Part shown: in pieces, positions 1 to 64,000 of the stretch
Layout of the letters: every line of letters starts with the position of its first letter
How positions within the stretch are numbered: position 1 is the stretch's first letter
Source: a virus
Reading direction: 5' to 3' (one strand)
DNA length: 64,000 nt
IMG/VR virus record: IMGVR_UViG_3300025381_000001
The notes under the pieces: model-generated
Seen by the model: only the letters and a program-made list of their open reading frames with translations
What the model was told of the DNA's origin: nothing
Database searches by the model: none
Made by a program: the position numbers and the translations under genes

Positions 1-185
1 GCCTTTTTCTCCTTAAAATCATCGACTGCGATGCAGCCACGTTCTCGACAGCCCTCGTCCATGTCGGGCAAGAACTCATCGAGCGCCTTGTAAATCTTCT
101 CGCGCAACAAAGACGGTGAAGCATGGTTCAGTACGGCTATCTCCATCAGCGTGTTGACCAGCGGCCTTGCTTGTTCGTACCTCAT
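1..185 (-). CDS. hypothetical early protein, N-terminal 61 codons only (C-terminus lies beyond window start)
   Basis: ATG at 185 is preceded by GGAGAAGG and has an ATGA overlap with the stop of 182..345. The frame stays open to position 1 (MRYEQARPLVNTLMEIAVLNH...). Confidence 0.5.
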   Translation of the reverse strand, partial: MRYEQARPLVNTLMEIAVLNHASPSLLREKIYKALDEFLPDMDEGCRERGCIAVDDFKEKK

Positions 186-345
186 ACCTTCTCCGGTTGT
201 GTTTTGACGCGACCAAGATCGACCCACAGCTTCATGGCGTTTGCACAGTCCCGCTTTGACCACTCTGGTAGGCTTTTATATTGCGAAGCCAGACTCGGCC
301 AGTGCGCAATGTAGGCTTCAAACTGTTTTTCCCAGTACTTCATAC
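182..345 (-). CDS. hypothetical small protein (54 aa)
   Basis: The internal ATG at 345 has an AGGAGAAGG SD just upstream. The longer track version (to 370) lacks an SD. ATGA-coupled to the next gene. Confidence 0.5.
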
Positions 346-570
346 CTTCTCCTTGAGGGGCAAGCCCCATAGTTTGTAGCCAGCACAGTCCGTGTGGGTG
401 TACTTGCCATCGTTACCAACAGCGTTGGGTAGTAGCGCGTGCGCTTGAGGGTGTTTGTCGTGGCCTGGGAAGCCGCCAGACTCGCAGATCGTGCCAAGCC
501 TTGAACGCAGTAATGCTCTGTGTCCCTCGGGCGTTGTTGGTTTGCATGGGCAATGCGAGCAGGGCGTCAT
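340..570 (-). CDS. hypothetical Cys/His-rich small protein
   Basis: ORF track entry with an ATGA overlap to the stop of 567..755. Contains a CSHCPC motif plus further Cys/His residues. Confidence 0.5.
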   Translation of the reverse strand: MTPCSHCPCKPTTPEGHRALLRSRLGTICESGGFPGHDKHPQAHALLPNAVGNDGKYTHTDCAGYKLWGLPLKEKV

Positions 571-755
571 GGTTTATCCCTGCGCTTGAGTCCCGCTGGG
601 TCGCTGGCTAGGTTGACAGCATCAACGACTTGACGCTTGACTTCCTCCGCAACATTTTGGGGTGGTTGTTTACCAAAGATGCGCTCGAAACTTTCCGCAA
701 ACTTTTGGTGATCTGTTGGGCGTTGCGTGTCGCCCTTGCCTGCTTCATGTGCCAT
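567..755 (-). CDS. hypothetical small protein (62 aa, starts MAHEAGKGD)
   Basis: TGATG overlap with the stop of 755..949. The upstream part of the 129-aa track ORF is G/R/A-rich and looks out of frame. Confidence 0.5.
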   Translation of the reverse strand: MAHEAGKGDTQRPTDHQKFAESFERIFGKQPPQNVAEEVKRQVVDAVNLASDPAGLKRRDKP

Positions 756-949
756 CAGTCCGCATCCTTTGCTAAACAAGCGAACGCCTTGGGCAAGCCC
801 ACTGCTCCTTTGACTTCTTCCTGCCGCGCCACCAGCACAGCCGCCGCCTTGTTGCACAGCGCTCGGGATTTGAACTCGTCCACCTTCTCCCAGTTCAAGT
901 TGCCACCAGCGTTCATTTGAAACACTACCAATACGAATGCACCAATCAT
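755..949 (-). CDS. hypothetical small membrane-anchored protein
   Basis: Hydrophobic N-terminus MIGAFVLVVF. ATGA overlap with the stop of 946..1368. Confidence 0.5.
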   Translation of the reverse strand: MIGAFVLVVFQMNAGGNLNWEKVDEFKSRALCNKAAAVLVARQEEVKGAVGLPKAFACLAKDAD

Positions 950-1368
950 TCTTCATCTCCCATTAATTTCAATCCCTGCACGATATGAAGAGCCAAGGTC
1001 ATCAGCTTACTGACTGCTTTGTCCTTCCAAACTTTCTTTTCTTCTTCTGTCTTGAGCCCCCATTCGCCGTCCAAAATGGCTTGCAGCGTGTCGCAAACAC
1101 TACATGAACCATATCCAACTTTGACGTACCAGTAAGTGCTTGGCTGATAGATTGCCGCACCAATCACATACAACAATGTGCCTTGGTAGTCGCCGTCATC
1201 AATCTGGTGAATGCGTTTTGGATCGGGGGTTTCGTATTCACCTTCATCGTTCAACATCTCCACCACAGCAAGAACAATGTCGCTGTAGCTGCTTGGCAGT
1301 TTGGCTTCAAACTTTTCTTGAACTGAATCTTTGCGTTCAAACCAGCGTTTTGTAAATTTCTCAATCAT
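946..1368 (-). CDS. hypothetical protein (140 aa)
   Basis: Clean ORF in the coupled early operon with protein-like composition (GYGSCSVCDTLQ motif). Confidence 0.7.
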   Translation of the reverse strand: MIEKFTKRWFERKDSVQEKFEAKLPSSYSDIVLAVVEMLNDEGEYETPDPKRIHQIDDGDYQGTLLYVIGAAIYQPSTYWYVKVGYGSCSVCDTLQAILDGEWGLKTEEEKKVWKDKAVSKLMTLALHIVQGLKLMGDEE

Positions 1369-1697
1369 TTCTTATCTCCTTTTAAATAAAAATCATGTTC
1401 GGCAAGGGCTTGCTTCACATCATCTAAACACCTGCGGCCAAAGTTTGGGATGACCAACAAGTCGCGTTCGCGCATATCGAGTAACTGCCTGACCGTGTTG
1501 ATTTTCTCGGCACGCAAACAGTTGCTAGTACGCACAGTCAACAATAGGCAGTCAATGTCTTGCGACAACAACGGCGCTTGGTGTTCTTCCATTGCGATCA
1601 TGGTGCGATCGGGGATGACTGCGACCCACAACGTATCCACTTTGTTGAACTCCACGTGCTGCCCCAGTAGCGCGTAGACTTTTTTGTTTTCGTCCAT
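1365..1697 (-). CDS. RNA polymerase alpha-subunit C-terminal domain (alpha-CTD)-like protein
   Basis: LLLTVRTSNCLRAEKINTVRQLLDMRERDLLVIPNFGRRCLDDVKQAL aligns by eye with E. coli RpoA CTD [48 protein letters not shown]. Confidence 0.75.
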   Translation of the reverse strand: MDENKKVYALLGQHVEFNKVDTLWVAVIPDRTMIAMEEHQAPLLSQDIDCLLLTVRTSNCLRAEKINTVRQLLDMRERDLLVIPNFGRRCLDDVKQALAEHDFYLKGDKK

Positions 1698-1703
1698 GTG
1701 TCC

Positions 1704-1892
1704 TCAGTTCTTTGAAAAGTAATACGCCAAGCCAATCCAGATCACCAGCGCCGCGTAGCCCATGAGCACGTTGCGCCAGCCGTTGTTTTGTTCGGGTGGA
1801 TAGAACCACCCAGCTTGGTCGATGGAGTTGGGGAAGGCTTCTTGTAGGGTGCGTGGGTAACACCGTGTGGTTGGGTTTTTGTCTTCGATCAT
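1704..1892 (-). CDS. hypothetical small membrane protein
   Basis: ORF with a C-terminal TM segment (VLMGYAALVIWIGLAYYF). ATGA-type overlap with 1889..2149. Confidence 0.55.
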   Translation of the reverse strand: MIEDKNPTTRCYPRTLQEAFPNSIDQAGWFYPPEQNNGWRNVLMGYAALVIWIGLAYYFSKN

Positions 1893-2149
1893 TGTTCCCT
1901 CGCTTTCAGCATTGCGTCTGCGTAAATGTATTTGGCTTGTTCGCGTGTTCTTTTCGTTGGCATTTTTGTTGGCTCAGGTTTTCCCGTTGCAACCGAAAAA
2001 TAAAAACCATCGACCATTTGAGAATAATCATTGATGTACTGCCGTACATCCTCATCAGTTGCCTTGGCCGCGAAGTAATCACGCAGGGTCATGCCGTTGT
2101 AGCAAACATCGTTTGTTGGAAACGCTGGCCCACCTGTTTCTTTTTCCAT
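1889..2149 (-). CDS. conserved phage hypothetical protein (GGPAFP...GMTLRDYFAAKA type)
   Basis: The N-terminal GGPAFP and GMTLRDYFAA motifs recur in many prophage small proteins, as far as I recall. Confidence 0.65.
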   Translation of the reverse strand: MEKETGGPAFPTNDVCYNGMTLRDYFAAKATDEDVRQYINDYSQMVDGFYFSVATGKPEPTKMPTKRTREQAKYIYADAMLKAREQ

Positions 2150-2220
2150 TTCAATTTCCTTTCACGCAGAGTACCTGCTTGAGTTGATGAACGACCTCAT
2201 CTTGAATTACTTGTTTCATC

Positions 2221-2853
2221 TCAACCCTTAAAAATGTCTTTGAGCAAGTCGAACAACTGACGCGCTTGCACGACAGTCAACTTATTCACCACGCCCTCGG
2301 CTGTCCAGTTGCGAGTAAGCACGATCGACACAGGAGCCTGCGCCTCTTGCTTCGCACCAGTATCGACAGTCAACGCGGCAATGCCTGCTGATTTCTTTGT
2401 GGGCTTCTTGATAGCTTTGGCTGCTTTAGCGCTTTTGATCTTCTTGGCAAGGCTGTACGTCTTGTACTCTGTACCCACTGCATGAAAGCCACCCTGCACA
2501 TCTCGCGTCATCAATCCCACGCGCAACATTTGATAGATTAACGAGTCGGTGGAGTTGGTCTTGTACCCGCGCTTGAGCAGTGCTTCCACGATGTCTTTGC
2601 CCTTCAATCCGGGATTGTCTCGAACGAACTCGAAGGTGGCGCGTGTCACGCCGTTCTTTTCTTGGAAGCGGTGGGTTTGTTTGGTGGTGATGGTTTCAGT
2701 TGTTTGCATAGTGTCTTTCGATTGGGGTTGAGGTTGGGTTGATTGAAGCGTCTTGTTGTCCTCGTCTTCCCACTGTTTGAGTGTGACGGCAAGGTTGTTT
2801 TCGAATCCGCGATTGAGTAGTGCGGTGCTCAGTGCAGTTTGTAGATCAGGCAT
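2221..2853 (-). CDS. hypothetical protein, possible winged-helix DNA-binding region
   Basis: ORF with an AGGAGAAAG SD and its own sigma70-like promoter upstream. The central FEFVRDNPGLKGKDIVEALLKRGY segment looks wHTH-like. Confidence 0.65.
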   Translation of the reverse strand: MPDLQTALSTALLNRGFENNLAVTLKQWEDEDNKTLQSTQPQPQSKDTMQTTETITTKQTHRFQEKNGVTRATFEFVRDNPGLKGKDIVEALLKRGYKTNSTDSLIYQMLRVGLMTRDVQGGFHAVGTEYKTYSLAKKIKSAKAAKAIKKPTKKSAGIAALTVDTGAKQEAQAPVSIVLTRNWTAEGVVNKLTVVQARQLFDLLKDIFKG

Positions 2854-2879
2854 TGCTTTCTCCTAGTTAAGGTTTGGGA

Positions 2880-2908
2880 AATATATCCGAATCGGCTGAG
2901 GTTGTCAA
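2880..2908 (-). promoter_or_regulatory. sigma70-type promoter (TTGACA-17-TATATT) for 2221..2853
   Basis: On the minus strand TTGACA sits at 2908-2903, followed by a 17-nt spacer and TATATT at 2885-2880, about 25 nt before the SD. Confidence 0.55.
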
Positions 2909-2964
2909 CCGATGGACAAGAGAGGGGTAAGTTAGTGGTTGCTTTCGCTCCAAGCTTTTAGATT

Positions 2965-2983
2965 GGGGGTCGCGTTGACCCCC
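2965..2983. repeat. early-arm palindrome copy 1 (GGGGGTCgcgtTGACCCCC)
   Basis: Inverted repeat 16 nt beyond the stop of 2999..4060. It is followed by the motif TTGACACCCGTCA, which overlaps that stop codon. Confidence 0.85.
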
Positions 2984-2998
2984 AAAGATTGACACCCG

Positions 2999-4060
2999 TC
3001 AAACGAGCGCGGGTACTTTCGATGGTTGGTACGCCCAGTTCAGATGCCAACACATGACTTCCGCAACAGTCTCGGGGTCGTTACGCACGAAGTCGTGCAT
3101 GGTGGCTATGTCGTTGTCCAGACACGCCGCGATCACCTCGGCCTCGAAGTCATTTGTTGCGTTGTGTGTTGTCAACGTGGCCTCGAATGTACCCATAATG
3201 ATGTTGATACAAGTTATAGGCATCTCATCGAAGTACGCCGACAACAGTTCTGCATCCGCTTGCATCAGCGCGTCACCAAGCTCGTATGCGAAAGGCGCTT
3301 CTATCTTTGATTCTTGTTTTGCAAACTCGTTGTCAGTCATAGCGTGGATGCCCTTGGTCGATGTGAACTCGGTGCCAGCACTAGACCATGAGCCGATGAT
3401 CTCCTCATCCTCATCCCACATCTCGTAGCCATTGGAGAGATGACCATGCCACGCACGCTTGGTTGACTTGTAGTAGTTGGGGATGAGTTTGCTTGGCTTC
3501 CATGCGTAGGTATTGCTGAACCACATACCGTCATGCTCAACGCCTTGGTCATAGTTGACGTGGCTGATGCGCCCCTCGCCATTCATGAACACAAAGCGAT
3601 TGTCGCCAATGAACTCGGCCACCATTGTCAAGAAGCCTTTGTCGTACACGATGTCGGGATACTTCACTACGGTGTCATGCAGGTAGTCCTTGATGAAGTG
3701 ATACGTATCGCTACGCGCCGTGTCTGCCGCGTTACCTGTGTGCAGTACGCCGTTGTGCATCATTGCAATGAAGCCTGGCACTACGTCATAGGGATGGCAG
3801 TTGCTCAAGTCGGTGTGGCCGTGTGTAGTCCAGCGGAAGTGAATCGCCAGATCACGGTCGTCTTGCGGCATACGCTCGATCATGTTGCGTGCCTCGCCAA
3901 TGTTCTTGGGTAAGAACTTGTTGGCCTTGAGACCCTTGGATGTGCCGTACATGATGCCGATACCGTCAGGGTTGGAGGAGTAGATATCCGCAAGCAAGCC
4001 GTGAGTGTCCAGCAAGGTTGAACGGATTTTGTTTGATTGACCAGAGATGATTAAACACAT
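2999..4060 (-). CDS. Ntn-hydrolase / class-II glutamine amidotransferase-like (YafJ-type) protein
   Basis: Starts MCLIISG, so Cys follows the initiator Met. Also has DGIGIMYG, HFRWTTHGHTDLSNCHPY and MMHNGVL motifs in the typical class-II GATase order. Confidence 0.7.
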   Translation of the reverse strand: MCLIISGQSNKIRSTLLDTHGLLADIYSSNPDGIGIMYGTSKGLKANKFLPKNIGEARNMIERMPQDDRDLAIHFRWTTHGHTDLSNCHPYDVVPGFIAMMHNGVLHTGNAADTARSDTYHFIKDYLHDTVVKYPDIVYDKGFLTMVAEFIGDNRFVFMNGEGRISHVNYDQGVEHDGMWFSNTYAWKPSKLIPNYYKSTKRAWHGHLSNGYEMWDEDEEIIGSWSSAGTEFTSTKGIHAMTDNEFAKQESKIEAPFAYELGDALMQADAELLSAYFDEMPITCINIIMGTFEATLTTHNATNDFEAEVIAACLDNDIATMHDFVRNDPETVAEVMCWHLNWAYQPSKVPALV

Positions 4061-4074
4061 GATGATTTTCCTAG

Positions 4075-4266
4075 TTAGAAGTAGTTTGGGTTGAAAGGGG
4101 TGAGAGTGCTGTAGTAAAGCTGGCCGTTGGCGTCACGCGATACTGTGTAGGTGAGTGAACTGTGGTCAACACGAGGTGAGGGCTGGTTCAGCATTTGCAT
4201 ACGAATACGATTTGCTGCGGCATTAACTGCCGCGTCAAAGTGACCCCCGTTGGGCACGTTGCACAT
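4075..4266 (-). CDS. hypothetical small protein (start uncertain)
   Basis: ORF between the amidoligase and the GATase-like gene. It overlaps the amidoligase 3' end, and an alternative ATG at 4200 is possible. Confidence 0.4.
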   Translation of the reverse strand: MCNVPNGGHFDAAVNAAANRIRMQMLNQPSPRVDHSSLTYTVSRDANGQLYYSTLTPFNPNYF

Positions 4267-6082
4267 CACGCGACTCGGTAGTCACAGGCTCGGGCGCAGG
4301 GGTTACGTCTTCGCAGGTTGTGGCCGTTGCTTCCTTGACGCGCTTGCTCAAGCCATACCATTTGGCAAGGTTCGAGTACGCATTGTTGGTAGTCTTGAGC
4401 CATGCAACAAACGCTTCACCGTTCAAGTCACGCCACGATGCTGTGCGACAGAACATCACGACCGCATGAGTCCACTCGATCTGTGCAAGCAATCGTTCTT
4501 TCTTGAGCGAAGCCCTGAAGATACGAAGCTCGATAGTGTCGTAGCCACGGCGGTTGTAGTTGTCCTTGAGGCCTAGTCGGTTGCACTCGGAGCCTGTCAG
4601 GTTGTTCGTGTTAATCATGCGATAGCGTTGATCTGACTTACCCTTCAACGCCTTGCTCGGGTTGGTGAGGATGTCTTGATGCTCGGCGGCGCAATACTCA
4701 CGCGCTTGGTTGTCGCGGTTTGGATGACGACCTGCGATCTGGCGCACAAAGTCTGCGTTTGACTCGGCGTTGATGAACATGAAAAACTTACCGAGCGTCA
4801 GCTTGGAGAAGCCATGCGAGTCGATGTGGATGTGCATACCGCAACGCTTGGCATCCCATGCCCGAAACCCTTGTGGCACAACCCAGTCCTTGAACTGCTC
4901 GATGTGATGAGCCAGTCGGCGCGGTGCAGTCACGATCTCTAAGCCGTCGTCAGGCAAAGAGCCGTCATACTTACACACCACATAATCCTCGCCCAAGGCA
5001 GAGCGAATCTTGGATACCGCATCGCGCTTGTAGTTGTCCTCCCCTACGCCAATCTCCAACTCGATGCCCATGAGCAAGTCGCTGTAAGGTGTTGGCGTGA
5101 ACGATGTGTCTCGGTTCAGATGGTCGAGCACGTTGGTCGAGTAGTCCATGAGGGCGCTGGGATCACCATCGTCTCCGTCTTCGTCAGCCTCGTCAGAGTC
5201 ACGGTCATAGGAATAATACGCATCGTGGTTGTCGCTCCAGTACGCATCGTCACGCGACCAGTACTCGTTTCTATCCTCTACGAATACAGCATCATCACGG
5301 AAGCACGCATCGCACCACGTATCGTCACGCACATCATGCGTCTCGCCTGTGTACTCCATGTGGCCGCAGTCACAAACTTTTAGGTCGGTGTACAAACCCT
5401 TATCGTCTAAGAAGTCTTTAACACGGTCAAACCAATCGGATAGACCGTTTTGCACAGTCATGTTTTCATAGTGCTCGTGTATCCAGTCGTCAAACACAGA
5501 TACGTCATCGTCTGCAACGGCTTGCTTGATCGCGTTGTGACACGCGGCTGTAACAGCTTGTCTGTGCTTGTAGTCCGCCGCAGAGTAGGACATGGTGCCT
5601 TTGTAGACTGCATATGGGCGTGGTTTGTCGAGGCGCTCTCTCATCTGCCGCGTGACACGGCTTATGAATTTGTCCACAGGGCCAACGGTGTTCATGTACA
5701 TACGGTCAAATAACTTGATCTTGACCCCCAAACCTTGCTCGGGGTCACTAAGCCAACGCATTTGAATGGGCGTCAGTTCGGTGACTTGCAGGTTTTCGCT
5801 AGTGATATGGCCGTAGTGGGTATGTATAAAATCTTCTGGACTTTCTTCTGTGCTTGCACTCAGCACGTGCAGGTTTTCTGGGTTGAAACGGGTAGCGCGG
5901 TTTGTGAACAGCGAGGTTCTACGGTTTGTGGTCGATGTGCTTGCGTACAAGCCTGCATAGATTTTGCGGTGGCTTTGGTCATTTCTGATTTCGATTTGCT
6001 CTGCGATGAGCACCGTGTGCGATCTCCGTTTTGGTGTATCGAAAGAATCATTGGTTTGAAAGGTTGCGAAATAAAGTTTCAT
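4235..6082 (-). CDS. glutamine-synthetase-like amidoligase (Amidoligase_2 family) with long N-terminal extension
   Basis: ATG at 6082 has an AGGAGAA SD. The C-terminal half carries GIELEIGV, DGSLPDDGLEIVTAP, GMHIHID, RYRMIN and TIELRIFRASL motifs. The N-terminal half has CDCGH..CDAC and a poly-acidic run. Confidence 0.7.
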   Translation of the reverse strand: MKLYFATFQTNDSFDTPKRRSHTVLIAEQIEIRNDQSHRKIYAGLYASTSTTNRRTSLFTNRATRFNPENLHVLSASTEESPEDFIHTHYGHITSENLQVTELTPIQMRWLSDPEQGLGVKIKLFDRMYMNTVGPVDKFISRVTRQMRERLDKPRPYAVYKGTMSYSAADYKHRQAVTAACHNAIKQAVADDDVSVFDDWIHEHYENMTVQNGLSDWFDRVKDFLDDKGLYTDLKVCDCGHMEYTGETHDVRDDTWCDACFRDDAVFVEDRNEYWSRDDAYWSDNHDAYYSYDRDSDEADEDGDDGDPSALMDYSTNVLDHLNRDTSFTPTPYSDLLMGIELEIGVGEDNYKRDAVSKIRSALGEDYVVCKYDGSLPDDGLEIVTAPRRLAHHIEQFKDWVVPQGFRAWDAKRCGMHIHIDSHGFSKLTLGKFFMFINAESNADFVRQIAGRHPNRDNQAREYCAAEHQDILTNPSKALKGKSDQRYRMINTNNLTGSECNRLGLKDNYNRRGYDTIELRIFRASLKKERLLAQIEWTHAVVMFCRTASWRDLNGEAFVAWLKTTNNAYSNLAKWYGLSKRVKEATATTCEDVTPAPEPVTTESRDVQRAQRGSL

Positions 6083-6112
6083 TTGAATTCTCCTAGTTGA
6101 TGAAAAACATTT

Positions 6113-6129
6113 GGGGTCAGCTTGACCCC
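6113..6129. repeat. early-arm palindrome copy 2 (GGGGTCAgctTGACCCC)
   Basis: Lies between the stop of 6159..6491 and the amidoligase start. The CTGACACCCGTCA motif overlaps that stop codon. Confidence 0.85.
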
Positions 6130-6158
6130 TAAAAACGTCAGTAAGGGACTGACACCCG

Positions 6159-6491
6159 TCACTTTGTGATCTCCTCTCTTTCTTTTGGGTTACACGATTT
6201 GCATTGGTGGTCGTAGGTCTGCTCGTACTCCTGCGCTTCTTTATGCGTGTCGAACATATGTTCTTCTCCGCACTCGAAACATGGGTAGCACCACGTTGGT
6301 TCTGAGCCTTCGCTACCAATGAAGATACACGCGCTCCATCCTTCGTCATACACATACACATTGCCCGAGTTAGGGTTGATACCTGCGTCTGTGTACCTAG
6401 TGGTGGTCAAGCCTTCGGCCTCTAGCTTGGTGATGCACTTGATGAGGCGGCGCAGTTCGCGCCCGTGAAATTTCTCAAAGAAGTTTTCCAT
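6159..6491 (-). CDS. hypothetical protein with C-terminal zinc-ribbon-like Cys pairs
   Basis: GGAGAA SD. Contains CYPCFECGEEH...CKSC. Confidence 0.65.
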   Translation of the reverse strand: MENFFEKFHGRELRRLIKCITKLEAEGLTTTRYTDAGINPNSGNVYVYDEGWSACIFIGSEGSEPTWCYPCFECGEEHMFDTHKEAQEYEQTYDHQCKSCNPKEREEITK

Positions 6492-6671
6492 TTAGTTCTC
6501 CTTTCTGTTAGTTTTCACAACCACCGTCTCGCCTGTGCGTGTTTGGTATCCCAGCGCGTAGTCGTTGGCTATGCGGTACTTGTTAGTCACCAGCAACAAC
6601 TCACCGTCTTGCGTGTACACGCGGTACTCAAACCCTTCAATGGGTTGGTTGGTACTCGTTTCTTGACTCAT
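6492..6671 (-). CDS. hypothetical small protein (59 aa)
   Basis: The ATG at 6671 is chosen because the longer track ORF would run through palindrome copy 3. Its stop abuts the next gene's start. Confidence 0.5.
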   Translation of the reverse strand: MSQETSTNQPIEGFEYRVYTQDGELLLVTNKYRIANDYALGYQTRTGETVVVKTNRKEN

Positions 6672-6740
6672 ACAATTCCCTTTCGGCCAGCTAGTACAGG
6701 CAGGGAGCGCGGCGCGGCTAAACCATGCGCTCCCCGATTC

Positions 6741-6757
6741 GGGGTCACGTTGACCCC
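6741..6757. repeat. early-arm palindrome copy 3 (GGGGTCAcgtTGACCCC)
   Basis: 17 nt beyond the stop of 6774..7577. The TTGACATCCGTTA motif overlaps that stop codon. Confidence 0.85.
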
Positions 6758-6773
6758 TAAAAATTGACATCCG

Positions 6774-7577
6774 TTAAAGGCGTTCCAGAATGGTTGGCGT
6801 TTGCGCGAACTCCTCGCGTGTCAGGTAGTACCCACTCCATGTTGGCGGCAAGGCTTCGCCTTCCTCGGCGTCACGTACCCACAACAACACCTGCCTCATC
6901 TTGGCAATAGAGTCTTCGTGCTTGGCTATGCGCTTGCGTATGGCGGCGCTCTTGTCTTCCATCTTCATCATGCGGATAGCGAGCAGGTCGTGCTCGGCTT
7001 TAGCCAACTCTAGTTCTGTGCGTTTTTGTAGCTTGTTGCGTTTGTCGCGCCAGCCCTCACCCTTGGGTATCGTGCGCTCGAAGGGCGTCTTGCGTTTGGC
7101 GTATTGCTTGTACGGTATGGCATCGAACAACGCACGCACCTCGGCCTTGTCGCTCTCGGATACCCAATCGACCCAGTGGTGGCCTTTGTTGGGAATAGGA
7201 ATTCCCTTGCGCTCTAGCTTTTCTCGTAGCTTGGAAGGCACAACGCCATGCTTGCGCCGCGCAAGAGTCAGCACCCCGAGCAGTTCGCGCAGTACTTCGG
7301 CGTACCTATCCAATGCTTCTTGGCGTGGGATATCTTCGGTGTTCGTGCAACGCATACGCTCGACAATGCGTAGTTCATGCTTGGCGGGGTCAATGATTGG
7401 CGCCCACAATAGGTCGTGTTGTATCCGCGTGATGCGCTCGGTTCGCAGTTTGCGTTGTTGTTCGGCCACAGTTTTCATGATGGTTTCAATCACGAGGGGT
7501 GGTTTCTTTTGTCGGGTCAGGTGGGTGAGCAATTCGTTTTGCGTCATACCCATATATTGCCTGTGCTTGTAGTACAT
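6774..7577 (-). CDS. hypothetical protein (267 aa, basic, coiled-coil C-terminal part)
   Basis: ATG at 7577 has an AGGAGA SD 7 nt upstream. Long ORF; no domain recognised. Confidence 0.7.
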   Translation of the reverse strand: MYYKHRQYMGMTQNELLTHLTRQKKPPLVIETIMKTVAEQQRKLRTERITRIQHDLLWAPIIDPAKHELRIVERMRCTNTEDIPRQEALDRYAEVLRELLGVLTLARRKHGVVPSKLREKLERKGIPIPNKGHHWVDWVSESDKAEVRALFDAIPYKQYAKRKTPFERTIPKGEGWRDKRNKLQKRTELELAKAEHDLLAIRMMKMEDKSAAIRKRIAKHEDSIAKMRQVLLWVRDAEEGEALPPTWSGYYLTREEFAQTPTILERL

Positions 7578-7646
7578 CAGATATCTCCTGTTAAAAAACA
7601 ATGTCGGGCAAGTATAGCAGGTATTGGGGCTGGATACCGCAAAGTA

Positions 7647-7896
7647 GACAACACTTCGGACACGCCAAAATCCGCATGGTTGCTAGGTTTCTTGCAAAAA
7701 GTGTCCAACTTTATATCGTTTAAAAACAATACTAATGGGTTTAAAGGTTAAGCCAAGGTTAGCCAAAGACAAAGGACAACAAACAAATAAACACTTGTCT
7801 ATATATATGAATATACTTTAATAGATATTATATTAGGACACGCTTTAACCTAGAGCCAATGCCCATGCGGGTTGCCGCGTGTCCGAAGTGTTGTCC
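7647..7896. repeat. large imperfect inverted repeat flanking an AT-rich core
   Basis: 19-nt perfect arms (GACAACACTTCGGACACGC at 7647-7665, reverse complement at 7878-7896). Further matched blocks are CCGCATGG/CCATGCGG, CTAGGTT/AACCTAG and GTGTCC/GGACAC. The AT-rich core is about 7707-7835. Confidence 0.85.
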
Positions 7897-7900
7897 AATG

Positions 7901-7942
7901 TGCGATATCCACTCCTACCTTGATTTTTAGGGATATCGCACC
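7901..7942. repeat. 11-bp inverted repeat GTGCGATATCC...GGATATCGCAC
   Basis: Perfect 11-bp arms separated by 20 nt, immediately next to palindrome copy 4. Confidence 0.8.
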
Positions 7943-7946
7943 TTTT

Positions 7947-7964
7947 GGGGTCAGGTTGACCCCC
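7947..7964. repeat. early-arm palindrome copy 4 (GGGGTCAggtTGACCCCC)
   Basis: Lies 2-3 nt beyond the TAA stop of 7967..8197. Confidence 0.85.
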
Positions 7965-7966
7965 AA

Positions 7967-8197
7967 TTAGCACAGCTTCATTTGAATGGGAGCTTGCATC
8001 TTCTCTAGCCATGCTTCGAAGGCGGCTTCACCACTCAAGCATAGGCCGCGTGAACTGTTCTTGCGATAGACGTTGACAAGAAAGAAGTCGGGTTGTGCTT
8101 TGCCTTTGGGGTAGTAGTACATGACGTTGTATTCGCCGTGGATAGGGAAGGTGAACGTGCCCATGTGTTCGATTGTGGGTTGTGTTGTATTGCGCAT
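7967..8197 (-). CDS. hypothetical small protein
   Basis: ORF track entry with protein-like composition, within the early operon. Confidence 0.6.
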   Translation of the reverse strand: MRNTTQPTIEHMGTFTFPIHGEYNVMYYYPKGKAQPDFFLVNVYRKNSSRGLCLSGEAAFEAWLEKMQAPIQMKLC

Positions 8198-8206
8198 GAT
8201 GAGTCC

Positions 8207-8383
8207 TTAGAATTCGTTGATTAAGAGGGTGAGAACCGAGCCGAGGAGGAATGGGCAACCAATGGTGAGAGTGAGCCAAAGGTAGCCGCCCTCGTATTGA
8301 GCAAGGCCAGAGACGCCAACAGCCAAGCCGAATAGAAGTGTTGTTATTGCCAGCGAATAGGCCAGCGCGAGTTTGGAAGTCAT
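8207..8383 (-). CDS. hypothetical two-TM membrane protein (58 aa)
   Basis: ATG at 8383 after GAAAGG. Two hydrophobic spans (LAYSLAITTLLFGLAVGV and LTIGCPFLLGSVLTLLI). Confidence 0.55.
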   Translation of the reverse strand: MTSKLALAYSLAITTLLFGLAVGVSGLAQYEGGYLWLTLTIGCPFLLGSVLTLLINEF

Positions 8384-8393
8384 GGGATACCTT

Positions 8394-8588
8394 TCAGGTC
8401 GTGCGTTTGGGGTTAAGTTGAGAGAGCATGGCAAGGTCAGTCACCATGATGTAGTTTGATTTGTTCAGGGGAACAACAGTGTGGCGGCGTTGTTGCGCGT
8501 GGGTTTCGCCGCAGGATAGGCAGAGTTTGAAGCCCAACGCCCAGCGTTGTGGGCGCACGGCATCGCCGCATTTTGTGCAGTGGTGCAT
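8394..8588 (-). CDS. C4 zinc-finger protein, TraR/DksA-type zinc-ribbon-like
   Basis: CTKCGDAVRPQRWALGFKLCLSC resembles the CxxCGxxIPxxR...CxxC pattern of TraR-family zinc fingers. No N-terminal coiled coil is present. Confidence 0.4.
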   Translation of the reverse strand: MHHCTKCGDAVRPQRWALGFKLCLSCGETHAQQRRHTVVPLNKSNYIMVTDLAMLSQLNPKRTT

Positions 8589-8621
8589 GGTTTACCTTTG
8601 TGCTTGACACGTTTTGGAACA

Positions 8622-8649
8622 GCGGCGCGGCCTCACATTCCCGCGCCGC
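8622..8649. other. GC-rich stem-loop (9-bp stem GCGGCGCGG/CCGCGCCGC)
   Basis: Intergenic between 8679..9083 and 8394..8588. A TTTT run follows on the plus strand only and the tract on the minus strand is weak, so its function is unclear. Confidence 0.5.
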
Positions 8650-8658
8650 CACGTTTTC

Positions 8659-8676
8659 GGGGTCAGCGTGACCCCC
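8659..8676. repeat. early-arm palindrome copy 5 (GGGGTCAgcgTGACCCCC)
   Basis: Lies 2-3 nt beyond the TGA stop of 8679..9083. Confidence 0.85.
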
Positions 8677-8678
8677 AA

Positions 8679-9083
8679 TCATTCAAACGACACCGAAGCC
8701 TTCAACGCCACGATAAAGGCATTGAATTCGGCCTTGGTCAAGCCTGCCGCGATAACTTCTTTGGTCACGCTAGACACCAATGCCTTGGGCGCGACAACCT
8801 TGCGTGATTGCGTGGGTGCTTTACCTTGGGGGCGGTTAGGGTGCAACTTGAGCAAACGCGTCATTTTTTGCTCAGGCGCGGATTCCTTGGTGAATGTGAG
8901 GTAGTCGCCTTGCTTGGACTTATGGGCTTTTACGGTGTAATGCTTTTCACAAACGGCCACGACAATGGCGCGGTATTCGTCAAACGTGATTCGCGCCGCC
9001 TCTGCCGCAATTTGGTCAACGGTGAGTTGTTGCTTGTCATCTGTTTTGAGCAGAGTGGTGATGAGAGTATTGAGAGTAGTCAT
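8679..9083 (-). CDS. hypothetical protein, first gene of leftward early transcript
   Basis: The ATG at 9083 is chosen because the longer track ORF would include palindrome copy 6. Protein-like composition. Confidence 0.6.
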   Translation of the reverse strand: MTTLNTLITTLLKTDDKQQLTVDQIAAEAARITFDEYRAIVVAVCEKHYTVKAHKSKQGDYLTFTKESAPEQKMTRLLKLHPNRPQGKAPTQSRKVVAPKALVSSVTKEVIAAGLTKAEFNAFIVALKASVSFE

Positions 9084-9105
9084 GATGTGTACCTTTAAAA
9101 GATTC

Positions 9106-9122
9106 GGGGTCAACGTGACCCC
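9106..9122. repeat. early-arm palindrome copy 6 (GGGGTCAacgTGACCCC)
   Basis: Located in the predicted 5' UTR, between the extended -10 promoter and the 9083 start. Confidence 0.85.
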
Positions 9123-9157
9123 ATAACGAACCAGAACCATTCCGATTCGTTACACTC

Positions 9158-9166
9158 ATTATAGCA
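9158..9166 (-). promoter_or_regulatory. extended -10 promoter element (TGcTATAAT), leftward early promoter candidate
   Basis: The minus strand reads TGCTATAAT (consensus -10 with a TGn extension) about 75 nt upstream of the first early gene. Confidence 0.5.
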
Positions 9167-9256
9167 TGAGGGGTAGAACTAAGGGCTACTTGGCGGCGTG
9201 GTAGCGGCGTAATCTTGGAACCAAAGACCCCACCGTACCCCCAGAACCCCCTTTTT

Positions 9257-9280
9257 GACCATGCCGACCATGAAACCATG
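9257..9280. repeat. three direct (G)ACCATG repeats with 9-nt period
   Basis: GACCATGccGACCATGaaACCATG, in the divergent control region. Confidence 0.7.
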
Positions 9281-9300
9281 AACACTGTTCCGTAACCACT

Positions 9301-9329
9301 TTGTAGATTTTTATAACTTTTTGTCTAAT
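9301..9329 (+). promoter_or_regulatory. candidate rightward sigma70-like promoter (TTGTAG-17-TCTAAT)
   Basis: Hexamers with 17-nt spacing in an AT-rich tract upstream of the tRNA island. Weak match. Confidence 0.3.
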
Positions 9330-9395
9330 GACCCTACCCACAAACTTTTTATAAAAAATCCAAACATCTCTTGTCAAACGGTGTACACTATGTTT

Positions 9396-9625
9396 GTTGG
9401 TGGGGGTGCTCTAGCGAAGCACAACCTGACAAGGGTAGGCAACTGGGTGCAAATCCCAGACACCAACAACCAAGACGCATGAGGATTGGCTCCGAGAGTG
9501 CCGGAGCATAGAAGGGCAGTGCCCCCTACCAGTCCTCAGTCGTGTTGGTTGTGATAACCCGCCCCCGGCAGCGCGATTAAGTTCCGCGTGTGGCCACACC
9601 GCATAGTGAGTCGGGCCCAACCAAC
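9396..9625 (+). ncRNA. structured non-coding region made of three tRNA-sized closed helical modules (tRNA-like, non-canonical)
   Basis: Closing helices are GTTGGTG/CACCAAC (9396-9467), GAGGATT/AGTCCTC (9481-9537) and GTTGGTTG/CAACCAAC (9544-9625). Module 1 has a D-like arm (GTGC..GCAC) and a T-like arm (CTGGG-TGCAAAT-CCCAG). The overlapping ORFs look spurious. Confidence 0.35.
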
Positions 9626-9708
9626 AACTTTTAAGTATCCAACACGCCAAAATAAGTTTACAATCCGCAACATCATGAAAACCCCAATCCAACCGGAACC
9701 CAAGATCT

Positions 9709-9783
9709 CTGTGCGTAGCGCAGTGGTAGCGTTCTCGTTTTGGAAACGAGGGGTCGCTGGTTCGAATCCAGCCGCACAGACCA
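9709..9783 (+). tRNA. tRNA-Pro (anticodon TGG), CCA encoded
   Basis: Manual cloverleaf: acceptor CTGTGCG/CGCACAG (C1-G72), D arm GCGC-AGTGGTA-GCGT, anticodon arm CTCGT-TTTGGAA-ACGAG, T arm GCTGG-TTCGAAT-CCAGC, then A-CCA. Confidence 0.9.
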
Positions 9784-9810
9784 ATTTTCGATACTGATCA
9801 TCCCTGCAAC

Positions 9811-9895
9811 GGGGATGCGGCGCAGATGGTGAGGCGCGGCAGACTGTAAATCTGTTACTTCGGTTTAGTAGGTTCGATCCCAGTCATGCCAGCCA
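9811..9895 (+). tRNA. class-II tRNA-Tyr(GTA)-like gene with non-complementary 3' part (possible chimera or pseudogene)
   Basis: 85 nt. D arm GCGC-..-GCGC and anticodon arm GCAGA-CTGTAAA-TCTGT closely resemble E. coli tRNA-Tyr. The T stem (GTAGG/CCAGT) and acceptor (GGGGATG/CATGCCA) pair poorly. The 3' end CCAGCCA looks Gln-like. Confidence 0.5.
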
Positions 9896-9903
9896 ATAAA
9901 AAA

Positions 9904-9927
9904 GCCCCCGATATTTCTACCGGGGGC
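9904..9927 (-). terminator. intrinsic-terminator-like hairpin oriented for the minus strand
   Basis: GCCCCCG/CGGGGGC 7-bp stem. On the minus strand it is followed by TTTTTTATT. There is no U-tract on the plus strand. Confidence 0.45.
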
Positions 9928-10027
9928 GTCAAGGGTTTTACCCCAACTAGGAGACAAGCAATGGATTGCGCCACTGCAAAAGTGAGTGTACACTTGCGCC
10001 AACGGGAATGCAACCCGCAAGGACCAA

Positions 10028-10642
10028 ATGCTAGAACACCTGATTGACTTCATCCCACCTGTGGCTGCGCACGCGGCGCGGGGCACCATGCCTTTGGATA
10101 GGGCAGAGCCGGATGAAACGCTCAACGCACAAGTCAAGACAACCGAGTGGCTCGAACGCCTAGGCATCGTGGACGACAACGCCACGCTCAAAGAAGCCGA
10201 CGCCAACGCCGCCCGGAAAGTGTTCAGTGTGCTGGCCGGTACCGCGCCGGCAGCAGAAGCCAAAACCCAACTCACCCAACTCAAGACGCCAGAGGCTGTA
10301 CGCCATCTGGTCACAATGCTGTCCGCCTACGACTGGGAGTTCGTGGAGATGGCCAAAGAGTTGCGCGGCATGGCCGTGGCCAAAATCTTGGAAGAGACCA
10401 ATCACCCCGACGCACGCATCCGCTTGAAGGCGCTTGACATGCTGGGCAAGGTCACGGAGGTGGGGCTGTTCACCGAACGCATCGAGGTCAAGAAGACCGA
10501 GTTGCCCGACGCCGAGATCGACAAGAAGATCAAAGACAAGCTGGCCAAGTTCATGGGCGTCATCGACGCCAATGTGACCGATGTTAGTGAGCGCTCACCA
10601 ACAACCGTAGACCATGAAACTCAACGACCTGAATCTGACTGA
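10028..10642 (+). CDS. terS: terminase small subunit (putative)
   Basis: Lies immediately upstream of terL and overlaps it. ATG at 10028 follows AAGGA. The PDARIRLKALDMLGKVTEVGLF segment is typical of small-terminase helical cores. Confidence 0.6.
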   Translation: MLEHLIDFIPPVAAHAARGTMPLDRAEPDETLNAQVKTTEWLERLGIVDDNATLKEADANAARKVFSVLAGTAPAAEAKTQLTQLKTPEAVRHLVTMLSAYDWEFVEMAKELRGMAVAKILEETNHPDARIRLKALDMLGKVTEVGLFTERIEVKKTELPDAEIDKKIKDKLAKFMGVIDANVTDVSERSPTTVDHETQRPESD

Positions 10643-12164
10643 GGTCGAGATCAAGACCCTCCAGTTCGCGCTGCCCAAAATGTCGGGCGCGGAGAAGCTT
10701 GAGTTGTTGGAAATGCTGGAAGAGCGTGAGCGTCGCATGTCTCTGTCAAACGCTAGACTTGGCATGTTGGACTTTGCTAAACATGTGTACCCGGGATTTA
10801 AAATTGGGCCGCACCATAAGAAATTAGCAGGCATATTTACCGACGTGATCGAGGGGCGCAAGAAGCGCGTCATCATCAACATCGCGCCACGGATGGGCAA
10901 GTCCGAGTTCAGCTCCTACCTGTTCCCTGCTTATTTTTTAGGCAAGTACCCAGAGAAGAAGATCATCATGGGCACGCACACTGCGGGTCTGTCCGAAGAC
11001 TTTGGGCGGCGCATCCGCAACTTGATCGACTCAGATGAGTACCGCGAACTGTTCCCCAAGACGTTGGTGGCCGATGACCAAAAGGCGGCTGGCAAGTGGA
11101 GCACCGCTGCTGGTGGCCAGTACTACGCTGCGGGTGTGGGCGGCGCTCTTGCTGGGCGTGGTGCGGATTTGTTCGTTATTGACGATCCTCATTCTGAGCA
11201 GGACGTGAAGATCAACAGCCGCTTGGCCTTTGATACCGCGTGGAACTGGTTCCAAACTGGGCCGTTGCAGCGTTTGATGCCTAACGGGGCGATCATTGTC
11301 ATCATGACGCGCTGGAGTTTGATCGACCTCACTGGCCGACTCATTGACTACCAAACGCGCAACCCCGACGCTGACCAGTGGGAGATCGTGGAGCTGCCGG
11401 CCATCCTTGAGTCCGAAGACCCAGAGACGGGCGAGACCGTTGAGAAGTCACTCTGGCCAGAACAGTGGCCGCTGGAGCAGTTGAAGGCCAAACGCGCCAA
11501 CTTGGATCCCAAGTTCTGGAACGCCCAGTACATGCAACAGCCCACCTCCGACGCGGCGGCGATCATCTCAAGAAAGAGCTGGCGCATCTGGCCACAAGAC
11601 GACCCACCCCGCTGCGACTACATCATCCAGTCATGGGACACGGCGTTCGAGACAAAGACCAGCGCCGACTATTCCGCCTGCACAACGTGGGGCGTCTGGT
11701 ACAACGAGGAAGAAAACAACAAGGCGCAGATCATCTTGCTCGACGCCTTCAAAGCACGCATGGCCTTCCCCGAGCTAAAGCAGACCGCGCTCAAACACTA
11801 CAAGCAGTGGCAACCCGATGCGTTCATCGTGGAAAAGAAGGCCGCTGGCGCTCCACTAATACAAGAGCTGCGCAACATGGGCATCCCCGTGGACGAGACC
11901 AACCCTAGTCGTGGCAATGACAAGGTGGTACGATTGAATGCAGTCTCGGACTTGTTCGCCTCGGGCATGGTCTGGGCACCAGACACACGCTGGGCACGCG
12001 AGGTGATTGAAGAGGTGGCGTCATTCCCCAACGGAGAAAACGACGACTACGTGGATACCACATCGCAGGCATTGATGCGTTTTCGCCAAGGTGGGTTCAT
12101 TGCGCTGGACTCTGACGAGAAGGACGAACCTCTTTACTTCCGTCGCAAAGCAGCGTATTACTAA
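10614..12164 (+). CDS. terL: terminase large subunit
   Basis: Walker A IAPRMGKSE, Walker B GADLFVIDDPHSE, and a C-terminal RNaseH-like nuclease motif IIQSWDTAFETKTSADYSA. Confidence 0.9.
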   Translation: MKLNDLNLTEVEIKTLQFALPKMSGAEKLELLEMLEERERRMSLSNARLGMLDFAKHVYPGFKIGPHHKKLAGIFTDVIEGRKKRVIINIAPRMGKSEFSSYLFPAYFLGKYPEKKIIMGTHTAGLSEDFGRRIRNLIDSDEYRELFPKTLVADDQKAAGKWSTAAGGQYYAAGVGGALAGRGADLFVIDDPHSEQDVKINSRLAFDTAWNWFQTGPLQRLMPNGAIIVIMTRWSLIDLTGRLIDYQTRNPDADQWEIVELPAILESEDPETGETVEKSLWPEQWPLEQLKAKRANLDPKFWNAQYMQQPTSDAAAIISRKSWRIWPQDDPPRCDYIIQSWDTAFETKTSADYSACTTWGVWYNEEENNKAQIILLDAFKARMAFPELKQTALKHYKQWQPDAFIVEKKAAGAPLIQELRNMGIPVDETNPSRGNDKVVRLNAVSDLFASGMVWAPDTRWAREVIEEVASFPNGENDDYVDTTSQALMRFRQGGFIALDSDEKDEPLYFRRKAAYY

Positions 12165-12179
12165 GAAAGATTTAAGATC

Positions 12180-12251
12180 ATGGCAATCGACAAAGGCTTA
12201 TACCAAGCGCCGCTCGCGCTCTTACTATTAACAGGAATTCAAAATGGCTGA
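12180..12251 (+). pseudogene. duplicated 5' end of the portal gene (remnant 23-codon ORF)
   Basis: 12179-12208 is identical to 12924-12953 (cATGGCAATCGACAAAGGCTTATACCAAGC), and similarity continues 5 nt further with 1 mismatch. The remnant reads MAIDKGLYQAP and then diverges. Confidence 0.8.
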
Positions 12252-12915
12252 CATGGATTACGCACCATTTGAAGACATGGAAAATGTTGACTCAATGTTC
12301 AAAACATCGCGCGGGTCGACATATGCACATTTGGATGATGGCACAACCATTCGTAATCGCAGCGGCGCAAACCATTCAGATACAACCACCGGAATTCAGC
12401 CGTCATCTACAAAAACTTTGTACATGGATCCAAAAGCAACTAACGCTGTTGGTTCTTGGATTCAAGATGAAAACACAGCTACTCGTCTAATTCCAGAAAT
12501 GGACAATGGAAAATTTACAGGCAATGCGCTTGTACAAATGGCGGAAGATCATGTAATCCCGCCATCAAAATGGGTTCCAGAAGGAAAAGTTTACAAAGCT
12601 GGAGATACGGTTTCCCGTGTTCCAGTATCTTTAAAACCGGCGGTTGGTTTGCATCCGGTTGAAATTTACGGCAGCTCTGAAAGCCCAAAAGGCAGCAAAG
12701 CGCGTAACATCCACTTTGGAAATCAGATTACAGAAGTAATTCCAAAGGGCGGCGTCGGATCGGTAAGTAGCGACAACATGCCAATTCTTAATCCACTGTC
12801 CAATCCAATGATGGACCCCATCAGAAAAATGCAAGCTCAGTTGCAAGGTTACGCCAAACATGCAAAAGGCGGGATGATTGACAAGCCCTTGCAGGGCGGA
12901 AGCAAAACAATTTAA
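12244..12915 (+). CDS. hypothetical protein encoded on an AT-rich insertion between terL and portal
   Basis: 223-aa ORF, visibly more AT-rich than its flanks, bracketed by the portal-start duplication. Contains TSRGSTYAHLDDGTTIRNRSG and a C-terminal KGGMIDKP. Confidence 0.75.
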   Translation: MADMDYAPFEDMENVDSMFKTSRGSTYAHLDDGTTIRNRSGANHSDTTTGIQPSSTKTLYMDPKATNAVGSWIQDENTATRLIPEMDNGKFTGNALVQMAEDHVIPPSKWVPEGKVYKAGDTVSRVPVSLKPAVGLHPVEIYGSSESPKGSKARNIHFGNQITEVIPKGGVGSVSSDNMPILNPLSNPMMDPIRKMQAQLQGYAKHAKGGMIDKPLQGGSKTI

Positions 12916-12924
12916 GGAATAAAC

Positions 12925-15552
12925 ATGGCAATCGACAAAGGCTTATACCAAGCTCCGCAGGGCATCGAAGACTTGGCTCAAAATGAAGAACCCATCGAGA
13001 TCGAGATCATCGACCCCGAAGAAGTGGACATCCACGCAGGCGACACGGACATCTCCATCAAGCCCGGCGGCGAAGATGATTTCAGCCGCAACTTGGCCGA
13101 AGAGATGGACGAGGGCTATTTGTTGTCCTTGGCCGGCGATCTGGTGGAAGACATTGAAGGCGATCGCGCATCCCGCAAAGACTGGGAGAAAGCCTACGTT
13201 GAGGGCATCAAGCTCTTAGGCCTCCAGTACGAAGAGCGCACAGAACCTTGGAACGGCGCGTGTGGGGTCTTCCACCCCATGATTACCGAGGCCGTGGTGC
13301 GCTTCCAGTCAGAGATGATTACGGAGACGTTCCCAGCCCAAGGCCCAGTGCGCACCAAGATCATCGGCAAAGAAACGCCTGACATTAAGGAAGCCGCCAC
13401 TCGCGTCGAAGAAGACATGAACTATGAGTTGACCGAAGTGATGACCGAGTTCCGCTCGGAGCACGAGCGCATGTTGTGGAGCTTGCCCGGCTCGGGCTCG
13501 GCGTTCAAGAAGGTCTACGAAGACGGCAGCTTGGGACGTCAGGTCTCCATGTTCGTGCCGGCGGAAGATGTGCTGCTGCCTTATGGCACCACCGACTTGG
13601 ACACTTGCTACCGCATGACCCACACCATGCGCAAGACCAAGAATGAAATCTTGAAGATGCAGCACGCTGGGTTCTACAAAGACGTGGAGCTGGGCGACCC
13701 AGACAAAACCCAGACCGACATTCAAAAAGCCAAGGACAAAGAAACCGGGTTCAGCGCCAACGACGACGCACGCTATACACTCTACGAGTGCTTGGTGGAC
13801 TTGGACTTGGAAGGGTTTGAGGACACCGATGGTGACGGCAACGAAACTGGCATCGCATTGCCATACGTAGTTACCCTAATCAAAGGCACCAATCAAGTTC
13901 TGTCAATTCGCCGCAACTGGAAAGAAGATGATGAACACCGCCTCAAACGACAATACTTCGTCCACTACCAATATATCCCCGGCTTCGGAGCCTACGGCTT
14001 TGGACTCTTCCACCTCATCGGCGGCTTTGCCAAGTCAGCCACAAGCATCATGCGCCAGTTGGTGGATGCGGGAACACTATCGAACCTACCCGGGGGCCTC
14101 AAGTCTCGTGGACTTCGCATTAAGGGTGATGACACACCGATAGCTCCCGGCGAGTGGCGCGATGTGGACGTGGGTTCGGGCGCGATGCGCGACAGCATCT
14201 TGCCGCTGCCCTACAAGGAACCCTCGGCGGTGCTAGCAGGTCTGTTGGACAAGATCGTTGACGAAGGCCGTCGTTTTGCCGCAACAGCGGACATGCAGAT
14301 CAGCGACATGTCTAGCCAAGCGCCGGTGGGCACAACCCTCGCGCTGCTGGAGCGCCAGTTGAAAGTGATGACCGCCATTCAAGCGCGGATGCACCACACC
14401 TTCAAGAAAGAGTTGAAGCTGCTCGCAGAGATCATCCGCGACAACAGCCCAGAAGACTACGACTACGACCCCGAGTACGGCGACAAGTCAGCCAAGAAGT
14501 CGGACTACTCCAAGGTTGACATCATCCCCGTGAGCGACCCCAACGCCGCGACCATGAGTCAGCGCGTGGTGCAGTACCAAGCCGTCATCCAAATGGCACA
14601 GATGGCTCCCGACATCTACGACTTGCCGCACCTACATCGCTCCATGCTGGAGGTGTTGGGCATCAAGAACGCCGAGAAGCTTGTGCCGCTCGAAGAGGAC
14701 ATGAAGCCTCAAGACCCTGTGACAGAGAACATGTCCGTGCTGAAATGCTCGCCGGTCAAAGCGTTCCTGTTCCAAGACCACAAGTCGCACATCGCCACCC
14801 ACATGGCGTTCGTCCAAGACCCCATGATCCAGCAGTTGGTTGGCCAAAACCCCAAGGCGCAGCAGATGATGGGCGAGATGATGGCGCACATCGCGGAGCA
14901 CACCGGCTACCAGTACCGCCAGCAGATCGAGCAACAGCTCGGAATGCCCCTGCCTCCCGAAGACGAGAAGTTGCCCCCAGAGATGGAAGTGGCGCTGTCG
15001 GGCATGATGGCGCAAGCGGCCAACCAGTTGCTGCAACAAAACCAAGCTCAGGCCGCACAAGCCCAAGCCCAGCAACAAGCCCAAGACCCTGTGTTGCAGA
15101 TGCAGCAGCAAGAGCTGCAAATCAAACAAGGCGAACTCCAGCTCAAACAGCAAAAGCTGCAAATGGAGATGGCCGAGAAAGAAAAGCGTTTGCAAGTGGA
15201 CTCCTCCTACAAGGCCGACCAGTTGCACCTGCAAGAGAAGAAGATTCAAATCGACGCTGCCGAAAAAGCAGACAAGATGCACATCGCCCAGCAAGGCCAA
15301 AACCCACAACTAGACGCCATGCGCAACGCGCACGATCTAGCTTTTGAACAACAACGTGCCCAACATGAACTGGCGGGTGCGCACGCGAAGAACCAAATGG
15401 CCGCGCAGCTCCACGCCCAAGACGTGATGCACGCCCAGCAAACCCACCAACAAAAGCTTGACCATGCCAAAGAAGTTGCGGCGATGAAGGCCGAGTTGAT
15501 GCGCAAACAGGCTGAACAAGCCACACAAAAACCCAAACAGGAGAATGAATGA
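12925..15552 (+). CDS. portal protein with long C-terminal Gln/Ala-rich coiled-coil extension
   Basis: 875 aa, positioned after the terminase, with a large conserved-looking core. The last ~200 aa are Q/A/K/E-rich heptad-like sequence (QAQAAQAQAQQQAQ...LQLKQQKLQMEMAEKEKRLQ). Confidence 0.8.
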   Translation: MAIDKGLYQAPQGIEDLAQNEEPIEIEIIDPEEVDIHAGDTDISIKPGGEDDFSRNLAEEMDEGYLLSLAGDLVEDIEGDRASRKDWEKAYVEGIKLLGLQYEERTEPWNGACGVFHPMITEAVVRFQSEMITETFPAQGPVRTKIIGKETPDIKEAATRVEEDMNYELTEVMTEFRSEHERMLWSLPGSGSAFKKVYEDGSLGRQVSMFVPAEDVLLPYGTTDLDTCYRMTHTMRKTKNEILKMQHAGFYKDVELGDPDKTQTDIQKAKDKETGFSANDDARYTLYECLVDLDLEGFEDTDGDGNETGIALPYVVTLIKGTNQVLSIRRNWKEDDEHRLKRQYFVHYQYIPGFGAYGFGLFHLIGGFAKSATSIMRQLVDAGTLSNLPGGLKSRGLRIKGDDTPIAPGEWRDVDVGSGAMRDSILPLPYKEPSAVLAGLLDKIVDEGRRFAATADMQISDMSSQAPVGTTLALLERQLKVMTAIQARMHHTFKKELKLLAEIIRDNSPEDYDYDPEYGDKSAKKSDYSKVDIIPVSDPNAATMSQRVVQYQAVIQMAQMAPDIYDLPHLHRSMLEVLGIKNAEKLVPLEEDMKPQDPVTENMSVLKCSPVKAFLFQDHKSHIATHMAFVQDPMIQQLVGQNPKAQQMMGEMMAHIAEHTGYQYRQQIEQQLGMPLPPEDEKLPPEMEVALSGMMAQAANQLLQQNQAQAAQAQAQQQAQDPVLQMQQQELQIKQGELQLKQQKLQMEMAEKEKRLQVDSSYKADQLHLQEKKIQIDAAEKADKMHIAQQGQNPQLDAMRNAHDLAFEQQRAQHELAGAHAKNQMAAQLHAQDVMHAQQTHQQKLDHAKEVAAMKAELMRKQAEQATQKPKQENE

Positions 15553-15746
15553 TCCAAGAATTCGCTCGCGTATTGCGCGAAGAAATACGCAAAGACATGA
15601 ATAACTACACAGATGACATGGCAAATGGCATCTGCAAATCGTACGACCAGTACCAAAAACTCTGTGGTGTGATCCAAGGTCTTGGCATCGCAGAAGCTTA
15701 CATCATCGACCTTGCACTAAAAGTGGAGAAAGCAAATGACAAGTGA
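15549..15746 (+). CDS. hypothetical small head-module protein
   Basis: ATGA overlap with the portal stop. 65-aa ORF. Confidence 0.6.
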   Translation: MIQEFARVLREEIRKDMNNYTDDMANGICKSYDQYQKLCGVIQGLGIAEAYIIDLALKVEKANDK

Positions 15747-16173
15747 ATCAGGAATCATCCTGCCGCCCGGCCTGACGTTGCCCAAACAAATCCAACCAAT
15801 GGATGCGCCAAAGGACGACGAGACAGACGAACAAAAAGCCTCGGTTTTGCCGACCCCCGCTGGTCACAAAATCTTGTGCATGGTTCCGGATGTCAGCGAA
15901 AAAATCGAAGGCTCGGAGCTGTACCGTCCAACGGAGTACATGAAGCAGGAAGAGCAAGCGACAACCATCTTGTTTGTGTTGAAGCTGGGCAATGCGGCCT
16001 ATCTTGACAAAGAGCGTTTCCCCACAGGACCTTGGTGCAAGGCCGGTGATTTTGTGATGGTTCGTACTTATTCAGGTACGCGAGTGAAGATTTTTGGCAA
16101 AGAGTTCCGCGTGATTAATGACGATCAGGTGGATTGTGTGGTAGACGACCCGCGTGGCATTACACGCGCATAA
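15736..16173 (+). CDS. GroES/Cpn10-like co-chaperonin fold protein (putative)
   Basis: GGAGAAAG SD. The C-terminal KAGDFVMVRTYSGTRVKIFGKEFRVINDDQVDCVVDD aligns by eye with GroES [37 protein letters not shown], and an upstream PAGHKIL matches PLHDRVIV. Confidence 0.5.
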   Translation: MTSESGIILPPGLTLPKQIQPMDAPKDDETDEQKASVLPTPAGHKILCMVPDVSEKIEGSELYRPTEYMKQEEQATTILFVLKLGNAAYLDKERFPTGPWCKAGDFVMVRTYSGTRVKIFGKEFRVINDDQVDCVVDDPRGITRA

Positions 16174-16183
16174 GGAGTGAAAA

Positions 16184-17137
16184 ATGGCAGGATATAAATT
16201 CCCTGACGAGGTGGGCACCACCGCGCCAGAAGAAGAGATCGAAGTCACCATGCCCGGTGACACCGACGTTGAAGTGGAGGCTGTAGACGATACGCCCCCG
16301 CAAGACCGTGGCCGCAAGCCATTGGACAAAGAAGTGGTTGACCCCACCGATGACGAAATCAATTCGTACTCGGACAAAGTGCAGAGTCGCATCAAGGACT
16401 TGACGCACGCACGCCACGACGAACGTCGCGCCAAAGAAGCCCTTGCGCGTGAGAAACAAGAGCTTGAAAACTTCACTCGCCAGTTGATTGAAGAGAACAA
16501 AAAGCTCAAGACCCACGTCAACACAGGCGCGGAAACGGTGGGCAAGATGGCCACTACTGCTGCCGAGCAAAAGATGCTTATGGCACGCAAGGCACTCAAA
16601 GAAGCCACCGAAGCGTTTGACACGGATGCGATTATTGCGGCTCAAGAAGCCCTGATGGAAGCACGCCTTGAAGTGGAACAAGCGAAAAATTTTCGCCCAG
16701 CCCCTTTACAAGAAGAAAATTTTGATGTACAAACGCGTTATACAGAACCCCAAAAGGTTCAACCGGACGAAAAAACGCTGCGCTGGCAGGCAAAAAACCA
16801 GTGGTTCGGTTCTAACGGGTTTGAAGAAGTAACCAGCTTTGCACTAGGGCTGCATCAAAAATTAGTGAACTCAGGAATGGACCCCCGTTCCGACGAGTAT
16901 TTCGAGCAAATTGACGCTCGCGTGAAATCGAAGTTTCCCGAAGTTTTTGGGGGCGACGATGGTAAGTCAAGGTCTACTGTCGAGACTCCGAGAAAACCGG
17001 CGTCCGTTGTTGCACCAGCGACAAGGACTTCTGGAGCGAAGAAAGTCCAACTCACGCATACGCAAATCGCGCTTGCAAAACGCTTTGGATTGACCCCGCA
17101 GCAATACGCTGCTCAAGTAGCTAAATTGGAGAATTGA
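16184..17137 (+). CDS. scaffolding protein (putative)
   Basis: Lies between the portal and capsid genes. Acidic N-terminus and long charged coiled-coil. Confidence 0.65.
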   Translation: MAGYKFPDEVGTTAPEEEIEVTMPGDTDVEVEAVDDTPPQDRGRKPLDKEVVDPTDDEINSYSDKVQSRIKDLTHARHDERRAKEALAREKQELENFTRQLIEENKKLKTHVNTGAETVGKMATTAAEQKMLMARKALKEATEAFDTDAIIAAQEALMEARLEVEQAKNFRPAPLQEENFDVQTRYTEPQKVQPDEKTLRWQAKNQWFGSNGFEEVTSFALGLHQKLVNSGMDPRSDEYFEQIDARVKSKFPEVFGGDDGKSRSTVETPRKPASVVAPATRTSGAKKVQLTHTQIALAKRFGLTPQQYAAQVAKLEN

Positions 17138-17138
17138 A

Positions 17139-17594
17139 ATGACCACGACAAACCGCACACCTCGTGATTTAGTGTCACGCGAAAAATCAGCTCGGGCAGT
17201 CTATGTGCCGCCCTCAAACTTGCCTGATCCGACACCTAAGCCGGGTTATGTCTATCGCTGGATTGCCACCCATGTGATGGGACAGCACCAGCAACGCAAC
17301 ATCTCAATGAAGATGGGCGAAGGTTGGGTGCCAGTGAAGGCAGTTGACCATCCGGAGTTGATGCTTGTGGGAGATGCGTCAGGAAACGTTGAAATCGGCG
17401 GTTTGATGCTTTGCATAGCTGCAAAGGAAAAAATCGAAGCTCGCAACGAGTACTACGCCAACCAAGCTCAAAACCAGATGGAATCAGTGGACAACCACTT
17501 CATGAGAAATAGTGACCCACGCATGGCGACGTTGTTTGCAGAGAAAAAATCTTCAACGACTCGCGGTGTTGGGTTTGGTTCAGGTTCAAAGTAA
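17139..17594 (+). CDS. hypothetical head-module protein
   Basis: 151-aa ORF tightly packed in the head module (GYVYRWIATH..GEGWVPV motif). Function not recognised. Confidence 0.65.
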   Translation: MTTTNRTPRDLVSREKSARAVYVPPSNLPDPTPKPGYVYRWIATHVMGQHQQRNISMKMGEGWVPVKAVDHPELMLVGDASGNVEIGGLMLCIAAKEKIEARNEYYANQAQNQMESVDNHFMRNSDPRMATLFAEKKSSTTRGVGFGSGSK

Positions 17595-17608
17595 CAAGGA
17601 GTCCTTAA

Positions 17609-18220
17609 ATGGCATACCCTACAGTTAGCAGCACCTATGGCTTCAAGCCCCTCCAGCGTCTGGATGGCCTGCCATATGCCGGAGCGATCCGTCAAATCCC
17701 CGTGGCCGCAGGCTACGCTACTGCAATCTTGAACGGTGACACCGTGAAAGAAAGCGGCGGCTACCTCGTGGCAGCTTCTACAACCAACTCTGGTGACATT
17801 GTCGGTGTCGTCGTTGGTTGCCAATACGTGAACTCGTTGGGTCAGACTGTCGAAGGTCAATACTACCCCGCAGCCGCGTCCACCACTACTGCATTGGCCT
17901 ACGCCTATGTTGTGGATGATCCCAACGCCGTGTTCAAAGTCGTGGCTACTACTGCTGGTTCTACCACTCCTGCCGCTTACGCTCGCAGCATCGTGGGCAA
18001 GAACGTGGCTTTGGTTGCAAACGTCGGTAGCACCACTACTGGTGATTCTGCCTATGGTATTGACGGCTCGTCCGCCACAACCACCAACACCCTGCCTATT
18101 CGCGTGATCGACGTTATTGTTGATACCGCAACTGGCGTCCGCACTGCAACAGCCACGACCTACTACGAGTTTGTCGTCAAGCTGAACACAGCTCAATACA
18201 ACGACCAAACTGGTGCCTAA
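17609..18220 (+). CDS. putative head decoration/cement protein
   Basis: 203-aa Ala/Thr/Gly/Val-rich ORF immediately upstream of the major capsid gene. The function is inferred from position only. Confidence 0.4.
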   Translation: MAYPTVSSTYGFKPLQRLDGLPYAGAIRQIPVAAGYATAILNGDTVKESGGYLVAASTTNSGDIVGVVVGCQYVNSLGQTVEGQYYPAAASTTTALAYAYVVDDPNAVFKVVATTAGSTTPAAYARSIVGKNVALVANVGSTTTGDSAYGIDGSSATTTNTLPIRVIDVIVDTATGVRTATATTYYEFVVKLNTAQYNDQTGA

Positions 18221-18230
18221 GGAGTAAATC

Positions 18231-19142
18231 ATGGCTGTTTCACGCGCACAACTGTTAAAAGAATTGCTCCCCGGCCTGAACGCATTGTTCGGTTTGGAAT
18301 ATGCTCGCTACGGCGAAGAGCACAAAGAAATCTACGAAACCGAAACTTCGGAACGTAGCTTCGAAGAAGAAACCAAACTGTCTGGTTTCTCTGCTGCACC
18401 AGTCAAAAACGAGGGTTCTGCCATCGCGTATGACAACGCTCAAGAAGCATGGACCGCACGCTACAACCACGAAACCATCGCTTTGGGTTTCTCGATTACC
18501 GAAGAGGCAATCGAAGACAACTTGTACGACAGCTTGTCTGCTCGCTACACCAAAGGCTTGGCTCGCGCAATGGCGTACACCAAACAAGTCAAGGCAGCTT
18601 CTGTTTTGAACAACGGCTTTAGCTCCAGCTACGTTGGTGGCGATGGCGTGCAATTGTTCTCTACAGCACACCCCTTGGTCTCCGGCGGTACCAACAGCAA
18701 TACGCCTGCAACTCAAGCCGACTTGAACGAGACTTCTTTGGAAGCCGCCGTTATTCAAATCGCTGCTTGGACAGACGAACGCGGTCTTTTGATCGCTGCC
18801 AAACCCAAGAAATTGGTTGTTCCTCCATCATTGATGTTCGTTGCAACTCGATTGCTCGAAACAGAATTGCGTGTTGGTACAAACAACAACGACATTAACG
18901 CGATCAAGAACAACGGTGCCATCCCAGAAGGCTACACCGTTAACCACTTCTTGACCGACGTCAATGCTTGGTTCTTGATTACCGACGTTCCTAACGGTTT
19001 GAAACACTTCGAGCGTATCGCCCTCCAAAATTCCATGGATGGGGATTTTGATACAGGTAACGTGCGTTACAAATCCCGCGAGCGTTATTCGTTCGGCTAC
19101 AGCGATCCATTAGGTGTTTGGGGTTCTTCTGGCTCGTTCTAA
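18231..19142 (+). CDS. major capsid protein (HK97-fold, Mu gpT-like by eye)
   Basis: 303 aa, followed by a strong terminator. The motif pattern FEEETKLSGFSAAPVKNEGSAIAYD...ALGFSITEEAIEDN is typical of gpT-like capsid proteins. Confidence 0.8.
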   Translation: MAVSRAQLLKELLPGLNALFGLEYARYGEEHKEIYETETSERSFEEETKLSGFSAAPVKNEGSAIAYDNAQEAWTARYNHETIALGFSITEEAIEDNLYDSLSARYTKGLARAMAYTKQVKAASVLNNGFSSSYVGGDGVQLFSTAHPLVSGGTNSNTPATQADLNETSLEAAVIQIAAWTDERGLLIAAKPKKLVVPPSLMFVATRLLETELRVGTNNNDINAIKNNGAIPEGYTVNHFLTDVNAWFLITDVPNGLKHFERIALQNSMDGDFDTGNVRYKSRERYSFGYSDPLGVWGSSGSF

Positions 19143-19166
19143 TAAACTAAAAAGTTTATTAAAGTT

Positions 19167-19189
19167 AGGGGCTTCGGCTCCTTTCTTTT
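19167..19189 (+). terminator. intrinsic terminator after capsid gene
   Basis: AGGGGC-TTCG-GCTCCT hairpin followed by TTCTTTT. Confidence 0.75.
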
Positions 19190-19225
19190 ATGCTAAAATT
19201 TCCTGTGTCAAAACAGGAGAAACAA

Positions 19226-19825
19226 ATGGACACCACAAACTTACCCAAGTCCCGCGAGGAAGCAAAGCAAACCGGCAGCAAATACTATTTCACCGGTCAG
19301 CCCTGCAAACACGGCCACATCGCCCCACGCAAAACCAAAGGCTCATGCCTTGACTGCCTCAAGGCCGAGTGGACAAAAGGGAACGAAACCCGCGCCGACT
19401 ACTTCAGGCAATATAACCAGTCGGATGCTGGACAAAAAGCAAAAAAAGAATACTACGCACGTAACAAAGAAGAAATTATTGCTAGGGCACAGACCCGTCC
19501 TGATGCGGCAAAAACAGCGTACAAACAAGAATACAAAACCCGTAATCCCGATTTGTACAAAGAGTTGGTCAGTTTACGCCGACGCCGTTTTCGCCAAGCC
19601 ACGCCGAAGTGGTTGACCACTGAACAAAAGCTTGAAATTCGTTTGCAATATCGTTTGGCTATTGAGTTGAGCCGCACCACTAAACAGCGCTATGCAGTTG
19701 ACCACATTATCCCAATCCAAGGGGAAGAAGTTTGTGGCCTCCATGTGCCGTGGAACCTGCGCGTCATCACGCAAGAAGAGAACTTGAAGAAGTCCAACAA
19801 GCTTATTGACACCTCATCGAAATGA
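19226..19825 (+). CDS. free-standing HNH homing-type endonuclease
   Basis: AGGAGA SD. N-terminal YFTGQPCKHGHIAPRKTKGSCLDC zinc motif and C-terminal AVDHIIPIQGEEVCGLHVPWNLRVITQEENLKKSNK. Confidence 0.8.
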   Translation: MDTTNLPKSREEAKQTGSKYYFTGQPCKHGHIAPRKTKGSCLDCLKAEWTKGNETRADYFRQYNQSDAGQKAKKEYYARNKEEIIARAQTRPDAAKTAYKQEYKTRNPDLYKELVSLRRRRFRQATPKWLTTEQKLEIRLQYRLAIELSRTTKQRYAVDHIIPIQGEEVCGLHVPWNLRVITQEENLKKSNKLIDTSSK

Positions 19826-19927
19826 TGTATAGTCACCATACGTCTGGGATTCTTCACCTGTACCACCACTGACCCAGCAGACGATGCAACGATCGGTACA
19901 GGGACTTTTGCATAAGGACTTTTAGTC

Positions 19928-20641
19928 ATGGCACGTTCTACTTTTGCAGGCCCAATTCTTTCGGGCGACTCGCGTTTTGGCCCCATTCGCAACGTCGGCT
20001 ACACCGACCTCGTTCAAGACTGCTCCATTGTTTTGACAAACCTTACCGCAGCCACTGCGGGTTACTCTGGCGGTTCTGGCCAGTTTGTCAACGGCAACTT
20101 GATCCCCAACGTCAACGGCACTGTCTACACACGCAGCGCTACTGCTTACCCTCCTACCGCAGCAGTTATCACGGCTGATGCAGGTACAGGCGGTTCTGGT
20201 ACTTTGTATCGCGGCATCGTGTTTTACATGCCCACCAGCGCCAACATCAACGATTTCTTGATCGACACCAACGTGGTGATTACCGCTACTGGCGGTACAT
20301 TGGGCACTGTGACTGCAAGCATCGGCAACGCATTCAACGACACCACCTACGGCAGCATCACCACCGTGAACGCTGCAACCGGTCGCAACACCATCACTCA
20401 AAACGGCGCTCAGTTGTTGGCTACAAACGCCACAACTTTTGACTTCACCAACCCTACCGGTGTGGTTGAACCTGCTGGTTTCTCGCAAGTCGTTGTGACC
20501 TTCACTATCCCCTACACTGGCGGTTCAGGTACCGTATTGCCAACCATTACTGCCGGCACTCTAACTGCCGCAGTGCGCTACACCCAAGCTGACTACAACA
20601 TCGGCACCACTACCGCGTACCCATACGGTAACTTCGACTAA
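19928..20641 (+). CDS. abundant virion structural protein (Thr/Gly/Ala-rich), function unknown
   Basis: AAGGA SD. A terminator lies upstream (separated from this gene by the HNH gene) and another directly after it. 237 aa rich in T/G/A/N. Confidence 0.65.
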   Translation: MARSTFAGPILSGDSRFGPIRNVGYTDLVQDCSIVLTNLTAATAGYSGGSGQFVNGNLIPNVNGTVYTRSATAYPPTAAVITADAGTGGSGTLYRGIVFYMPTSANINDFLIDTNVVITATGGTLGTVTASIGNAFNDTTYGSITTVNAATGRNTITQNGAQLLATNATTFDFTNPTGVVEPAGFSQVVVTFTIPYTGGSGTVLPTITAGTLTAAVRYTQADYNIGTTTAYPYGNFD

Positions 20642-20647
20642 TTGAGC

Positions 20648-20669
20648 GGGGGCTTCGGCCCCCTTCTTT
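20648..20669 (+). terminator. intrinsic terminator
   Basis: GGGGGC-TTCG-GCCCCC hairpin followed by TTCTTT. Confidence 0.75.
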
Positions 20670-20686
20670 GGCTTTAGGAGATACCT

Positions 20687-21193
20687 ATGACAATGCAATA
20701 TGACGTAAAGGGTTCGCATTCCAGCGGCTCTGGCCTAATGGTTTCTGGCCGCGTTCGTCTGAAAAACTTGATCTATTGTGGAAACGGTACAGCCGGTTCT
20801 ATCGATGTCTTTGACACAACGAGCGCCCCTGTGACTGCGACCTATGGTCGTAGCGGCACCACAGTCACCGTGGCCAAAACAGGCCATGGCTTGACTACAG
20901 GTCAAAACGCGGGCATCACTTACTCGCCAGCTTCGAGTGTTGCTGCGGTTGCCGGCAACTACGCCATCACTGTTGTAGATGCAAACACATTCACAATCAA
21001 CGATCTGAATTCAGGAACGATTGCAACTGGCACGGCCTGCATTTACACGACAGACAAGTGGTTGACCAGCTACAACACCGGCACGGCGCTTCAGCCTTTC
21101 CAAACCATTTTCTCTGGCGAAGGCATTTTGGCGTTCAACGGCGTCTATGTTGTTGTGACCAACATCACTTTCCAGACAATTCAGTATGGCTGA
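20687..21193 (+). CDS. hypothetical structural protein (Thr/Gly/Ser-rich)
   Basis: AGGAGA SD. 168-aa ORF in the structural module. Confidence 0.65.
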   Translation: MTMQYDVKGSHSSGSGLMVSGRVRLKNLIYCGNGTAGSIDVFDTTSAPVTATYGRSGTTVTVAKTGHGLTTGQNAGITYSPASSVAAVAGNYAITVVDANTFTINDLNSGTIATGTACIYTTDKWLTSYNTGTALQPFQTIFSGEGILAFNGVYVVVTNITFQTIQYG

Positions 21194-21920
21194 TACCAAG
21201 CAAGTTGAGCTAGCGGGGCGCAAGGTTTTTATTGCGATCCCCACGTATGACGGGAAGCTGAACATCCGAACAGCTTTCAGTCTGGCTTCGCTCATGCCTC
21301 TTGCGCACAAACACGGGGTCAGCATCGATTTGAGCTACATGGCCGGCTGCTCCATCATCCCGATGGCACGCAACTCTTTGGTCAACGAATTCATGAAGTC
21401 CGACTGCACCGAGATGCTGTTCCTTGACTCCGATGTGGTAGTCATGCCCGACGACGTGATGCGCTTGCTGGCGCAGAGTAGCGACAAAGACGTTGCTGCC
21501 GGCCTGTACCCACGCCGCGCCTCGGACAAATTTTTCTTCCTTGACATCCCCCGCGACGACAACGGCGACATGATCTTTGACGGATCCATGCTCAAGGTCA
21601 ACCGTGTGGGCACAGGGTTCATGCTCATCAAGCGCTACGTGATCGAGAAGCTCATTGCTGACCATCCCGAGTGGGAGTACGAGACCCGCGAGAATGAAAC
21701 TGCATTTGCGGTGTTTGACTTTGCCTTGCGCGACAAGAAGTACACCGGCGAGGACTACCTGTTCTGCGATCGCGCACGCGAGGCAGGATTTGAGTGCTGG
21801 GTGGATGCTGAGATTAGCCTGCCCCACATCGGCCAAGAAGAGTTCAAACGCGACTTTGTTGAAGACGTTATCAAGCCTATGCTTGAAGAACAACGTCAGG
21901 CAAAATTGAAGGCGGCATAA
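21186..21920 (+). CDS. GT-A fold glycosyltransferase (family-2-like)
   Basis: N-terminal VFIAIPTYDG, DxD-type LFLDSDVVV, and GEDYLFCDRAREAGFECWVD are typical of GT2-like enzymes. Confidence 0.65.
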   Translation: MADTKQVELAGRKVFIAIPTYDGKLNIRTAFSLASLMPLAHKHGVSIDLSYMAGCSIIPMARNSLVNEFMKSDCTEMLFLDSDVVVMPDDVMRLLAQSSDKDVAAGLYPRRASDKFFFLDIPRDDNGDMIFDGSMLKVNRVGTGFMLIKRYVIEKLIADHPEWEYETRENETAFAVFDFALRDKKYTGEDYLFCDRAREAGFECWVDAEISLPHIGQEEFKRDFVEDVIKPMLEEQRQAKLKAA

Positions 21921-21921
21921 C

Positions 21922-22167
21922 ATGGCAAAGACACTAGCATGGCAACGCAAAGAAGGCAAGAATCCCAATGGCGGCTTGAACGCCAAAGGGCGGGCGTCCG
22001 CAAAGAAGGCGGGGATGAACTTAAAAGCACCTCAGCCCGAAGGCGGCAAACGCAAGGATTCTTTCTGTGCGCGGATGGAAGGGATGAAGAAGAAATTGAC
22101 TTCGACCAAGACCGCCAGAGACCCAGACAGCCGGATTAACAAAAGCCTTCGGGCGTGGAAGTGCTGA
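21922..22167 (+). CDS. conserved small basic phage protein
   Basis: WQRKEGKNPNGGLNAKGRAS...SFCARM...DPDSRINKSLRAWKC is a pattern recalled from other podophage genomes. Confidence 0.6.
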   Translation: MAKTLAWQRKEGKNPNGGLNAKGRASAKKAGMNLKAPQPEGGKRKDSFCARMEGMKKKLTSTKTARDPDSRINKSLRAWKC

Positions 22168-22168
22168 C

Positions 22169-22417
22169 ATGGAAATTCCCATCTGGAACATTTTGCTGAC
22201 CACCTTCATTGGTTTGCTGGCGTGGAACTTGAAAGAAAAGTCCACCGAACTCAACCGTGTGACGATTCTTTTGAACCGCACGCGAGAAGAAATTGCACGC
22301 GACAACGTGACGCAGGCCGAAATGGACAAATTTCTTTTGCACATGGACTCACGTTTCGATAAACTCAACGACAAGCTGGATGCTTACATGAGGGAGCAAA
22401 GAAGTGCCCTCAACTAG
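22169..22417 (+). CDS. hypothetical membrane-anchored coiled-coil protein
   Basis: N-terminal TM segment IWNILLTTFIGLLAW followed by a charged helix. Confidence 0.6.
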   Translation: MEIPIWNILLTTFIGLLAWNLKEKSTELNRVTILLNRTREEIARDNVTQAEMDKFLLHMDSRFDKLNDKLDAYMREQRSALN

Positions 22418-22763
22418 CAAAAAGCAACACAATTTCATGGAGGCCGTGGCGCACAACGCCGCGTTCGCCAAGAAAGCCGGAGTCCCTCAGTCTGTGGGAC
22501 AAGATTTCAGCAAGGCCGACAAAGGCCGCAAATTTTCTACAGGAGGCCTCATGGCTAAAGGAAGTACAACAGGTACCACTGGTACTAGCGAAAAAAAGGG
22601 TTTGACAACCGAAAAAATGGCCAAGGTGCGCACTGCTGCTCCTAGCCGTGATGGTTTGGCCGAGCGCGGTAAGACCAAAGGTCGCGTCATCAAAATGGCT
22701 GGCAACGATATCGGCACTGGCCCCGCGATGAAACGCGGCGGTATGGCCAAAAAAATGAAATAA
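22404..22763 (+). CDS. small basic protein, DUF3008-like N-terminus
   Basis: GTG start after GGGAG. The N-terminal PSTSKKQHNFMEAVAHNAAFAKKAG resembles the MPxxSKxQQRFMG family. Lys/Gly-rich tail. Confidence 0.55.
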   Translation: MPSTSKKQHNFMEAVAHNAAFAKKAGVPQSVGQDFSKADKGRKFSTGGLMAKGSTTGTTGTSEKKGLTTEKMAKVRTAAPSRDGLAERGKTKGRVIKMAGNDIGTGPAMKRGGMAKKMK

Positions 22764-22773
22764 GGAGTTTCAA

Positions 22774-22965
22774 ATGAAAAACGATTTTCCTTACATGAAC
22801 GAAGACAAGTTTCCTGCGCACGAAATGCACCACAAGGCCGTGGAAAAACACTCTGCCGGCGGTCACATGCACCACAGCGAAATGTTCAAAAAGCACGGCG
22901 CTGGCCATCAGTACGAACAGGAAAAAGTCAAAGCCATGTGCGGTGGCGGGATGACTCGCAAATGA
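22774..22965 (+). CDS. small His-rich protein
   Basis: AAGGAG SD. Ten His in 63 aa (HEMHHKAVEKHSAGGHMHHSEMFKKHGAGH). Confidence 0.55.
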   Translation: MKNDFPYMNEDKFPAHEMHHKAVEKHSAGGHMHHSEMFKKHGAGHQYEQEKVKAMCGGGMTRK

Positions 22966-23195
22966 TGCCCAGTCGCGGTATGGGGGCGGTTGCCTCCTCA
23001 AAGATGCCAAGCGGTACGCGCAAAGCACGCCGCGACGACACCGACTTCACCGAGTACAAAAAGGGCGGCAAAGTCGGTCTTTATGCGAACATCAACGCCA
23101 AGCGCAAGCGTGGTGAGAAAATGCGCAAACCCGGTGCTAAGGGTGCTCCAACGGAGCAGGCATTCATTGATTCCGCAAAAACTGCGAAGAAATAA
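22962..23195 (+). CDS. small basic protein (YKKGGKVGLYANINAKRKRGEKMRKPGAKGAPT type)
   Basis: ATGA overlap with the previous stop. The LYANINAKRKRG..MRKPG.KGAPT motif is recalled as a conserved family. Confidence 0.55.
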   Translation: MMPSRGMGAVASSKMPSGTRKARRDDTDFTEYKKGGKVGLYANINAKRKRGEKMRKPGAKGAPTEQAFIDSAKTAKK

Positions 23196-23197
23196 TC

Positions 23198-24130
23198 ATG
23201 GCAACAGTAACTTCCGGCTCAACATCGTTCAATCTGCAACTCACCGACTTGGTTGAGGAGGCGTTTGAACGCGCCGGAAGCGAATTGCGCACTGGCTACG
23301 ACCTGCGCACAGCCCGTCGTTCCCTAAACTTACTGTTTGCTGACTGGGCAAACCGTGGCGTCAACATGTGGACGATTGACCAAGGCGAAATTACCTTGGT
23401 TCCGGGTCAAAATACCTACGCGCTGCCCAATGACACCGTAGATTTGCTAGAACATGTTATCCGCACGGGGGCAAATGTGGCTTCCACACAAGCGGATTTG
23501 ACAATCACGCGCATCAGCGTGTCAACCTACGCGACTTTGCCCAACAAATTGCAGCAAGCGCGTCCAATTCAGGTGTGGGTACAGCGTTTGGATGGCCAAA
23601 CATCGTCTTCCAGCACCACTTTGACGGCGGCAATCAGCGCCACGGCCACCACAATCCCCGTTGGCTCCACTGTGGGAATGCCCTACGCAGGTTTTGTGCA
23701 AATTGATAACGAAACCATCAATTACGGCTACACCGACGGCACAAATCTGTACAACTGTTTCCGTGGGCAAAACAACACAACCGCCGCTGCGCACAATAGT
23801 GGCGCTGCCGTGTCAATACAGTACTTGCCTGCCGTCACAGTGTGGCCAACCCCAGACAATTCGCAGCAATACCAGTTTGTGTACTGGCGGCTGCGCCGCA
23901 CGCAGGATGCCGGCAACGGTGTCAACGTGATGGACGTGCCATTTCGCTTTATTCCTTGCATGGCCGCAGGGCTGGCCTACTACATTGCGCTCAAAGTGCC
24001 CGGCGGTATGGAGCGATTGGGTGTTTTGAAGCAGCAGTACGACGAAGCGTGGATGACGGCAGCAGACGAAGATCAAGAACGCGCCGCGTTGCGTCTCGTG
24101 CCTAGACAAATGTTCATCGGGGGCACCTGA
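23198..24130 (+). CDS. virion structural protein (possible head-tail adaptor)
   Basis: 310-aa ORF. The N-terminal LTDLVEEAFERAGSELRTGYDLRTARRSLNLLFADWANRGVNMW pattern is typical of podophage connector-proximal proteins. The function is inferred. Confidence 0.4.
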   Translation: MATVTSGSTSFNLQLTDLVEEAFERAGSELRTGYDLRTARRSLNLLFADWANRGVNMWTIDQGEITLVPGQNTYALPNDTVDLLEHVIRTGANVASTQADLTITRISVSTYATLPNKLQQARPIQVWVQRLDGQTSSSSTTLTAAISATATTIPVGSTVGMPYAGFVQIDNETINYGYTDGTNLYNCFRGQNNTTAAAHNSGAAVSIQYLPAVTVWPTPDNSQQYQFVYWRLRRTQDAGNGVNVMDVPFRFIPCMAAGLAYYIALKVPGGMERLGVLKQQYDEAWMTAADEDQERAALRLVPRQMFIGGT

Positions 24131-24558
24131 TGGGTAATCGGTTTGCATCCGGCAAGAATTCGATTGCGGAGTGCGATCGCTGTGGTTTTCGCTTCAAGCT
24201 GACCGGTCTCAAACGCGAGGTCGTCAAGGGCAGAAACTACGAGTTGTTGGTGTGCGGCCCATGTTGGGATCCTGACCATCCGCAGTTACACTTGGGCGAG
24301 TTCCCAGTGGATGATCCACAAGGCGTGCGCAACCCGCGCCCAGACCGTAGTTACTACGTTTCTGGCAACGATGGTTTGCAGATAAAAGTGAATGGCGGCG
24401 TGACTCAAGCAGGGTACGGCGTCAACGAAGGCGGCAGTCGGGTTTTTCAATGGGGTTGGAACCCAGTGGGAGGCTCCGAGTATTTTGATGCTGCGCTAAC
24501 GCCAAATAACTTGGCATTGAGCGTGAGTATTGGTACAGTTACAGTTCAAACGACGTAA
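24130..24558 (+). CDS. structural protein with N-terminal zinc ribbon
   Basis: CDRCGF...CGPCWDPDHPQ. Overlaps the previous stop (TGATG). Confidence 0.6.
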   Translation: MGNRFASGKNSIAECDRCGFRFKLTGLKREVVKGRNYELLVCGPCWDPDHPQLHLGEFPVDDPQGVRNPRPDRSYYVSGNDGLQIKVNGGVTQAGYGVNEGGSRVFQWGWNPVGGSEYFDAALTPNNLALSVSIGTVTVQTT

Positions 24559-24568
24559 GGAGTCGATC

Positions 24569-24769
24569 ATGGCAAAAATGGAAACCGAAAAATCTGACAT
24601 GGCTCAGGACAAGAAGCTCATCAAAAAAGCTTTTGGTATGCACGACAAACAGTTGCACGAGAACAAAAAGACCAACTTGACCAAGTTGAAAAAAGGCGGT
24701 CCTACCGGCAAAGACATGCGTGCAATGGGTCGCAACATGGCTCGCGCTAAAAACCAACGCGGAGGCTAA
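24569..24769 (+). CDS. small Lys-rich protein ending in RGG
   Basis: AAGGAG SD. 66 aa with a KLKKGGPTG motif; the C-terminus is ...AKNQRGG. Confidence 0.6.
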   Translation: MAKMETEKSDMAQDKKLIKKAFGMHDKQLHENKKTNLTKLKKGGPTGKDMRAMGRNMARAKNQRGG

Positions 24770-24770
24770 T

Positions 24771-25055
24771 ATGGCCAAGTACAGCATGAAAAAAGGCGGC
24801 AAAGAGGTGGGTTCCGCTTCTGTGTACGCCAAACCTCACACCATGAGCGGCAAAGCCATGTCCAAAGCCGATTCTGGCGTTGAGTACATGACCGATCCCA
24901 ATACCATGAAAGCTGATGAACCCACTCCCGGTGGTATGCCTGCACGCCGTGTGAGCCTTGGCAATATCACTGCTGAACCAAAATCCACAGGCATCAAAAT
25001 CCGTGGCACTGGCGCAGCAACTAAAGGCGTGATGGCCCGAGGCCCAATGGCATGA
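24771..25055 (+). CDS. small basic protein (MKKGGKEVG motif)
   Basis: GGAGG SD. 94 aa. Confidence 0.6.
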   Translation: MAKYSMKKGGKEVGSASVYAKPHTMSGKAMSKADSGVEYMTDPNTMKADEPTPGGMPARRVSLGNITAEPKSTGIKIRGTGAATKGVMARGPMA

Positions 25056-26005
25056 CCTACCAAGAACTCGTTAACGCGATTCAGTCGTATACGGAAAACC
25101 AGTTCCCGCCAATGTATTTGGCGGACGGCACACTTGTTTCTACCAATACACAAATTAATCGTTTTATCGAGCAGGCCGAACAGCGCATTTTTAACGTCAT
25201 CCAGTTCCCTTCGTTGCGCAAAAACGTGACAGGGACAGTGACCAGTACAAGCCCTTATTTGTCTGCGCCCACGGACTTTTTGTCGGTGTATTCACTAGCC
25301 GTTATTGACCCTTCGGGTAACTACACTTTTTTATTGAACAAAGACGTCAACTTTATTCGAGAAGCCTACCCTACCGCAACCAGCACGGGAGAACCCGCGT
25401 ACTACGCTTTGTTTGGCCCCACAATTTCTGGCGGCAGCGTCACTAACAACCTGTCTTTTTTAATGGGGCCTACCCCTGACCAAAGCTACAGCGTTGAATT
25501 ACATTATTACTACTACCCCGCGTCGATTATTCAGGCCGAAATTGCAGCGCTGGGTTCCGTAACAGGCGGCTCCAACTATGTTAATGGTACGTATTTTGAT
25601 GTGCCTTTGACTGGCGGCACAGGTTCCGGGGTTACGGCCACCGTAACCGTTTCCGGCGGCGCTGTTACTACCGTAACCGTGACCTCGGCTGGATGCCAGT
25701 ACACCGCTGGGGACGTGCTTTCCGTTGCCGCTACAAGTATTGGGGGCGCAGGTTCAGGTTTTTCCGTGCCTGTTGCTTCCATCACCAACGCAAGCGGCAC
25801 TTCTTGGCTTGGCCAAAACTTTGATACTGTGTTGCTTTACGGCTGCTTGGTTGAAGCATACACCTTCATGAAAGGTGAAGTGGACGTTATCAAGATGTAT
25901 GACGACAAGTACAAAGAAGCGTTGCAGTTGGCCAAACGTTTGGGCGATGGTTTGGAAAGAACCGATGCGTACCGCGTGCCCCAGTACAGACAGGCGGTGA
26001 CTTGA
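25052..26005 (+). CDS. virion structural protein, function unknown
   Basis: ATGA overlap. 317-aa ORF in the structural module. Confidence 0.65.
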   Translation: MTYQELVNAIQSYTENQFPPMYLADGTLVSTNTQINRFIEQAEQRIFNVIQFPSLRKNVTGTVTSTSPYLSAPTDFLSVYSLAVIDPSGNYTFLLNKDVNFIREAYPTATSTGEPAYYALFGPTISGGSVTNNLSFLMGPTPDQSYSVELHYYYYPASIIQAEIAALGSVTGGSNYVNGTYFDVPLTGGTGSGVTATVTVSGGAVTTVTVTSAGCQYTAGDVLSVAATSIGGAGSGFSVPVASITNASGTSWLGQNFDTVLLYGCLVEAYTFMKGEVDVIKMYDDKYKEALQLAKRLGDGLERTDAYRVPQYRQAVT

Positions 26006-26006
26006 T

Positions 26007-26435
26007 ATGGCGTTCAATGGGAACTGGGCGTGCGACGCCTTCAAAACAGGTTTGATGAACGGGGTGTACAACTTCACCTCGGGCACGTACTACATTGCGT
26101 TGTACACCAACGCGGCAACGCTGAACCAAACGACAACTGCGTACACAAACGTGGGCGAAACCACAGGCGGTAGCTACGCAGCAGGTGGCCAACTGTTGAC
26201 CATTACGCAAACCCCAACAACGGGAACCAGCGGCGACACGGCGTACATTTCATTTGCAAACGCATCTTGGACTGGCCCAATTACTGCTCGCGGGGCTTTG
26301 ATCTATTTGAACAACGGCACAACCAACCCGGCTGTTTGCGTTTTGGACTTCGGCAGCAACAAGGTATCCAACGCTACATTCACCGTACAATTTCCTGCAG
26401 TGACAAACACATCAGCGATCATCCGCATCGCTTAA
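26007..26435 (+). CDS. hypothetical structural protein
   Basis: 142-aa T/N/G-rich ORF, tightly packed with its neighbours. Confidence 0.6.
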   Translation: MAFNGNWACDAFKTGLMNGVYNFTSGTYYIALYTNAATLNQTTTAYTNVGETTGGSYAAGGQLLTITQTPTTGTSGDTAYISFANASWTGPITARGALIYLNNGTTNPAVCVLDFGSNKVSNATFTVQFPAVTNTSAIIRIA

Positions 26436-26444
26436 GGAGCTAAC

Positions 26445-27044
26445 ATGGCAAACGAAATTTCAAACTTTGGTGACCACGCTGTTGCCACAATGCAAGCCAA
26501 AGCCACCATCCCCGAGGGCATGGGCGTTGAAGGCTGGTATCACGTTGAGTGCCGCGATAAAGACGGTAAGCTAAAGTGGGTTGACGAGTTCCCCAATTTG
26601 GTTGTGGCCGTGGGCAAACAACTGATGCTTGACACCTTTCTCAAAGGCAGTTCGTACAGCGTTACAGGCCCTTATCTTGGTTTGATCGGCAACACATTTA
26701 CAGCAGCTGCGTCTGACACTATGGCATCGCACACATGGACGGAGTTCACCGCTTACACCGTGGTCGGCTCTGCAGTGCGCGGCACAGCTTCATTTGGATC
26801 TGCCACATCAACAGGTTCAACACCATCCAACGTGACATCATCAACTGCTTCCGCCATCACATACACCATCACTGGTTCTGGCGGCACGGTTTACGGTTGT
26901 TTCTTGGTGTTGGGTACTGGCGCCGTCAATACGCAAGGTTCTACTGCAGGTACTCTGTACTCGGAAGGACTGTTTGGAACGGCCAAGGCAACAACTGCAG
27001 GTGACACCGTCAGCGTTACGTACAGCACAACAGCCACTTCTTAA
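26445..27044 (+). CDS. hypothetical structural protein
   Basis: AAGGAG SD. 199-aa ORF with a Ser/Thr/Gly-rich C-terminal half. Confidence 0.6.
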   Translation: MANEISNFGDHAVATMQAKATIPEGMGVEGWYHVECRDKDGKLKWVDEFPNLVVAVGKQLMLDTFLKGSSYSVTGPYLGLIGNTFTAAASDTMASHTWTEFTAYTVVGSAVRGTASFGSATSTGSTPSNVTSSTASAITYTITGSGGTVYGCFLVLGTGAVNTQGSTAGTLYSEGLFGTAKATTAGDTVSVTYSTTATS

Positions 27045-27054
27045 GGGGTGGTAG

Positions 27055-27714
27055 ATGTTTGGCATAGCCGCATTTGCTAGAACTCCGTTTGCAACGCTTG
27101 GCAATAATGTCTATGCGTTTTCTATTACGGAAAACTTCGGTTCGGCAGATTTAAGTACGCAGGTTTTTGCGTTTCTTGAGACAATCACGGAAGTTTTCAC
27201 TTCAGCCGATACAAATGCAGAGTATGCTGTTTTGTATGAAGGCATTGTTGAAGGTTACAATTCTGCAGACTCCCCAACCATCAATGCGCAATTTAGTGTA
27301 AGTGATACAGAAGGATTTACTTCTGCTGAGTCGGATGTAATTTCTGCTCAATTTGCAGCGTCTGTAACGGAAGCGTTTACATCAGCTGACGTAGAAGCAA
27401 TTGCCAACGCACTGTTTTTTTCAATTGTTGAAAACTATTCTCCTGCTGCCGCCTACGTTGCTTCTGCTGCATTTCTGGAATCTTTGGTAGAAAACGTTAC
27501 AGGCAATGATGTGAACAGCATTGTTGCGCATTTTGCCGAATCTATCTTTGAGAGCTTTGTTGCTGCAGAGCTTTATAGTTTGTATGGCTGGGCTGCAATT
27601 GTGGACTCTCAGGTTGCAAACTGGAATAATGTGGATGATACGCAAACCGTTTCATGGAGTGCGGTGGACACAGGAACTTCTGCTGGATGGACTGATGTCA
27701 ATGACATCCAATAA
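27055..27714 (+). CDS. structural protein built from ~8 tandem 20-residue repeats
   Basis: The 20-aa unit S-[IV]-[TV]-E-x-[FY]-x-S-A-[DE]-x5-A-x-F repeats from SITENFGSADL through SIFESFVAAEL. Confidence 0.65.
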   Translation: MFGIAAFARTPFATLGNNVYAFSITENFGSADLSTQVFAFLETITEVFTSADTNAEYAVLYEGIVEGYNSADSPTINAQFSVSDTEGFTSAESDVISAQFAASVTEAFTSADVEAIANALFFSIVENYSPAAAYVASAAFLESLVENVTGNDVNSIVAHFAESIFESFVAAELYSLYGWAAIVDSQVANWNNVDDTQTVSWSAVDTGTSAGWTDVNDIQ

Positions 27715-27723
27715 GGAAAGAAC

Positions 27724-28068
27724 ATGGCACTTGTTTTAGCAGATCGCGTACAACAGACAGGCACAGCCAATACGACTGTCAGTTTTACCTTGTCAGGTTC
27801 TGTGACGGGGTTTCAATCTTTCACAGTCATTGGAAATGGAAATACAACGTATTACACTGCAACAGACAGTTCTGGAAACTGGGAAGTTGGTATTGGTACG
27901 TATTCAATTTCAGGGCCAACACTGACACGCACAACCATTTTGTCGTCAAGCAACTCTGGCAGTGCTGTGACATTTTCGGGTGCACTCAATGTGTGGTGTG
28001 ACTATCCTGCAGAGCAGGTTGGTTTTGAACAAACAAACTCTTACGCTTATGCGTGGATCAATGGATAA
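27724..28068 (+). CDS. hypothetical tail-fibre-module protein
   Basis: AAGGAAAG SD. 114-aa ORF. Confidence 0.6.
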   Translation: MALVLADRVQQTGTANTTVSFTLSGSVTGFQSFTVIGNGNTTYYTATDSSGNWEVGIGTYSISGPTLTRTTILSSSNSGSAVTFSGALNVWCDYPAEQVGFEQTNSYAYAWING

Positions 28069-28077
28069 AGGCTGCTC

Positions 28078-29340
28078 ATGTTTATTTTAGACACAACATC
28101 AAAATCAATTACAGCGGTCATGTCCGGCGCTGCCGCCACCACAAATCCAAACTTCACTGCAGCTTACGCCGACAACAACGGTTCAACATTTGTTGAGGGT
28201 GCAAACGACGGCGTTTTAAACGGCATCACTGCGGTAACTTTGGTTGCATCACCATCGTCTTCAACTCGACGCATTGTTAAAACAATCACCATCGAGAACA
28301 CCGACACAGCGGCGGTAACGGTCACAGTGGGATACGTAAACTCTGCCAGCACAAGAACAATTGTCAAAGTCACTTTGCAGGTTGGGGATACTTGGACAAC
28401 CGATGGAAGCTACGATACCAACGGCAACTTAAAACAGATCATTGGTACTGTCAACTTGGCAACTCAAGTTACAGGCATCTTGGGTGTCGCAAACGGCGGT
28501 ACAGGTTTGTCAAGCTTGACGGCCAACTATATTCCGTATGGCAACGGCACCAGCGCGTACCAATCAAGCTCAACGTTTACATTCAACGGGACAACATTCG
28601 TTGCTCCTGCGGCGTCTTTGAGCATCTCTGCGCTGACATCGTCAAACACCAGCAACTTCCAAATTGGTGGCACGCTAAGTTTCAGCGACACGGGCATTGT
28701 GTCAAATGGCGTTGGTACGACCAACGGTTATTTGCAAGCCGTCTTGCAAAACAAGTCAAACGGCACTGCTGCTTCGACTGAGTTCATTGCTTACAACGAC
28801 TCAGGAACGGCCACAACCAACTTTGCCACCGTGGGTATCAACTCATCGGGTTACACTGGCACAGGCTCAATCAATGCCGCTGGGTATGCGTTCTTTTTGT
28901 CTGGCAGCACCGACTTGGTGTTGGGCACAATCGGCTCAAACGCAATTCACCTTGTGATTGGCAGCTCTGCGACTGATGCGATGACCATCAACACGACAGG
29001 CATCACATCAATCCCAAGCACAACATACGCGCCAAACATCAACTTAACTGACGCTGCAACAATTGCTTGGGACACCTCAAAAGGTCAAGTGGCAACATTC
29101 ACGTTTGTTTCAACCAACCGCACCATGGGTGCACCAACAAACTTGTCCAACGGTGCGTTCTATGCCCTTGCGGTGATCCAGAATGGCGGATCAAATACGC
29201 TATCATGGAACTCAGTGTTTAAGTGGGCAAACGGCACAGCGCCAACTCTGTCAACTGCCGCTGGAGCAAAAGATTACTTTGTGTTCAGAAGTGATGGCAC
29301 AAACTTGTACCAACAAGGAATTTCACAGGCGGTGGCGTAA
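28078..29340 (+). CDS. tail fibre-like protein
   Basis: 420 aa, T/S/N/G-rich, with the GILGVANGGTGLSSLTANYIPYGNGT motif common in phage fibre proteins. Confidence 0.6.
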   Translation: MFILDTTSKSITAVMSGAAATTNPNFTAAYADNNGSTFVEGANDGVLNGITAVTLVASPSSSTRRIVKTITIENTDTAAVTVTVGYVNSASTRTIVKVTLQVGDTWTTDGSYDTNGNLKQIIGTVNLATQVTGILGVANGGTGLSSLTANYIPYGNGTSAYQSSSTFTFNGTTFVAPAASLSISALTSSNTSNFQIGGTLSFSDTGIVSNGVGTTNGYLQAVLQNKSNGTAASTEFIAYNDSGTATTNFATVGINSSGYTGTGSINAAGYAFFLSGSTDLVLGTIGSNAIHLVIGSSATDAMTINTTGITSIPSTTYAPNINLTDAATIAWDTSKGQVATFTFVSTNRTMGAPTNLSNGAFYALAVIQNGGSNTLSWNSVFKWANGTAPTLSTAAGAKDYFVFRSDGTNLYQQGISQAVA

Positions 29341-31667
29341 TGACGTTTCCAGTTTTATCTGCAAGCAACCCAAGTGGCTACACACTTAACCGCAGCTTGC
29401 GGTTTCGTTCGTCTGCATCTGCCTATTTAAATAGAACATTTACTACGCCAACAAACGAAAAAATTTGGACATGGAGTGCGTGGGTTAAACGTGGTTCTCT
29501 TGGAATAATTAGTTCATTGTTTAATGCCAGTACAGGCGCATCACCTGCTTATGACGGGTTCAGATTCAACTCATCAGACCAATTGCAGTTTTTTACTGGT
29601 GGCGCTGTAACAGTAAACCTTGTTACAAATGCTGTTTATCGTGACCCTTCATCTTGGTATCACATTGTTTTGTCGTACAACGCCACAACAACAACGGTGA
29701 CGATTTATGTAAATGGCGTAGCTCAGACAACGACTGGCACAACCGTTTCTAATACAACGTATTCATTTAACCATGCAAGCACGTTGCACTCAATCGGAGC
29801 GCAAGTTATAAACGGAGCATATACGGCTGGAACATATTTTGACGGCTACCTCACTGAAGTCAACTTCATTGACGGTCAAGCCCTAACACCATCATCGTTT
29901 GGCGCATACAACACTACAACAGGTGTGTGGCAACCTATCAAGTACAGCGGTACTTATGGGACTAACGGTTACTATCTGAACTTCAACAACAATGCGTCCA
30001 CCACAACGCTTGGCTACGATACGTCTGGCAACAGCAACAACTGGACAACCAACAACATCTCTCTGACTACTGGTGTTACCTACGACAGCATGATTGATGT
30101 GCCAACGCCTTACGCTGATGGCGGGAATGGTCGTGGGAATTACCCAGTAATAAATTTTCTCAACGCGTACTCAAATACATTCTTGAGTAACGGAAATTTG
30201 CGGTATCAAAACACGAACGCATATTGGGCTAATGCTCGCGCAACAATGCAGCCAGCAGTTGGCAGTAAGTTCTATGTTGAATTTACATCGACTCAACCGT
30301 GGACATCAAACAACGTATCGTTTCTTGGATTGTGTACGCCATCTATGGCGTTGACAGCTTCGGCTGGCGATATAGCAACCATTTACACAACAACGACATC
30401 TGGTGAAGTCCTTGCACTCGCCATAGACCGTGTAAATAATCAAGTCAGCACTTATCGCAACAACGCGCTGGTTGGAACAACGTCTATTTCTGCCACAAAC
30501 GATATTGATATTGTGGTTGGTTCTTATGCAGCAAGTGGTGAAATAAACTTTGGTCAACGCCCGTTCAGCTACACCCCACCCACAGGCTTTGTGGCTCTGA
30601 ACACATACAACTTGCCAACGCCAACCATTGTGAATGGTGCGTCTTACATGGCTGCTACGACCTATACGGGTACGGGTGCTGCACAAAACATTTTGAACAG
30701 CAACAACACTACAACTGGTGTGTCGTTCAAGCCTGACTTTGTTTGGGTCAAATCTCGCAGCAGCTCTTCTTACTCTCACAGATTGTTTGATGTTTTAAGA
30801 GGCACAAACGTAGATTTGCAATCAAACACAACCAATGGAGATACGTCAGAAGCAAATAGCTTGACTGCTTTTAATAGCAACGGCTATTCAGTTGGCGTTG
30901 ACAGTGTTGGTGGCGGCGTCAACACAAACGCCGTTACATACATTGGTTGGCAATGGCAAGCAGGCGCTGGTTCATCATCATCCAACACCAACGGCACTAT
31001 CACATCAACTGTGAGTGTGAATGCTACGGCTGGATTTAGCATCGTCACCTACACAGGCACAGGTGCAAATGCTACCGTGGGTCATGGGCTTGGTGTTGCT
31101 CCTTCTTTTATCATCACAAAAGTTCGTTCTGCTTCTGGTGCTGATTGGGGTGTTTACCATTCTGCGATTGGCGCAACACAATATCTTTTGCTTGACACAA
31201 CTGCTGCCGCTGCATCTTCAGCGAATTTTTGGAACAACACCGCACCAACAAGCAGTGTTTTCAGCGTTGGAGTTGGCGGCTCAACAAACAACAGCGGAAA
31301 CACAATGATTGCTTACTGCTGGTCTGCAGTAGCTGGTTTCAGCAAGTTTGGGTCATACACGGGTAACGGGTCTACTGATGGTCCTTTTGTGTATTGTGGA
31401 TTTAGACCACGGTTTATTTTATTAAAGCGTTCTTCAAGTTCAGAAAATTGGCAAATTTATGATACATCAAGAGATACATATAACGTAGCAGGATTGCAAT
31501 TGCTTCCAAACACAAACGGAGCAGAAGCAGATGGAAGACCGATTCTTGATATATTGTCAAATGGTTTTAAATTAAAAAATGTATCTGGTGGTGGAAATGC
31601 GTCAGGTGAAACTTACATCTACGCAACCTTTGCCGAATCACCTTTTAAAGTCTCTCTTGCCCGCTGA
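29340..31667 (+). CDS. tail fibre/receptor-binding protein with LamG-like (concanavalin-type) domain
   Basis: 775 aa. The N-terminal WTWSAWVKRG...DGFRF...SSWYHIVLSYN...IYVNGV...FDGYLTEVNFIDGQALTPSSFG pattern is typical of Laminin_G_3-type jelly rolls. Confidence 0.6.
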   Translation: MTFPVLSASNPSGYTLNRSLRFRSSASAYLNRTFTTPTNEKIWTWSAWVKRGSLGIISSLFNASTGASPAYDGFRFNSSDQLQFFTGGAVTVNLVTNAVYRDPSSWYHIVLSYNATTTTVTIYVNGVAQTTTGTTVSNTTYSFNHASTLHSIGAQVINGAYTAGTYFDGYLTEVNFIDGQALTPSSFGAYNTTTGVWQPIKYSGTYGTNGYYLNFNNNASTTTLGYDTSGNSNNWTTNNISLTTGVTYDSMIDVPTPYADGGNGRGNYPVINFLNAYSNTFLSNGNLRYQNTNAYWANARATMQPAVGSKFYVEFTSTQPWTSNNVSFLGLCTPSMALTASAGDIATIYTTTTSGEVLALAIDRVNNQVSTYRNNALVGTTSISATNDIDIVVGSYAASGEINFGQRPFSYTPPTGFVALNTYNLPTPTIVNGASYMAATTYTGTGAAQNILNSNNTTTGVSFKPDFVWVKSRSSSSYSHRLFDVLRGTNVDLQSNTTNGDTSEANSLTAFNSNGYSVGVDSVGGGVNTNAVTYIGWQWQAGAGSSSSNTNGTITSTVSVNATAGFSIVTYTGTGANATVGHGLGVAPSFIITKVRSASGADWGVYHSAIGATQYLLLDTTAAAASSANFWNNTAPTSSVFSVGVGGSTNNSGNTMIAYCWSAVAGFSKFGSYTGNGSTDGPFVYCGFRPRFILLKRSSSSENWQIYDTSRDTYNVAGLQLLPNTNGAEADGRPILDILSNGFKLKNVSGGGNASGETYIYATFAESPFKVSLAR

Positions 31668-31670
31668 CCT

Positions 31671-32171
31671 ATGCCAAAGTCAATCAACATTACAGGCCAC
31701 AAATACAACCTGCTTACGGTTGTAAGCCGCACAGAACAGAAAACCAAAAACGGTCAATGGCGCTGGCTGTGTAAATGTGACTGCGGTAACGAAACAGTGT
31801 TAAACACTGGGAACATTCGTTATGGCAGAACAAAATCTTGGGGATGTTTGCAAAAACGTAAAGGCGAACAATCTCCTGCGTACAAACATGGTCGTAGCCA
31901 AACAAAAGAATACGACCTTGAATGGCACATGAAAAATAACTACGGCCTTGATTTTGACGAATACAACAAATTGTTGGAAAAACAAAATGGTGCGTGTGCA
32001 ATATGTGGTTCATTGCCCCCCAACACTCACAAAAAGCGATTAAGCATTGACCATTGCCATACAACTGGTAGAGTCAGAGGATTGCTTTGTGATTCATGCA
32101 ACACAGCGTTAGGATTGTTAAAAGACAGTCCTGACTTAATGCTTAAAGCAATTTCATATCTAGCGAGGTAA
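31671..32171 (+). CDS. free-standing endonuclease VII-family (HNH-type) nuclease
   Basis: LSIDHCHTTGRVRGLLCDSCNTALGLLKDSPDLMLKAISYL matches the Endonuclease_7 signature. N-terminal CKCDCGN zinc motif. The segment is AT-rich. Confidence 0.85.
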   Translation: MPKSINITGHKYNLLTVVSRTEQKTKNGQWRWLCKCDCGNETVLNTGNIRYGRTKSWGCLQKRKGEQSPAYKHGRSQTKEYDLEWHMKNNYGLDFDEYNKLLEKQNGACAICGSLPPNTHKKRLSIDHCHTTGRVRGLLCDSCNTALGLLKDSPDLMLKAISYLAR

Positions 32172-32174
32172 CTC

Positions 32175-32645
32175 ATGTTTTTACTAAACGGTCAACCACT
32201 CAGCCCCGACAATGCTTTTGAGCATAACGGTGTGCAATATCCAGCCAACTGGTTACGTCTTTCAACGCTTGCGGAGAAAGAAGCCATTGGCATCACGGAG
32301 GTTGCGGATCAGCCACGCCCTGATGATCGCTACTACTGGGTGACACCCAATAACGATGGCACGTTCAATGCAACGCCCAAAGACTTGACTCAGCTCAAAG
32401 ACAGCGCCACAGCACAGATCAATGCCACGGCTCATTCTTTGCTGTCTCCAAGCGATTACATGGCCATTAAAGCCGCTGAAACTGGCACGGCATTAGACTC
32501 AGGTTGGAAGACTTGGCGTGCTCAAATTCGCACCGAAGCTCAAACAGCGCGTACAGCTATTGCGGCAGCTACAGACATTGAAAGTTTGATTGCAGCTTCG
32601 AATGTGACATGGACACTTGATCCAGTCGCCGCTGCCAAACAATAA
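32175..32645 (+). CDS. hypothetical tail-fibre-module protein
   Basis: 156-aa ORF between the nuclease and the collar-domain fibre. Confidence 0.6.
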   Translation: MFLLNGQPLSPDNAFEHNGVQYPANWLRLSTLAEKEAIGITEVADQPRPDDRYYWVTPNNDGTFNATPKDLTQLKDSATAQINATAHSLLSPSDYMAIKAAETGTALDSGWKTWRAQIRTEAQTARTAIAAATDIESLIAASNVTWTLDPVAAAKQ

Positions 32646-32660
32646 AAAAAGGAACACACT

Positions 32661-33773
32661 ATGTCTACATTTTCATCAAGCCTTGAACTCACGTTAATCG
32701 GCACAGGTCAACAAGCCGGCGCGTGGGGCAATACGACCAACACCAACTTGCAAATCATTGAGCAAGCTATCGCCGGCGTTGTCACCATCACCATGTCCAG
32801 CGCTAACTACACGCTGACAAACACCCAAGGCGCGGTGTCTCCATCTAACAACATGGTGCTTGTGGTCAAAGGAACGAATTCCGGCGTGTTCCAAGTAGTT
32901 ACACCGCTAGTTACAAAATACTACGTGGTATCTAACCAAACTACCGGCGGTTATGCCATCACCATTGGCGCATCTACTGGCACTACAGTAACCATTCCCA
33001 ACGGCACAACGACCTCCGTCTACTGCGATGGCACAAATTTTTACGCAGGCAGCACTGGTGTGGCGGGTAATTTCTCCGTGGGCGGCAATGAAACCGTAGC
33101 AGGCACTCTGGGCGTCACAGGCAACACCTCTTTAAGCGGAACACTTGCCGTTGCTGGAGCCACTACGTTGTCGGGCACGACCTCTTTGGCTGGCACGGCC
33201 ACAGCGCTTACGGTGACGCCCTCTACGGACAGCTCAACAAAAATTGCCACAACCGCTTTTGTTCAAGGAGCCCTTGCTTCTGCCGCAATCACCGGCACGA
33301 TCAACATGTGGCCGACTTCTTCGGCTCCTAGTGGATATTTGCTCTGTAACGGCTCAGCTATTTCTCGTACAACCTATGCAGCTTTGTTTGCAATTGTTGG
33401 AACAACTTTCGGTTCGGGCGATGGGTTAACCACGTTCAACTTGCCAAACTATGCAGACCGTATGCCAATTGGTGTTGGGTCTACTGCTGCGTCTGTTGGC
33501 GCTACCGGTGGTTCGGCAACAACAACGATTGTGGCAAACAACCTCCCTGCTCACACCCACCCTGTGACAGACCCGGGCCACAACCACACATACGCACATG
33601 CTTACAATGCGGCTCCTCAATCGGGCAGCTCGACACCTTGTTTTACAAGCACATATACAGACAACACAAGCACCGCGACAACCGGCATCACGGTTGGCAA
33701 CAACTCCACCACAAATAGTGCGATGAATACAATTTCTCCATATTTGGGCATTTACTTCATCATCAAAACCTAA
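32661..33773 (+). CDS. tail fibre protein with C-terminal phage tail-collar domain
   Basis: INMWPTSSAPSGYLLCNGSAISRTTYAALFAIVGTTFGSGDGLTTFNLPNYADRMPIG is the classic Collar-domain motif. Confidence 0.8.
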   Translation: MSTFSSSLELTLIGTGQQAGAWGNTTNTNLQIIEQAIAGVVTITMSSANYTLTNTQGAVSPSNNMVLVVKGTNSGVFQVVTPLVTKYYVVSNQTTGGYAITIGASTGTTVTIPNGTTTSVYCDGTNFYAGSTGVAGNFSVGGNETVAGTLGVTGNTSLSGTLAVAGATTLSGTTSLAGTATALTVTPSTDSSTKIATTAFVQGALASAAITGTINMWPTSSAPSGYLLCNGSAISRTTYAALFAIVGTTFGSGDGLTTFNLPNYADRMPIGVGSTAASVGATGGSATTTIVANNLPAHTHPVTDPGHNHTYAHAYNAAPQSGSSTPCFTSTYTDNTSTATTGITVGNNSTTNSAMNTISPYLGIYFIIKT

Positions 33774-33776
33774 GAT

Positions 33777-34520
33777 GTGGACCCAATCACCCTTCTCTTT
33801 GGTGCAGTCACTCTGGTCAAACAGATCAAGGCTGGGTGCGACCAACTGCACGAAGGCCGCATGGCCATTGAAGAGTTTAAAAAAGGTGTGGAGCGCACTG
33901 TTGGCGACGTTAAAGCTGTTGCCAAGGAACTCACAGGATTTTGGGGGTGGGTTAAAGGGATATTGGGAATCAAAAGTGCGAGTGCGCCAGTCGTCCAGCT
34001 TGCCGCCGCAGCTTCTGTGCCCGTTAAAAAGACTCGTGCATCCCAAGACCCCGAAGAACTGCAGACCCAACTCATTGTTGACATTGGCCAGAAGATGGGG
34101 GAGTTCTTTGACATCCACCAAAAGCTCAAGAACTACTACGCGGACTTGGAAGAAACATCAGTTACAGTCTACGATCCAGACCAAAACGTCGCTAAAAAAG
34201 CAATGGAGCGCTCACTTGTTGAGCTGCAACTGGAGAACTTGAGCGTCGAGATCCGAGAGGCAATGGTGTATGCGCCCCCTGAGTTGAAGGACATATACAC
34301 AAGGTTTCTCAAGATGTATGAACGCATCATTGACGAACAGGAATTTGCTCGGCGCGAGCACATCCGCAAAAGGAATGAAGCAAGGTGGCTACGCGAGGCA
34401 ATCCGTCAACGTCGATCAATGCGTCTGGCGCTAGGGGTAACTCTGGTGGGGCTGGCGGCGTGGATGTGGGGCTTGATGCTTACAGTGCGTCTAGCGACTC
34501 GGGGTTTCACGCCATTTTAA
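33777..34520 (+). CDS. hypothetical protein with C-terminal TM segment
   Basis: GTG-start ORF (from the track) with a charged helical body and a C-terminal LALGVTLVGLAAWMWGLMLTV segment. Confidence 0.5.
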   Translation: MDPITLLFGAVTLVKQIKAGCDQLHEGRMAIEEFKKGVERTVGDVKAVAKELTGFWGWVKGILGIKSASAPVVQLAAAASVPVKKTRASQDPEELQTQLIVDIGQKMGEFFDIHQKLKNYYADLEETSVTVYDPDQNVAKKAMERSLVELQLENLSVEIREAMVYAPPELKDIYTRFLKMYERIIDEQEFARREHIRKRNEARWLREAIRQRRSMRLALGVTLVGLAAWMWGLMLTVRLATRGFTPF

Positions 34521-34522
34521 TT

Positions 34523-34672
34523 TTGCTGGTGCTCTTGTTTGCGTTATTGATTCCGGCGGCGGGGTACGTTTGGTATAGGGCGTATGTGGCTGAAATGGCA
34601 ATGGAGCACACCCTGCGCAAGCTGCAACAGGCCCAGCGGGAAATTGAACAAGCTAAAAAGGACAAAGAATGA
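34523..34672 (+). CDS. possible small single-TM protein of the lysis cassette (non-ATG start)
   Basis: In-frame TTG/GTG starts at 34523/34529. TM segment LVLLFALLIPAAGYVWY plus a charged tail. Its stop forms an ATGA overlap with the next gene. Confidence 0.35.
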   Translation: MLVLLFALLIPAAGYVWYRAYVAEMAMEHTLRKLQQAQREIEQAKKDKE

Positions 34673-34896
34673 AATACGCGATTTTGCTGGCTTTGTTACT
34701 GGTTGGCTGCGAAGACCGCTACCGTTACACTTGCCAAGATCCCACGCACTTTGCTGACAAGCAGTGCCAAAAACCCATGTGTGAATTCACACAAACTTGC
34801 CCCGAGTATCTGGTGGCCCCTGTTTTGGAGAAGAAAAGTGAAGGAAATCCTGCTCAAGCTTCTAGCCAGCAACCAGCCGCGTCTCAGTGCCGATGA
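34669..34896 (+). CDS. Cys-rich lipoprotein
   Basis: Signal peptide with lipobox MKYAILLALLLVGC. The mature part has 6 further Cys. Confidence 0.65.
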   Translation: MKYAILLALLLVGCEDRYRYTCQDPTHFADKQCQKPMCEFTQTCPEYLVAPVLEKKSEGNPAQASSQQPAASQCR

Positions 34897-35290
34897 GATT
34901 GAAGTCCGGGTTCGGGCTTTTGTGATCGTGATGGTCACACTCATTTTGGTGTTCATCGTTTTTGCACTGCTGTATTCGGTGACTTTTGTGACCCAGCCTA
35001 TCAAAGCGATGGCTCCAATTGACCAAGCCTATACCAAGATGCTCAACGACATTGTGCTGTTGATTGTTGGCGGCGTGGGCGGCATCTTGACCAAAGGCGC
35101 AGTGACTGAGGCTTCTAATATGATGGCTGCGGCCAAAAATAATGCGCCGGCCTACGTTGCACCGCCTGTGCAAGAAGTTCAAATGACTGCGTGGACGCCG
35201 GGCACGACACCCGTCAATCCCCCGCACTATTTAGAACCCGATGAAGACCGCCAAGCGATTGCCGCTGCACGCCAAACTACGAAGGAATGA
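34838..35290 (+). CDS. holin (two-TM, class II-like), GTG start
   Basis: GGAG lies 7 nt before the GTG at 34838. TM segments are AFVIVMVTLILVFIVFALLYSV and IVLLIVGGVGGILT. Lies directly upstream of the spanins and endolysin. Confidence 0.6.
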   Translation: MKEILLKLLASNQPRLSADEIEVRVRAFVIVMVTLILVFIVFALLYSVTFVTQPIKAMAPIDQAYTKMLNDIVLLIVGGVGGILTKGAVTEASNMMAAAKNNAPAYVAPPVQEVQMTAWTPGTTPVNPPHYLEPDEDRQAIAAARQTTKE

Positions 35291-35727
35291 CCATGCCTAA
35301 TCCTTGGCTAATTCTAGGGTTGCTGTTGGCTTTGGCTGGCGTATTTGAGTACGGCCATCATGAAGGCTACAAAGAAAGAGAGAACGAAGACGCTGTGGTC
35401 ATTGGCCATAAGAACCAAGAAATGCAAGACGCAAAGGAGCAAGCAGATGCAGAACTCAAGAAAACACAAGACAAACTCACCACTGCTCAGAAACAGTTTC
35501 GTGACGCTGTTCATTCTGGGAATCAGCGGTTGTTCGTCCGTGTCGCCACCCCAACTGAGTGTTCCGCCTCTACCGGCGGAGATTCAACGACAACAGCCCA
35601 GCTTGACCCAGCGTTTGCGGACTCTCTTGTCTCCATCACCGACGACGGCGACAGCGCCATCGTCCAACTCAACGCCTGCATCGACCGATACGAAACCATG
35701 AGAAAGCTCGTAAATGGTAAACGCTGA
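35287..35727 (+). CDS. i-spanin (Rz-like)
   Basis: ATGA overlap with the holin. N-terminal TM segment WLILGLLLALAGVF, a charged coiled-coil, and an embedded lipoprotein gene in the +1 frame. Confidence 0.8.
   Translation: MTMPNPWLILGLLLALAGVFEYGHHEGYKERENEDAVVIGHKNQEMQDAKEQADAELKKTQDKLTTAQKQFRDAVHSGNQRLFVRVATPTECSASTGGDSTTTAQLDPAFADSLVSITDDGDSAIVQLNACIDRYETMRKLVNGKR
35447..35701 (+). CDS. o-spanin (Rz1-like lipoprotein) embedded in the i-spanin gene
   Basis: ATG at 35447 gives MQNSRKHKTNSPLLRNSFVTLFILGISGC (lipobox LGISGC) followed by a Pro-rich mature part. The gene lies wholly inside 35287..35727. Confidence 0.75.
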   Translation: MQNSRKHKTNSPLLRNSFVTLFILGISGCSSVSPPQLSVPPLPAEIQRQQPSLTQRLRTLLSPSPTTATAPSSNSTPASTDTKP

Positions 35728-36313
35728 ACAACTCCAACGGCTGGGCATCGGCATTGAATGGGTGCCAGCGCTCAACGATACTTTTGCTAAATTCGATATT
35801 GCCACGGTAGATCAGCAAGCCGCGTTCATTGGACAATGCAGCCATGAGTGCAACCATTTCAAGACGCTTGAAGAGAATCTGAACTACAAAGCCGAGACGC
35901 TGCGCAAACTGTGGCCGCAGCGCTTCCCCACAGACGACATTGCCAACGCATACGCACACAAACCGGAGAAAATTGCCAATAAGGTGTACTCTGGGCGTTG
36001 CGGCAACGGGGACGAAGCTTCTGGCGCGGGATGGCTGTACCACGGGCGCGGCTGTATCCAGTTGACTTTTCATGACAACTACTGGCACTTTGGTCAAGCG
36101 GTGGGGGTTGATGTGGTTACGCATCCAGAGCTGCTTGTTACGCCCAAATATGCGGCCATGAGTGCGGGATGGTTCTGGGCAACACACCATTTGAATGCCG
36201 CCGCCGCAGCCGAGAATTGGATGCTTGTCACCAAGATCATCAATGGCGGAACTTTCGGCTTGGAAGAACGCATCGCTTTGACCGACCGTGCTATTGATGT
36301 GCTGTCAACTTAA
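35714..36313 (+). CDS. endolysin, glycoside hydrolase family 19 (chitinase-like)
   Basis: AAFIGQCSHECNHFKTLEENLNY...GRGCIQLTFHDNYWHFG...INGG matches the GH19 catalytic core. No signal or SAR sequence. Confidence 0.85.
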   Translation: MVNAEQLQRLGIGIEWVPALNDTFAKFDIATVDQQAAFIGQCSHECNHFKTLEENLNYKAETLRKLWPQRFPTDDIANAYAHKPEKIANKVYSGRCGNGDEASGAGWLYHGRGCIQLTFHDNYWHFGQAVGVDVVTHPELLVTPKYAAMSAGWFWATHHLNAAAAAENWMLVTKIINGGTFGLEERIALTDRAIDVLST

Positions 36314-36328
36314 TGGGAAAATGCAGCC

Positions 36329-38560
36329 ATGCCATTAAACAAACTGAAATTTCGCCCCGGCGTAAACCGTGAAGGCACTACTCTAGCCAACGAAGGCGGC
36401 TGGTACGCATCGGACAAAATTCGTTTTCGTTCTGGCTTTCCTGAAAAAATTGGCGGTTGGACGTTAGATACGGGTACGGTTGCGATTGGGTCTTTAGCAC
36501 CTCCCGCCGGCGCTTTTTGGGGTATTGCGCGGTCTTTGTTTAACTGGATTACGACAACAGGCTATAACTTGTTGGGGGTAGGCACAAACCTTAAGTACTA
36601 TATTCAAAGCTCTGCTGGCGGGTATTTCAATGACATTACGCCAATTCGCATCACTTTTTCTACCGCTAACTCCAACGCGCTATCAAACCCTTTTACAACA
36701 ACCGCCACGTCTTCAACAGTTAACGTCTACGCTCCCGCGCACGGTGCTCAAACAGGGGACTTTGTTACGTTTTCAAACGTATCTGCGGGTTCTGGCAATG
36801 TTACGACTACCATTTTGAATAGCGAGTTTCAAGTTACATACGTAGACTCTAATAACTTGTCCATCACAGTTTCGGTCGTAGCCAACACCAGCACGTCTAG
36901 TTTTGGGGGTACTGGGATTACGGCTGCGTTCCAAATCACAACAGGTAATTCGGTATTTACCTACGGCACGGGTTGGGGCGCAGGTCCTTGGGGCGGTGTT
37001 ACAACTGGCGTGGCAACGACCACTTTAAACGGCGCATTGACCGACTCGGCTACTAGCGTTGTCTTGACATCGGCCACGGGCTTTCCAACTGCTGGCACCG
37101 TGCTCATAGATAACGAACTCATCACATATAGCGGAGTAAGCACTAACACGCTTACAGGATGCGCTCGCGGAACAAACGGCACAATCGCTGTCTCGCACCT
37201 TAGCGGCGCTACCGTGCAAAATGCGGCATCTTTTGAAGGCTGGGGCACATCCGCGCCGTCTACGATCGGTTTGCAGTTGCGCACATGGACGCAGTACAAC
37301 TTTGGCGATTACCTGATGTTCAACCCCCGTGGTGGTGCGCTCTACATTTGGACAACGGACGCCAATGCTAACGTGATTGATCGAGGCCAGCTACTAGGTC
37401 CTAGTGCGGTTATTACCACTACAGCAGGCAATGTGACTGTGGATACGTCCTGCCCAACTGTGGCAAACGGCGTGTTGGTGTCTGATGCGTCTCGTTTTGT
37501 GATCGCCTATGGTGTTAACGATTACGGATCCACTGTGCAAAACAATATGTTGATTCGTTGGTCAGACCAAGAATCATTTTCTGTGTGGGCACCTCAAGTC
37601 ACAAACCAAGCCGGCAGCTACACACTGTCTCTTGGGTCAACGATTGTGACGGTGATTCAGTCCCGCCAAGAGATTTTGGTGTTGACTGACACGGCGATGT
37701 ACTCCATGCAGTATTTAGGCCCCCCCTACGTTTGGGGTTTCCAGTTGCTGGCAGATACGATTTCTATTGTTGGCCCCAACGCAGTAGCCACAGTCAACAA
37801 CGCCACCTATTGGATGGGCGTGGACAAGTTTTATATGTACAACGGCACAATGTCTGTGCTGCCCTGCACGCTGCGTGACTACGTTTACAACAACATTAAC
37901 TTGCAGCAAGGGTATGAAATCTTTGCAGGTGTCAACAACGGGTTTAATGAAGTATGGTGGTTCTACCCATCCATCACGGGACCAAACGGCACGGGCACCG
38001 TGTCAAACCCAAACAGTACCATTGACCGCTACGTTATTTTCAACTATTTAGATACCACTTGGTACTACGGCAATTTGCAACGCACTGCTTGGGACAACAA
38101 CTCCCTACGTAATTTCCCTATTGCAACAGGCTACAACGGCCAACTGATCTACCACGAAAGTGGTGTGGATGATGGGACAACTTCCCCCGCATCGCCCATT
38201 ACTTGTTACGTCCAGTCATCAGACTTTGACATTGGCGAAGGCAACAACTTTGGTTTTGCATGGCGCTTGGTTCCTGATGTCAACTTTGACGGTTCGGCAG
38301 TAAATGATCCAGTCATGACCTTCACGCTATTGCCTCGCCAAAACCCCGGTGCGGCCTATGGTTCAGATAATGTGGATGCAGTGGTAAGTGCAAATAACTA
38401 CTACCAAACACCGCAGTACCTTATCCAACAATACACACAACAGGTGTATATCCGCGCTAGAGGCCGTCAAATGGCGCTTGTTGTTGGTTCCACAGGCTTG
38501 GGCGTCCAGTGGCAGCTTGGCATCCCTCGTCTTGACATTCGCCCCGATGGACGGAGATAA
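36329..38560 (+). CDS. large virion structural protein (putative tail/nozzle component)
   Basis: 743 aa. The N-terminal KLKFRPGVNREGTTLANEGGWYASDKIRFRSGFPEKIGGW pattern is recalled from podophage tail proteins. The function is inferred. Confidence 0.45.
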   Translation: MPLNKLKFRPGVNREGTTLANEGGWYASDKIRFRSGFPEKIGGWTLDTGTVAIGSLAPPAGAFWGIARSLFNWITTTGYNLLGVGTNLKYYIQSSAGGYFNDITPIRITFSTANSNALSNPFTTTATSSTVNVYAPAHGAQTGDFVTFSNVSAGSGNVTTTILNSEFQVTYVDSNNLSITVSVVANTSTSSFGGTGITAAFQITTGNSVFTYGTGWGAGPWGGVTTGVATTTLNGALTDSATSVVLTSATGFPTAGTVLIDNELITYSGVSTNTLTGCARGTNGTIAVSHLSGATVQNAASFEGWGTSAPSTIGLQLRTWTQYNFGDYLMFNPRGGALYIWTTDANANVIDRGQLLGPSAVITTTAGNVTVDTSCPTVANGVLVSDASRFVIAYGVNDYGSTVQNNMLIRWSDQESFSVWAPQVTNQAGSYTLSLGSTIVTVIQSRQEILVLTDTAMYSMQYLGPPYVWGFQLLADTISIVGPNAVATVNNATYWMGVDKFYMYNGTMSVLPCTLRDYVYNNINLQQGYEIFAGVNNGFNEVWWFYPSITGPNGTGTVSNPNSTIDRYVIFNYLDTTWYYGNLQRTAWDNNSLRNFPIATGYNGQLIYHESGVDDGTTSPASPITCYVQSSDFDIGEGNNFGFAWRLVPDVNFDGSAVNDPVMTFTLLPRQNPGAAYGSDNVDAVVSANNYYQTPQYLIQQYTQQVYIRARGRQMALVVGSTGLGVQWQLGIPRLDIRPDGRR

Positions 38561-38562
38561 AC

Positions 38563-38877
38563 ATGGCTTCAAAAAATTCCCTTGCCCCCCGCTTGCTAGA
38601 CCCTCCTGCGGAGTACAGCCAAGAATACATGCGCAAACTTTTGAGCGTGCTGCGTTTGTACTTCAACCAACTGGATAACCCCTCGCCGGAAGTTGCTTCT
38701 GCGCAGGATGTGGGCACAACAAAAGTGGTCTCTGCGTTGAGTTTTTCTGCACCAAGCCCAAGTAATCGGGCACAATACGTTGCCAGCACAGCCACCCAAG
38801 CTGACTTGTCAAACCTGCGCAGTGGAGACATTTATGTTGACACGAGTGCGTCCAATGTTTTGAAGATGAAATCATGA
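38563..38877 (+). CDS. hypothetical small structural protein
   Basis: 104-aa ORF, tightly packed with its neighbours. Confidence 0.6.
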   Translation: MASKNSLAPRLLDPPAEYSQEYMRKLLSVLRLYFNQLDNPSPEVASAQDVGTTKVVSALSFSAPSPSNRAQYVASTATQADLSNLRSGDIYVDTSASNVLKMKS

Positions 38878-40076
38878 CCTTACACACTGTCGCAAAACAC
38901 CTTCAAGAGCACGGTCGTGGCCCTGACGATCAGCTTGTCCACATGTCTACCAAAGAGCTGGCCGGCTTGCAAGCGCTTGCCCAGCAGCACGGTGGGTCAT
39001 TGACACAGAATCCCCACACAGGTCTGCCCGAGGCAGGCTTCTTGGATAGCATTTTGCCCACCGTTCTGGGTGCTGCTGCCACGTTTGCTTTCCCCGAAAT
39101 TACGCCAATGATGGCAGGTTTGGGTATTGGCGGCATCCAAGCGCTGCGCACGGGCGATTTAGGCAAAGGTTTAATGGCAGGTCTTGGCGCGTATGGTGGT
39201 GCAGGTATTACGAGCGGCTTAGAAAATTTGGGCGGAGCTGCCGGCGCTATGGGTGGGCAAGACTTAAGCACTATGTCCGCCGCTGACAAATTGAAAGCAG
39301 GCGCTTCTGCTTTTGCGGATAACCCCACCGCCGGGGCCTTGGGCGGGTGGAAAACCATTGGCGCTGCCGCAGCGCCAGCACTGCTTGATTCGTTAGGCAC
39401 ACAAAACCAACTTTCATCGCAAGGCAATACCGGCACTATTCGCCCCTACACCTACGCGGCCAACCCCGTGTACAACTCGTCGTCAAACCCTAACCCGACA
39501 CAAGCTGGCGCACGCCCTTTGATTGGCGCGAACTACCAGCCCGGACAAGACACGAGCGAACGCACGTACTTCAACCCGCAATACACCGCGCAGACGCCAT
39601 ACACCTACACCGCTGCGCAAGGCGGTCAAGTACCCGGCTACGCTATGGGCGGCACGCCAACTTCAATGGCTGTTGCACAGAATTCCACCGGCGCAAACAT
39701 GAACTACCCCCAAGCGCACAATCAAGCAATGGGTTTTGCCGATGCGTGGCAGACTCCGGTAGCCCAAGGCCCAATGGGTTTAGCGTCTGGTGGGTTGGCG
39801 AATCTTGGATCGTACTCCGACGGCGGTCAAATGCTCAAAGGCCCCGGTGACGGCATGAGTGATAGCATCCCCGCGCAAATTGGACAACATCAACCAGCAC
39901 GTTTGGCCGAGGGTGAGTTTGTGGTTCCTGCGGACGTGGTGTCGCACCTTGGCAACGGTTCAACCGATGCGGGTTCAAAGCAGCTTTACAAAATGATGGA
40001 TCGTGTGCGCACAGCACGCACTGGCCACAGCAAACAGGGCAAAGAAATTAACCCAGAAAAATACATGCCAGCATGA
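38874..40076 (+). CDS. internal virion/ejection-module protein (Gly/Ala-rich)
   Basis: ATGA overlap. Gly/Ala-rich hydrophobic stretches and a C-terminal GDGMSDSIPAQIG..LAEGEFVVPADVVSHLGNGS motif. Confidence 0.5.
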   Translation: MTLHTVAKHLQEHGRGPDDQLVHMSTKELAGLQALAQQHGGSLTQNPHTGLPEAGFLDSILPTVLGAAATFAFPEITPMMAGLGIGGIQALRTGDLGKGLMAGLGAYGGAGITSGLENLGGAAGAMGGQDLSTMSAADKLKAGASAFADNPTAGALGGWKTIGAAAAPALLDSLGTQNQLSSQGNTGTIRPYTYAANPVYNSSSNPNPTQAGARPLIGANYQPGQDTSERTYFNPQYTAQTPYTYTAAQGGQVPGYAMGGTPTSMAVAQNSTGANMNYPQAHNQAMGFADAWQTPVAQGPMGLASGGLANLGSYSDGGQMLKGPGDGMSDSIPAQIGQHQPARLAEGEFVVPADVVSHLGNGSTDAGSKQLYKMMDRVRTARTGHSKQGKEINPEKYMPA

Positions 40077-40474
40077 ACATTCAGTACGTCCCTGTTGAAA
40101 TGGTGGCGCAAGTGCTGCCGCAAGTTCGGGCATTCATTGCTCGGGGACTGTCACACACTGATAGCTGCACCGTGGAGCACGCCGAAGCTTTTCTGAGCAC
40201 AGGCGCTTTTGTTTTGCTTGTGGCAATGGAAGACGAAAAAATTTGTGGAGCCTACATTCTGGGATTTAGCAACGGACCCGGCGCACGCACAGCGTGTATT
40301 GTGTCTGCGGCAGGCACAGGTTTGGCTAGCCAAGAGGCTTTTGACCAAGTGAAAAATATTGCACGCAACATGGGTGCAACCCAAATTCAAGTGCTAGCGC
40401 GTGAAGCTGCGGCACGTTTGTACAGACGAGTTGGGCTTGAAGAAAAAGCCGTTTTGATGGAGATTAAATTATGA
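40073..40474 (+). CDS. GNAT-like N-acetyltransferase (putative)
   Basis: 133 aa, ATGA-coupled on both sides. The beta-alpha pattern and C-terminal ARLYRRVGLEE resemble the GNAT motif B region. This is a weak call by eye. Confidence 0.45.
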   Translation: MNIQYVPVEMVAQVLPQVRAFIARGLSHTDSCTVEHAEAFLSTGAFVLLVAMEDEKICGAYILGFSNGPGARTACIVSAAGTGLASQEAFDQVKNIARNMGATQIQVLAREAAARLYRRVGLEEKAVLMEIKL

Positions 40475-41532
40475 GCGGAATCTTTGGTGGCGGTCAACAA
40501 CAACAAGCCAGCCCAACCCAAACTCAAACCAGTTACAACGGCATCAGCGCTTACGCTGCGCCCTATGTGCAAAACATGCTTGGCCAAGCACAAGCGGTTA
40601 CGTCTCAACCTTACCAAGCCTACGGCGGTCAACGCACAGCAGATTTCACAGGGTTACAGAACCAAGCGTTTAACTCGGCTTCGGATTTGCAAACCCCCGG
40701 CGGCTATCAAACAGGTTCTAATTTGGCTGCAATGGGCGGCATTGGTAATTTGCAAACCACAGGCATGGCCGGAATGTACGGCAACATGGGTGCACAAGCG
40801 GGTATGAGCTACGGCCAAAACGCCACCAACCCCAACGCTGTTGCCGCGTTCATGAATCCTTACTTGCAAAATTCTTTGCAGCCGCAGTTGCAACTGCTCA
40901 ATCAGCAGTACGGCCAACAACAAGCCATGAACCAAGGACAAGCCACACAGCAAGGCGCTTTTGGTGGCGGACGGCAAGCGGTGATGCAAGGTTTGAACCA
41001 ACAAAACCAAGACTTGGCTACCAACCAGCTTGTCAGCAACGCTTACAACACCGCTTACAACACCGCTCAAACCAACATGCAAAATGCGGCGAATTTGGGC
41101 ATTCAAGGTGCGCAAGCAGGCTTGGCGGGTATTGGTGCGCAACAAGCAGGCTACAACAACGCGGCCAATGCCGGCGCTACCTCGGCCAACATCGCTGGCC
41201 AGAACTTGGGCGCTCAACAAAACATCATCAACCAGCAAGCGGCGATGGGTGGGCAGCAACAGCAGCAGCAACAAAACGTGCTCAACCAGCAGTACCAAGA
41301 CTTTCAAAACCAACTGCAGTACCCATACCAGCAGTTGAGCTACATGCAAAATATGTTGAGTGGGCTACCTATGAGTTCCACAACGCAGAACGTCTACAGC
41401 AACCCAAGCTTGTTGTCCCAAGTGGCAGGGCTGGGCACCACCGCATATGCACTGAACAAGATGAAAAAGGGCGGCAAAGTTAAAGACAGGCGTCCCGGCG
41501 GTTTGGGCGCTTTGGCTTTGTCGAAAATGTAA
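40471..41532 (+). CDS. Gln/Asn/Gly-rich internal virion protein
   Basis: 353-aa low-complexity Q/N/G/A-rich protein with a C-terminal MKKGGKVKD motif. Lies upstream of the SLT protein. Confidence 0.55.
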   Translation: MSGIFGGGQQQQASPTQTQTSYNGISAYAAPYVQNMLGQAQAVTSQPYQAYGGQRTADFTGLQNQAFNSASDLQTPGGYQTGSNLAAMGGIGNLQTTGMAGMYGNMGAQAGMSYGQNATNPNAVAAFMNPYLQNSLQPQLQLLNQQYGQQQAMNQGQATQQGAFGGGRQAVMQGLNQQNQDLATNQLVSNAYNTAYNTAQTNMQNAANLGIQGAQAGLAGIGAQQAGYNNAANAGATSANIAGQNLGAQQNIINQQAAMGGQQQQQQQNVLNQQYQDFQNQLQYPYQQLSYMQNMLSGLPMSSTTQNVYSNPSLLSQVAGLGTTAYALNKMKKGGKVKDRRPGGLGALALSKM

Positions 41533-41540
41533 GGATACCC

Positions 41541-43586
41541 ATGACAATCGCTCCACAAAATATCATTGCCGATTTGCGCGGCATGTCCGACCAGCAACTG
41601 GCGCAGTACGCGCAGATGCACCAGAACGACCCTTATGTGTTCCCCTTGGCGTTTCAAGAGAGCCAAACACGCCAGCAAATGCGCAGCCAATCGCAAGCAG
41701 CGATGGCCGGACAAAAGCCGCCTACCGTGGTGCAACAAGACGTTGGCCAAATGGCGCAAAGCGCTATGCCGCAGATGCCTTACGCCCCAATGGGCGCTCC
41801 CGCAGGGATGCCGCAACAAGCGCAACCTCAACAGCCTCAAACCAAACTGCCCGAAGAACAGGGCATTGGCGCGTTGTCGGCCAAAAACTTGGAAGGCATG
41901 AAGGGTGGCGGGATTGTGGAGCATTTTGACGAAGGTGGTCTCAGCCGTGATATGGCCGAAATGGTCTTGGCCAAAGCCAAAAAATACGGCATTGACCCCA
42001 ACATCGCTATGCGGATGGTGCGTCAAGAATCGCAATTTAACCCTAAAGCCGAATCCAAAGCAGGAGCCGCTGGTTTGACGCAACTCATGCCTGATACGGC
42101 CAAAGAAATGGGGATGAGTCCCGAAGACCGTTATGATCCCGAAAAGAGTCTGGAAGGCGGCTTCAAATATCTCAACAAACTGCGCAGCCAGTACGGCGGC
42201 GACTACGAAAAAGCTTTGGCCGCATACAACTGGGGTCAAGGCCATGTCAACAAACACTTGGCCAAAAACGACGGCACGCTGAACCGCACAAGTTTGCCCA
42301 AAGAAACCGCGCAGTATTTGAACAAAATCATGCCCGGCAGCACCGCTCAAGCTGCGGAAGTTCCAAGCACGCCTACGGCACAAACAGCTCCTAGCACAAC
42401 TGGATTCAAAAAAGACAACGATGTGCCCACCGCGCTTACGCCTGAACAAGTTGAGTCGCTTAAAAAGCTACCCGCTACTACGCCTGTAAAAAATTATGGC
42501 ATGTGGGACTCAATTAAAAATTACTACCAAAGTCCTTCTTCATTGGAAGGCGTTGCAAGCAACGTCGAAAATACGGCCAACGCTTTGGGTGGTTGGGCTA
42601 GCCCTGTTTCCACGGTAGGTAAAGGTGTGGGTATTGCTTCTAAAGCTTTAGCGCCTACCGAAGAAGCGATTGCGGAAGCGGCGCGTCTCAAACAGATTGC
42701 GGACACACAACGCCTTACCGGCCCCGCAAAAGCAGGGCTTGAGGCCTTGGCCCCAGAAGCCGCTGCAACACGTCAAGCGGCGGAACAAGCCAAACAACTG
42801 CGCTATTTACAAGCAGACAAAGACGCTGCCCAAGCCGCAGAGCAAGGTGTTAACGCTGGCAAACTGACTTCTGAAACTGCACAGGGCGTTGAAGAAGGTC
42901 TTGCGCAAGCTCCTAGAGATATTATGAGCCGTCAAGCGCAAGTGGCCAATGCTGCCAAAGGGTTTGATTTGGTCAACGCAGAAGCTAATGCGCCCGGTAT
43001 CGGTTCTTTGTTGGGCGGGACAAATGCGCAACCCACAGCCAACATGGGAACAACAAGCGGTTTTTACGATGCCGGCCAAGGCGCGACGCAACCGACAGGT
43101 ACAACCAGCGCACCAGCCCAACAAGCCGTGCCTACTACTGGCATGGACAAAAACGAAATGCTACTCATGCTGGGTTTGGGTTTGATGGGCGGTCAGTCAC
43201 CCAACGCCTTGACCAATTTGGGGCAAGCAGGCATCGGCGCTTTGAAGTATGGCCAAGAATCGAAAAAAGAAGCGGCAGACACGGCATACAAACAAGCTAT
43301 TGCCCAGCACTACGGTGTTACTCCAGAAATTCAAAACTTGGAGTATTTCAAAAACAACCCCGAAGCTCTGGCAACTTTGCAAGCGCGAAGCGATGCAGCA
43401 GGCAATGCGGCCATGATGAAGTCGATGGTGGACAAGTTTATTTCAGACCCCACTTCGATGGAGTTTTTGAAACAATCTCAACCGCAGTTGTATGCAGCGG
43501 TTGCAAACCAAGCAAAAATGGCCACGATGCCCAACTTGCTTGGGGGGTTGCCCGGGGCTGGTGCGAACATTCGCGCACCCCTATAA
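41541..43586 (+). CDS. internal virion protein with lytic transglycosylase (SLT) domain
   Basis: MVRQESQFNPKAESKAGAAGLTQLMPDTAKEMG...AAYNWGQGHV is the SLT signature with its catalytic Glu. Confidence 0.85.
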   Translation: MTIAPQNIIADLRGMSDQQLAQYAQMHQNDPYVFPLAFQESQTRQQMRSQSQAAMAGQKPPTVVQQDVGQMAQSAMPQMPYAPMGAPAGMPQQAQPQQPQTKLPEEQGIGALSAKNLEGMKGGGIVEHFDEGGLSRDMAEMVLAKAKKYGIDPNIAMRMVRQESQFNPKAESKAGAAGLTQLMPDTAKEMGMSPEDRYDPEKSLEGGFKYLNKLRSQYGGDYEKALAAYNWGQGHVNKHLAKNDGTLNRTSLPKETAQYLNKIMPGSTAQAAEVPSTPTAQTAPSTTGFKKDNDVPTALTPEQVESLKKLPATTPVKNYGMWDSIKNYYQSPSSLEGVASNVENTANALGGWASPVSTVGKGVGIASKALAPTEEAIAEAARLKQIADTQRLTGPAKAGLEALAPEAAATRQAAEQAKQLRYLQADKDAAQAAEQGVNAGKLTSETAQGVEEGLAQAPRDIMSRQAQVANAAKGFDLVNAEANAPGIGSLLGGTNAQPTANMGTTSGFYDAGQGATQPTGTTSAPAQQAVPTTGMDKNEMLLMLGLGLMGGQSPNALTNLGQAGIGALKYGQESKKEAADTAYKQAIAQHYGVTPEIQNLEYFKNNPEALATLQARSDAAGNAAMMKSMVDKFISDPTSMEFLKQSQPQLYAAVANQAKMATMPNLLGGLPGAGANIRAPL

Positions 43587-43638
43587 TTTGCCTATCAGCC
43601 CCGGAGTTGTTCCGGGGCACCCTAGTTGAGACGCTCTT

Positions 43639-46600
43639 ATGCCCCAGTACCTGCCCCTACCCGATGGTTCATTTTTGCCGGTTAAAGACGGGCAAAATCC
43701 AAAAGAGGTGTGGCTCAAGGCAATGGAAGCATATCCCGATGCTTTTGGCGGGGGTGCAGCGCCCGAGGAAGCCAAAGACAAAACAGGGTTTGTTCCTGCT
43801 CTTGAATCGGGTATCGCAGGCCTCAAAGGTTCGGCAGCACTTACTGCCGGCAAGCTCGGCTTGATGAACCAAGACGCTGCTCAAAAATATTACGAAGAGC
43901 AGGTGCAGCACGGCAAAGACGTTTTTGCGCCAACCACTGAGAGCTGGTCTCAAGCTCCTTTCACAAAATTCAAAGAACTGGCCGGAAGTTCCTTGCCCTA
44001 CATGGTCGCGCCGCTTATCGGTGCAGCTGCTGCCCCCGAAGCTGCTGCTGTTGGTGCATTGGGTCTTGGTGCGGGTGAAGTTGGTGCAGGACTAGCGTCT
44101 CTTGGCCAGTTCACAGGCACTAACTTGGCGCGTCAAGTGGACGAGAACAAGTCTTTGCAGAACGCTTCATTGGGTTCCGCCGCTGCCGCTGCCTTGCCGC
44201 AAGCTGCTTTGGATGTGTTTTCTTTGCATATGCTTCCCGGTGTGCGCAGCATTCTAGGAAAAGCCGGCATCGAGTTGACCGAGCAACAAGCCGCTCAAGT
44301 TGCCAAACAAGGACTTAGCCAAACGCTGGCTAGCTACGGTGGTGCGACCTTGAAAGCAATGGGTGCAGAAGGTTTGACCGAAGCTGCCCAACAGTTCTTT
44401 GAACGCCTGCAAGCAGGTTTGAGCATCAACGACCCCGAAGCACGTCAAGAGTATTACGACAACTTCCTTGGCGGCGCGGTTCTTGGCGGTGCGCTAGCAC
44501 CTGTCGGCCATGCGTTTGAGCGCAGTGCAGCAAAGATTCAGCAACCCGCACCTGTTCGACAACCAACGCAACAGCCCGGTGTACAAGCACCTGCGGCACA
44601 ACAACCCGCAGAAGAAGTTCCTGAGCCGACCCTGCGCCAACCTGCGCCAGAAGAAGTGGCCGAAGGCCCTGCTGCGCCAGCCGTGCTGACCAAACAACAA
44701 AAAGCCGAAGCCGCACGCCAAAAGAAAGATCAAGAAGAGTACTTGCGCAAGTACGCACAACAGGCCGAAAACCGCCAAGCAGCTATTGCCGAATACCAGC
44801 GCGTCAAGGACATGTCGCCGGAGGAGTATGCGCTGGAGCAAATGCAAGGCGTGACGACTGTGCCCAAGAAGGTTCGCCCCGCCGCGCCTCAAGAGGACGA
44901 AACAGGCTACTACACGCAGCACCCCGCACCTCCTGCACCCCACGAAACCTACGCCGCGCAACAAATGGCGTTGGCCAAAGACCGCGAAGCCGCGCCGCAA
45001 ATCAAGGACTACCTTGACTATCTGATGCAAGACCCCAAACAAGCGCAAGCGCTGTTGGAAAACCGCACGCAAATCCCCGGCGTCACGGCAAAACAAAGCG
45101 AAGCGTTGCTGGGCGGCATCAAAATGCAGCTCAAAGCGCGTGCCGATGCCGCAGCCAAAGCCGAAGCTGCCCGAGTTAGCACTGCACAAGAACGTGCGCG
45201 TAGCATGTTCACGCAAAAGCCCGAAGATTTGCTGGCCGCTGCCAAAGAACAACCCGGTGTGCAAGCGCAAGCGGCAGTCAAACCAGAAGCCGAAGCCTTG
45301 CAACGCATTGGCCAGCGTCCAAACCCATACCTGACGGCAAACCGCGACATTGAAAATGACCGCCGCAACGAAGAACTTGCGGACAAACTGACACAAACCT
45401 TGCCTTTGGCCAACGGCCAGATCAATCCCGGCGATGTGTATTTGGGTCTTGGCCAAAAGAAACAGAACTACAAAGACTTGCAAGCGCAACTTGCTATTGC
45501 GCGTCTGACCGGCAACCGAGCATTGCAAGGCGAGATCAAGCGTCAACTGGATGCAACACGCCCTATCCCAACCGAAGGCGGTCTTGGCACGGAAGGCGGC
45601 AAAAACGCCGCTGAAATTATTGGCCGCAGCAAACTTCCAGAACTCCGCGTTAATGAAGCCGAGGCAGACCAGTTTGCTTCGGAGCAACGCAACACCTTGC
45701 TGGGCATGGCTCGCACACTGGCGTCCAAGAAAATTATGCTCCCCGGCAAACGTGCGGAGCTGTTGAGCAACGCCAAAGAGCAGTATGTGGCACAGCACGC
45801 GGCTGAAATTGAAGCGCGTCGCAAAGCGTTTGGTTTGCCTCCAATGGAAGATTGGGAACGCGCCGAAGCTCGCGCCCGTGCGCTGGAAGGTTTGAATACG
45901 CTGACCAACAACTGGGGGCAGTTTGAAGATCCTGCGATCAGCGTCAAAGCTTTACAAAACATTACACGCGAAGCGGTGTATCAAAACTTGTTCAAAGCCG
46001 CAACTCGTAAAGCCCAAACACAACAGTCAACACTGGCCGAAAAACTTGCGCCTCCCAAAACAGGCCCTCGGATTGCCGCGCCTGACGAGTTGACCTTGCG
46101 CAATGAGCCTAGACTGGCCACCGATACAAAGCAGCACGCACTCAACATGATTACGATGGCGCTGCGTGAAGGCCGTACTCGCGCTGTACCAACCACTACA
46201 GAAAAAGCTCCGGCTCGCGTGGGGTCGTTGGCAGACATGGCCACGTTGTTTGGCCAAGAAAAAGGCAAAGAAGCCAGCGCACAAACTGATGCCGCTACTA
46301 AACAGTTTCTTGAACAACTGCGTGACGGCTTAGAAACCAACAATGATCCAGAGTTTGTGAAGCTTGCCGCTGAACAAGCGCAGCGTGTTGTTGAAGGCAA
46401 CTTGCCTGATGAGTTTGCTGTGCGGGACTTGGGCGAAATGATGAAAGCGCATGAGGCTGCAGGCCGCAGCGCGACCCGTCCCGGTGCTACCCCAGAGGAG
46501 TTGCAACGCACCAGCGCCCAGCCTCAACGCGAATTGTTCCCCGAAGCTGGCCCCGAAGCCGAAGTGCAAACGCAACGCGCTACCCCGTCTAACTTCCAAA

Positions 46601-49600
46601 AAATGTTGGACTCTAAAAACATTCAAGGGCTGCGCGACGCAATTGAAAAACAACGCAAAGACAACTTGGCTGCATTGCAAGGTTTTGGCAAAGCTGCGCC
46701 CACGTTAAAGAACAAAGTTGAAACGGCAAAAAACACATACGAACGCAACTTGAAAAAATTGCAAAAAACTGTGGCCGTTTCAAACGAGTTTGACCGAGAA
46801 ATGCAGACCGACATTGCCGCAGCTACAGAAGCGCAAGCTGCGTGGCAAAAACAAGTGGACGATTTGCGTGAACGCGAAGCCGAAGTCACCGCCATGCGCG
46901 ATGCTTTGATGCAAGAACCCGAAGACATGTCCATTTTGATTAGCGCTCCTGCGGTGCTGAATCAAGAAAAAGCTATTCGTGTTGCGCTCAAACGCGCCGA
47001 AGAAGGTTTGGCTACCGCCAAAGAACTGACTGCGGCTGTGCAAGCCACCAATGCTGCACAAATGACTTTGGCCAAACCTGCTGTTGACCGCGCTGTAAAA
47101 GCTGAAGAGGATTTCAAGAAAGCACAAGCAGAACTTGCTGCGCTGCAAAACGAAGCCGCGCAAAAAGCACAAGCAGATGCCGCCGCTAAAGCGCGTGAAG
47201 AAAACCGTCAACCGGAAGCAGAACGCACCGCCGAAGAAAAACGTCGTGCGGCCATCCAACGTGGCCGTGAAGGGCTGGGGTTGGAAGGTGAGCGTGTGCA
47301 ACGTGATGTCAGCGCGATCAAAGAAGACAAAGACGATTTGAAACGCGAACTGGGGTCGTGGAATAACGAAGTCAACAAATACACGAAAGCCGTCAAAGCG
47401 CTTAAGCAGCTTGAACCGACCGAAACTAATATTACTAAACTGGGCAATGCAGAATCAAAACTGCAAATTGCCAAAGAAAACGAAGCGCGGGTTGAGCTGG
47501 AGCTTGCCGGTATTGAAAGCGAAGCGCCTTTGGTTCGCACGCCTATTAAAGACCGCACCGAAGCCGATGAAGCTTTTGAAAGAGCGCAAATTCAACAAGC
47601 ACGCGCTAGAAATGCTAAAGAAAACCTACCTTCAGAACTCCCTTCCGCACGCCGAGGCCCGGTCGTAAAACATGTGCGCACAGGTCGTACCGAACAAACG
47701 GGGCAACGCAAAGACGTTGTTGGCCGCGCCGATGCTGTTACCGATACTTTGATTGCTCGCCGCGCAGAATTAGCCGAGTTCAAACGCCGTGTAGATTTCT
47801 TGACTGAAAAAGGTAAACCTGTACCGCAAGCGTTGACCAACAAGCTCAATGCTGCACAAAAACGAACAGATGCTGCCGCAAAAATTCAAAAAGAAATTAG
47901 CACCCAAGAAGCTGCTGCCGCTAAAGAGCTGGCCAAAAGCAAAAAGAAGTACGGCAAAGACGAATTGGCACGCGAAGCCGGCGGTGAATACGAAAGCGCC
48001 CCAGTGACGTATTTGCGCAAAACAACCACCGAAGCTATCCGCGATGGCCGGATGCTGGATGTGGCCGACGAACTGGCCGAGCACGGGTCTACACAATTTG
48101 TGAAAGATTTGGCCGAACGCCTGCGCCCTTTGTTGATGCGCACAAAAATTGGTACAACACAAGACTTGATGGTGGATGGCAAGCCTGCTGGCGGCGCGTA
48201 CTACCTCGCAGAAAACCGGATCGCGCTGGACGATCAAAACATGACCGAAGAAGATTTGGTGCATGAAATGGTTCACGCGGCTACCATGCGCGTTCTTCGC
48301 GCCGACAACGCCGACTTGACCCCGACACAGCGCAAAGCCCGTGACGACTTGCAAAAGCTCTATGACCAAATCAAAGAAGACCCTGCGTTTGCCAAAGAGT
48401 ACGCCAAGAAAGACTTGGAAGAATTCGTGGCTGAAGCCATGTCTAACAGCAAACTGCAAGACAAGTTGGCCAGCACCAAAGTGGAAGGCGAGTCATTTTT
48501 TGACAAGCTCAAGCAGTTCATCATGCGCATGTTCGGCGTGGACACTCGCAGTGACGCATTCAAAACCGCTACTGACGCAATCGACAAGATTTTCAAACCC
48601 TCGGCCAAACTTGAAGCCGAAGTCAAGGCGCGTGCAGCGCCGACAGCCAAGGGGTTTGAGGACGAGCTGGGACTGGCCGAACGCATCATTGCCGACAAGC
48701 CGTCTATGCAGCAACAAATTGACGCCAACCTTGGGCTGAACTTTCGCACCAAATGGCTAGATCGTTTGGCACCGCTGGAGAAGATTGCGCAAACCATGAT
48801 GGACCCGCTCAAGGGTACTCAGATGATGTTCTTCTTGCGCATGGCAGACCAAAAAATGTCTTTCACGCAGCAGGCGGCAGCCAATGGTGTGCCACAAAAA
48901 GTAGCTATCAAACGCGCTGATGGTCGCACGGAATACGTCATTGAAAGTCAGAAGGGCGCAAACCTCGCCAACATTGCCAAGACTTTGGGCAAAGCGCCGG
49001 GCATGAACCCTGCGGCAGCAAACCGCTTGTTCACGCTTTATTTGGCCGGCAAACGCGCAGAGCGTGTGGGTGCTGACGTGCTGAACTTTGATGTGTCCGA
49101 ACAAGACTTGAAGAACGCAGTGGGCAAAATCGAAGCCAACAAAGAGCTGCATGATGTTTTTGAAGACGCACGCAACCAGTACAACGAGTACAACCGCAAC
49201 CTAGTCAACTTCCTGCAAGACATGGGCGTGATCTCTAAGGAGACTGCCGCTTCGCTTTCCAAAAGCAACGACTACATTCCGTACTACCGAGATCGCAACG
49301 GCGAGGCTGAATTGGTTATTGGGGGTGAAGGCACGTATCGCGTGGGCAGTTTGAAAGACCAACCCCAGCTGCGCGAGTTGATTGGGGGCAACCAGAAGAT
49401 TTTTGACTTCTTGACAAGCTCGGTGCAAAACACCAGCATGATTATGGACATGGGCTTGCGCAACATTGCCACCAAGAACGCAATGTTTGAGTTGCAAAGT
49501 TTGGGTCTTGCATCGTTTTACGGCGGCGAAGCCAGCGGCCCCAACGTGGTTCAGTTCCGCGAAGACGGCCAAGACCGGTACGTGCGCGTGGACACCGATG

Positions 49601-51168
49601 CCGCAGGCATCCCCTCAAACTTGTTGGTCAAAGGCATGGAAGGTATTCCGGTCAACAACTCCGCGCTTGTTCGCGCAATGGCCATGCCAGCAACATTGTT
49701 GCGCCGCGCAGTGACCGTGAGTCCTTTGTATTCCGCTCGTCAGATTTTCCGTGACTCGGTGGCCGCGCCCCTGACGTCCGGCGCTGACTTCACGCCAGTC
49801 ATGGCGGCAATCAAACAGATTGGGAAAATGGATACCAAAGGCACGCTGGAGTCACGCGGTATTGTGGGCGGTCAGGTGTTCACTGGCGGCAACGAGGACT
49901 TGACGCGCATTTTGGGCGAGTTCCAATCCGGCAAGATTGGTTTGTCTCAACTGGTGGCCAAGGCCGAAGCCGTGGCAATGGAAGCCGATGCGCTGACCCG
50001 CCGCGCCCAGTACGACTCTTACATTCGCCAAGGGCTGTCTGAGATGGAAGCCACGCTCATGTCTTTGGAGTCCATGAACTTTAACCGCAAGGGCATGTCG
50101 CCCAGCGTGCGTTTGGCATCCACATTGATTCCGTTCTTCAACGCCCAGTTGCAAAGCTTGGACGTGCTGTATCGCGCCATGACAGGCAAGATGCCAATGA
50201 ACGAGCGCTTGGATATCCAAGGCAAGTTGTACCGCCGTGGCGCGGCGCTTGCCGGTACTGCCATTGCTTACACGATGCTGATGCAAGATGACCCGCTGTA
50301 CAAGAATGCACAGCCTGACGAGAAGTACGGCAACTTCTTTGTGCATTTGCCCGGCATGAAAGAGGCGCTGCGCGTGCCTGTGCCGTTTGAAATCGGTTAC
50401 ATCTTCAAGTCAATTCCCGAGGCAATCATTAACTCGATGGCCAGCGATGCTGGCGCGGAAGATGCGTACAAGGCATTCAAGACAATTGCCATTCAAACCA
50501 TCCCCGGCGCGACTTCTGGATTCATGCCAGCAGGCGTCAAACCTTTGGTTGAGAACGCCACCAACCATTCGTTCTTCACAGGGCGCGAGTTGGAGTCCAA
50601 GGCCGAGCAAGAGCGCGAAGCCCAGTTCCGTTACCGCGATAGCACATCCGAGTTGGCCAAAGGCCTTGGTGCTATCACAGGTACTTCACCTATCAAACTG
50701 GAGAACCTGATTCGAGGATACACCGGCACGATGGGCATCGCCTTCACGCAAGCAATCAGTGCGGCCAGCCCCGGCAATGGCGTTCCTGCGCCAACCAAGA
50801 AGCTGTCGGAGATGCCGGTTATTGGCGCTGCGTTCCAACCAGAAGATGCTGGCGGCATGGTGAGCGATATGTACGATCACATGTCTCGCGCCCGTGAAGT
50901 GCAAAAGACCTACAACCAGTTGGTCAAAGAGGGCAACGGTGCGGAAGCTCGTCAGTACTTGCAAGAAAACGTCAACATGCTTGCCACTAAAACAATGACG
51001 GGCAACTTGCAAGAGACGATGGGCAAACTAAAGAAAGCGGAAATGGCGATCAAAGCGTCTAGCTTGACGCCTGATGAGAAACGCGCACGCTTGGATGAAA
51101 TCCAAAAAATGCGCATTCAAATCGCTTCTAATGTCCGTGGGGTCTACGAAAAAACCACACCCCGATGA
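43639..51168 (+). CDS. giant (2509 aa) virion-associated polyvalent/ejection protein with HExxH zincin motif
   Basis: Single uninterrupted ORF with four regions: an N-terminal Gly/Ala hydrophobic region, ~1300 aa of A/Q/E/K coiled-coil, HEMVH at nt 48262-48276 (aa ~1542), and a ~900-aa C-terminal domain. Confidence 0.7.
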   Translation: MPQYLPLPDGSFLPVKDGQNPKEVWLKAMEAYPDAFGGGAAPEEAKDKTGFVPALESGIAGLKGSAALTAGKLGLMNQDAAQKYYEEQVQHGKDVFAPTTESWSQAPFTKFKELAGSSLPYMVAPLIGAAAAPEAAAVGALGLGAGEVGAGLASLGQFTGTNLARQVDENKSLQNASLGSAAAAALPQAALDVFSLHMLPGVRSILGKAGIELTEQQAAQVAKQGLSQTLASYGGATLKAMGAEGLTEAAQQFFERLQAGLSINDPEARQEYYDNFLGGAVLGGALAPVGHAFERSAAKIQQPAPVRQPTQQPGVQAPAAQQPAEEVPEPTLRQPAPEEVAEGPAAPAVLTKQQKAEAARQKKDQEEYLRKYAQQAENRQAAIAEYQRVKDMSPEEYALEQMQGVTTVPKKVRPAAPQEDETGYYTQHPAPPAPHETYAAQQMALAKDREAAPQIKDYLDYLMQDPKQAQALLENRTQIPGVTAKQSEALLGGIKMQLKARADAAAKAEAARVSTAQERARSMFTQKPEDLLAAAKEQPGVQAQAAVKPEAEALQRIGQRPNPYLTANRDIENDRRNEELADKLTQTLPLANGQINPGDVYLGLGQKKQNYKDLQAQLAIARLTGNRALQGEIKRQLDATRPIPTEGGLGTEGGKNAAEIIGRSKLPELRVNEAEADQFASEQRNTLLGMARTLASKKIMLPGKRAELLSNAKEQYVAQHAAEIEARRKAFGLPPMEDWERAEARARALEGLNTLTNNWGQFEDPAISVKALQNITREAVYQNLFKAATRKAQTQQSTLAEKLAPPKTGPRIAAPDELTLRNEPRLATDTKQHALNMITMALREGRTRAVPTTTEKAPARVGSLADMATLFGQEKGKEASAQTDAATKQFLEQLRDGLETNNDPEFVKLAAEQAQRVVEGNLPDEFAVRDLGEMMKAHEAAGRSATRPGATPEELQRTSAQPQRELFPEAGPEAEVQTQRATPSNFQKMLDSKNIQGLRDAIEKQRKDNLAALQGFGKAAPTLKNKVETAKNTYERNLKKLQKTVAVSNEFDREMQTDIAAATEAQAAWQKQVDDLREREAEVTAMRDALMQEPEDMSILISAPAVLNQEKAIRVALKRAEEGLATAKELTAAVQATNAAQMTLAKPAVDRAVKAEEDFKKAQAELAALQNEAAQKAQADAAAKAREENRQPEAERTAEEKRRAAIQRGREGLGLEGERVQRDVSAIKEDKDDLKRELGSWNNEVNKYTKAVKALKQLEPTETNITKLGNAESKLQIAKENEARVELELAGIESEAPLVRTPIKDRTEADEAFERAQIQQARARNAKENLPSELPSARRGPVVKHVRTGRTEQTGQRKDVVGRADAVTDTLIARRAELAEFKRRVDFLTEKGKPVPQALTNKLNAAQKRTDAAAKIQKEISTQEAAAAKELAKSKKKYGKDELAREAGGEYESAPVTYLRKTTTEAIRDGRMLDVADELAEHGSTQFVKDLAERLRPLLMRTKIGTTQDLMVDGKPAGGAYYLAENRIALDDQNMTEEDLVHEMVHAATMRVLRADNADLTPTQRKARDDLQKLYDQIKEDPAFAKEYAKKDLEEFVAEAMSNSKLQDKLASTKVEGESFFDKLKQFIMRMFGVDTRSDAFKTATDAIDKIFKPSAKLEAEVKARAAPTAKGFEDELGLAERIIADKPSMQQQIDANLGLNFRTKWLDRLAPLEKIAQTMMDPLKGTQMMFFLRMADQKMSFTQQAAANGVPQKVAIKRADGRTEYVIESQKGANLANIAKTLGKAPGMNPAAANRLFTLYLAGKRAERVGADVLNFDVSEQDLKNAVGKIEANKELHDVFEDARNQYNEYNRNLVNFLQDMGVISKETAASLSKSNDYIPYYRDRNGEAELVIGGEGTYRVGSLKDQPQLRELIGGNQKIFDFLTSSVQNTSMIMDMGLRNIATKNAMFELQSLGLASFYGGEASGPNVVQFREDGQDRYVRVDTDAAGIPSNLLVKGMEGIPVNNSALVRAMAMPATLLRRAVTVSPLYSARQIFRDSVAAPLTSGADFTPVMAAIKQIGKMDTKGTLESRGIVGGQVFTGGNEDLTRILGEFQSGKIGLSQLVAKAEAVAMEADALTRRAQYDSYIRQGLSEMEATLMSLESMNFNRKGMSPSVRLASTLIPFFNAQLQSLDVLYRAMTGKMPMNERLDIQGKLYRRGAALAGTAIAYTMLMQDDPLYKNAQPDEKYGNFFVHLPGMKEALRVPVPFEIGYIFKSIPEAIINSMASDAGAEDAYKAFKTIAIQTIPGATSGFMPAGVKPLVENATNHSFFTGRELESKAEQEREAQFRYRDSTSELAKGLGAITGTSPIKLENLIRGYTGTMGIAFTQAISAASPGNGVPAPTKKLSEMPVIGAAFQPEDAGGMVSDMYDHMSRAREVQKTYNQLVKEGNGAEARQYLQENVNMLATKTMTGNLQETMGKLKKAEMAIKASSLTPDEKRARLDEIQKMRIQIASNVRGVYEKTTPR

Positions 51169-51331
51169 GGCCGTCACGGATGCCGGGCATAGCCCGAGCA
51201 TCCAGCATTCTGTGAGAGATTGCGGCTCTCAAACCTTCTTCGCGCACGGCATCGGTGTCAAGGCAAGGGATGAAGAATCCCTGCCCCTTTTCAGTCTTCT
51301 CCCAAGGATAGTGTATTTTTAATTTCATCAT
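51128..51331 (-). CDS. possible small protein (67 aa) at the convergence point
   Basis: ORF track entry (YPWEKTEKGQGFFIPC...GLIGVWFFR). It overlaps both the primase 3' end and the giant gene's 3' end by ~41 nt each. Confidence 0.35.
   Translation of the reverse strand: MMKLKIHYPWEKTEKGQGFFIPCLDTDAVREEGLRAAISHRMLDARAMPGIRDGLIGVWFFRRPHGH
51262..51291 (+). terminator. intrinsic terminator for the late transcript
   Basis: GGCAAGGGAT-gaaga-ATCCCTGCC stem (one bulge) followed by CCTTTTC, about 95 nt after the giant gene's stop. Confidence 0.55.
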
Positions 51332-54194
51332 CCATGTCCGATATACGACGACTGATCTTCAACGCTGACACTCGCATTTGAGGGCCTTTGGTTCTAGACG
51401 TCATGTCCTTCTTGGGCATGTGCGAGACGCTGAATTGTTGTGCCAATTGTCGCTTGAAATCGGCGTAACCGAAAGACATTGATGAACAGTACGCCTTGAG
51501 CAGTTGCTCTTCGATGTAGTAGTCAATGTGGTCGGTGGTCATCCCATGCTCAACACGGCCCATAATTTTGTTGCGAGTAAGTGACTGGTCAACCATCCCG
51601 CCGTGCCCAAGCTCTGCCAAAATCTTGCCGCCTTCAACGTGCTTGATGACGATAAAGCTGCCGTAGTTGTCGCGTGTATATGAGTTGAGTACATCCTCAG
51701 CCGACCTCGCGCTTGAGCGCACGTTCGAGCGTGCCGCAACAATCGTTTTCTTGATAACACCAATAATCTCTTTCATGGGGAAGTTGATGATGCCTGTGTG
51801 CTTGGAGCCAAAGATTGACCCAATAGCAATGATGGTGGCGATGCCAGCCATCCAGAAGCGCTCATCGTTTGTAGCGCCGAACTCGGTGTACGCATAGCGC
51901 ACGGACTCGGGCACAAGTTTTTGCAAAAGCTCAACATTATCCACGAAGTACTGCACCAGACGCTCACCTACGTAGCCATAATTTTGTTGCAGCGACTTGA
52001 TGGTGTCGATCTCGTGTGGCTCCCACGACAACTCATCGGACATGATGAACTCGATCAAACGGCGCAACTCACCTTCGGATGAGTGCATACGACCACCTGT
52101 GAGGCTGTCAATGGCATGGGTGTTTGACGACATGATCGCGTTGGTCATCCACGTAGACAAGTTGATGCGCTCTTTGTTGGAGCCGGACTCCATGCGCTCC
52201 TTGCCACGGCCTTCGGTCATGTCCAACAAGAACTCTGGGAACCACTCGAAGTTGTTGCGGTTCTTGCTCGTCACCTCATCTGTGATGAGTGGGAAGCTGT
52301 TGAGCAAGCCAAGGCGTTGTTGCATGGCCACAGGTGAAGTGCCCTTGCCTGTGCGGTAGTGCGTTGGGTGTCCCCAAACAGAGGCCGCAGCTTCGAGCGC
52401 CAGCGTCTTGCCCGTGCCCGACTCGGTTGAGCCGCAGTGGAACGTGATGCCGTAGATACCGGTGAACTTCATGAGCGGTGCGCCAGCACCGGCAAGCAGC
52501 ACGGCCAAGTGTGTGTACATGCGCTTGTTGATGAGCAACTGCACGAAGTCAACCCAGCCAGCCAAAGAGCCAGTAGGTTTGGTGTTGGCCACAATGTTTT
52601 CCAAGCCGGGCATGGGCACGGTGACGGGCGGTGTGTTTTTGGAGAAAATCTTGCCGGCATAGACGATGGTGTTGTCTTCTTGCCAGCCGTAGTTTGATGG
52701 TACTTTCACAGCAACTTTTCCTGTACTAGCGGCTTCGACACAAGCGCGGACGTAATCCCACAAGTTCTTGTCGTTGCCAGAGCCAAATGAGGCGATGATG
52801 TTTTGGGATGCCAAGCATTTGACCGTTTCGTCTTTGCTGACGATGGCCTTTTGCGGCATGGTTATGTTGACGGCTCCGTTGGGGCGCAGCGCCAGCATGT
52901 GGATGGTGTGGTCGGGGCCTTGGTGCAGGATATCCACCACGAACAAATCGTAGGGCAAGAGCATCATTGGCTTTTTGACCATCACGCCCTCAGCGTCTTC
53001 CATTTCTTTCTCAAGAAAAATACCGCCACGTTGACCGTAGCCGTAGCCGCGAGGCGGTGTGGGGCGCAGAATCTTGACCACTTCAACAGGCGCTTGCGTG
53101 TCTTCTTGTGGCAACTCAACTTCGATTTCTTTTTCGCCCGTCTCGACTTTGGTTTCGCGTCCAAGCGCCAATGGGTTTGTAATCTTGCCAAAGAACTGAC
53201 ACCCGTTACAAACGCCCGGATTCTCGCTGTCGAATTTTGTGCAAGGGTATGGGCCTTTGATCTCGCCCAGCTTCTGGTGCATCCGCGTGGTGTCGTATGG
53301 GTGCTGTTGCGTCAACCACAGTGCGGCCTTGGCTCCATCCGAGCAGGGCTTGGCGATGCTCAACCACGCACGCCACAACGGCTCCATTCCTTCTTCGGTG
53401 GCGTTCTCCACGAAGTGCGACAACTGCAAGCACCCCTTGCCGTCCATAGTCTTGCGCAGAATGTTCTTGAAGCGCGTCTCGCTGTTCTCAAACAACTTGA
53501 CTGCCGTGGCCGTGGGTGGGTTCTTGGCAAAGTCTGGGCGCATACCCAAGCCCTCGCCTGCTGGGGCGATGCTGTCTTCTTCGAGCAACTCGCGGATGCT
53601 GTCACGCAGCACCTTGAAATTGAACACGCTGCCTTCGGCCAGTACCGACACAAGGCGCGGCTCTGGATATTTTTCTTTAAAGTTGAATGTCTCGGGGATG
53701 CGCAGCACTCGGGCAGAGTCTGCGGTCACGGTCATGTCGATGTTGAGTTTCTTTTGCTTGCACAGCTTCTTGAAGTTCTCCGCCATTGGCTTCCAAACGT
53801 CAATGCTCACCGCTTCTTCAAACGGCCAATAGCAATGCAGCCCACCGCCGGAGCCGACCATCCAAGGCATACCTAGTTCACCAAGGCCAGTCTCTTGCAA
53901 GAATGCGTGCAGCGCAATCGCCGCTTGTTTCTTGCTGGCGTAGCCGTCCATGTCGATGAACAACGCTTTGATGAAGCGTGCATTTGCTGCTTGGCGCTTG
54001 CCCGAAACTTCAAACGTAGACAGCGCGAAGAAGACGTTCTTCTTGGCCGCAACCCAATCGTCTACTTGGGGATAAAAATCTTGAGTGGCTTGAACATAGA
54101 TGTGCTCCTTTTTTGTTGTACTAAGCTCTGCCGCGCAATAGAACCCATGTCCCGGGGTCGGCAAAACCACCGCTAGAAAGTCAAGCGGACTCAT
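51291..54194 (-). CDS. bifunctional primase-polymerase (AEP) / SF3 helicase
   Basis: N-terminal ALFIDMDGY (DxD) and SGGGLHCYWPF AEP motifs. C-terminal Walker A GSTESGTGKT and Walker B PLITDEV. Confidence 0.8.
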   Translation of the reverse strand: MSPLDFLAVVLPTPGHGFYCAAELSTTKKEHIYVQATQDFYPQVDDWVAAKKNVFFALSTFEVSGKRQAANARFIKALFIDMDGYASKKQAAIALHAFLQETGLGELGMPWMVGSGGGLHCYWPFEEAVSIDVWKPMAENFKKLCKQKKLNIDMTVTADSARVLRIPETFNFKEKYPEPRLVSVLAEGSVFNFKVLRDSIRELLEEDSIAPAGEGLGMRPDFAKNPPTATAVKLFENSETRFKNILRKTMDGKGCLQLSHFVENATEEGMEPLWRAWLSIAKPCSDGAKAALWLTQQHPYDTTRMHQKLGEIKGPYPCTKFDSENPGVCNGCQFFGKITNPLALGRETKVETGEKEIEVELPQEDTQAPVEVVKILRPTPPRGYGYGQRGGIFLEKEMEDAEGVMVKKPMMLLPYDLFVVDILHQGPDHTIHMLALRPNGAVNITMPQKAIVSKDETVKCLASQNIIASFGSGNDKNLWDYVRACVEAASTGKVAVKVPSNYGWQEDNTIVYAGKIFSKNTPPVTVPMPGLENIVANTKPTGSLAGWVDFVQLLINKRMYTHLAVLLAGAGAPLMKFTGIYGITFHCGSTESGTGKTLALEAAASVWGHPTHYRTGKGTSPVAMQQRLGLLNSFPLITDEVTSKNRNNFEWFPEFLLDMTEGRGKERMESGSNKERINLSTWMTNAIMSSNTHAIDSLTGGRMHSSEGELRRLIEFIMSDELSWEPHEIDTIKSLQQNYGYVGERLVQYFVDNVELLQKLVPESVRYAYTEFGATNDERFWMAGIATIIAIGSIFGSKHTGIINFPMKEIIGVIKKTIVAARSNVRSSARSAEDVLNSYTRDNYGSFIVIKHVEGGKILAELGHGGMVDQSLTRNKIMGRVEHGMTTDHIDYYIEEQLLKAYCSSMSFGYADFKRQLAQQFSVSHMPKKDMTSRTKGPQMRVSALKISRRISDMDDEIKNTLSLGED

Positions 54195-54212
54195 AGAAAT
54201 CCTCGGGAATTG

Positions 54213-54398
54213 TTAGATGAACAGGTCTTTTTGTGCAGGGTCTTTTGCTGGAAACGCATCCAAGGGCGCGAGGGCAATGAAGCGGCGCAACAATTCACGC
54301 TGCCACACCACGGACATGCCGTATTCAGAATCCATAGCAATCGCAGACAAACGAATCAACTCGCTGTTGCTCAAGTTTCGAGGTTGTAAATCTTGCAT
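54213..54398 (-). CDS. hypothetical small protein
   Basis: ATG at 54398 follows GGAGAAAAAT. Overlaps the 3' end of the HTH gene. Confidence 0.5.
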   Translation of the reverse strand: MQDLQPRNLSNSELIRLSAIAMDSEYGMSVVWQRELLRRFIALAPLDAFPAKDPAQKDLFI

Positions 54399-54649
54399 AT
54401 TTTTCTCCACGCTTCGTCAGCGGTTTTTGTTTCTTTGAGAATCTTCAACAGTAGTTCAGCGCGTTGTTCGTAGGCAGGGAAAATGTCGCCACCCTTGAAC
54501 CAGTTGTAAGCTGTTTGACGTGAAACGCCCAGCGCTTTAGATACGCGCACTACGGAGAAGTCGCGGTGGATAGCCCAACGGCCAAGCTGGTTGCCCAGCG
54601 TCTTTGGCGCGTCTGCTATTTCGTCGATTGTTTTTTGAGAGTAGGGCAT
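54371..54649 (-). CDS. helix-turn-helix DNA-binding protein
   Basis: VVRVSKALGVSRQTAYNWFKG is a classic HTH. Confidence 0.65.
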   Translation of the reverse strand: MPYSQKTIDEIADAPKTLGNQLGRWAIHRDFSVVRVSKALGVSRQTAYNWFKGGDIFPAYEQRAELLLKILKETKTADEAWRKICKIYNLET

Positions 54650-54703
54650 TTTTGTGGGTGGAGGGTACTCGCAGCGCTTTCCCCTCGAACTCCTTATTTC
54701 TTG

Positions 54704-55204
54704 TTATTCCCCAAGTGGGAAGGGTGAAACGATGATGCGTGGTTCGAGGTAAACCACTGTTGCTTTTTTGGTTTTGGGGTCAACGCATTGAACCCAAGTA
54801 CCGTCTGCGCTGGCGGGGCTATACAGACCGTTTGGATCGGCTTGTGGCAAGGTGACGTTGCCGTGGTCGGGTGTTTCGCTCATGCGTGCCACTCGTTGCG
54901 GGTTGGTGTACTGGGTGGCATAGGGCAAGCCAAAGCCAACAGAATCACACACTTTGTGCATCTTGCCGTTCATGTCCATAATGTATGTGGTGGTGGCCAC
55001 ATTGCGGTCACGCAGCTCCAAGATGTCTTTCATCATGCGCTTCTCTGCGAAGTTGGTGATGGCCGGCATTCCCACAGTTTCAACTGCACGAAGACTCATT
55101 TCTTCTTGCTTGGCTTTTTCAATTTGCGTTGAGGTTGGCTTAATTTGGTCGCAAGCCGTCAGGCTAATGATCAGGCAGGCAATTGCAAGGCGGGTGTAGT
55201 TCAT
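54704..55204 (-). CDS. lipoprotein
   Basis: Signal peptide with lipobox MNYTRLAIACLIISLTAC. ATGA overlap with the upstream membrane protein gene. Confidence 0.7.
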   Translation of the reverse strand: MNYTRLAIACLIISLTACDQIKPTSTQIEKAKQEEMSLRAVETVGMPAITNFAEKRMMKDILELRDRNVATTTYIMDMNGKMHKVCDSVGFGLPYATQYTNPQRVARMSETPDHGNVTLPQADPNGLYSPASADGTWVQCVDPKTKKATVVYLEPRIIVSPFPLGE

Positions 55205-55524
55205 TTTCCGCTCCTCAAGTCGTTGTAAAAGTTGCGCAGGTTGGCTGGCATACGGTCTTCGGGATACACCGAGAAGCGGTGCAACACGATGGCACGCAAA
55301 GCGTCTTTGTGTTCAGCGTCAGCATTGATGTACTGCAACTGGAGGTCTTCCAAGTCACGCACCATGCCGTCGTTGTACTGCTCAGACTCTTTGAACACCT
55401 TGTTGTCCAAGGCACGATACTTCGGTGCAAAGTAGCTGGACATTTCGTACCCTAAGAACGATAGCCCGACTATCAAGGCAAGCGCAGCAATGATTGCAGC
55501 AGGGATTCCTAAAAGCTCTTTCAT
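55201..55524 (-). CDS. hypothetical N-terminally membrane-anchored protein
   Basis: TM segment IPAAIIAALALIVGLSFLGY. 107-aa ORF. Confidence 0.65.
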   Translation of the reverse strand: MKELLGIPAAIIAALALIVGLSFLGYEMSSYFAPKYRALDNKVFKESEQYNDGMVRDLEDLQLQYINADAEHKDALRAIVLHRFSVYPEDRMPANLRNFYNDLRSGK

Positions 55525-55574
55525 GTTTGTTTCCTAGTTGGTTTGAGGTGAGGGCTTGCGCCCCCACGGTTCAG

Positions 55575-56579
55575 TTAGTCTTCATCGTCCCAGTTCGCAA
55601 CCACTGAGGCCAAGTCTTTTTTGGCAGGCACAGCGTTGGTCTTGGCGGCTTTCTCGCGCACGACTGGAGTAGCTTCCTCTTCTTCCTCCTCTTCGGGCGC
55701 TGGCGCAGGGGCGGCTTTGGGTTTGGCTGCGGCCTTGGCTTTTGCTTTGGGTGGAGGTGGTGGGGCTTCGCCTTCTTCCTCTTCGGGTTCAGGCTCAGGT
55801 GCAGGAGCAACTTTGGCCTTGGCTTTAGGAGGTGTGCCAGCCAACGAGTCGGCAGGTTTGGCTTTGTCCATAGCGCCAGCGGTTTGCACCACGGCTTGGG
55901 CAGCATCGGGATGCTCGCCTTGTTTGGTGGCGGTCTCGAACTCGTCTTCGGTCAACCAGCGCATTGCTTTGAAGAACAGCTTGGGGCTTTCGGCCTTGGT
56001 GTCAAACTTCATGCGTGTGATAACCATGCTGGGGTCAACGGACTGTGCCACCAACCAACGAGCGTAGGCTTGCAGAGGGCGGTTCTCGCCTTCTTCTTTA
56101 CCAAACAAAGACTTCGCAGGCACGGTCAACTGGAGCACGTCACCTTCAATGTCGTTAGCCATCACCACAGCCAAGCGTTGTTGGAAGCGGCAAGCGCGGC
56201 TTTCGCCTTCGCCAGAACCAGAGATGTTCTGTGGGCAACCTTCGCAAGTCTTGGCTTGAGGTTCTTTGATAGAAGCGTCAGGCGTGTCGCCATCGTTTGA
56301 CCAGCAGTCAGGAGCCGCCGCAGTGTCGCCATCGTACTTGGCCATGTAGAAAGTGCGGGAGACTTTCGGCGCAGCTTTGACGATCACCACATCCAGATAG
56401 CGTTCTTCGATGTTGGCAACTTCTTTGCCGCCGGAGATCAAACGAAACACGCCACCTTTGATGCTGATGCGCTTGCCGGTGCTGCCGCCGCCCATCAAGG
56501 CTTTGGCGGTGTCAGAGAGTTCACCTTTCTTGGCGAATGAGGGCAGTTGGCCGGGGTTAAAGAGAGCTACATTGCTCAT
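55575..56579 (-). CDS. putative ssDNA-binding protein
   Basis: Located in the replication module with an AAGGAAAA SD. Cys cluster CWSNDG..CEGCPQN..C, a PAPE/K-rich linker and an acidic C-terminal tail ANWDDED. Confidence 0.5.
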   Translation of the reverse strand: MSNVALFNPGQLPSFAKKGELSDTAKALMGGGSTGKRISIKGGVFRLISGGKEVANIEERYLDVVIVKAAPKVSRTFYMAKYDGDTAAAPDCWSNDGDTPDASIKEPQAKTCEGCPQNISGSGEGESRACRFQQRLAVVMANDIEGDVLQLTVPAKSLFGKEEGENRPLQAYARWLVAQSVDPSMVITRMKFDTKAESPKLFFKAMRWLTEDEFETATKQGEHPDAAQAVVQTAGAMDKAKPADSLAGTPPKAKAKVAPAPEPEPEEEEGEAPPPPPKAKAKAAAKPKAAPAPAPEEEEEEEATPVVREKAAKTNAVPAKKDLASVVANWDDED

Positions 56580-56589
56580 GGGATTTTCC

Positions 56590-57018
56590 TTACTTGGTTG
56601 GTTTACGGACGGAAATGCTGTACTCGGAATTCGAGTTCAAGCCGGGGGGCACAACGCCGGGGTTCTCTTCCAAGAACTGCTTCATGTTGCCCTGTGCAAT
56701 TCGCTTCTCGAACAAGTCAAGAGCATCGTGCTGAATCACAAAGGATTTGAACGAGTCCCAGTCACTGGTCGAGTAGCGTGTGGATACGCCAAGAACAACG
56801 GTTCCGGCATCGGTGCGAACGGATGTGACGCCAAGCGCTTTCATCTGGTCTTTCATAGCGTTCTTCAAAACTTCTTGTTGCTCCTTGAGCGCTTCGACTT
56901 TGTTGTCGTACTCTTGGGTCAGCAGGTCGATCTCGGAACGGATGCGGCGATACACCTTCGCCATTTTGTCTAGAGGCACTACCTCTGCGGGTGCGTCTTG
57001 CGCAGTTTCTTCACTCAT
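56590..57018 (-). CDS. hypothetical replication-module protein (coiled-coil; Gp157-like position)
   Basis: AGGAGAAAG SD. 142 aa. Sits next to the SSB and SNF2 genes, as in other PolA/SNF2/VRR-NUC modules. Confidence 0.5.
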   Translation of the reverse strand: MSEETAQDAPAEVVPLDKMAKVYRRIRSEIDLLTQEYDNKVEALKEQQEVLKNAMKDQMKALGVTSVRTDAGTVVLGVSTRYSTSDWDSFKSFVIQHDALDLFEKRIAQGNMKQFLEENPGVVPPGLNSNSEYSISVRKPTK

Positions 57019-57108
57019 CACTTTCTCCTAGTTGATGCCGTCTTTGCGGCTGAAATGTTTGTCAAGGGTTAGACAGTGTACATGGTTTTCAAATGCTTGC
57101 AACTCCTT

Positions 57109-58671
57109 TCAAGATTTAATTTCTGTGTCGAACATTTGGGTTAAAAGTGAATGGTCACTAACCTTTCCTTCTAATGCTTTAAACATCTTTTTCTCGATTG
57201 GGCTACCCGAGATGTGGATGACTGTCACCTTGGCGGCTGTCTGTCCTTTGCGGTCAGCGCGTGCGCAGCACTGCACGTATTGCTCCACGCTCATCAAGGG
57301 GCCAAAAAACACCACAGTGTCGGCAGCAGTCAACGTAATCCCATGCGCTGTGGCTTGGGGCTGCATCACCAACACGCGAGGTTGTGGTTCATTTTGAAAG
57401 CGCCTGATGATGTCGGCACGTTTGGTGGCTGGCACATCGCCCTGAATGATCTCGTTGGCGATGCCGTGCTTGGTGAGGTGGCGGTTGATGGTGTCGATGC
57501 TGGAGCGAAACAGCGCGAAGATGATGACCTTGCGATCGGTCTCTTCCAAGATTTCTTCTAGTACCGACAGGCGGGGCGAGGCGTCGAATTCCGCCACTTC
57601 ACCTTCGTCCGTGTAGGCTGCGCCACAACTGATCTGCAACAGCTTGCTCACGCCAGCGGCAGCGTTAACCGCGCTGATTGTTTCGCCTGCGGCCTGCACC
57701 AACATCCGCTCTTTGAGCATGTTGTAGTATTTGTTCTGTTGCGCTGTCATCGGCACTTCGCGGGTCATCGTCACCACGGGCGGCAAGTCCAAGCATTGTT
57801 CTTTGGTGAACCTGATCGCGGGTTGCAACGCTTCATGCACAAGATCGTGCGCGTTGGCTTTTGGTGCCCACTTAAACATTGTCACCTTGTGCATTACCTT
57901 GTCGCGCCACGCAGTGAAGAACGCTGGCACACCTTTGGGGTTGACTAGCTTGGCCAAGCCATAAGCATCAGCGGGGGACTGCGAAGCAGGCGTGCCTGTC
58001 ATCATCCACAAGTGCGTGTTGGGCGCAATGATTGAGTTCAGTGACTTCCAGCGTTTGGTTGTGGCCGTCTTGTACGCATTGGCCTCATCCACAATCACGA
58101 GATCAAATTTGCCGTTGGCTTTGACTTCATCAGCAATCAGGTTCAAGCCTTCGTAGTTGACGATCACAAACTCATAGCTGTGCTGAATCATCTCGATGCG
58201 CGTTGCTGCCTTGGGGTGGTGGGCAATGATGGCGCTGCGGTGAATGATGCTGTTGTTTAAGTCCTGCATCCACGCGGCTTGCATGATCGACAGAGGACAC
58301 AGAATCAAACAGCGGCGCACCTCTCCACGTTGCATCAAGTAATCCGCAGCCCACAGTGCCGAGAGCGTCTTGCCTGTGCCGGGTTCGCTGAACACAAAAG
58401 CGCGGCGGTTGAGCGTCAAGAAAGATGCTGTCTCCACTTGGTGCGCCATAGGTTTGAATCTGCCCGGCCACGCATAGCGCTTAGTAATAGGCGAAGGTAC
58501 ATCTTTGACGCCTATATTTTTCAGTACCCGCGCTTCATCTAATCCCCAAAACACAGCGACAGACGCAGAGCCATCAGCGTGTGTTTCAACGACTTGGCTT
58601 CTAGGAATGATGCTGTATTTTTCTGGCTGTCTGGTTCTGATGAGAAGTGCTTTGTTGTCAATGATTTCCAT
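57109..58671 (-). CDS. SNF2-family (Rad54-like) helicase/ATPase
   Basis: Motif I SEPGTGKT, motif II LVIVDEANAYK, motif III LWMMTGTP, motif VI CCARADRKGQ. Confidence 0.85.
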   Translation of the reverse strand: MEIIDNKALLIRTRQPEKYSIIPRSQVVETHADGSASVAVFWGLDEARVLKNIGVKDVPSPITKRYAWPGRFKPMAHQVETASFLTLNRRAFVFSEPGTGKTLSALWAADYLMQRGEVRRCLILCPLSIMQAAWMQDLNNSIIHRSAIIAHHPKAATRIEMIQHSYEFVIVNYEGLNLIADEVKANGKFDLVIVDEANAYKTATTKRWKSLNSIIAPNTHLWMMTGTPASQSPADAYGLAKLVNPKGVPAFFTAWRDKVMHKVTMFKWAPKANAHDLVHEALQPAIRFTKEQCLDLPPVVTMTREVPMTAQQNKYYNMLKERMLVQAAGETISAVNAAAGVSKLLQISCGAAYTDEGEVAEFDASPRLSVLEEILEETDRKVIIFALFRSSIDTINRHLTKHGIANEIIQGDVPATKRADIIRRFQNEPQPRVLVMQPQATAHGITLTAADTVVFFGPLMSVEQYVQCCARADRKGQTAAKVTVIHISGSPIEKKMFKALEGKVSDHSLLTQMFDTEIKS

Positions 58672-58685
58672 CGCTTGTCCTAGTT

Positions 58686-58853
58686 TTATTCTTCAGGGTC
58701 GAATGCAGGCGTTCCCGTTACCAACAGCACATCGGCCAACATACTGATAGCCAAGTCGATTTCTTCGTCCGTCAGTACGTCTTTGATAGGGCAACCGGTA
58801 TCTAAAAAATACGCTGCCTTCATCACCTTGTCTGCTAAGGTTGCTTGTGTCAT
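58686..58853 (-). CDS. hypothetical small protein (55 aa; below ORF-track cutoff)
   Basis: ATG at 58853 has an ATGA overlap with the stop of 58850..59086. Reads MTQATLADKVMKAAYFLDTGCPIKDVL... Confidence 0.45.
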   Translation of the reverse strand: MTQATLADKVMKAAYFLDTGCPIKDVLTDEEIDLAISMLADVLLVTGTPAFDPEE

Positions 58854-59086
58854 TTGTTATCCCCTTGATTGGCGCTCTTGCTTCGCAGTCTTAGGTTGCC
58901 CTTGGTTGACTTGCCGCCTTTGCGCAGCGGCTTGATGTGGTCGATGTCTTTGCCTGAACGGTCGATGCCTGCTTTGTCGTATGCACGACGAGCACGCTGG
59001 CGCTCATGCTGATCTGAGCCGGGGCCTGATTTGCCCGTCTTCAAATCTTGTTGGTACTCTTTTTTCCAATCACGTTTAGTTGCCAT
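58850..59086 (-). CDS. small HNH-motif protein
   Basis: GKDIDHIKPLRKGGKSTKGNLRLRSKSANQGDN contains an HNH-type DH..P...GG....N.....N pattern. Confidence 0.5.
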   Translation of the reverse strand: MATKRDWKKEYQQDLKTGKSGPGSDQHERQRARRAYDKAGIDRSGKDIDHIKPLRKGGKSTKGNLRLRSKSANQGDNK

Positions 59087-59093
59087 GATTTAC

Positions 59094-59759
59094 TCAATGT
59101 TTTGGGTTGAACTCACAGCTAGTGCAGGGGCAGTAGCCGCACAAAGGATTCTTGTTTGGATTCCAAACACCGCTCTCAAGCGAGGACTCAATCTTACCGA
59201 TTCGCTCACGATAGCGCCACCACTCTGACTCGGCCTCGGCCACCATCATCTGGTCTTTGACCGCATCGTTCTTGACTACAAACAAAAGCATTGATTTAAC
59301 GCGGCGAAGGTGCGGAAAGTGCGCAAACACCATCATGGCCATCAAGCGCAACTGCTCCCTGTCGGGGTATTTGTTGCTGCCCGTTTTGTAGTCGGCTACG
59401 TAGGCCGTCAAGTTGTCGTCGTCAATAGACAAGAAGTCAGCGATGCCACGCACCCACGCTTTCTTATCAAACCACGAGACGGGGTTGAGGTTGGCGTCAA
59501 GCGTCATCTTGTACTCGGCCAGCTTGCGACCGGGCAAACTCATCAAGGAGTCCACCACAGGTTTAATGAAGTCGAACTCGGGCGGCAGTGGCGTGCCGTC
59601 CTTGACGTACAACTCCGCAGCTTTGTGAAGGTTGTTGCCGTAGCGCGAAGCCTCGGTTTCCTCGAACGGGAATTTCTTGAGCACGCGCACCTCATGGTAT
59701 TTGCGTGCGCAATTTTCATAGTCTTTGAGAGCCGTGTGGCTCCACGATACGTGCGGCAT
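59094..59759 (-). CDS. PD-(D/E)XK Cas4/RecB-like exonuclease with C-terminal Cys cluster
   Basis: N-terminal SHTALKDYENCARKY, core IADFLSIDD...YVADYKTG, C-terminal CGYCPCTSC. Confidence 0.75.
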   Translation of the reverse strand: MPHVSWSHTALKDYENCARKYHEVRVLKKFPFEETEASRYGNNLHKAAELYVKDGTPLPPEFDFIKPVVDSLMSLPGRKLAEYKMTLDANLNPVSWFDKKAWVRGIADFLSIDDDNLTAYVADYKTGSNKYPDREQLRLMAMMVFAHFPHLRRVKSMLLFVVKNDAVKDQMMVAEAESEWWRYRERIGKIESSLESGVWNPNKNPLCGYCPCTSCEFNPKH

Positions 59760-60055
59760 TAGAACCTCGCTGATGCAATTGCTTTGTGAAGACGGCTTGA
59801 TAGGCCGGTGACGAACACTTCGTCTTTGGTCAGTTTATACCGGCCCATGTCGTACAAGATAGCATGAATCAACTCGTGCCAGAACGTGTCTCGCACATCA
59901 TTTTTTGCTAGCTTGCGTTTGTTATGCGTGGTGCTGACCTTGATCTTCTGCGCGGGGTAGTTGACCTCCCCCAACATGCCATGCTCTTGCATGGCCTCGA
60001 CGACCTCGATCGAGTACCACTTATCGCCCACTTTGATTTTTCTTGGTATATCCAC
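59759..60055 (-). CDS. small HExxH metallopeptidase-like protein
   Basis: GTG start 1 nt after the PolA stop. Contains a WHELIHAILYD motif. 98 aa. Confidence 0.5.
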   Translation of the reverse strand: MDIPRKIKVGDKWYSIEVVEAMQEHGMLGEVNYPAQKIKVSTTHNKRKLAKNDVRDTFWHELIHAILYDMGRYKLTKDEVFVTGLSSRLHKAIASARF

Positions 60056-60056
60056 T

Positions 60057-62069
60057 TTAGCCCTTTGCTAGTCCATATCTACGGTGATGGCCACCGTCAG
60101 CCTCTAGAGGAATCCCCGGCATGTAGGAAGGAGCGATGGTCATCTGCTCCAACACCCAGTCCGTGGCTTCCTTAGCTTCTTCTTGCGGTGCAACCGCAAT
60201 CAACTCATCATGCACTGTTCCCTTGACAGGGTAGCGCTTGTTCACACGCAACATACCATCAGTCATCACGACTCGCGCAACCGCCTGCGTCACGTTGTTT
60301 GTCACCTTACCTGCGTACAGCTTGGTGGGCTTCTTGCCCTCTTCGCCATACACCCAGTTCATCACGACATCGCCTTTCTTGCCCAGCACTTTCTTGCCGT
60401 CAGCGTCTAGCTCGGGTTCACGGCGCAGGTTGGGGTAGAGCAGGCTCATGCCAGAAGGCAGCACGATCTCTTCTTTCTTGAATGTCACGCACTTGTGCGT
60501 GTACTCTTTGCCGCCGTACAACGCGGTTTGAATCAAGCCCTCACACATTTGCCAGAACGAAGTCACAGGGTGCGCTGTGGCGCGGTAGATGTCGATGATC
60601 TTCTTGGCCGCAACGCAATGAATCAACAACTCTTGCGTGGTGCAGGTGTGCGGTATATCTTCAAGCTTTTTGAGGTTGTCCGAGTTCTCAAGGAACTTGT
60701 AGATGTACCCGCTATCTACGCCCAGCTTTTTAGCGAACTCCTTGCCGTACCTAACAGGGGGCGCACCGAGGAAGCCAACAAGTAGCTGCGCACTAAATGA
60801 CGCCCATCCCAATCCGTAGCCGCATCCAAGCAACGCGCTCTTGGCAGACTGGCGTAAGTCCGGATGGCTCTCTTTTGTGAGGCCGGGGATGTTGAACATT
60901 TGAGCGCCGAAAGCGGCGTAAGGGTCGCCCCCAGCATTGAAGATGTAGAGCATGTCGTCGTAATCCGAAAGCCACGCAAGAACTCGCGGTTCAATTTGCG
61001 ATAGATCGCCGACGATGAGTTCATAGCCTTCGGGAGCCATAATTGCTTTGCGTAGGAATGAGCCTCGCTTGAGGTTTTGCATGTTGATTGCGCTGCCCTT
61101 GCTCGCTGTCCAACGTCCTGATAGTGCCCCGTAGTATGAAAGTGGAACAGGTAGCGCCCCCCTTCCGCTGATATCAAGAAAACGCTGCGCCCGGGTCCGC
61201 TCCGTGGTTGATTTAACTTTAAGGCGAGCCTCGCAAAGCAGTCGGACATCTTCATTGTCGCCGTTGAGGAGCGCTTGAAAGAGCGCATCATTCTTTGCAA
61301 GCGCAAGAGTTTGCTTTCCGGTGGTCTTGCTTTTTTTCTTTGGCGCAGGTACACCAAGAGTTTCGAGAAGCTTTGCGAATTGAGGATTTGATGCAAGCGC
61401 AGTTTCTTCGATGCCGAGTTTTGTAAGTAGTGACTCACGTTGAACTCCTTCTTCATATAGTGCTTTGATGAGCATCTCACGATCTAGCTCCAGCACGGGT
61501 TGCGTGTACATCTTCAACGTCATGTCAATGAGTCGAAGTTCTTTGGTTGGGTAGCCTACAGCGAGGCGTTTGAAAATCTCTTCGCAAAGAAAGACATCGT
61601 GCTTGCAGTAGTCCGCAAGCTCCGCTTCAATCTCGGGCGTGAGTTCTTGTAGGCCATCCGTGGAATGCACGGCCTTGCCCTTGGGCGGGAGTTCAAACGC
61701 TTCGGCAAGTTTGAAGAGACTATTGCCGACTTCGACGCCCCGTAGAGCGCGTGCCATGCTGAGGCTGTCAAAGATAAAACAGGGGTGGACGTTGTAGCAC
61801 CAAGAAAGGATGGACACATCAAACTGGGCGTCGTGGGCAAGCACGGCAGTGGTGCTCCAGTCATAGGTGGATAGGACTCGACGTAGTTCATCGCCTCGAT
61901 ACCACTGTGTGATTTTGTCTGTGCCGAACTCGTGGATGCACGCACCGAATGCTTTGAATCGTTTGTCACGGATGTACTCCTCTGTTGTCATCTTGGAAAG
62001 TGTGTAGTCTTTAGAACTCCAGCGCGTCTCGAAGTCGATGACCAGCAGTGTTTTGTATGGTGCGTTCAT
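60057..62069 (-). CDS. family A DNA polymerase with 3'-5' exonuclease domain
   Basis: ATG at 62069 (ATGA overlap). Exo motifs LVIDFET, AHDAQFDVSIL and YCKHDV. Pol motifs A DLSQIEPRVLAW, B RQSAKSALLGCGYGLG and C TVHDELIA. Confidence 0.9.
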   Translation of the reverse strand: MNAPYKTLLVIDFETRWSSKDYTLSKMTTEEYIRDKRFKAFGACIHEFGTDKITQWYRGDELRRVLSTYDWSTTAVLAHDAQFDVSILSWCYNVHPCFIFDSLSMARALRGVEVGNSLFKLAEAFELPPKGKAVHSTDGLQELTPEIEAELADYCKHDVFLCEEIFKRLAVGYPTKELRLIDMTLKMYTQPVLELDREMLIKALYEEGVQRESLLTKLGIEETALASNPQFAKLLETLGVPAPKKKSKTTGKQTLALAKNDALFQALLNGDNEDVRLLCEARLKVKSTTERTRAQRFLDISGRGALPVPLSYYGALSGRWTASKGSAINMQNLKRGSFLRKAIMAPEGYELIVGDLSQIEPRVLAWLSDYDDMLYIFNAGGDPYAAFGAQMFNIPGLTKESHPDLRQSAKSALLGCGYGLGWASFSAQLLVGFLGAPPVRYGKEFAKKLGVDSGYIYKFLENSDNLKKLEDIPHTCTTQELLIHCVAAKKIIDIYRATAHPVTSFWQMCEGLIQTALYGGKEYTHKCVTFKKEEIVLPSGMSLLYPNLRREPELDADGKKVLGKKGDVVMNWVYGEEGKKPTKLYAGKVTNNVTQAVARVVMTDGMLRVNKRYPVKGTVHDELIAVAPQEEAKEATDWVLEQMTIAPSYMPGIPLEADGGHHRRYGLAKG

Positions 62070-62293
62070 TGCTGGGCGTTTCTTGTTAAAAACTGTGTTG
62101 CTAAACCCACTTGCTTTTTTGTGTAGCTGCTGGGCAACGAAGATCCTACTTTGTGTACAGACGATTCTGGAGGACAAACTTCTCTTGCTCTACGCTCAAG
62201 CGTGTCATAGTCGGCGTCTGTAAGCACGGGTTCTGCCAACACATAGTAGAGGTAGCGGTGCGCCATAACTTCGTCTTCGTATTCTTGTGTCAT
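62066..62293 (-). CDS. stand-alone NAD-dependent DNA ligase domain-Ia-like mini-protein
   Basis: AHRYLYYVLAEPVLTDADYDTLERRAREVCPPESSVHKVGSSLP aligns by eye with E. coli LigA [50 protein letters not shown]. Confidence 0.6.
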   Translation of the reverse strand: MTQEYEDEVMAHRYLYYVLAEPVLTDADYDTLERRAREVCPPESSVHKVGSSLPSSYTKKQVGLATQFLTRNAQQ

Positions 62294-62583
62294 GCTTGCC
62301 CCCTTGCTCGGATTGTTTTTGCGGCAAACTTAAAGCAAACCTTCTCAAGTTCTCTGTAGGCTTTAATCGTTTCGACAGTTTTTGCACACGCCTCACGTTC
62401 TTGTAGAACATCCCAATGACGTTGACAAATAATGTTCTCAAGGTCTGAAATTTTCTTTTCGTAACGCAGTGCTACCAGTTTGGCAAAACGCTCAAGATAT
62501 TTTGGCTCAACAAATCGAACCTCATACCCATTGTCATGTGCTCCAGCCTGTCTAGCCATTTCAATGATTTCATCTTCTTTCAA
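62290..62583 (-). CDS. hypothetical protein
   Basis: 97-aa ORF, ATGA-coupled. The EIIEMARQAG N-terminus is typical of small phage proteins. Confidence 0.6.
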   Translation of the reverse strand: MKEDEIIEMARQAGAHDNGYEVRFVEPKYLERFAKLVALRYEKKISDLENIICQRHWDVLQEREACAKTVETIKAYRELEKVCFKFAAKTIRARGQA

Positions 62584-62888
62584 TTCATCATCTCCTTGTC
62601 AGGTGCGTCACTTTGATTGACCTCCACCATAACCTCATACGCATCGCTAATGATCTGCGTGGTCAGCATCTCGTCCACGTTCACGCCAATCACAATGCCT
62701 TGGGGCGACTTGTCGTTATCCACAATCACCACGGCACGCATGTCGGGGTCAACGTAGCACTTGGCCAGTGTTGAAAACAGCATCTTCATGTGGTCGCGCT
62801 TGCGCTCGGGCAGCGACATGATGAGTTCTAGAAAAGCGTTTTGCGCTTCTGTTAGCGAGTCCTTGACGGCTTGGCTTATTTGTTCCAT
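62580..62888 (-). CDS. hypothetical acidic protein
   Basis: 102-aa ORF with overlapping coupling to both neighbours. Confidence 0.6.
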   Translation of the reverse strand: MEQISQAVKDSLTEAQNAFLELIMSLPERKRDHMKMLFSTLAKCYVDPDMRAVVIVDNDKSPQGIVIGVNVDEMLTTQIISDAYEVMVEVNQSDAPDKEMMN

Positions 62889-63163
62889 TTCAATAATTCC
62901 TTTATGTTGTCTACGTTGTGTTCATCAATCACGAAAGCCAAACCTTTGGCTTGTTGAATGCGCTCGATTTCGCGCAGTTGCAGTGGCGTGGGCTTGTTGC
63001 CGTTGGCCTTGCATTCAAACGCTACAAACAGTCCGTTGTAGCAACCAATCACATCGGGTATCCCTGCACGTCCCATGCCGTTTTGCACAGGCGAGAAGTT
63101 GTAGATACCCATTGCTTCAAGGTGTTTCTTTAGCTTGGCTTTTACTTTTGCTTCGGGGGTCAT
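62876..63163 (-). CDS. VRR-NUC domain nuclease
   Basis: GIPDVIGCYNGLFVAFECK is a PD-(D/E)XK core, and the size and context are typical of VRR-NUC. Confidence 0.75.
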   Translation of the reverse strand: MTPEAKVKAKLKKHLEAMGIYNFSPVQNGMGRAGIPDVIGCYNGLFVAFECKANGNKPTPLQLREIERIQQAKGLAFVIDEHNVDNIKELLKWNK

Positions 63164-63489
63164 GCTGCGCCTTTAGGGGCGAGATGCTCGCGTGCATAGG
63201 CGCTCGAATCGGTGACTTCAATCACGCCATCTAAGTTTCTACCCCATTTAACTTCCATGCCACGGGTCAGCTTCACGTCAGGCGCGTTGAAGGTCTTGCC
63301 ATCATTGGCGATCTCTTTGTTGAGCACCGCAAACACTTCGGTGAGGGACGTACCCAAGGCTTTCAAACAACGTGAGTAAAACCAAATCGTCTTATCCACA
63401 TCCGGCAAGCGAGTCGCGCTGGGGTCAGAGGCAAGAAGGATATACAGCAGGCGCAAAGCAATCCAATCGGGGGCTTGTAACAGTTCCAT
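63160..63489 (-). CDS. hypothetical protein
   Basis: 109-aa ORF with a GGAGAAATC SD. Confidence 0.6.
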   Translation of the reverse strand: MELLQAPDWIALRLLYILLASDPSATRLPDVDKTIWFYSRCLKALGTSLTEVFAVLNKEIANDGKTFNAPDVKLTRGMEVKWGRNLDGVIEVTDSSAYAREHLAPKGAA

Positions 63490-63670
63490 GATTTCTCCAG
63501 TTGTAGGGCGAGGGGGTTTGTAGATTGGTACCGTGCCCCCTCGATGTCACGGCTGAAAGGTTCAACACTGCCCAAAACTCACGCGGCGTGCCGCGCCTAG
63601 GGGAGACAGTGTTGCTACGCTAGGCTTCACATCTACAAGGCTAGAACAAAGCGCAGTTATGATTTTCCCC

Positions 63671-64000
63671 CTAGGTATTGATCTCTACGGGTGTCAATTC
63701 TTTTTCTTTGGCCAGCAAGAACAACAGGCAGCACCCAGCGTGCGCAAGGTGTGAGAGGCCTGTCTCGGGGTCTAGCTCCTCGTCTTGGTTGTAGGCAACG
63801 AGGTGTCGCAGTGCGGCGGCTAGGTAGCGTTGTTTGTGGTTTGGCACAGCACGCCAGTTGTTGCGTGCGTACTTCTTCGCGCCAAACTCCAGCACCTTCA
63901 CAATCTCTTCGAGACCACTCCAAGGCACGAGTGTGTAGTCCAGTTTGTCGGCATCAAACTTCAAGCCGATTTGGTTTTCATTGGGGATAGGTTTAGTCAT
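63671..64000 (-). CDS. DUF5664-like (dATP/dGTP diphosphohydrolase N-terminal domain-like) protein
   Basis: DADKLDYTLVPWSGLEEIVKVLEFGAKKYARNNW...AAALRHLVAY...ETGLSHLAHAGCCLLFL matches the family pattern as I recall it. The ATG sits exactly at the window edge, so the true start may lie outside. Confidence 0.5.
   Translation of the reverse strand: MTKPIPNENQIGLKFDADKLDYTLVPWSGLEEIVKVLEFGAKKYARNNWRAVPNHKQRYLAAALRHLVAYNQDEELDPETGLSHLAHAGCCLLFLLAKEKELTPVEINT

Follow-up and report, generated by a model that had tools for sequence, protein, structure and literature searches.

A phage protein built on a stand-alone RNA polymerase alpha-CTD

[quoted passage not shown] The best explanation that we can offer, held tentatively and with somewhat less than even confidence, is that this is an early phage protein whose free alpha-CTD would occupy UP elements and bias the host polymerase's choice of promoters.

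A first-pass annotation of this DNA had placed an RpoA alpha-CTD in the C-terminal part of the protein, and all three lines of evidence bore this out far beyond chance. The Pfam model PF03118 (RNA_pol_A_CTD) matched residues 37–100 over model positions 4–67 of 67 at 72.3 bits (E = 2.7e-20), against a gathering score of 23.8 bits. A phmmer search of the PDB matched 50+ RpoA chains, with Francisella alpha1 at the top (1.8e-11), the isolated E. coli alpha-CTD at ~3e-10 and full-length E. coli alpha at 1.7e-9. Comparison with RpoA C-terminal fragments by hhalign gave a probability of 99.6 and E = 1.3e-23, and identity to RpoA alpha-CTDs was ~36–41% over 62–68 residues. Residues 41–102 corresponded without gaps to E. 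coli 250–311, an equal-length match in which the E. coli number is the phage residue number plus 209. Both motifs that had been picked out by eye were recovered in this correspondence: the 'VR(S/T)xNCL' segment reads TVRTSNCLRAE, with R56 in the place of the DNA-contact arginine R265, and the 'PN(L/F)G(K/R)' turn reads PNFGRR, with N85 and G87 equivalent to N294 and G296. The term 'mimic' is a fair one for the domain.

The structure was predicted with AlphaFold (AF2) from the family alignment, giving a pLDDT of 89.6 overall and ~96 over residues 50–100; a model from the single sequence (pLDDT 40) was discarded in its favour. The predicted alpha-CTD was compact and helical, with two helix-hairpin-helix units, and superposed on the solved alpha-CTDs of E. 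coli and B. subtilis at 0.5–0.9 Å. The individual rmsd values in Foldseek were 0.5 Å over 64 columns for 8y5t_A2 (TMt 0.94), 0.9 Å for 1lb2_E and 0.8 Å for 1z3e_B, with TMt of 0.91–0.94 across the three.

The ORF starts with an ATG at 1697 on the minus strand, and its stop codon overlaps the start of the next gene in an ATGA at 1365–1368 (Table 1). A six-frame scan of the window with the family HMM detected a single copy, at 139.7 bits and in the 1365–1697 frame only.

Table 1 Positions of the alpha-CTD gene, its parts and its surroundings in the window
Feature	Coordinates	Strand	Basis and remarks
Tightly packed putative operon, five genes	946..2853	minus	210 aa (2221–2853), 86 aa (1889–2149), 62 aa (1704–1892), alpha-CTD protein, 140 aa (946–1368)
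Sigma70-type promoter-like site TTGACA-17-TATATT	2880..2908	minus	11/12 consensus match; falls in a 145-nt gap, upstream of the five genes that run from 2853 to 946
Shine-Dalgarno GAGGA	1701..1705	minus	Sequence read directly; 5 nt 5' of the ATG, within the 3' end of the preceding 62-aa gene
110-aa protein CDS (N-terminal module, linker, alpha-CTD)	1365..1697	minus	ORF list, Pfam PF03118, family HMM
Residues 1–38, family-specific N-terminal module	1584..1697	minus	AF2 with family alignment
Residues 42–102, alpha-CTD domain, two helix-hairpin-helix units (= E. coli alpha 251–311)	1392..1574	minus	Pfam, phmmer, Foldseek, hhalign
Codon for R56 (= E. coli alpha R265)	1530..1532	minus	Letters read directly: acg, reverse complement cgt
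Codons for N85-F86-G87-R88-R89-C90, second hairpin (= E. coli N294-L295-G296-K297-K298-S299), DNA-backbone contact turn	1428..1445	minus	Alignment

The protein is not an alpha subunit

Judged by its sequence, the 110-aa protein is not an alpha subunit. PF03118 was its only Pfam match, the alpha-NTD domains PF01193 and PF01000 being absent, and when hhalign was run against RpoA fragments that reach into the end of the alpha-NTD, residues 42–112 aligned and the N-terminal part was without homology. Foldseek alignments of 120–139 columns to full-length alpha had suggested that residues 1–38 are an alpha-NTD remnant (its last strands and helix); this reading was rejected, since hhalign aligned the CTD only. 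RpoA proteins are ~310–350 aa long and are encoded in the ribosomal-protein/rpoA operon of a cellular genome, in an rpsD-rpoA-rplQ neighbourhood, whereas the gene for the 110-aa protein sits in an early operon of a phage whose genome carries terminase, portal and phage replication genes. Without an alpha-NTD it could not join core polymerase in the manner of alpha. It carries instead an unrelated 38-residue N-terminal module, followed by a linker of ~8 residues as against ~14 or more in alpha. The RpoA alpha-CTD itself (PF03118; e.g. PDB 1LB2, 3K4G, 3N97, 1Z3E) is alike in profile, sequence and predicted fold, and the equivalents of R265, N268, C269, N294 and G296 are kept, but the 261 and 287 determinants are not conserved in the phage protein.

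The first-pass annotation had described a unique N-terminus of 45 aa. Neither point held: the non-alpha-CTD part came to ~38–41 residues, and residues 1–38 are a conserved, foldable module kept across the family. In the AF2 model this block consists of beta-strands at 5–10, 13–20 and 23–26 followed by a helix at 30–38 (pLDDT 78–88). G12, F17, position 26, M33 and P42 are conserved across 22 sequences, position 26 being Cys in 20 of them and Ala in the window's protein. The N-terminal profile had no match among PDB sequences or Pfam. We propose that residues 1–38 may serve as an oligomerisation or partner-binding element.

The protein belongs to a phage family

The alpha-CTD protein is one of a family of ~21 sequence clusters with a common architecture, all of them metagenomic; the longer contigs that carry members look like phage genomes. 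The limit of the family was drawn where scores against the family profile dropped from 104–193 bits (21 clusters) to 82 bits or less. Members were defined by a length of 109–113 aa, an N-terminal beta3-alpha module bearing the five conserved positions named above, a following alpha-CTD, and a phage-like contig. The window's protein has all of these features, and the gene contexts covered were those on contigs L001, L013, L015 and L010. A search of 185,579 bacterial or archaeal genomes turned up no member of the family, no PHROGs v4 family matched the 110-aa protein, and megablast of the first 6.5 kb returned no cultured-phage relatives.

Identity between subfamilies was 26–40%. At the other end of the range, copies 97–100% identical to the window's protein occurred on at least five other metagenomic contigs. 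Among copies of 93–100% identity (L001, L007, L008 and L009), 7 of the 8 variable positions fell in residues 1–41, the single change in the CTD being D92G. Close relatives differed by 0–4 synonymous and 0–8 non-synonymous changes, too few for an informative dN/dS.

The DNA-contact surface is conserved and the protein-contact patches vary

Conservation was counted in the alignment of 22 family sequences. The equivalents of R265, N268, N294 and G296 were invariant (22/22) and that of C269 was kept in 18/22. The K297 position was K or R in 22/22, the S299 position T, C or S across the family, and the K298 position R in 11/22, the window's protein included, and hydrophobic in half of the family. 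The 265 determinant is represented in the window's protein by R56, N59, C60, N85, G87, R89 and C90. In contrast, the 261 determinant (sigma region 4 contact; D258/D259/E261) reads D49/C50/L52 and is highly variable in the family, and the 287 determinant (CAP contact; T285–E288) reads R76/E77/R78/D79, departs from the E. coli T285–L289 patch, is variable in the family and is preceded in one subfamily by a 3-residue insertion; both determinants are E. coli alpha positions and may not match the host's own alpha.

In E. coli the UP-DNA-binding surface of the alpha-CTD also binds NusA-AR2, so conservation of the R265 surface does not uniquely imply DNA binding. R265 makes the minor-groove/UP-element contact and is the target of T4 Alt/ModA (PMC2988021, PMC3694059); it is required for both CRP and UP contacts (PMC2988021). 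The variability of the 261 and 287 patches beside an invariant 265 determinant weakens the earlier suggestion that the protein titrates class-I activators. At the level of sequence, this pattern speaks for a DNA-directed role rather than for activator titration: the protein would be a competitor or an adaptor at upstream promoter DNA rich in A/T. The pI of the whole protein is 5.9, near neutral, and that of the CTD part 8.0, with family values spread from 5.4 to 8.9; by pI the protein would not obviously be a strong DNA binder.

Genomic context of the alpha-CTD gene

The minus-strand block that contains the gene lies between a divergent intergenic region and the replication module. Its tight packing and the near-consensus sigma70-type promoter-like site 1.2 kb upstream of the alpha-CTD gene support the first-pass view of an early gene; the site is called by consensus only, the number of its kind in the region does not exceed shuffled expectation, and no A/T-rich UP-like tract lies upstream of its -35. 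In a blastp comparison of early-region ORFs with four distantly related contigs, L013, L010 and L006 shared the alpha-CTD protein with the window and no other early-region protein, and L015 shared it and one more. The operon partners were not conserved beside the alpha-CTD homologues in any of these contigs.

The first-pass annotation had also stated that the window encodes no RNA polymerase, and none was detected: Pfam and PHROG scans of all ORFs of at least 500 aa and many, though not all, of the smaller ones found neither an RNA polymerase nor a sigma factor; ~11 kb of the phage lies beyond the window. Two large proteins were considered as candidate polymerases and rejected. One, 2509 aa long, is an LPD38 'polyvalent' protein and matched nothing among PDB sequences, and a 958-aa protein beyond the left end of the window had no Pfam match and a weak PHROG match annotated 'endolysin'.

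A/T runs in the window were depleted relative to shuffles and showed no pattern; no A/T-rich motif was seen to recur upstream of structural operons, and the A/T-tract census gave no obvious target sites. An Rfam scan of 1–10700 returned tRNA-Pro only, leaving a 'tRNA-Ala' call by ARAGORN unsupported and the hairpin repeats without a known family.

A possible competitor for UP elements

Phages repeatedly target the alpha-CTD/UP interaction (PMC2988021, PMC3694059). T4 Alt and ModA ADP-ribosylate R265 (PMC2988021), gp67 of Staphylococcus phage G1 acts via sigma to block the alpha-CTD/UP contact (PMC3694059), and Rac of phiKMV-like phages cleaves alpha (PMC7552054). By analogy, the outcome that we propose to be common to these systems and to the phage alpha-CTD protein is that host UP-dependent promoters lose the alpha-CTD contribution early in infection. 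The analogy is one of function only, with no sequence or structural relationship to these factors. They are enzymes or sigma-binding proteins acting on polymerase, whereas a phage alpha-CTD would work through imitation of the domain, at the DNA site or on the partners of alpha-CTD.

In the explanation that we tentatively prefer, the protein would be made early from a host-type promoter. Like the host's alpha-CTD but unattached to RNA polymerase, its alpha-CTD part would bind A/T-rich, UP-element-like DNA in the minor groove, and the N-terminal module would probably give avidity by self-association, imitating the two tethered CTDs of the alpha dimer. With UP elements and alpha-CTD docking sites occupied, host UP-dependent promoters (those of rRNA and other strong ones) would be deprived of the alpha-CTD contribution, and the host polymerase would then be biased to phage promoters that have no need of UP elements. 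Domain mimicry might in this way reach the same end as R265 modification by T4 Alt/ModA and the alpha-CTD/UP block by G1 gp67. Isolated alpha-CTD binds UP DNA weakly, and the competitor model therefore depends on the putative oligomerisation by the N-terminal module. Consistent with competition are the invariance of the DNA-contact residues across subfamilies so far diverged, the selective retention of the gene among distantly related contigs together with its absence from the bacterial genomes searched, and the early, putatively host-promoter-driven context with no phage RNA polymerase or sigma factor detected. Against it stand the near-neutral pI, the hydrophobic K298 equivalent in half of the family and the depletion of A/T runs in the window.

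The same structural evidence would serve an adaptor or activator, which we consider unlikely, with the alpha-CTD bound to A/T-rich DNA by phage promoters or elsewhere on phage DNA and the N-terminal module in contact with host RNA polymerase, sigma or a phage factor. We also have little confidence in the version in which a free-standing 'third alpha-CTD' would recruit or stabilise polymerase at phage middle or late promoters and leave host promoters uninhibited. Conservation of the N-terminal module as a discrete folded unit (G12, F17, position 26, M33, P42) fits a specific partner, and with no phage RNA polymerase detected the late genes must use the host enzyme; yet no partner gene is conserved beside the alpha-CTD gene, no recurring A/T-rich motif was noted before the structural operons, and phages that are otherwise near-identical differ in the N-terminal sequence, an unusual feature for a surface that contacts a conserved host protein. 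Sequence variation bears as well on the improbable reading of the protein as a decoy, in which the free alpha-CTD would titrate proteins of host or phage whose normal docking site is the polymerase alpha-CTD, with class-I activators, NusA-AR2-type partners, Spx-like regulators, and enzymes or defence factors that recognise or modify the alpha-CTD as candidates: the sigma and activator contact patches (261, 287) are not conserved, one subfamily carries the 3-residue insertion, and ~40% identity to any RpoA makes the domain no close copy of a host alpha-CTD, as a good decoy would be expected to be. The outcome of such titration, host regulation disconnected or the real alpha subunit shielded, seems to us similarly hard to credit. 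The domain is nevertheless an authentic alpha-CTD, ~40% identical to proteobacterial ones, and its R265 surface is also protein-binding in E. coli; R265, needed for CRP as well as UP contacts, is a target of phage enzymes (PMC2988021).

A generic helix-hairpin-helix accessory acting outside transcription, in replication, recombination or genome condensation or protection, appears distinctly unlikely, although the alpha-CTD is widely reused beyond RpoA: 4,399 representative clusters carry it, with 2–12 tandem copies in the top matches. The best-scoring CTD relatives in an exhaustive search were multi-repeat proteins of uncultured bacteria (e.g. P0002, which has 12 repeats, and P0003, which has 6, on a 1.87-Mb contig) at 33–47% identity per repeat, and one locus encodes three adjacent alpha-CTD repeat proteins. 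The sequences of these proteins mark the alpha-CTD as a mobile DNA-binding module; unlike the phage protein, the proteins consist of large tandem arrays, some of which at least are chromosomal, and lack its N-terminal module. Roseobacter phage CRP-701 encodes its 197-aa alpha-CTD protein between two PD-(D/E)XK nucleases and SSB, and in L013 2 kb separate the homologue from DNA polymerase A, upstream of which it lies, but neither the window nor L015 keeps such adjacency to replication genes, and the invariant residues include the sequence-reading UP contacts R265 and N268, beyond the backbone-binding hairpin glycines. Decay of a captured host rpoA into a fragment without its own function is highly improbable. 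The close relatives are too similar for a meaningful dN/dS, but length and architecture have been kept over ~21 clusters diverged to 26–40% identity, the key residues are invariant, the gene has a good RBS and apparent translational coupling in its operon, it is retained where nearly all other early genes differ, and ~40% identity to any RpoA speaks against recent capture. Family-level conservation of the sequence effectively refutes this reading.

In bacteria, the strength of the promoters of rRNA and other highly expressed genes is determined in major part by the contact between alpha-CTD and UP element. It is conceivable, if rather doubtful, that some phages with no RNA polymerase of their own gain control of host transcription by mimicking a subunit domain, with a free, self-associating alpha-CTD competing against those of the polymerase for UP elements or acting as a detachable 'third alpha-CTD' at phage promoters. 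If so, domain-mimicry takeover factors would form a class without earlier experimental description, and competition by a domain copy would be a fourth route, conceptually distinct from modification (T4 Alt/ModA), steric blocking (G1 gp67) and cleavage (Rac). Such a protein would give a simple and portable means of probing or dampening UP-dependent transcription, and also a directly testable system, with 110 aa, R56A as the obvious point mutant and standard assays on rrnB P1. It would also give a reason for the presence in phage metagenomes of many ORFs auto-annotated as 'RNA polymerase alpha C-terminal'. Should the protein be a generic DNA-binding module instead, the result would be a routine domain annotation.

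Alpha-CTD proteins annotated in other phages

Phage-encoded short alpha-CTD proteins as such are already in the databases. Small phage proteins labelled 'RNA polymerase alpha subunit C-terminal domain' are auto-annotated in UniProt/BFVD from uncultured Caudovirales (105–135 aa, e.g. A0A6J5NZM6 and A0A6J5MNY7), and others from Mycobacterium phage Mithril, Rhodococcus phage Finch and CRP-701 (gp9). A literature search found no characterised phage alpha-CTD homologue. Among 50,697 phage records, tblastn of the window's protein matched CRP-701 and, for the most part, bacterial rpoA genes in records that were contaminated or mislabelled. The annotated proteins resemble the window's protein in being phage-encoded, short and non-RpoA and in their alpha-CTD fold. 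Most of them align over the CTD only (65–84 columns), the top BFVD match (A0A7T0M174) aligning over 100 columns at an rmsd of 9.8 Å, and they differ in length and flanks, with 197 aa in CRP-701 and 149 and 240 aa in the actinophages.

Identity and predicted fold of the alpha-CTD protein

The first-pass annotation had likened a 110-aa early protein, by eye, to the domain at the C-terminal end of RNA polymerase's alpha subunit (alpha-CTD). This protein matched the Pfam model PF03118 (RNA_pol_A_CTD; E=2.7e-20), scoring 72.3 bits where the gathering score is 23.8 bits, with residues 37-100 covering model positions 4-67 of 67. A phmmer search of all PDB chains returned more than 50 RpoA sequences and essentially no other match, led by Francisella alpha1 (1.8e-11) and including the isolated E. 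coli alpha-CTD (~3e-10) and full-length E. coli alpha (1.7e-9). Query residues 41-102 pair with residues 250-311 of E. coli alpha over equal lengths, and the E. coli number is therefore q+209. Both motifs named in the first-pass annotation are present, VR(S/T)xNCL within TVRTSNCLRAE, which holds R56 (R265 in E. coli), and PN(L/F)G(K/R) as PNFGRR, which holds N85 (N294) and G87 (G296). The Pfam match, the PDB matches and the two motifs therefore confirm the original observation far beyond chance. The protein belongs to the alpha-CTD domain family by profile, fold and DNA-contact residues, that is, in every test run; it is not RpoA proper, having no alpha-NTD and the wrong length and genomic context. 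The gene occurs once in the window, as determined with the family HMM over a six-frame translation. Direct reading of the sequence places a GAGGA Shine-Dalgarno 5 nt 5' of its ATG and shows its stop overlapping the following gene's start in an ATGA.

AlphaFold gave a pLDDT of 40 from the single sequence; the structural results come from a model built with a 22-sequence family alignment (A3), with a mean pLDDT of 89.6 and ~96 across residues 50-100. Foldseek searches of the PDB with this model returned RNA polymerase alpha only. The isolated alpha-CTD chains 8y5t_A2, 1lb2_E and 1z3e_B superposed on it at 0.5-0.9 A over 64 columns (TMt 0.91-0.94), a predicted fold compatible with the proposed alpha-CTD mimic. 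Several alignments against full-length alpha span 120-139 columns. We considered whether the N-terminal 38 residues (N-module) descend from the end of the alpha-NTD and rejected this: compared profile to profile with 18 C-terminal RpoA fragments in which the alpha-NTD end is included, the protein aligned over residues 42-112 only (probability 99.6, E=1.3e-23). Nothing in PDB sequences or Pfam matched the profile of the N-module alone. The alpha-CTD is therefore fused to a novel module of 38 residues, and the protein is not a truncated alpha subunit.

Conserved and variable surfaces

The UP-element-reading roles of E. coli alpha-CTD residues have reportedly been established in the Gaal, Murakami and Benoff line of work. 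The role of R265 is restated in PMC2988021 and PMC3694059. With the q+209 offset and the 22 aligned sequences, the equivalents of R265, N268, N294 and G296 are invariant (22/22), that of K297 is K or R throughout (22/22) and that of C269 is retained in 18/22; the S299 position holds T, C or S, and the K298 position is R in 11/22, the window's protein included. In alpha-CTD, the 261 determinant contacts sigma70 region 4 and the 287 determinant contacts CAP. Their counterparts in the window's protein, D49, C50 and L52 for the former and R76-E77-R78-D79 for the latter, vary within the family, with three residues inserted beside the 287 patch in one subfamily. Among the near-identical copies on contigs L001, L007, L008 and L009 (93-100% identical, with few substitutions), 8 amino-acid positions vary, 7 of them within residues 1-41 and only one in the CTD.

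Family and distribution

A word-indexed search with the single protein found one 97%-identical cluster only, and 4,399 representative clusters passed E<=1e-3 in an exhaustive HMMER search. The top-ranking matches are mostly proteins with 2-12 tandem alpha-CTD repeats; a handful only match the N-terminal region. Repeating the search with a five-sequence alignment yielded 21 clusters of 109-113 aa scoring 104-193 bits, the next scores being <=82 bits. These 21 share the whole architecture, an N-module with G12, F17, C26, M33 and P42 followed by the CTD; position 26, Cys in 20/22 aligned sequences, is Ala in the window's protein. All are metagenomic and the longer contigs are phage-like: L001 (75 kb), L013 (63 kb, with PolA, SNF2 helicase and DUF927 primase), L015 (13 kb) and L010 (from IMG/VR). 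The near-identical contigs come from metagenome samples of JGI, ENA and Logan, among them TB18AUG2009E. A pattern-based scan of 185,579 bacterial and archaeal species, one genome each, found ordinary RpoA CTDs only and no family member, and PHROGs v4 holds no family for the protein.

The BFVD predicted viral structures include at least 10 small proteins (105-135 aa) of uncultured Caudovirales with the UniProt label 'RNA polymerase, alpha subunit, C-terminal', as well as alpha-CTD proteins of Mycobacterium phage Mithril and Rhodococcus phage Finch. Roseobacter phage CRP-701 gp9 (197 aa), encoded amid nuclease and SSB genes, also contains an alpha-CTD. Databases thus already contain phage-borne alpha-CTD proteins; a literature search found no study of any of them. 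The window's protein belongs to this loose, uncharacterised and automatically labelled set, and the novel N-module joined to an alpha-CTD on phages is best described as a new architecture of a known domain.

Tandem alpha-CTD arrays (P0002-P0150) dominate the best exhaustive-search matches; P0003, with 6 repeats, sits on a 1.87-Mb contig. On the ENA metagenome contig L020, the products of three adjoining genes (2350-9096), 119, 919 and 1031 aa long, are alpha-CTD-repeat proteins, the longest having 12 repeats. Multi-alpha-CTD proteins seem to form a large class that has apparently gone unstudied.

Genomic context

The window is a tailed-phage genome whose closest cultured relatives by terminase, at ~50% identity, are the freshwater phage DSL-LC04 and the Pelagibacter podophages HTVC027P and HTVC023P. 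Small genes form a leftward block that begins at a divergent intergenic region near 9.1 kb and heads for the replication module. The alpha-CTD gene lies ~7.4 kb into this block, the L013 homologue having the same relative position, and is one of five tightly packed genes headed by a promoter-like site with no A/T-rich tract 5' of its -35. It is an early phage gene with a putative host-type promoter. Scans of all ORFs of 500 aa or more and of many smaller ones detected neither an RNA polymerase nor a sigma factor, in agreement with the earlier premise that the phage has no polymerase of its own in the window; the related 75-kb contig extends ~11 kb beyond the window. When all early ORFs of the window were compared, the alpha-CTD protein was the sole early-region protein shared with the distant contigs L013, L010 and L006, and one of two shared with L015. 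In an early region that otherwise turns over, this gene is selectively kept or exchanged again and again.

Features of the window and of the alpha-CTD protein
Feature	Position	Strand	Remark
Alpha-CTD protein CDS	1365-1697	-	ATG at 1697, 110 aa (ORF list)
Promoter-like site, sigma70-type	2908-2880	- (coding strand)	TTGACA-17-TATATT, near-consensus
210-aa protein gene	2221-2853	-	first after promoter-like site
353-aa protein gene	2999-4060	-	early
615-708-aa protein gene	4235-6361	-	early
Hairpin copies	2966-2982, 4231-4247, 6113-6129, 6741-6757, 7947-7963, 8659-8675, 9106-9122		leftward early block
Large terminase	10614-12164	+	
Portal	12925-15552	+	
Structural genes	through ~43.6 kb	+	
LPD38 'polyvalent' protein	43639-51168	+	2509 aa
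DUF927 primase/helicase	51291-54194	-	
SNF2-type helicase	57109-58671	-	
Exonuclease	59094-59759	-	
Family-A DNA polymerase	60057-62177	-	
Strands	residues 5-10, 13-20, 23-26		AlphaFold model, predicted
N-module helix	residues 30-38		AlphaFold model, predicted; then short linker
Alpha-CTD helices	residues 48-51, 55-63, 69-73, 77-81, 88-99		AlphaFold model, predicted

Proposed mode of action

The phage encodes a stand-alone alpha-CTD with an intact DNA-contact surface and a conserved extra module, and without the polymerase-assembly domain. Our best explanation, tentative and somewhat short of an even chance, is that it would compete with the alpha-CTDs of the polymerase itself in binding A/T-rich UP-like DNA, the N-module likely giving self-association and hence avidity. 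Host UP-dependent promoters would be damped, and phage promoters without UP elements, such as the candidate heading the operon, would be favoured. Isolated alpha-CTD binds DNA weakly and the phage protein is near neutral (pI 5.9), both weak points of such competition. By analogy, the outcome would parallel those seen when T4 Alt/ModA modify R265 and with G1 gp67, reached by different means (PMC2988021, PMC3694059).

The same structural evidence would fit an adaptor or activator at phage promoters, but neither a conserved partner nor a target motif was found, and we consider this role unlikely. A protein decoy for alpha-CTD partners seems improbable to a like degree: the R265 surface also binds proteins, but the 261 and 287 patches are not conserved and identity to any RpoA is just ~40%. 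The gene context in CRP-701 and the wide reuse of the domain point to a generic HhH DNA-binding accessory of replication or recombination, which we judge quite unlikely here, and conservation at the family level leaves a non-functional remnant hardly credible. The domain call itself is routine; it is the specific retention of UP-contact residues in a phage early protein that gives a concrete, readily testable hypothesis, and a new mode of host-transcription takeover is a possibility that we place on the unlikely side.

Other features of the window and related contigs

The 210-aa protein had no Pfam or PHROG match; visual inspection points to a winged-helix-like segment (…GLKGKDIVEALLKRGYKTNSTDSLIYQMLRVGL…) and to a tract rich in lysine/alanine that resembles histone H1 (KKIKSAKAAKAIKKPTKK), and the protein is possibly a further DNA-binding early product expressed together with the alpha-CTD protein. 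The 353-aa protein has a weak glutamine-amidotransferase-like N-terminus and the 615-708-aa protein an Amidoligase_2 domain, a pair known in other phages and proposed to act in peptide or metabolite modifications. The hairpin GGGGTCA-NNN-TGACCCC, near-perfect, occurs in 7 copies in the window vs 0.08 expected by chance, all of them upstream of the alpha-CTD operon and located at the ends of genes or between them. A gAATcTTTT-like tail follows several on the coding strand, and a TTGACGGGTGTCAAT-like palindrome precedes three (2982, 6129 and 6757). Rfam gave no match for these repeats; leaky terminators, sites of RNA processing or stability, and hairpin-type promoters or operators are all candidates for their role. 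ARAGORN called two tRNAs in the divergent intergenic region, at 9378-9467 and 9709-9783 (+); tRNA-Pro(UGG) is borne out by Rfam (67 bits), and the 90-nt 'tRNA-Ala(AGC)', with no Rfam support at E<=0.1, is doubtful.

The gene of the 2509-aa protein lies 3' of that of a 681-aa transglycosylase-domain virion protein. Its LPD38 'large polyvalent protein' domain is near the C-terminus (residues 2219-2395), it showed neither a PDB sequence match nor an RNA polymerase signature, and it may be an injected multifunctional protein. At 14646-20333 of L001, to the left of window position 1, the early-gene strand carries a second packaging-like module with a small-terminase-like 120-aa ORF, a 479-aa large terminase (Terminase_6N; PHROG terminase matches) and a 958-aa protein, which suggests an assembly chimera or an unusual second terminase.

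What the first reader, a model, noticed from the sequence alone, without database searches (positions are those of the whole stretch)
2965..6129. Hairpin-bracketed early cassette: glutamine-synthetase-like amidoligase plus Ntn/class-II-GATase-like hydrolase
4235..6082 carries the motif series GIELEIGV / DGSL..GLEIVTAP / GMHIHID / RYRMIN / TIELRIFRASL. I associate this series with the Amidoligase_2 family, which has a glutamine synthetase / gamma-glutamyl ligase-like fold.

2999..4060 starts MCLII, placing a Cys nucleophile right after the initiator Met. It then shows HFRWTTHG..NCHPY and HNG, as in class-II amidotransferase/YafJ-type Ntn hydrolases.

Pairing an amidoligase with a GATase-like thiol peptidase is a conserved neighbourhood noted in comparative genomics (Aravind-lab amidoligase survey and the Pfam family note, both from memory). 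It is predicted to add and remove peptide-like or gamma-glutamyl-type amide tags, or to make an amide-linked metabolite. I know of no demonstrated phage function.

This version has three extras:
- a ~300-aa N-terminal extension with CDCGH..CDAC and an Asp/Glu run;
- a small intervening ORF;
- copies 1 and 2 of the early-arm palindrome on either side, so it looks like a discrete module.

The target could be a host or phage protein, the cell wall, a nucleotide or DNA.
Basis: partly seen in the sequence, partly recalled or inferred. Interest (0 to 1): 0.75.

Follow-up and report, generated by a model that had tools for sequence, protein, structure and literature searches.

The report
Phage amidoligase plus glutaminase-type hydrolase pair
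An uncultured aquatic phage carries, among its early genes, an ATP-dependent amide-bond ligase next to a glutaminase-type hydrolase; this gene pair is already noted in several unrelated phage groups, its target has never been tested, and this copy is a new, domain-extended member rather than a new kind of system.

Summary
All genes lie on the minus strand:
- a 615-aa Amidoligase_2 protein (4235..6082);
- a doubtful 64-aa ORF (4075..4269);
- a 353-aa class-II glutamine-amidotransferase/Ntn-type protein starting MC (2999..4060);
- perfect 17-nt hairpins at 6113 and 2966.

Catalytic residues of both enzymes are invariant across homologues. Predicted folds match glutamine synthetase/YbdK for the ligase, and GlmS/EgtC/PurF for the hydrolase.

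The two genes are adjacent, ligase first, in every related contig that is long enough. The same holds in at least five other phage lineages.

The pairing is already known: the Pfam note, LUZ24/phiEco32/RIO-1 "peptidoglycan modification cassette" papers, and OM43 phage papers. No function has been demonstrated.

Features specific to this copy:
- a zinc-ribbon plus Asp/Tyr-repeat module found only fused to this ligase;
- a hypervariable N-terminus;
- a helical C-terminal domain on the hydrolase.

The hairpins do not mark this cassette. They punctuate all early genes, and each related phage has its own stem sequence with both arms changed together.

The most likely mechanism is a gamma-glutamyl-type amide made by the ligase and cleaved by the hydrolase, on an unknown target (inferred). 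Verdict: new member of a known kind, moderate interest.

The parts
6113..6129 (.). Perfect hairpin GGGGTCA-NNN-TGACCCC (7-bp stem, 3-nt loop). It lies 30 nt after the stop of the upstream 110-aa gene and 30 nt before the ligase ATG.
   Evidence: Conserved at the same place in the 89%-identical relative L007. RNA fold about -10.7 kcal/mol.
5393..6082 (-). Ligase aa 1-230: beta/alpha N-terminal region, poorly conserved and variable in length among homologues.
   Evidence: Alignment A1. AF2 model. Few of the 77 representative clusters match aa 1-130. The Zn motif position ranges from aa 46 to 483 among homologues. No structural match.
5093..5377 (-). Ligase aa 236-330: zinc-ribbon-like motif (C239, H241, C257, C260 invariant) followed by Asp/Tyr/Trp-rich beta-hairpin repeats and an acidic disordered linker.
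   Evidence: The module is found only about 100 aa upstream of this ligase domain in full-length hits. CxxC motifs at the same position in MW202733 and MEP401.
4343..5080 (-). Ligase aa 335-580: Amidoligase_2 catalytic domain (GS/GCS2 fold). Invariant residues: E341, E343, K371, D373, E382, H417, H419, R486, E518, R520.
   Evidence: Pfam PF12224 27.8 bits. PHROGs 16683 and 7469. A1 invariants. Foldseek PDB top 4 are GS 8fbp and 5dm3 and YbdK 1r8g and 1tt4. BFVD 'Amidoligase enzyme' 2.5e-15.
4235..6082 (-). Whole amidoligase gene (615 aa, stop at 4235-4237).
   Evidence: P0001 is 100% identical and 615 aa.
4231..4247 (.). Degenerate copy of the hairpin (2 mismatches) over the ligase stop codon. 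Possibly a relic of the inter-gene hairpin that 25 of 62 relatives carry here.
   Evidence: inference.
4075..4269 (-). 64-aa ORF in the ligase-hydrolase spacer; doubtful gene. It lacks the phage's usual AACTAGGAGA ribosome-binding site. It is 24 codons in L007 (in-frame deletion of about 120 nt, 40 codons) and has no family hit.
3476..4060 (-). Hydrolase aa 1-195: class-II glutamine amidotransferase / Ntn domain. It carries the Cys2 nucleophile and GlmS-like Gln-binding residues (R76, T79-H80-G81, N87-H89-P90, N103-G104, D118-T119).
3293..3475 (-). Hydrolase aa 196-256: Tyr/Trp/acidic low-confidence linker (pLDDT below 50 for aa 201-252).
3002..3292 (-). Hydrolase aa 257-353: family-specific helical C-terminal domain (P281 and W342 invariant among close homologues). 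No known relative.
2966..2982 (.). Perfect hairpin 17 nt after the hydrolase stop. It is preceded by TGACGGGTGTCA, which contains the stop codon.
   Evidence: Same position in L007 and L008.
2880..2908 (-). Sigma-70-like promoter TTGACA-17-TATATT (11 of 12) for the next gene, 2221..2853. It lies outside the cassette and marks its downstream limit.
   Evidence: consensus match only.

Best explanation
This is a two-enzyme amide-bond module expressed with the phage's early genes. It is predicted to be cytoplasmic.

**Enzyme 1 (615 aa)** is an ATP-dependent carboxylate-amine ligase of the glutamine-synthetase/GCS2 fold. By analogy with that fold, it activates a carboxylate as an acyl-phosphate and joins it to an amine. 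Its catalytic core is preceded by a zinc-ribbon/Asp-Tyr-repeat module and a fast-evolving N-terminal region. I infer that these choose the target.

**Enzyme 2 (353 aa)** is a Cys-nucleophile Ntn hydrolase of the class-II glutamine-amidotransferase type. Its pocket keeps every residue that holds the free alpha-amino and alpha-carboxyl groups of a glutaminyl or gamma-glutamyl moiety. It also has an extra helical domain.

**Most likely mechanism.** The ligase makes a gamma-glutamyl-type amide (Glu gamma-carboxyl plus an amine of the target). The hydrolase then cleaves that same kind of bond, as a protect/deprotect or write/erase pair. Known parallels are EgtA/EgtC and PuuA/PuuD. The target is unknown. 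Candidates are a host protein, a cell-wall precursor or a polyamine-like amine.

**Shown here:** family and fold membership, intact active sites, strict gene coupling, and no transmembrane-length hydrophobic stretch in either protein.

**Inferred:** the chemistry, the gamma-glutamyl nature of the bond, the order of action and the target.
For: **Ligase**
- PF12224 scores above its cut-off.
- The GS-type series ExE...E...HxH...R...ExR is invariant in 26 sequences.
- Foldseek's top 4 PDB hits are GS and YbdK.
- BFVD phage amidoligases match down to 2.5e-15.

**Hydrolase**
- M1-C2, R76, N103-G104 and D118 are invariant in 29 sequences.
- A family profile hits PurF, GlmS and the YafJ-like 1te5 at 8e-5 to 9e-4.
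- Foldseek matches the GlmS glutaminase domain (6.7e-6) and EgtC (3e-5), the gamma-glutamyl hydrolase of ergothioneine synthesis.
- The partner protein in MW202733 (34% identical) passes Pfam GATase_4, the family I recall as YafJ/EgtC-type (own knowledge).

**Coupling**
- The hydrolase lies directly downstream of the ligase in 74 of 85 loci.
- Of the 11 without it, 10 are contigs that end within about 1 kb of the ligase. The eleventh is the distant Clostridioides phage locus L003.
- The same order is seen in MW202733, MEP401/402, LUZ24, Acinetobacter phage vB_AciJM_313 and Escherichia phage ECO319P1.

**Gamma-glutamyl logic**
- LUZ24 places a GGACT gamma-glutamylamine cyclotransferase and a RimK-like ATP-grasp enzyme beside its pair.
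- Clostridial prophages pair amidoligase with gamma-glutamyl cyclotransferase.

**Macromolecular-target hint**
- The Zn-ribbon module occurs only fused to this ligase, and the N-termini vary strongly in length.

**Location**
- Neither protein has a hydrophobic stretch of transmembrane strength (maximum KD19 1.12).
Against: - No substrate is identified, and no experiment exists for any member.
- A ligase and a hydrolase acting on the same bond with no intermediate enzyme would be a futile ATP-consuming cycle. A third, host-encoded step or a regulatory logic must be assumed.
- The window hydrolase misses the Pfam gathering scores.
- Fold E-values for the ligase are weak (4e-3 to 2e-2).
- Similarity to GlmS is as good as to EgtC, so an ammonia-donor role is not excluded.
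- All 80 metagenomic loci are one syntenic phage family. Independent support for the coupling therefore rests on about six lineages.
Confidence: 0.4

Rival explanations
1. Glutamine-dependent amidation complex. The class-II GATase hydrolyses glutamine and passes ammonia to the GS-fold ligase. The ligase converts an ATP-activated carboxylate into a carboxamide. The model is MurT/GatD amidating peptidoglycan D-iso-glutamate, or AsnB-type enzymes. This fits the published idea that the phage alters cell-wall peptides to block superinfection.
For: - All Gln-binding and oxyanion residues of GlmS/PurF are kept. HFRWTTHG resembles the corresponding GlmS motif as I recall it (own knowledge).
- GS-fold enzymes naturally use ammonia as nucleophile (established knowledge).
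- Gene adjacency is strict and the order is fixed.
- Both proteins carry extra domains that could dock them to each other.
- Papers propose peptidoglycan modification for the homologous cassette.
Against: - To my knowledge, no GS/GCS2-fold enzyme is known to take ammonia from a GATase partner.
- The nearest Pfam family of the clade is the stand-alone hydrolase type GATase_4.
- The co-occurrence of gamma-glutamyl cyclotransferases in other phages points to gamma-glutamyl bonds rather than ammonia transfer.
- No peptidoglycan-binding, signal or membrane segment is present.
- The other cassette genes (second ligase, ATP-grasp, GGACT) are absent here.
Confidence: 0.27
2. DNA or nucleotide hypermodification. 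The ligase adds an amino acid or amine to a carboxyl- or amino-bearing modified base in phage DNA, and the GATase supplies or trims it. This would protect the genome from restriction.
For: - Amidoligase and amidotransferase genes co-occur with thymidine-hypermodification clusters in viral contigs (PMC8989533).
- An unrelated ATP-dependent amide ligase, CmoY, decorates 5-carboxymethylcytosine (PMC12783734).
- A zinc ribbon could bind nucleic acid.
- A dATP/dGTP diphosphohydrolase-like gene is present at 63671..64000.
Against: - No dUMP/dCMP hydroxymethylase, 5-HMUDK kinase, aGPT-Pplase, DNA methyltransferase/CmoX, DpdA or PurZ appeared among about 70 window ORFs scanned with Pfam.
- The pair sits in the early arm among small early genes (one MarR-like, one RNA polymerase alpha-CTD-like), not in the replication arm.
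Confidence: 0.08
3. Auxiliary metabolic genes acting on a free small molecule, for example gamma-glutamylation and release of polyamines or methylamine, or glutathione turnover. The aim would be to re-route host nitrogen or redox metabolism.
For: - Known GS-like/GATase-like enzyme pairs act on free amines: PuuA/PuuD, GmaS with NMG synthase, EgtA/EgtC (established knowledge; EgtC match).
- OM43 phage authors list the pair among AMGs.
Against: - The ligase has about 330 extra residues, with a Zn ribbon and a hypervariable N-terminus, and the hydrolase has an extra domain. This is unusual for small-molecule enzymes.
- No close cellular homologues were listed by name among the hits, which were all unnamed metagenomic proteins.
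Confidence: 0.15

Closest known systems
Amidoligase_2 (PF12224) with GATase-like thiol peptidase neighbourhood (Iyer, Abhiman, Burroughs & Aravind 2009, cited). Phage examples: LUZ24 gp18/gp19, tf, PaP3, UFV-P2, phiEco32, RIO-1, OM43 phages MEP401/402.
   Same: - The same two superfamilies, in the same order (ligase then GATase), on the same strand, in the early or DNA-metabolism region of podoviruses.
- Function is untested in all of them.
   Different: - The window proteins are only remotely similar to LUZ24 gp18/gp19; hhalign matches only the core motifs.
- The window lacks the second ligase (COOH-NH2_lig), the RimK-like ATP-grasp enzyme and GGACT.
- The window ligase adds about 330 N-terminal residues with a Zn ribbon, and the hydrolase adds a helical C-terminal domain. 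MEP401 and MW202733 share the Zn-motif feature.
EgtA / EgtC of mycobacterial ergothioneine synthesis
   Same: A GCS2-type carboxylate-amine ligase makes a gamma-glutamyl amide. A stand-alone class-II GATase-like Ntn hydrolase with an N-terminal Cys later removes the glutamate. EgtC is among the best structural matches (3e-5, target TM 0.54).
   Different: - About 16% identity.
- The Egt pathway has intervening enzymes (EgtB, EgtD) that are absent here.
- The phage enzymes carry extra domains.
- The substrate is unknown.
Glutamine synthetase / YbdK (GCS2) carboxylate-amine ligases
   Same: The fold and the ordered acidic/His/Arg catalytic series.
   Different: - No sequence-level PDB hit.
- The oligomeric state is unknown.
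- The domain is much shorter (about 245 aa).
- It is fused to phage-specific N-terminal modules.
GlmS / PurF glutaminase domains and YafJ-like 1te5
   Same: The Cys1 nucleophile, the Arg/Asn-Gly/Asp glutamine pocket and the Ntn alpha-beta-beta-alpha fold.
   Different: - No synthase domain in cis.
- NCBIfam GlmS scores of 26 bits against a cut-off near 400 show it is not GlmS.
- It has a C-terminal helical domain of unknown kind.
MurT/GatD peptidoglycan amidation complex
   Same: An ATP-dependent ligase plus a glutaminase encoded side by side. This is the functional analogue for the amidation rival (PMC3267633, listed).
   Different: The folds differ: a Mur-ligase and a class-I GATase. No homology to the window proteins.
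T4-type PeSL elements (promoter-early stem-loops flanking shuffled early genes; from memory, not checked here) and intrinsic terminators
   Same: Repeated stem-loops sit between early genes. In relatives many are followed by a T-run.
   Different: - The stem is identical within a genome but differs, with both arms changed together, between related phages.
- Most window copies lack a T-run.
- No promoter consensus is attached.

Membership tests
Amidoligase_2 (PF12224) | Profile match at or above Pfam's gathering score | tested here: met
   27.8 bits against a cut-off of 22, aa 381-542. Also phrog_16683 at 9.5e-19 and phrog_7469 'amidoligase enzyme' at 6e-8.
Amidoligase_2 (PF12224) | GS-type metal/ATP/phosphate-binding residues kept (ExE, E, HxH, R, ExR) | tested here: met
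   E341, E343, E382, H417, H419, R486, E518 and R520 are invariant in 26 sequences that are 31-90% identical to the query.
Amidoligase_2 (PF12224) | Glutamine synthetase / GCS2-like fold | tested here: met
   AF2 pLDDT is 80-97 over most of the domain. The four best PDB matches are GS (8fbp, 5dm3) and YbdK (1r8g, 1tt4), at modest E-values of 4e-3 to 2e-2. BFVD amidoligases match at 2.5e-15.
Amidoligase_2 (PF12224) | ATP-dependent amide-bond formation | not testable with these tools
   Needs an enzyme assay. The papers searched report no assay for any member.
Class-II glutamine amidotransferase / Ntn hydrolase (GATase_4/6) | Profile match at or above Pfam's gathering score | tested here: not met
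   GATase_6 scores 16.5 against 27 and GATase_4 scores 12.7 against 23. The MW202733 homologue (34% identical) passes GATase_4 at 26.7 against 23. A family profile hits PurF/GlmS/1te5 at 8e-5 to 9e-4.
Class-II glutamine amidotransferase / Ntn hydrolase (GATase_4/6) | Cys nucleophile directly after the initiator Met | tested here: met
   M1 and C2 are invariant in 29 sequences, including MW202733 and MEP401. AciJM313 and ECO319P1 also start MC.
Class-II glutamine amidotransferase / Ntn hydrolase (GATase_4/6) | Glutamine-pocket residues: Arg (alpha-carboxylate), Asn-Gly (oxyanion hole), Asp (alpha-amino) | tested here: met
   R76, N103-G104 and D118 are invariant. The HFRWTTHG...NCHPY...HNG stretch (aa 74-106) aligns to PurF. 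Equating R76, N103-G104 and D118 with the Gln-pocket residues of GlmS/PurF rests on my knowledge of those enzymes.
Class-II glutamine amidotransferase / Ntn hydrolase (GATase_4/6) | Ntn alpha-beta-beta-alpha fold | tested here: met
   Foldseek matches GlmS glutaminase at 6.7e-6, EgtC at 3e-5, and PurF and 1te5 with probability 1.0. Model pLDDT is about 80-94 over much of aa 1-190, with dips to 65-79.
Conserved amidoligase-GATase gene pair | The two genes adjacent and co-oriented across unrelated genomes | tested here: met
   74 of 85 loci have the pair, and 10 of the other 11 are cut by contig ends. At least five further phage lineages show it. Two distant phages, Clostridioides AR1086-1 and Microcoleus, showed no GATase next to the ligase.
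Podovirus 'peptidoglycan modification cassette' (RIO-1 / phiEco32 / LUZ24 type) | Second ligase (COOH-NH2_lig PF14395), RimK-like ATP-grasp enzyme and gamma-glutamyl cyclotransferase alongside the pair | tested here: not met
   All are present in LUZ24. None was found among about 70 window ORFs scanned with Pfam.
Thymidine/cytosine hypermodification gene clusters | Base hydroxymethylase, 5-HMUDK, aGPT-Pplase, or CmoA/CmoX near the ligase | tested here: not met
   No such Pfam family was found in the window. About 1.9 kb of the roughly 65.9-kb genome lies outside the window.
Intrinsic (rho-independent) terminator | GC-rich stem-loop followed by a U-run | tested here: inconclusive
   Only 2 of the 6 window copies (6113, 9106) pass the scan. 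Many copies in relatives are followed by ATTCTTTTTT.
N4-type hairpin promoters for a virion RNA polymerase | A virion-packaged giant RNA polymerase | tested here: not met
   The stem and loop sizes (7 bp, 3 nt) fit. However, the 2509-aa virion protein has no PDB sequence match at E 0.1 or below and only an LPD38 polyvalent-protein domain. TerL groups the phage with HTVC023P-type phages, not N4.

The most novel reading that the evidence does not exclude
The pair is an early host-takeover writer/eraser. The ligase uses its zinc-ribbon and fast-evolving N-terminal adaptor to covalently attach a glutamate-derived amide tag to a specific host macromolecule, for example a transcription, translation or defence protein. 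The Ntn hydrolase removes or matures the tag. This would be a phage-encoded, pupylation-like or glutamylation-like protein-modification system.
Probability: 0.15. Interest if true: 0.8.

Novelty: new member of a known kind. Interest (0 to 1): 0.42.

Why it matters
The amidoligase-GATase pair is one of the more widespread phage enzyme pairs with no known function. It occurs in Pseudomonas, Escherichia, Acinetobacter, marine and freshwater phages. It has been carried through annotations for about 15 years with an untested "cell-wall modification" label.

This window shows a large uncultured aquatic phage family in which a stripped-down two-gene version is a constant early module. That makes a cleaner test case than the 5-7-gene cassettes.

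It also supplies concrete handles:
- invariant catalytic residues to mutate;
- a ligase-specific zinc-ribbon module;
- a hypervariable N-terminus that may point to a macromolecular target.

Finding the substrate would assign a function to many phage genes and could reveal a new host-takeover chemistry. As it stands, the finding adds a member and some anatomy, not a mechanism.

Tried and rejected
1. **Small ORF as a detached C-terminal domain.** I asked whether the 64-aa ORF is the roughly 85-aa C-terminal extension that about 20 ligase homologues carry. An HMM of that extension did not report the ORF at E 10 or below, while L006 scored 1.8e-26. Rejected.
2. **Small ORF as a conserved gene.** It is 24 codons in L007, and most relatives have a 21-60 nt spacer. 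It has no strong RBS. Treated as doubtful.
3. **Hairpins as N4-type promoters.** No RNA polymerase similarity in the 2509-aa protein. Not supported.
4. **Hairpins as markers of a mobile cassette.** They flank nearly every early gene and often split the pair. Rejected.
5. **Word-index search with the Zn-ribbon segment.** It found no candidates, so that search was wasted. The exhaustive HMMER search replaced it.
6. **Iyer et al. 2009 (PMC3268129).** Not held. Its claims are cited only through papers that quote it.
7. **PADLOC defence models.** No hit for any of the three proteins.
8. **Megablast of the cassette against phage records.** No match.
9. **PDB sequence search with the ligase profile.** No hit.
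10. **Mycobacteriophage Tesla protein.** I looked for the "glutamine amidotransferase domain protein" that matches the ligase fold, as a possible fusion. It was not retrievable by tblastn. Left open.
11. **DNA-modification partner genes.** None found.

Full report
**1. What is there**

The finding lies in a leftward-transcribed arm (about 1-9300) of a roughly 66-kb phage genome.
- An identical ligase protein occurs on contigs up to 65,856 bp.
- The large terminase is closest to Phage DSL-LC04, Pelagibacter phages HTVC027P/HTVC023P and Planktothrix phage Pag-Yong1, at 45-52% identity.

On the minus strand, in order of transcription:
- hairpin at 6129-6113;
- a 615-aa gene, 6082..4235, behind the ribosome-binding site AACTAGGAGA;
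- a 174-nt spacer holding a 64-aa ORF (4269..4075);
- a 353-aa gene, 4060..2999;
- hairpin at 2982-2966.

- G+C of the cassette (0.521) equals that of the window (0.519).
- Neither protein has a hydrophobic stretch of transmembrane strength.

**2. The ligase**

Family and fold:
- Pfam Amidoligase_2 is matched above its gathering score: 27.8 against 22 bits, aa 381-542. PHROG amidoligase families match as well.
- 117 homologues of 339-787 aa were found, all metagenomic. Many align over the full length.
- In an alignment of 26 of them (31-90% identical to the query), these residues are invariant: E341 and E343 (GIELE), K371/D373/G374/S375, E382, H417 and H419 (GMHIH), R486/Y487/N491, and E518 and R520 (ELRIFR). 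This is the ordered acidic/His/Arg series of glutamine-synthetase-fold enzymes.
- The AlphaFold model has mean pLDDT 76, and 80-97 over most of the catalytic part.
- Its four best PDB matches are glutamine synthetases 8fbp and 5dm3 and YbdK/GCS2 ligases 1r8g and 1tt4. E-values are modest, 4e-3 to 2e-2.
- It matches predicted phage "amidoligase enzyme" structures down to 2.5e-15.
- A sequence profile finds no solved structure.

N-terminal extension:
- Upstream of the catalytic domain, C239, H241, C257 and C260 are invariant, forming a zinc-ribbon-like motif.
- These are followed by conserved Asp/Tyr/Trp-rich beta-hairpin repeats and an acidic disordered linker.
- An exhaustive HMMER search with aa 1-335 found only 77 representative clusters among 1.84 billion proteins. 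Most match only aa 230-335.
- Every full-length hit carries the ligase domain about 100 residues after the zinc motif. The zinc motif itself sits anywhere from residue 46 to 483.
- The zinc module is therefore an obligatory accessory of this ligase subfamily, and the far N-terminus is highly variable.
- MW202733 and MEP401 ligases also have CxxC motifs just before the catalytic domain.

**3. The hydrolase**

- The window protein alone gives only sub-threshold Pfam hits: GATase_6 16.5 against 27 and GATase_4 12.7 against 23. It gives local GlmS hits in NCBIfam.
- It has 447 homologues, the listed ones being 238-423 aa.
- Invariant residues are M1-C2, N30/D32/G33, H74/R76/T79/H80/G81, N87/H89/P90, H102/N103/G104 and D118/T119. 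These are the nucleophile, the arginine and aspartate that hold the substrate's alpha-carboxylate and alpha-amino groups, and the Asn-Gly oxyanion hole of GlmS/PurF.
- A family profile hits PurF, GlmS and the YafJ-like protein 1te5 at 8e-5 to 9e-4.
- The model has pLDDT 75.
- It matches the GlmS glutaminase domain (6.7e-6), EgtC (3e-5), PurF and 1te5, all with probability 1.0.
- The homologue in MW202733 passes Pfam GATase_4.
- Residues 201-252 form a low-confidence Tyr/Trp/acidic linker. Residues 258-344 form a helical domain with no recognisable relative.

**4. Coupling of the two genes**

- Among 85 loci with a ligase, 74 have the hydrolase immediately downstream on the same strand. The gap is usually 21-60 nt.
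- Ten of the other eleven end within about 1 kb of the ligase. The eleventh is the distant Clostridioides phage locus L003.
- These 80 viral contigs are one syntenic family, so they count as one lineage.
- Independent lineages with the same order are:
  - MW202733, which encodes an integrase and an annotated RNA polymerase;
  - Methylophilales phages MEP401/402, Zobellviridae;
  - LUZ24 gp18/gp19;
  - Acinetobacter phage vB_AciJM_313, with a 676-aa ligase and a 294-aa MC-protein at 6.4e-14;
  - Escherichia phage ECO319P1.
- Two distant ligase carriers (Clostridioides phage AR1086-1, Microcoleus phage) showed no neighbouring GATase.
- The cultured TerL relatives gave no tblastn hit to either protein.

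**5. The spacer ORF**

- The closest relative, L007 (89% ligase identity), has a 60-nt spacer, and the ORF there is 24 codons after an in-frame deletion of about 120 nt.
- Only the window's own clade has long spacers of 135-214 nt; L012 has 410 nt and L011 has 1049 nt.
- The ORF has no family hit, and I see no strong ribosome-binding site.
- It is not related to the C-terminal extension of some ligases.
- I treat it as doubtful.
- A 2-mismatch copy of the hairpin overlaps the ligase stop. This is where 25 of 62 relatives carry a hairpin.

**6. The hairpins**

- The window has six exact copies, all in the early arm. Five lie 4-30 nt after a stop codon.
- L007 and L008 keep them at the same positions.
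- Each related phage has its own repeated perfect stem. Examples are GGGGAGA/TCTCCCC, GGGGACA/TGTCCCC, CGGGGAC/GTCCCCG, GGGGTAG/CTACCCC and TGTTGAA/TTCAACA. Both arms change together between phages, and loop sequence and length vary within a genome.
- Across 62 loci: 51 have a copy just upstream of the ligase, 25 between the two genes, 27 right after the hydrolase, and none inside either coding sequence.
- Many copies in relatives are followed by ATTCTTTTTT. Only 2 of the 6 window copies pass a terminator scan.
- They are general punctuation of early genes. Terminator, attenuator or RNA-end elements are the likeliest reading, possibly recognised by a factor that evolves together with the stem.
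- They do not define this cassette.

**7. What is known**

- Phage papers annotate the pair in LUZ24-like phages, phage tf and OM43 phages.
- They place it in a seven-gene "peptidoglycan modification cassette" of RIO-1, phiEco32, 7-11, PA11, tf, LUZ24, PaP3 and CW02. That cassette is hypothesised to alter the cell surface against superinfection.
- All trace back to Iyer et al. 2009, which I could not read.
- LUZ24 carries COOH-NH2_lig, Amidoligase_2, GATase_6, a RimK-like protein and GGACT together.
- No paper found reports an experiment on any member.
- The window has none of the extra cassette genes and no base-modification genes among about 70 ORFs scanned.

**8. Mechanism**

- Shown: two intact enzymes of known superfamilies, strictly coupled, with no transmembrane-length hydrophobic stretch, in the early arm.
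- Inferred, and preferred at about 0.4: the ligase forms a gamma-glutamyl-type amide and the Ntn hydrolase cleaves it.
- Three observations support this preference:
  - The hydrolase pocket is built for a free glutamyl moiety.
  - Its nearest family is the stand-alone hydrolase type that I recall as including EgtC and YafJ.
  - Other phages add gamma-glutamyl cyclotransferases to the set.
- The main rival, at about 0.27, is a glutamine-dependent amidation complex in the manner of MurT/GatD.
- A free-metabolite role (0.15) and DNA hypermodification (0.08) are less likely.
- The variable N-terminus and zinc ribbon hint at a macromolecular target. This is a hint only.

**9. Verdict**

- The "extras" are partly real (N-terminal module, C-terminal domain) and partly not (small ORF, hairpin bracketing).
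- This is a new member of a known but functionally unsolved kind. Interest is moderate.

Noticed in passing
window 2966, 6113, 6741, 7947, 8659, 9106; loci L004-L087: Each related phage contig repeats its own perfect 6-8-bp stem hairpin 3-8 times between early genes. The stem sequence differs between phages, with both arms changed together, while loops vary within a genome. This suggests a structure-dependent early-gene punctuation element, possibly read by a phage factor that changes with the stem.
   Followed up: partly
window 2990-3001, 6150-6161, 6765-6776 (minus strand); also L008, L030: The 12-mer T(G/A)ACGG(G/A)TGTCA, itself a TGAC..GTCA palindrome, contains the stop codon of three different early genes. 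It sits 6-25 nt before a hairpin.
   Followed up: partly
window 1365..1697 (-): A 110-aa early protein matches the C-terminal domain of bacterial RNA polymerase alpha subunit (PF03118, 2.7e-20). It is a possible phage mimic or competitor of alpha-CTD. It is conserved in L007.
   Followed up: no
window 43639..51168 (+): A 2509-aa protein encoded next to a transglycosylase-domain protein (tail/lysis PHROG matches) carries an LPD38 'large polyvalent protein' domain (2.4e-30). It has no PDB sequence match and no recognisable RNA polymerase.
   Followed up: partly
window 63671..64000 (-): A 109-aa protein matches dATP/dGTP diphosphohydrolase N-terminal domain (PF18909, 9.3e-33), which I recall as MazZ-like. 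No PurZ was seen in the window, but about 1.9 kb of the genome lies outside it.
   Followed up: no
window about 8600-8650 and 6690-6735 (minus strand); L013, L019, L021, L077: A second GC-rich stem-loop, followed by TGTTYC...CCCTGTCC, recurs 10-50 nt downstream of some early hairpins in several related phages.
   Followed up: no
window 9378-9467 and 9709-9783 (+): Two tRNA calls lie between the divergent arms. tRNA-Pro(TGG) is confirmed by Rfam (67 bits). The 90-nt tRNA-Ala(AGC) call from ARAGORN is not.
   Followed up: partly
homologues P0025-P0108 (about 20 proteins), e.g. L006 5965..8106: Some ligase homologues carry an extra conserved C-terminal domain of about 85 aa (YPL.IPYD...YFPYSGD...DVVY...W.L) of unknown kind. 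It is absent from the window protein.
   Followed up: partly
window 2221..2853 (-): The gene after the cassette (210 aa) gives weak PHROG hits to MarR-type or activator transcription regulators. It is behind the only strong sigma-70-like promoter of the early arm (2908..2880). It is conserved in 61 of 81 related loci.
   Followed up: no
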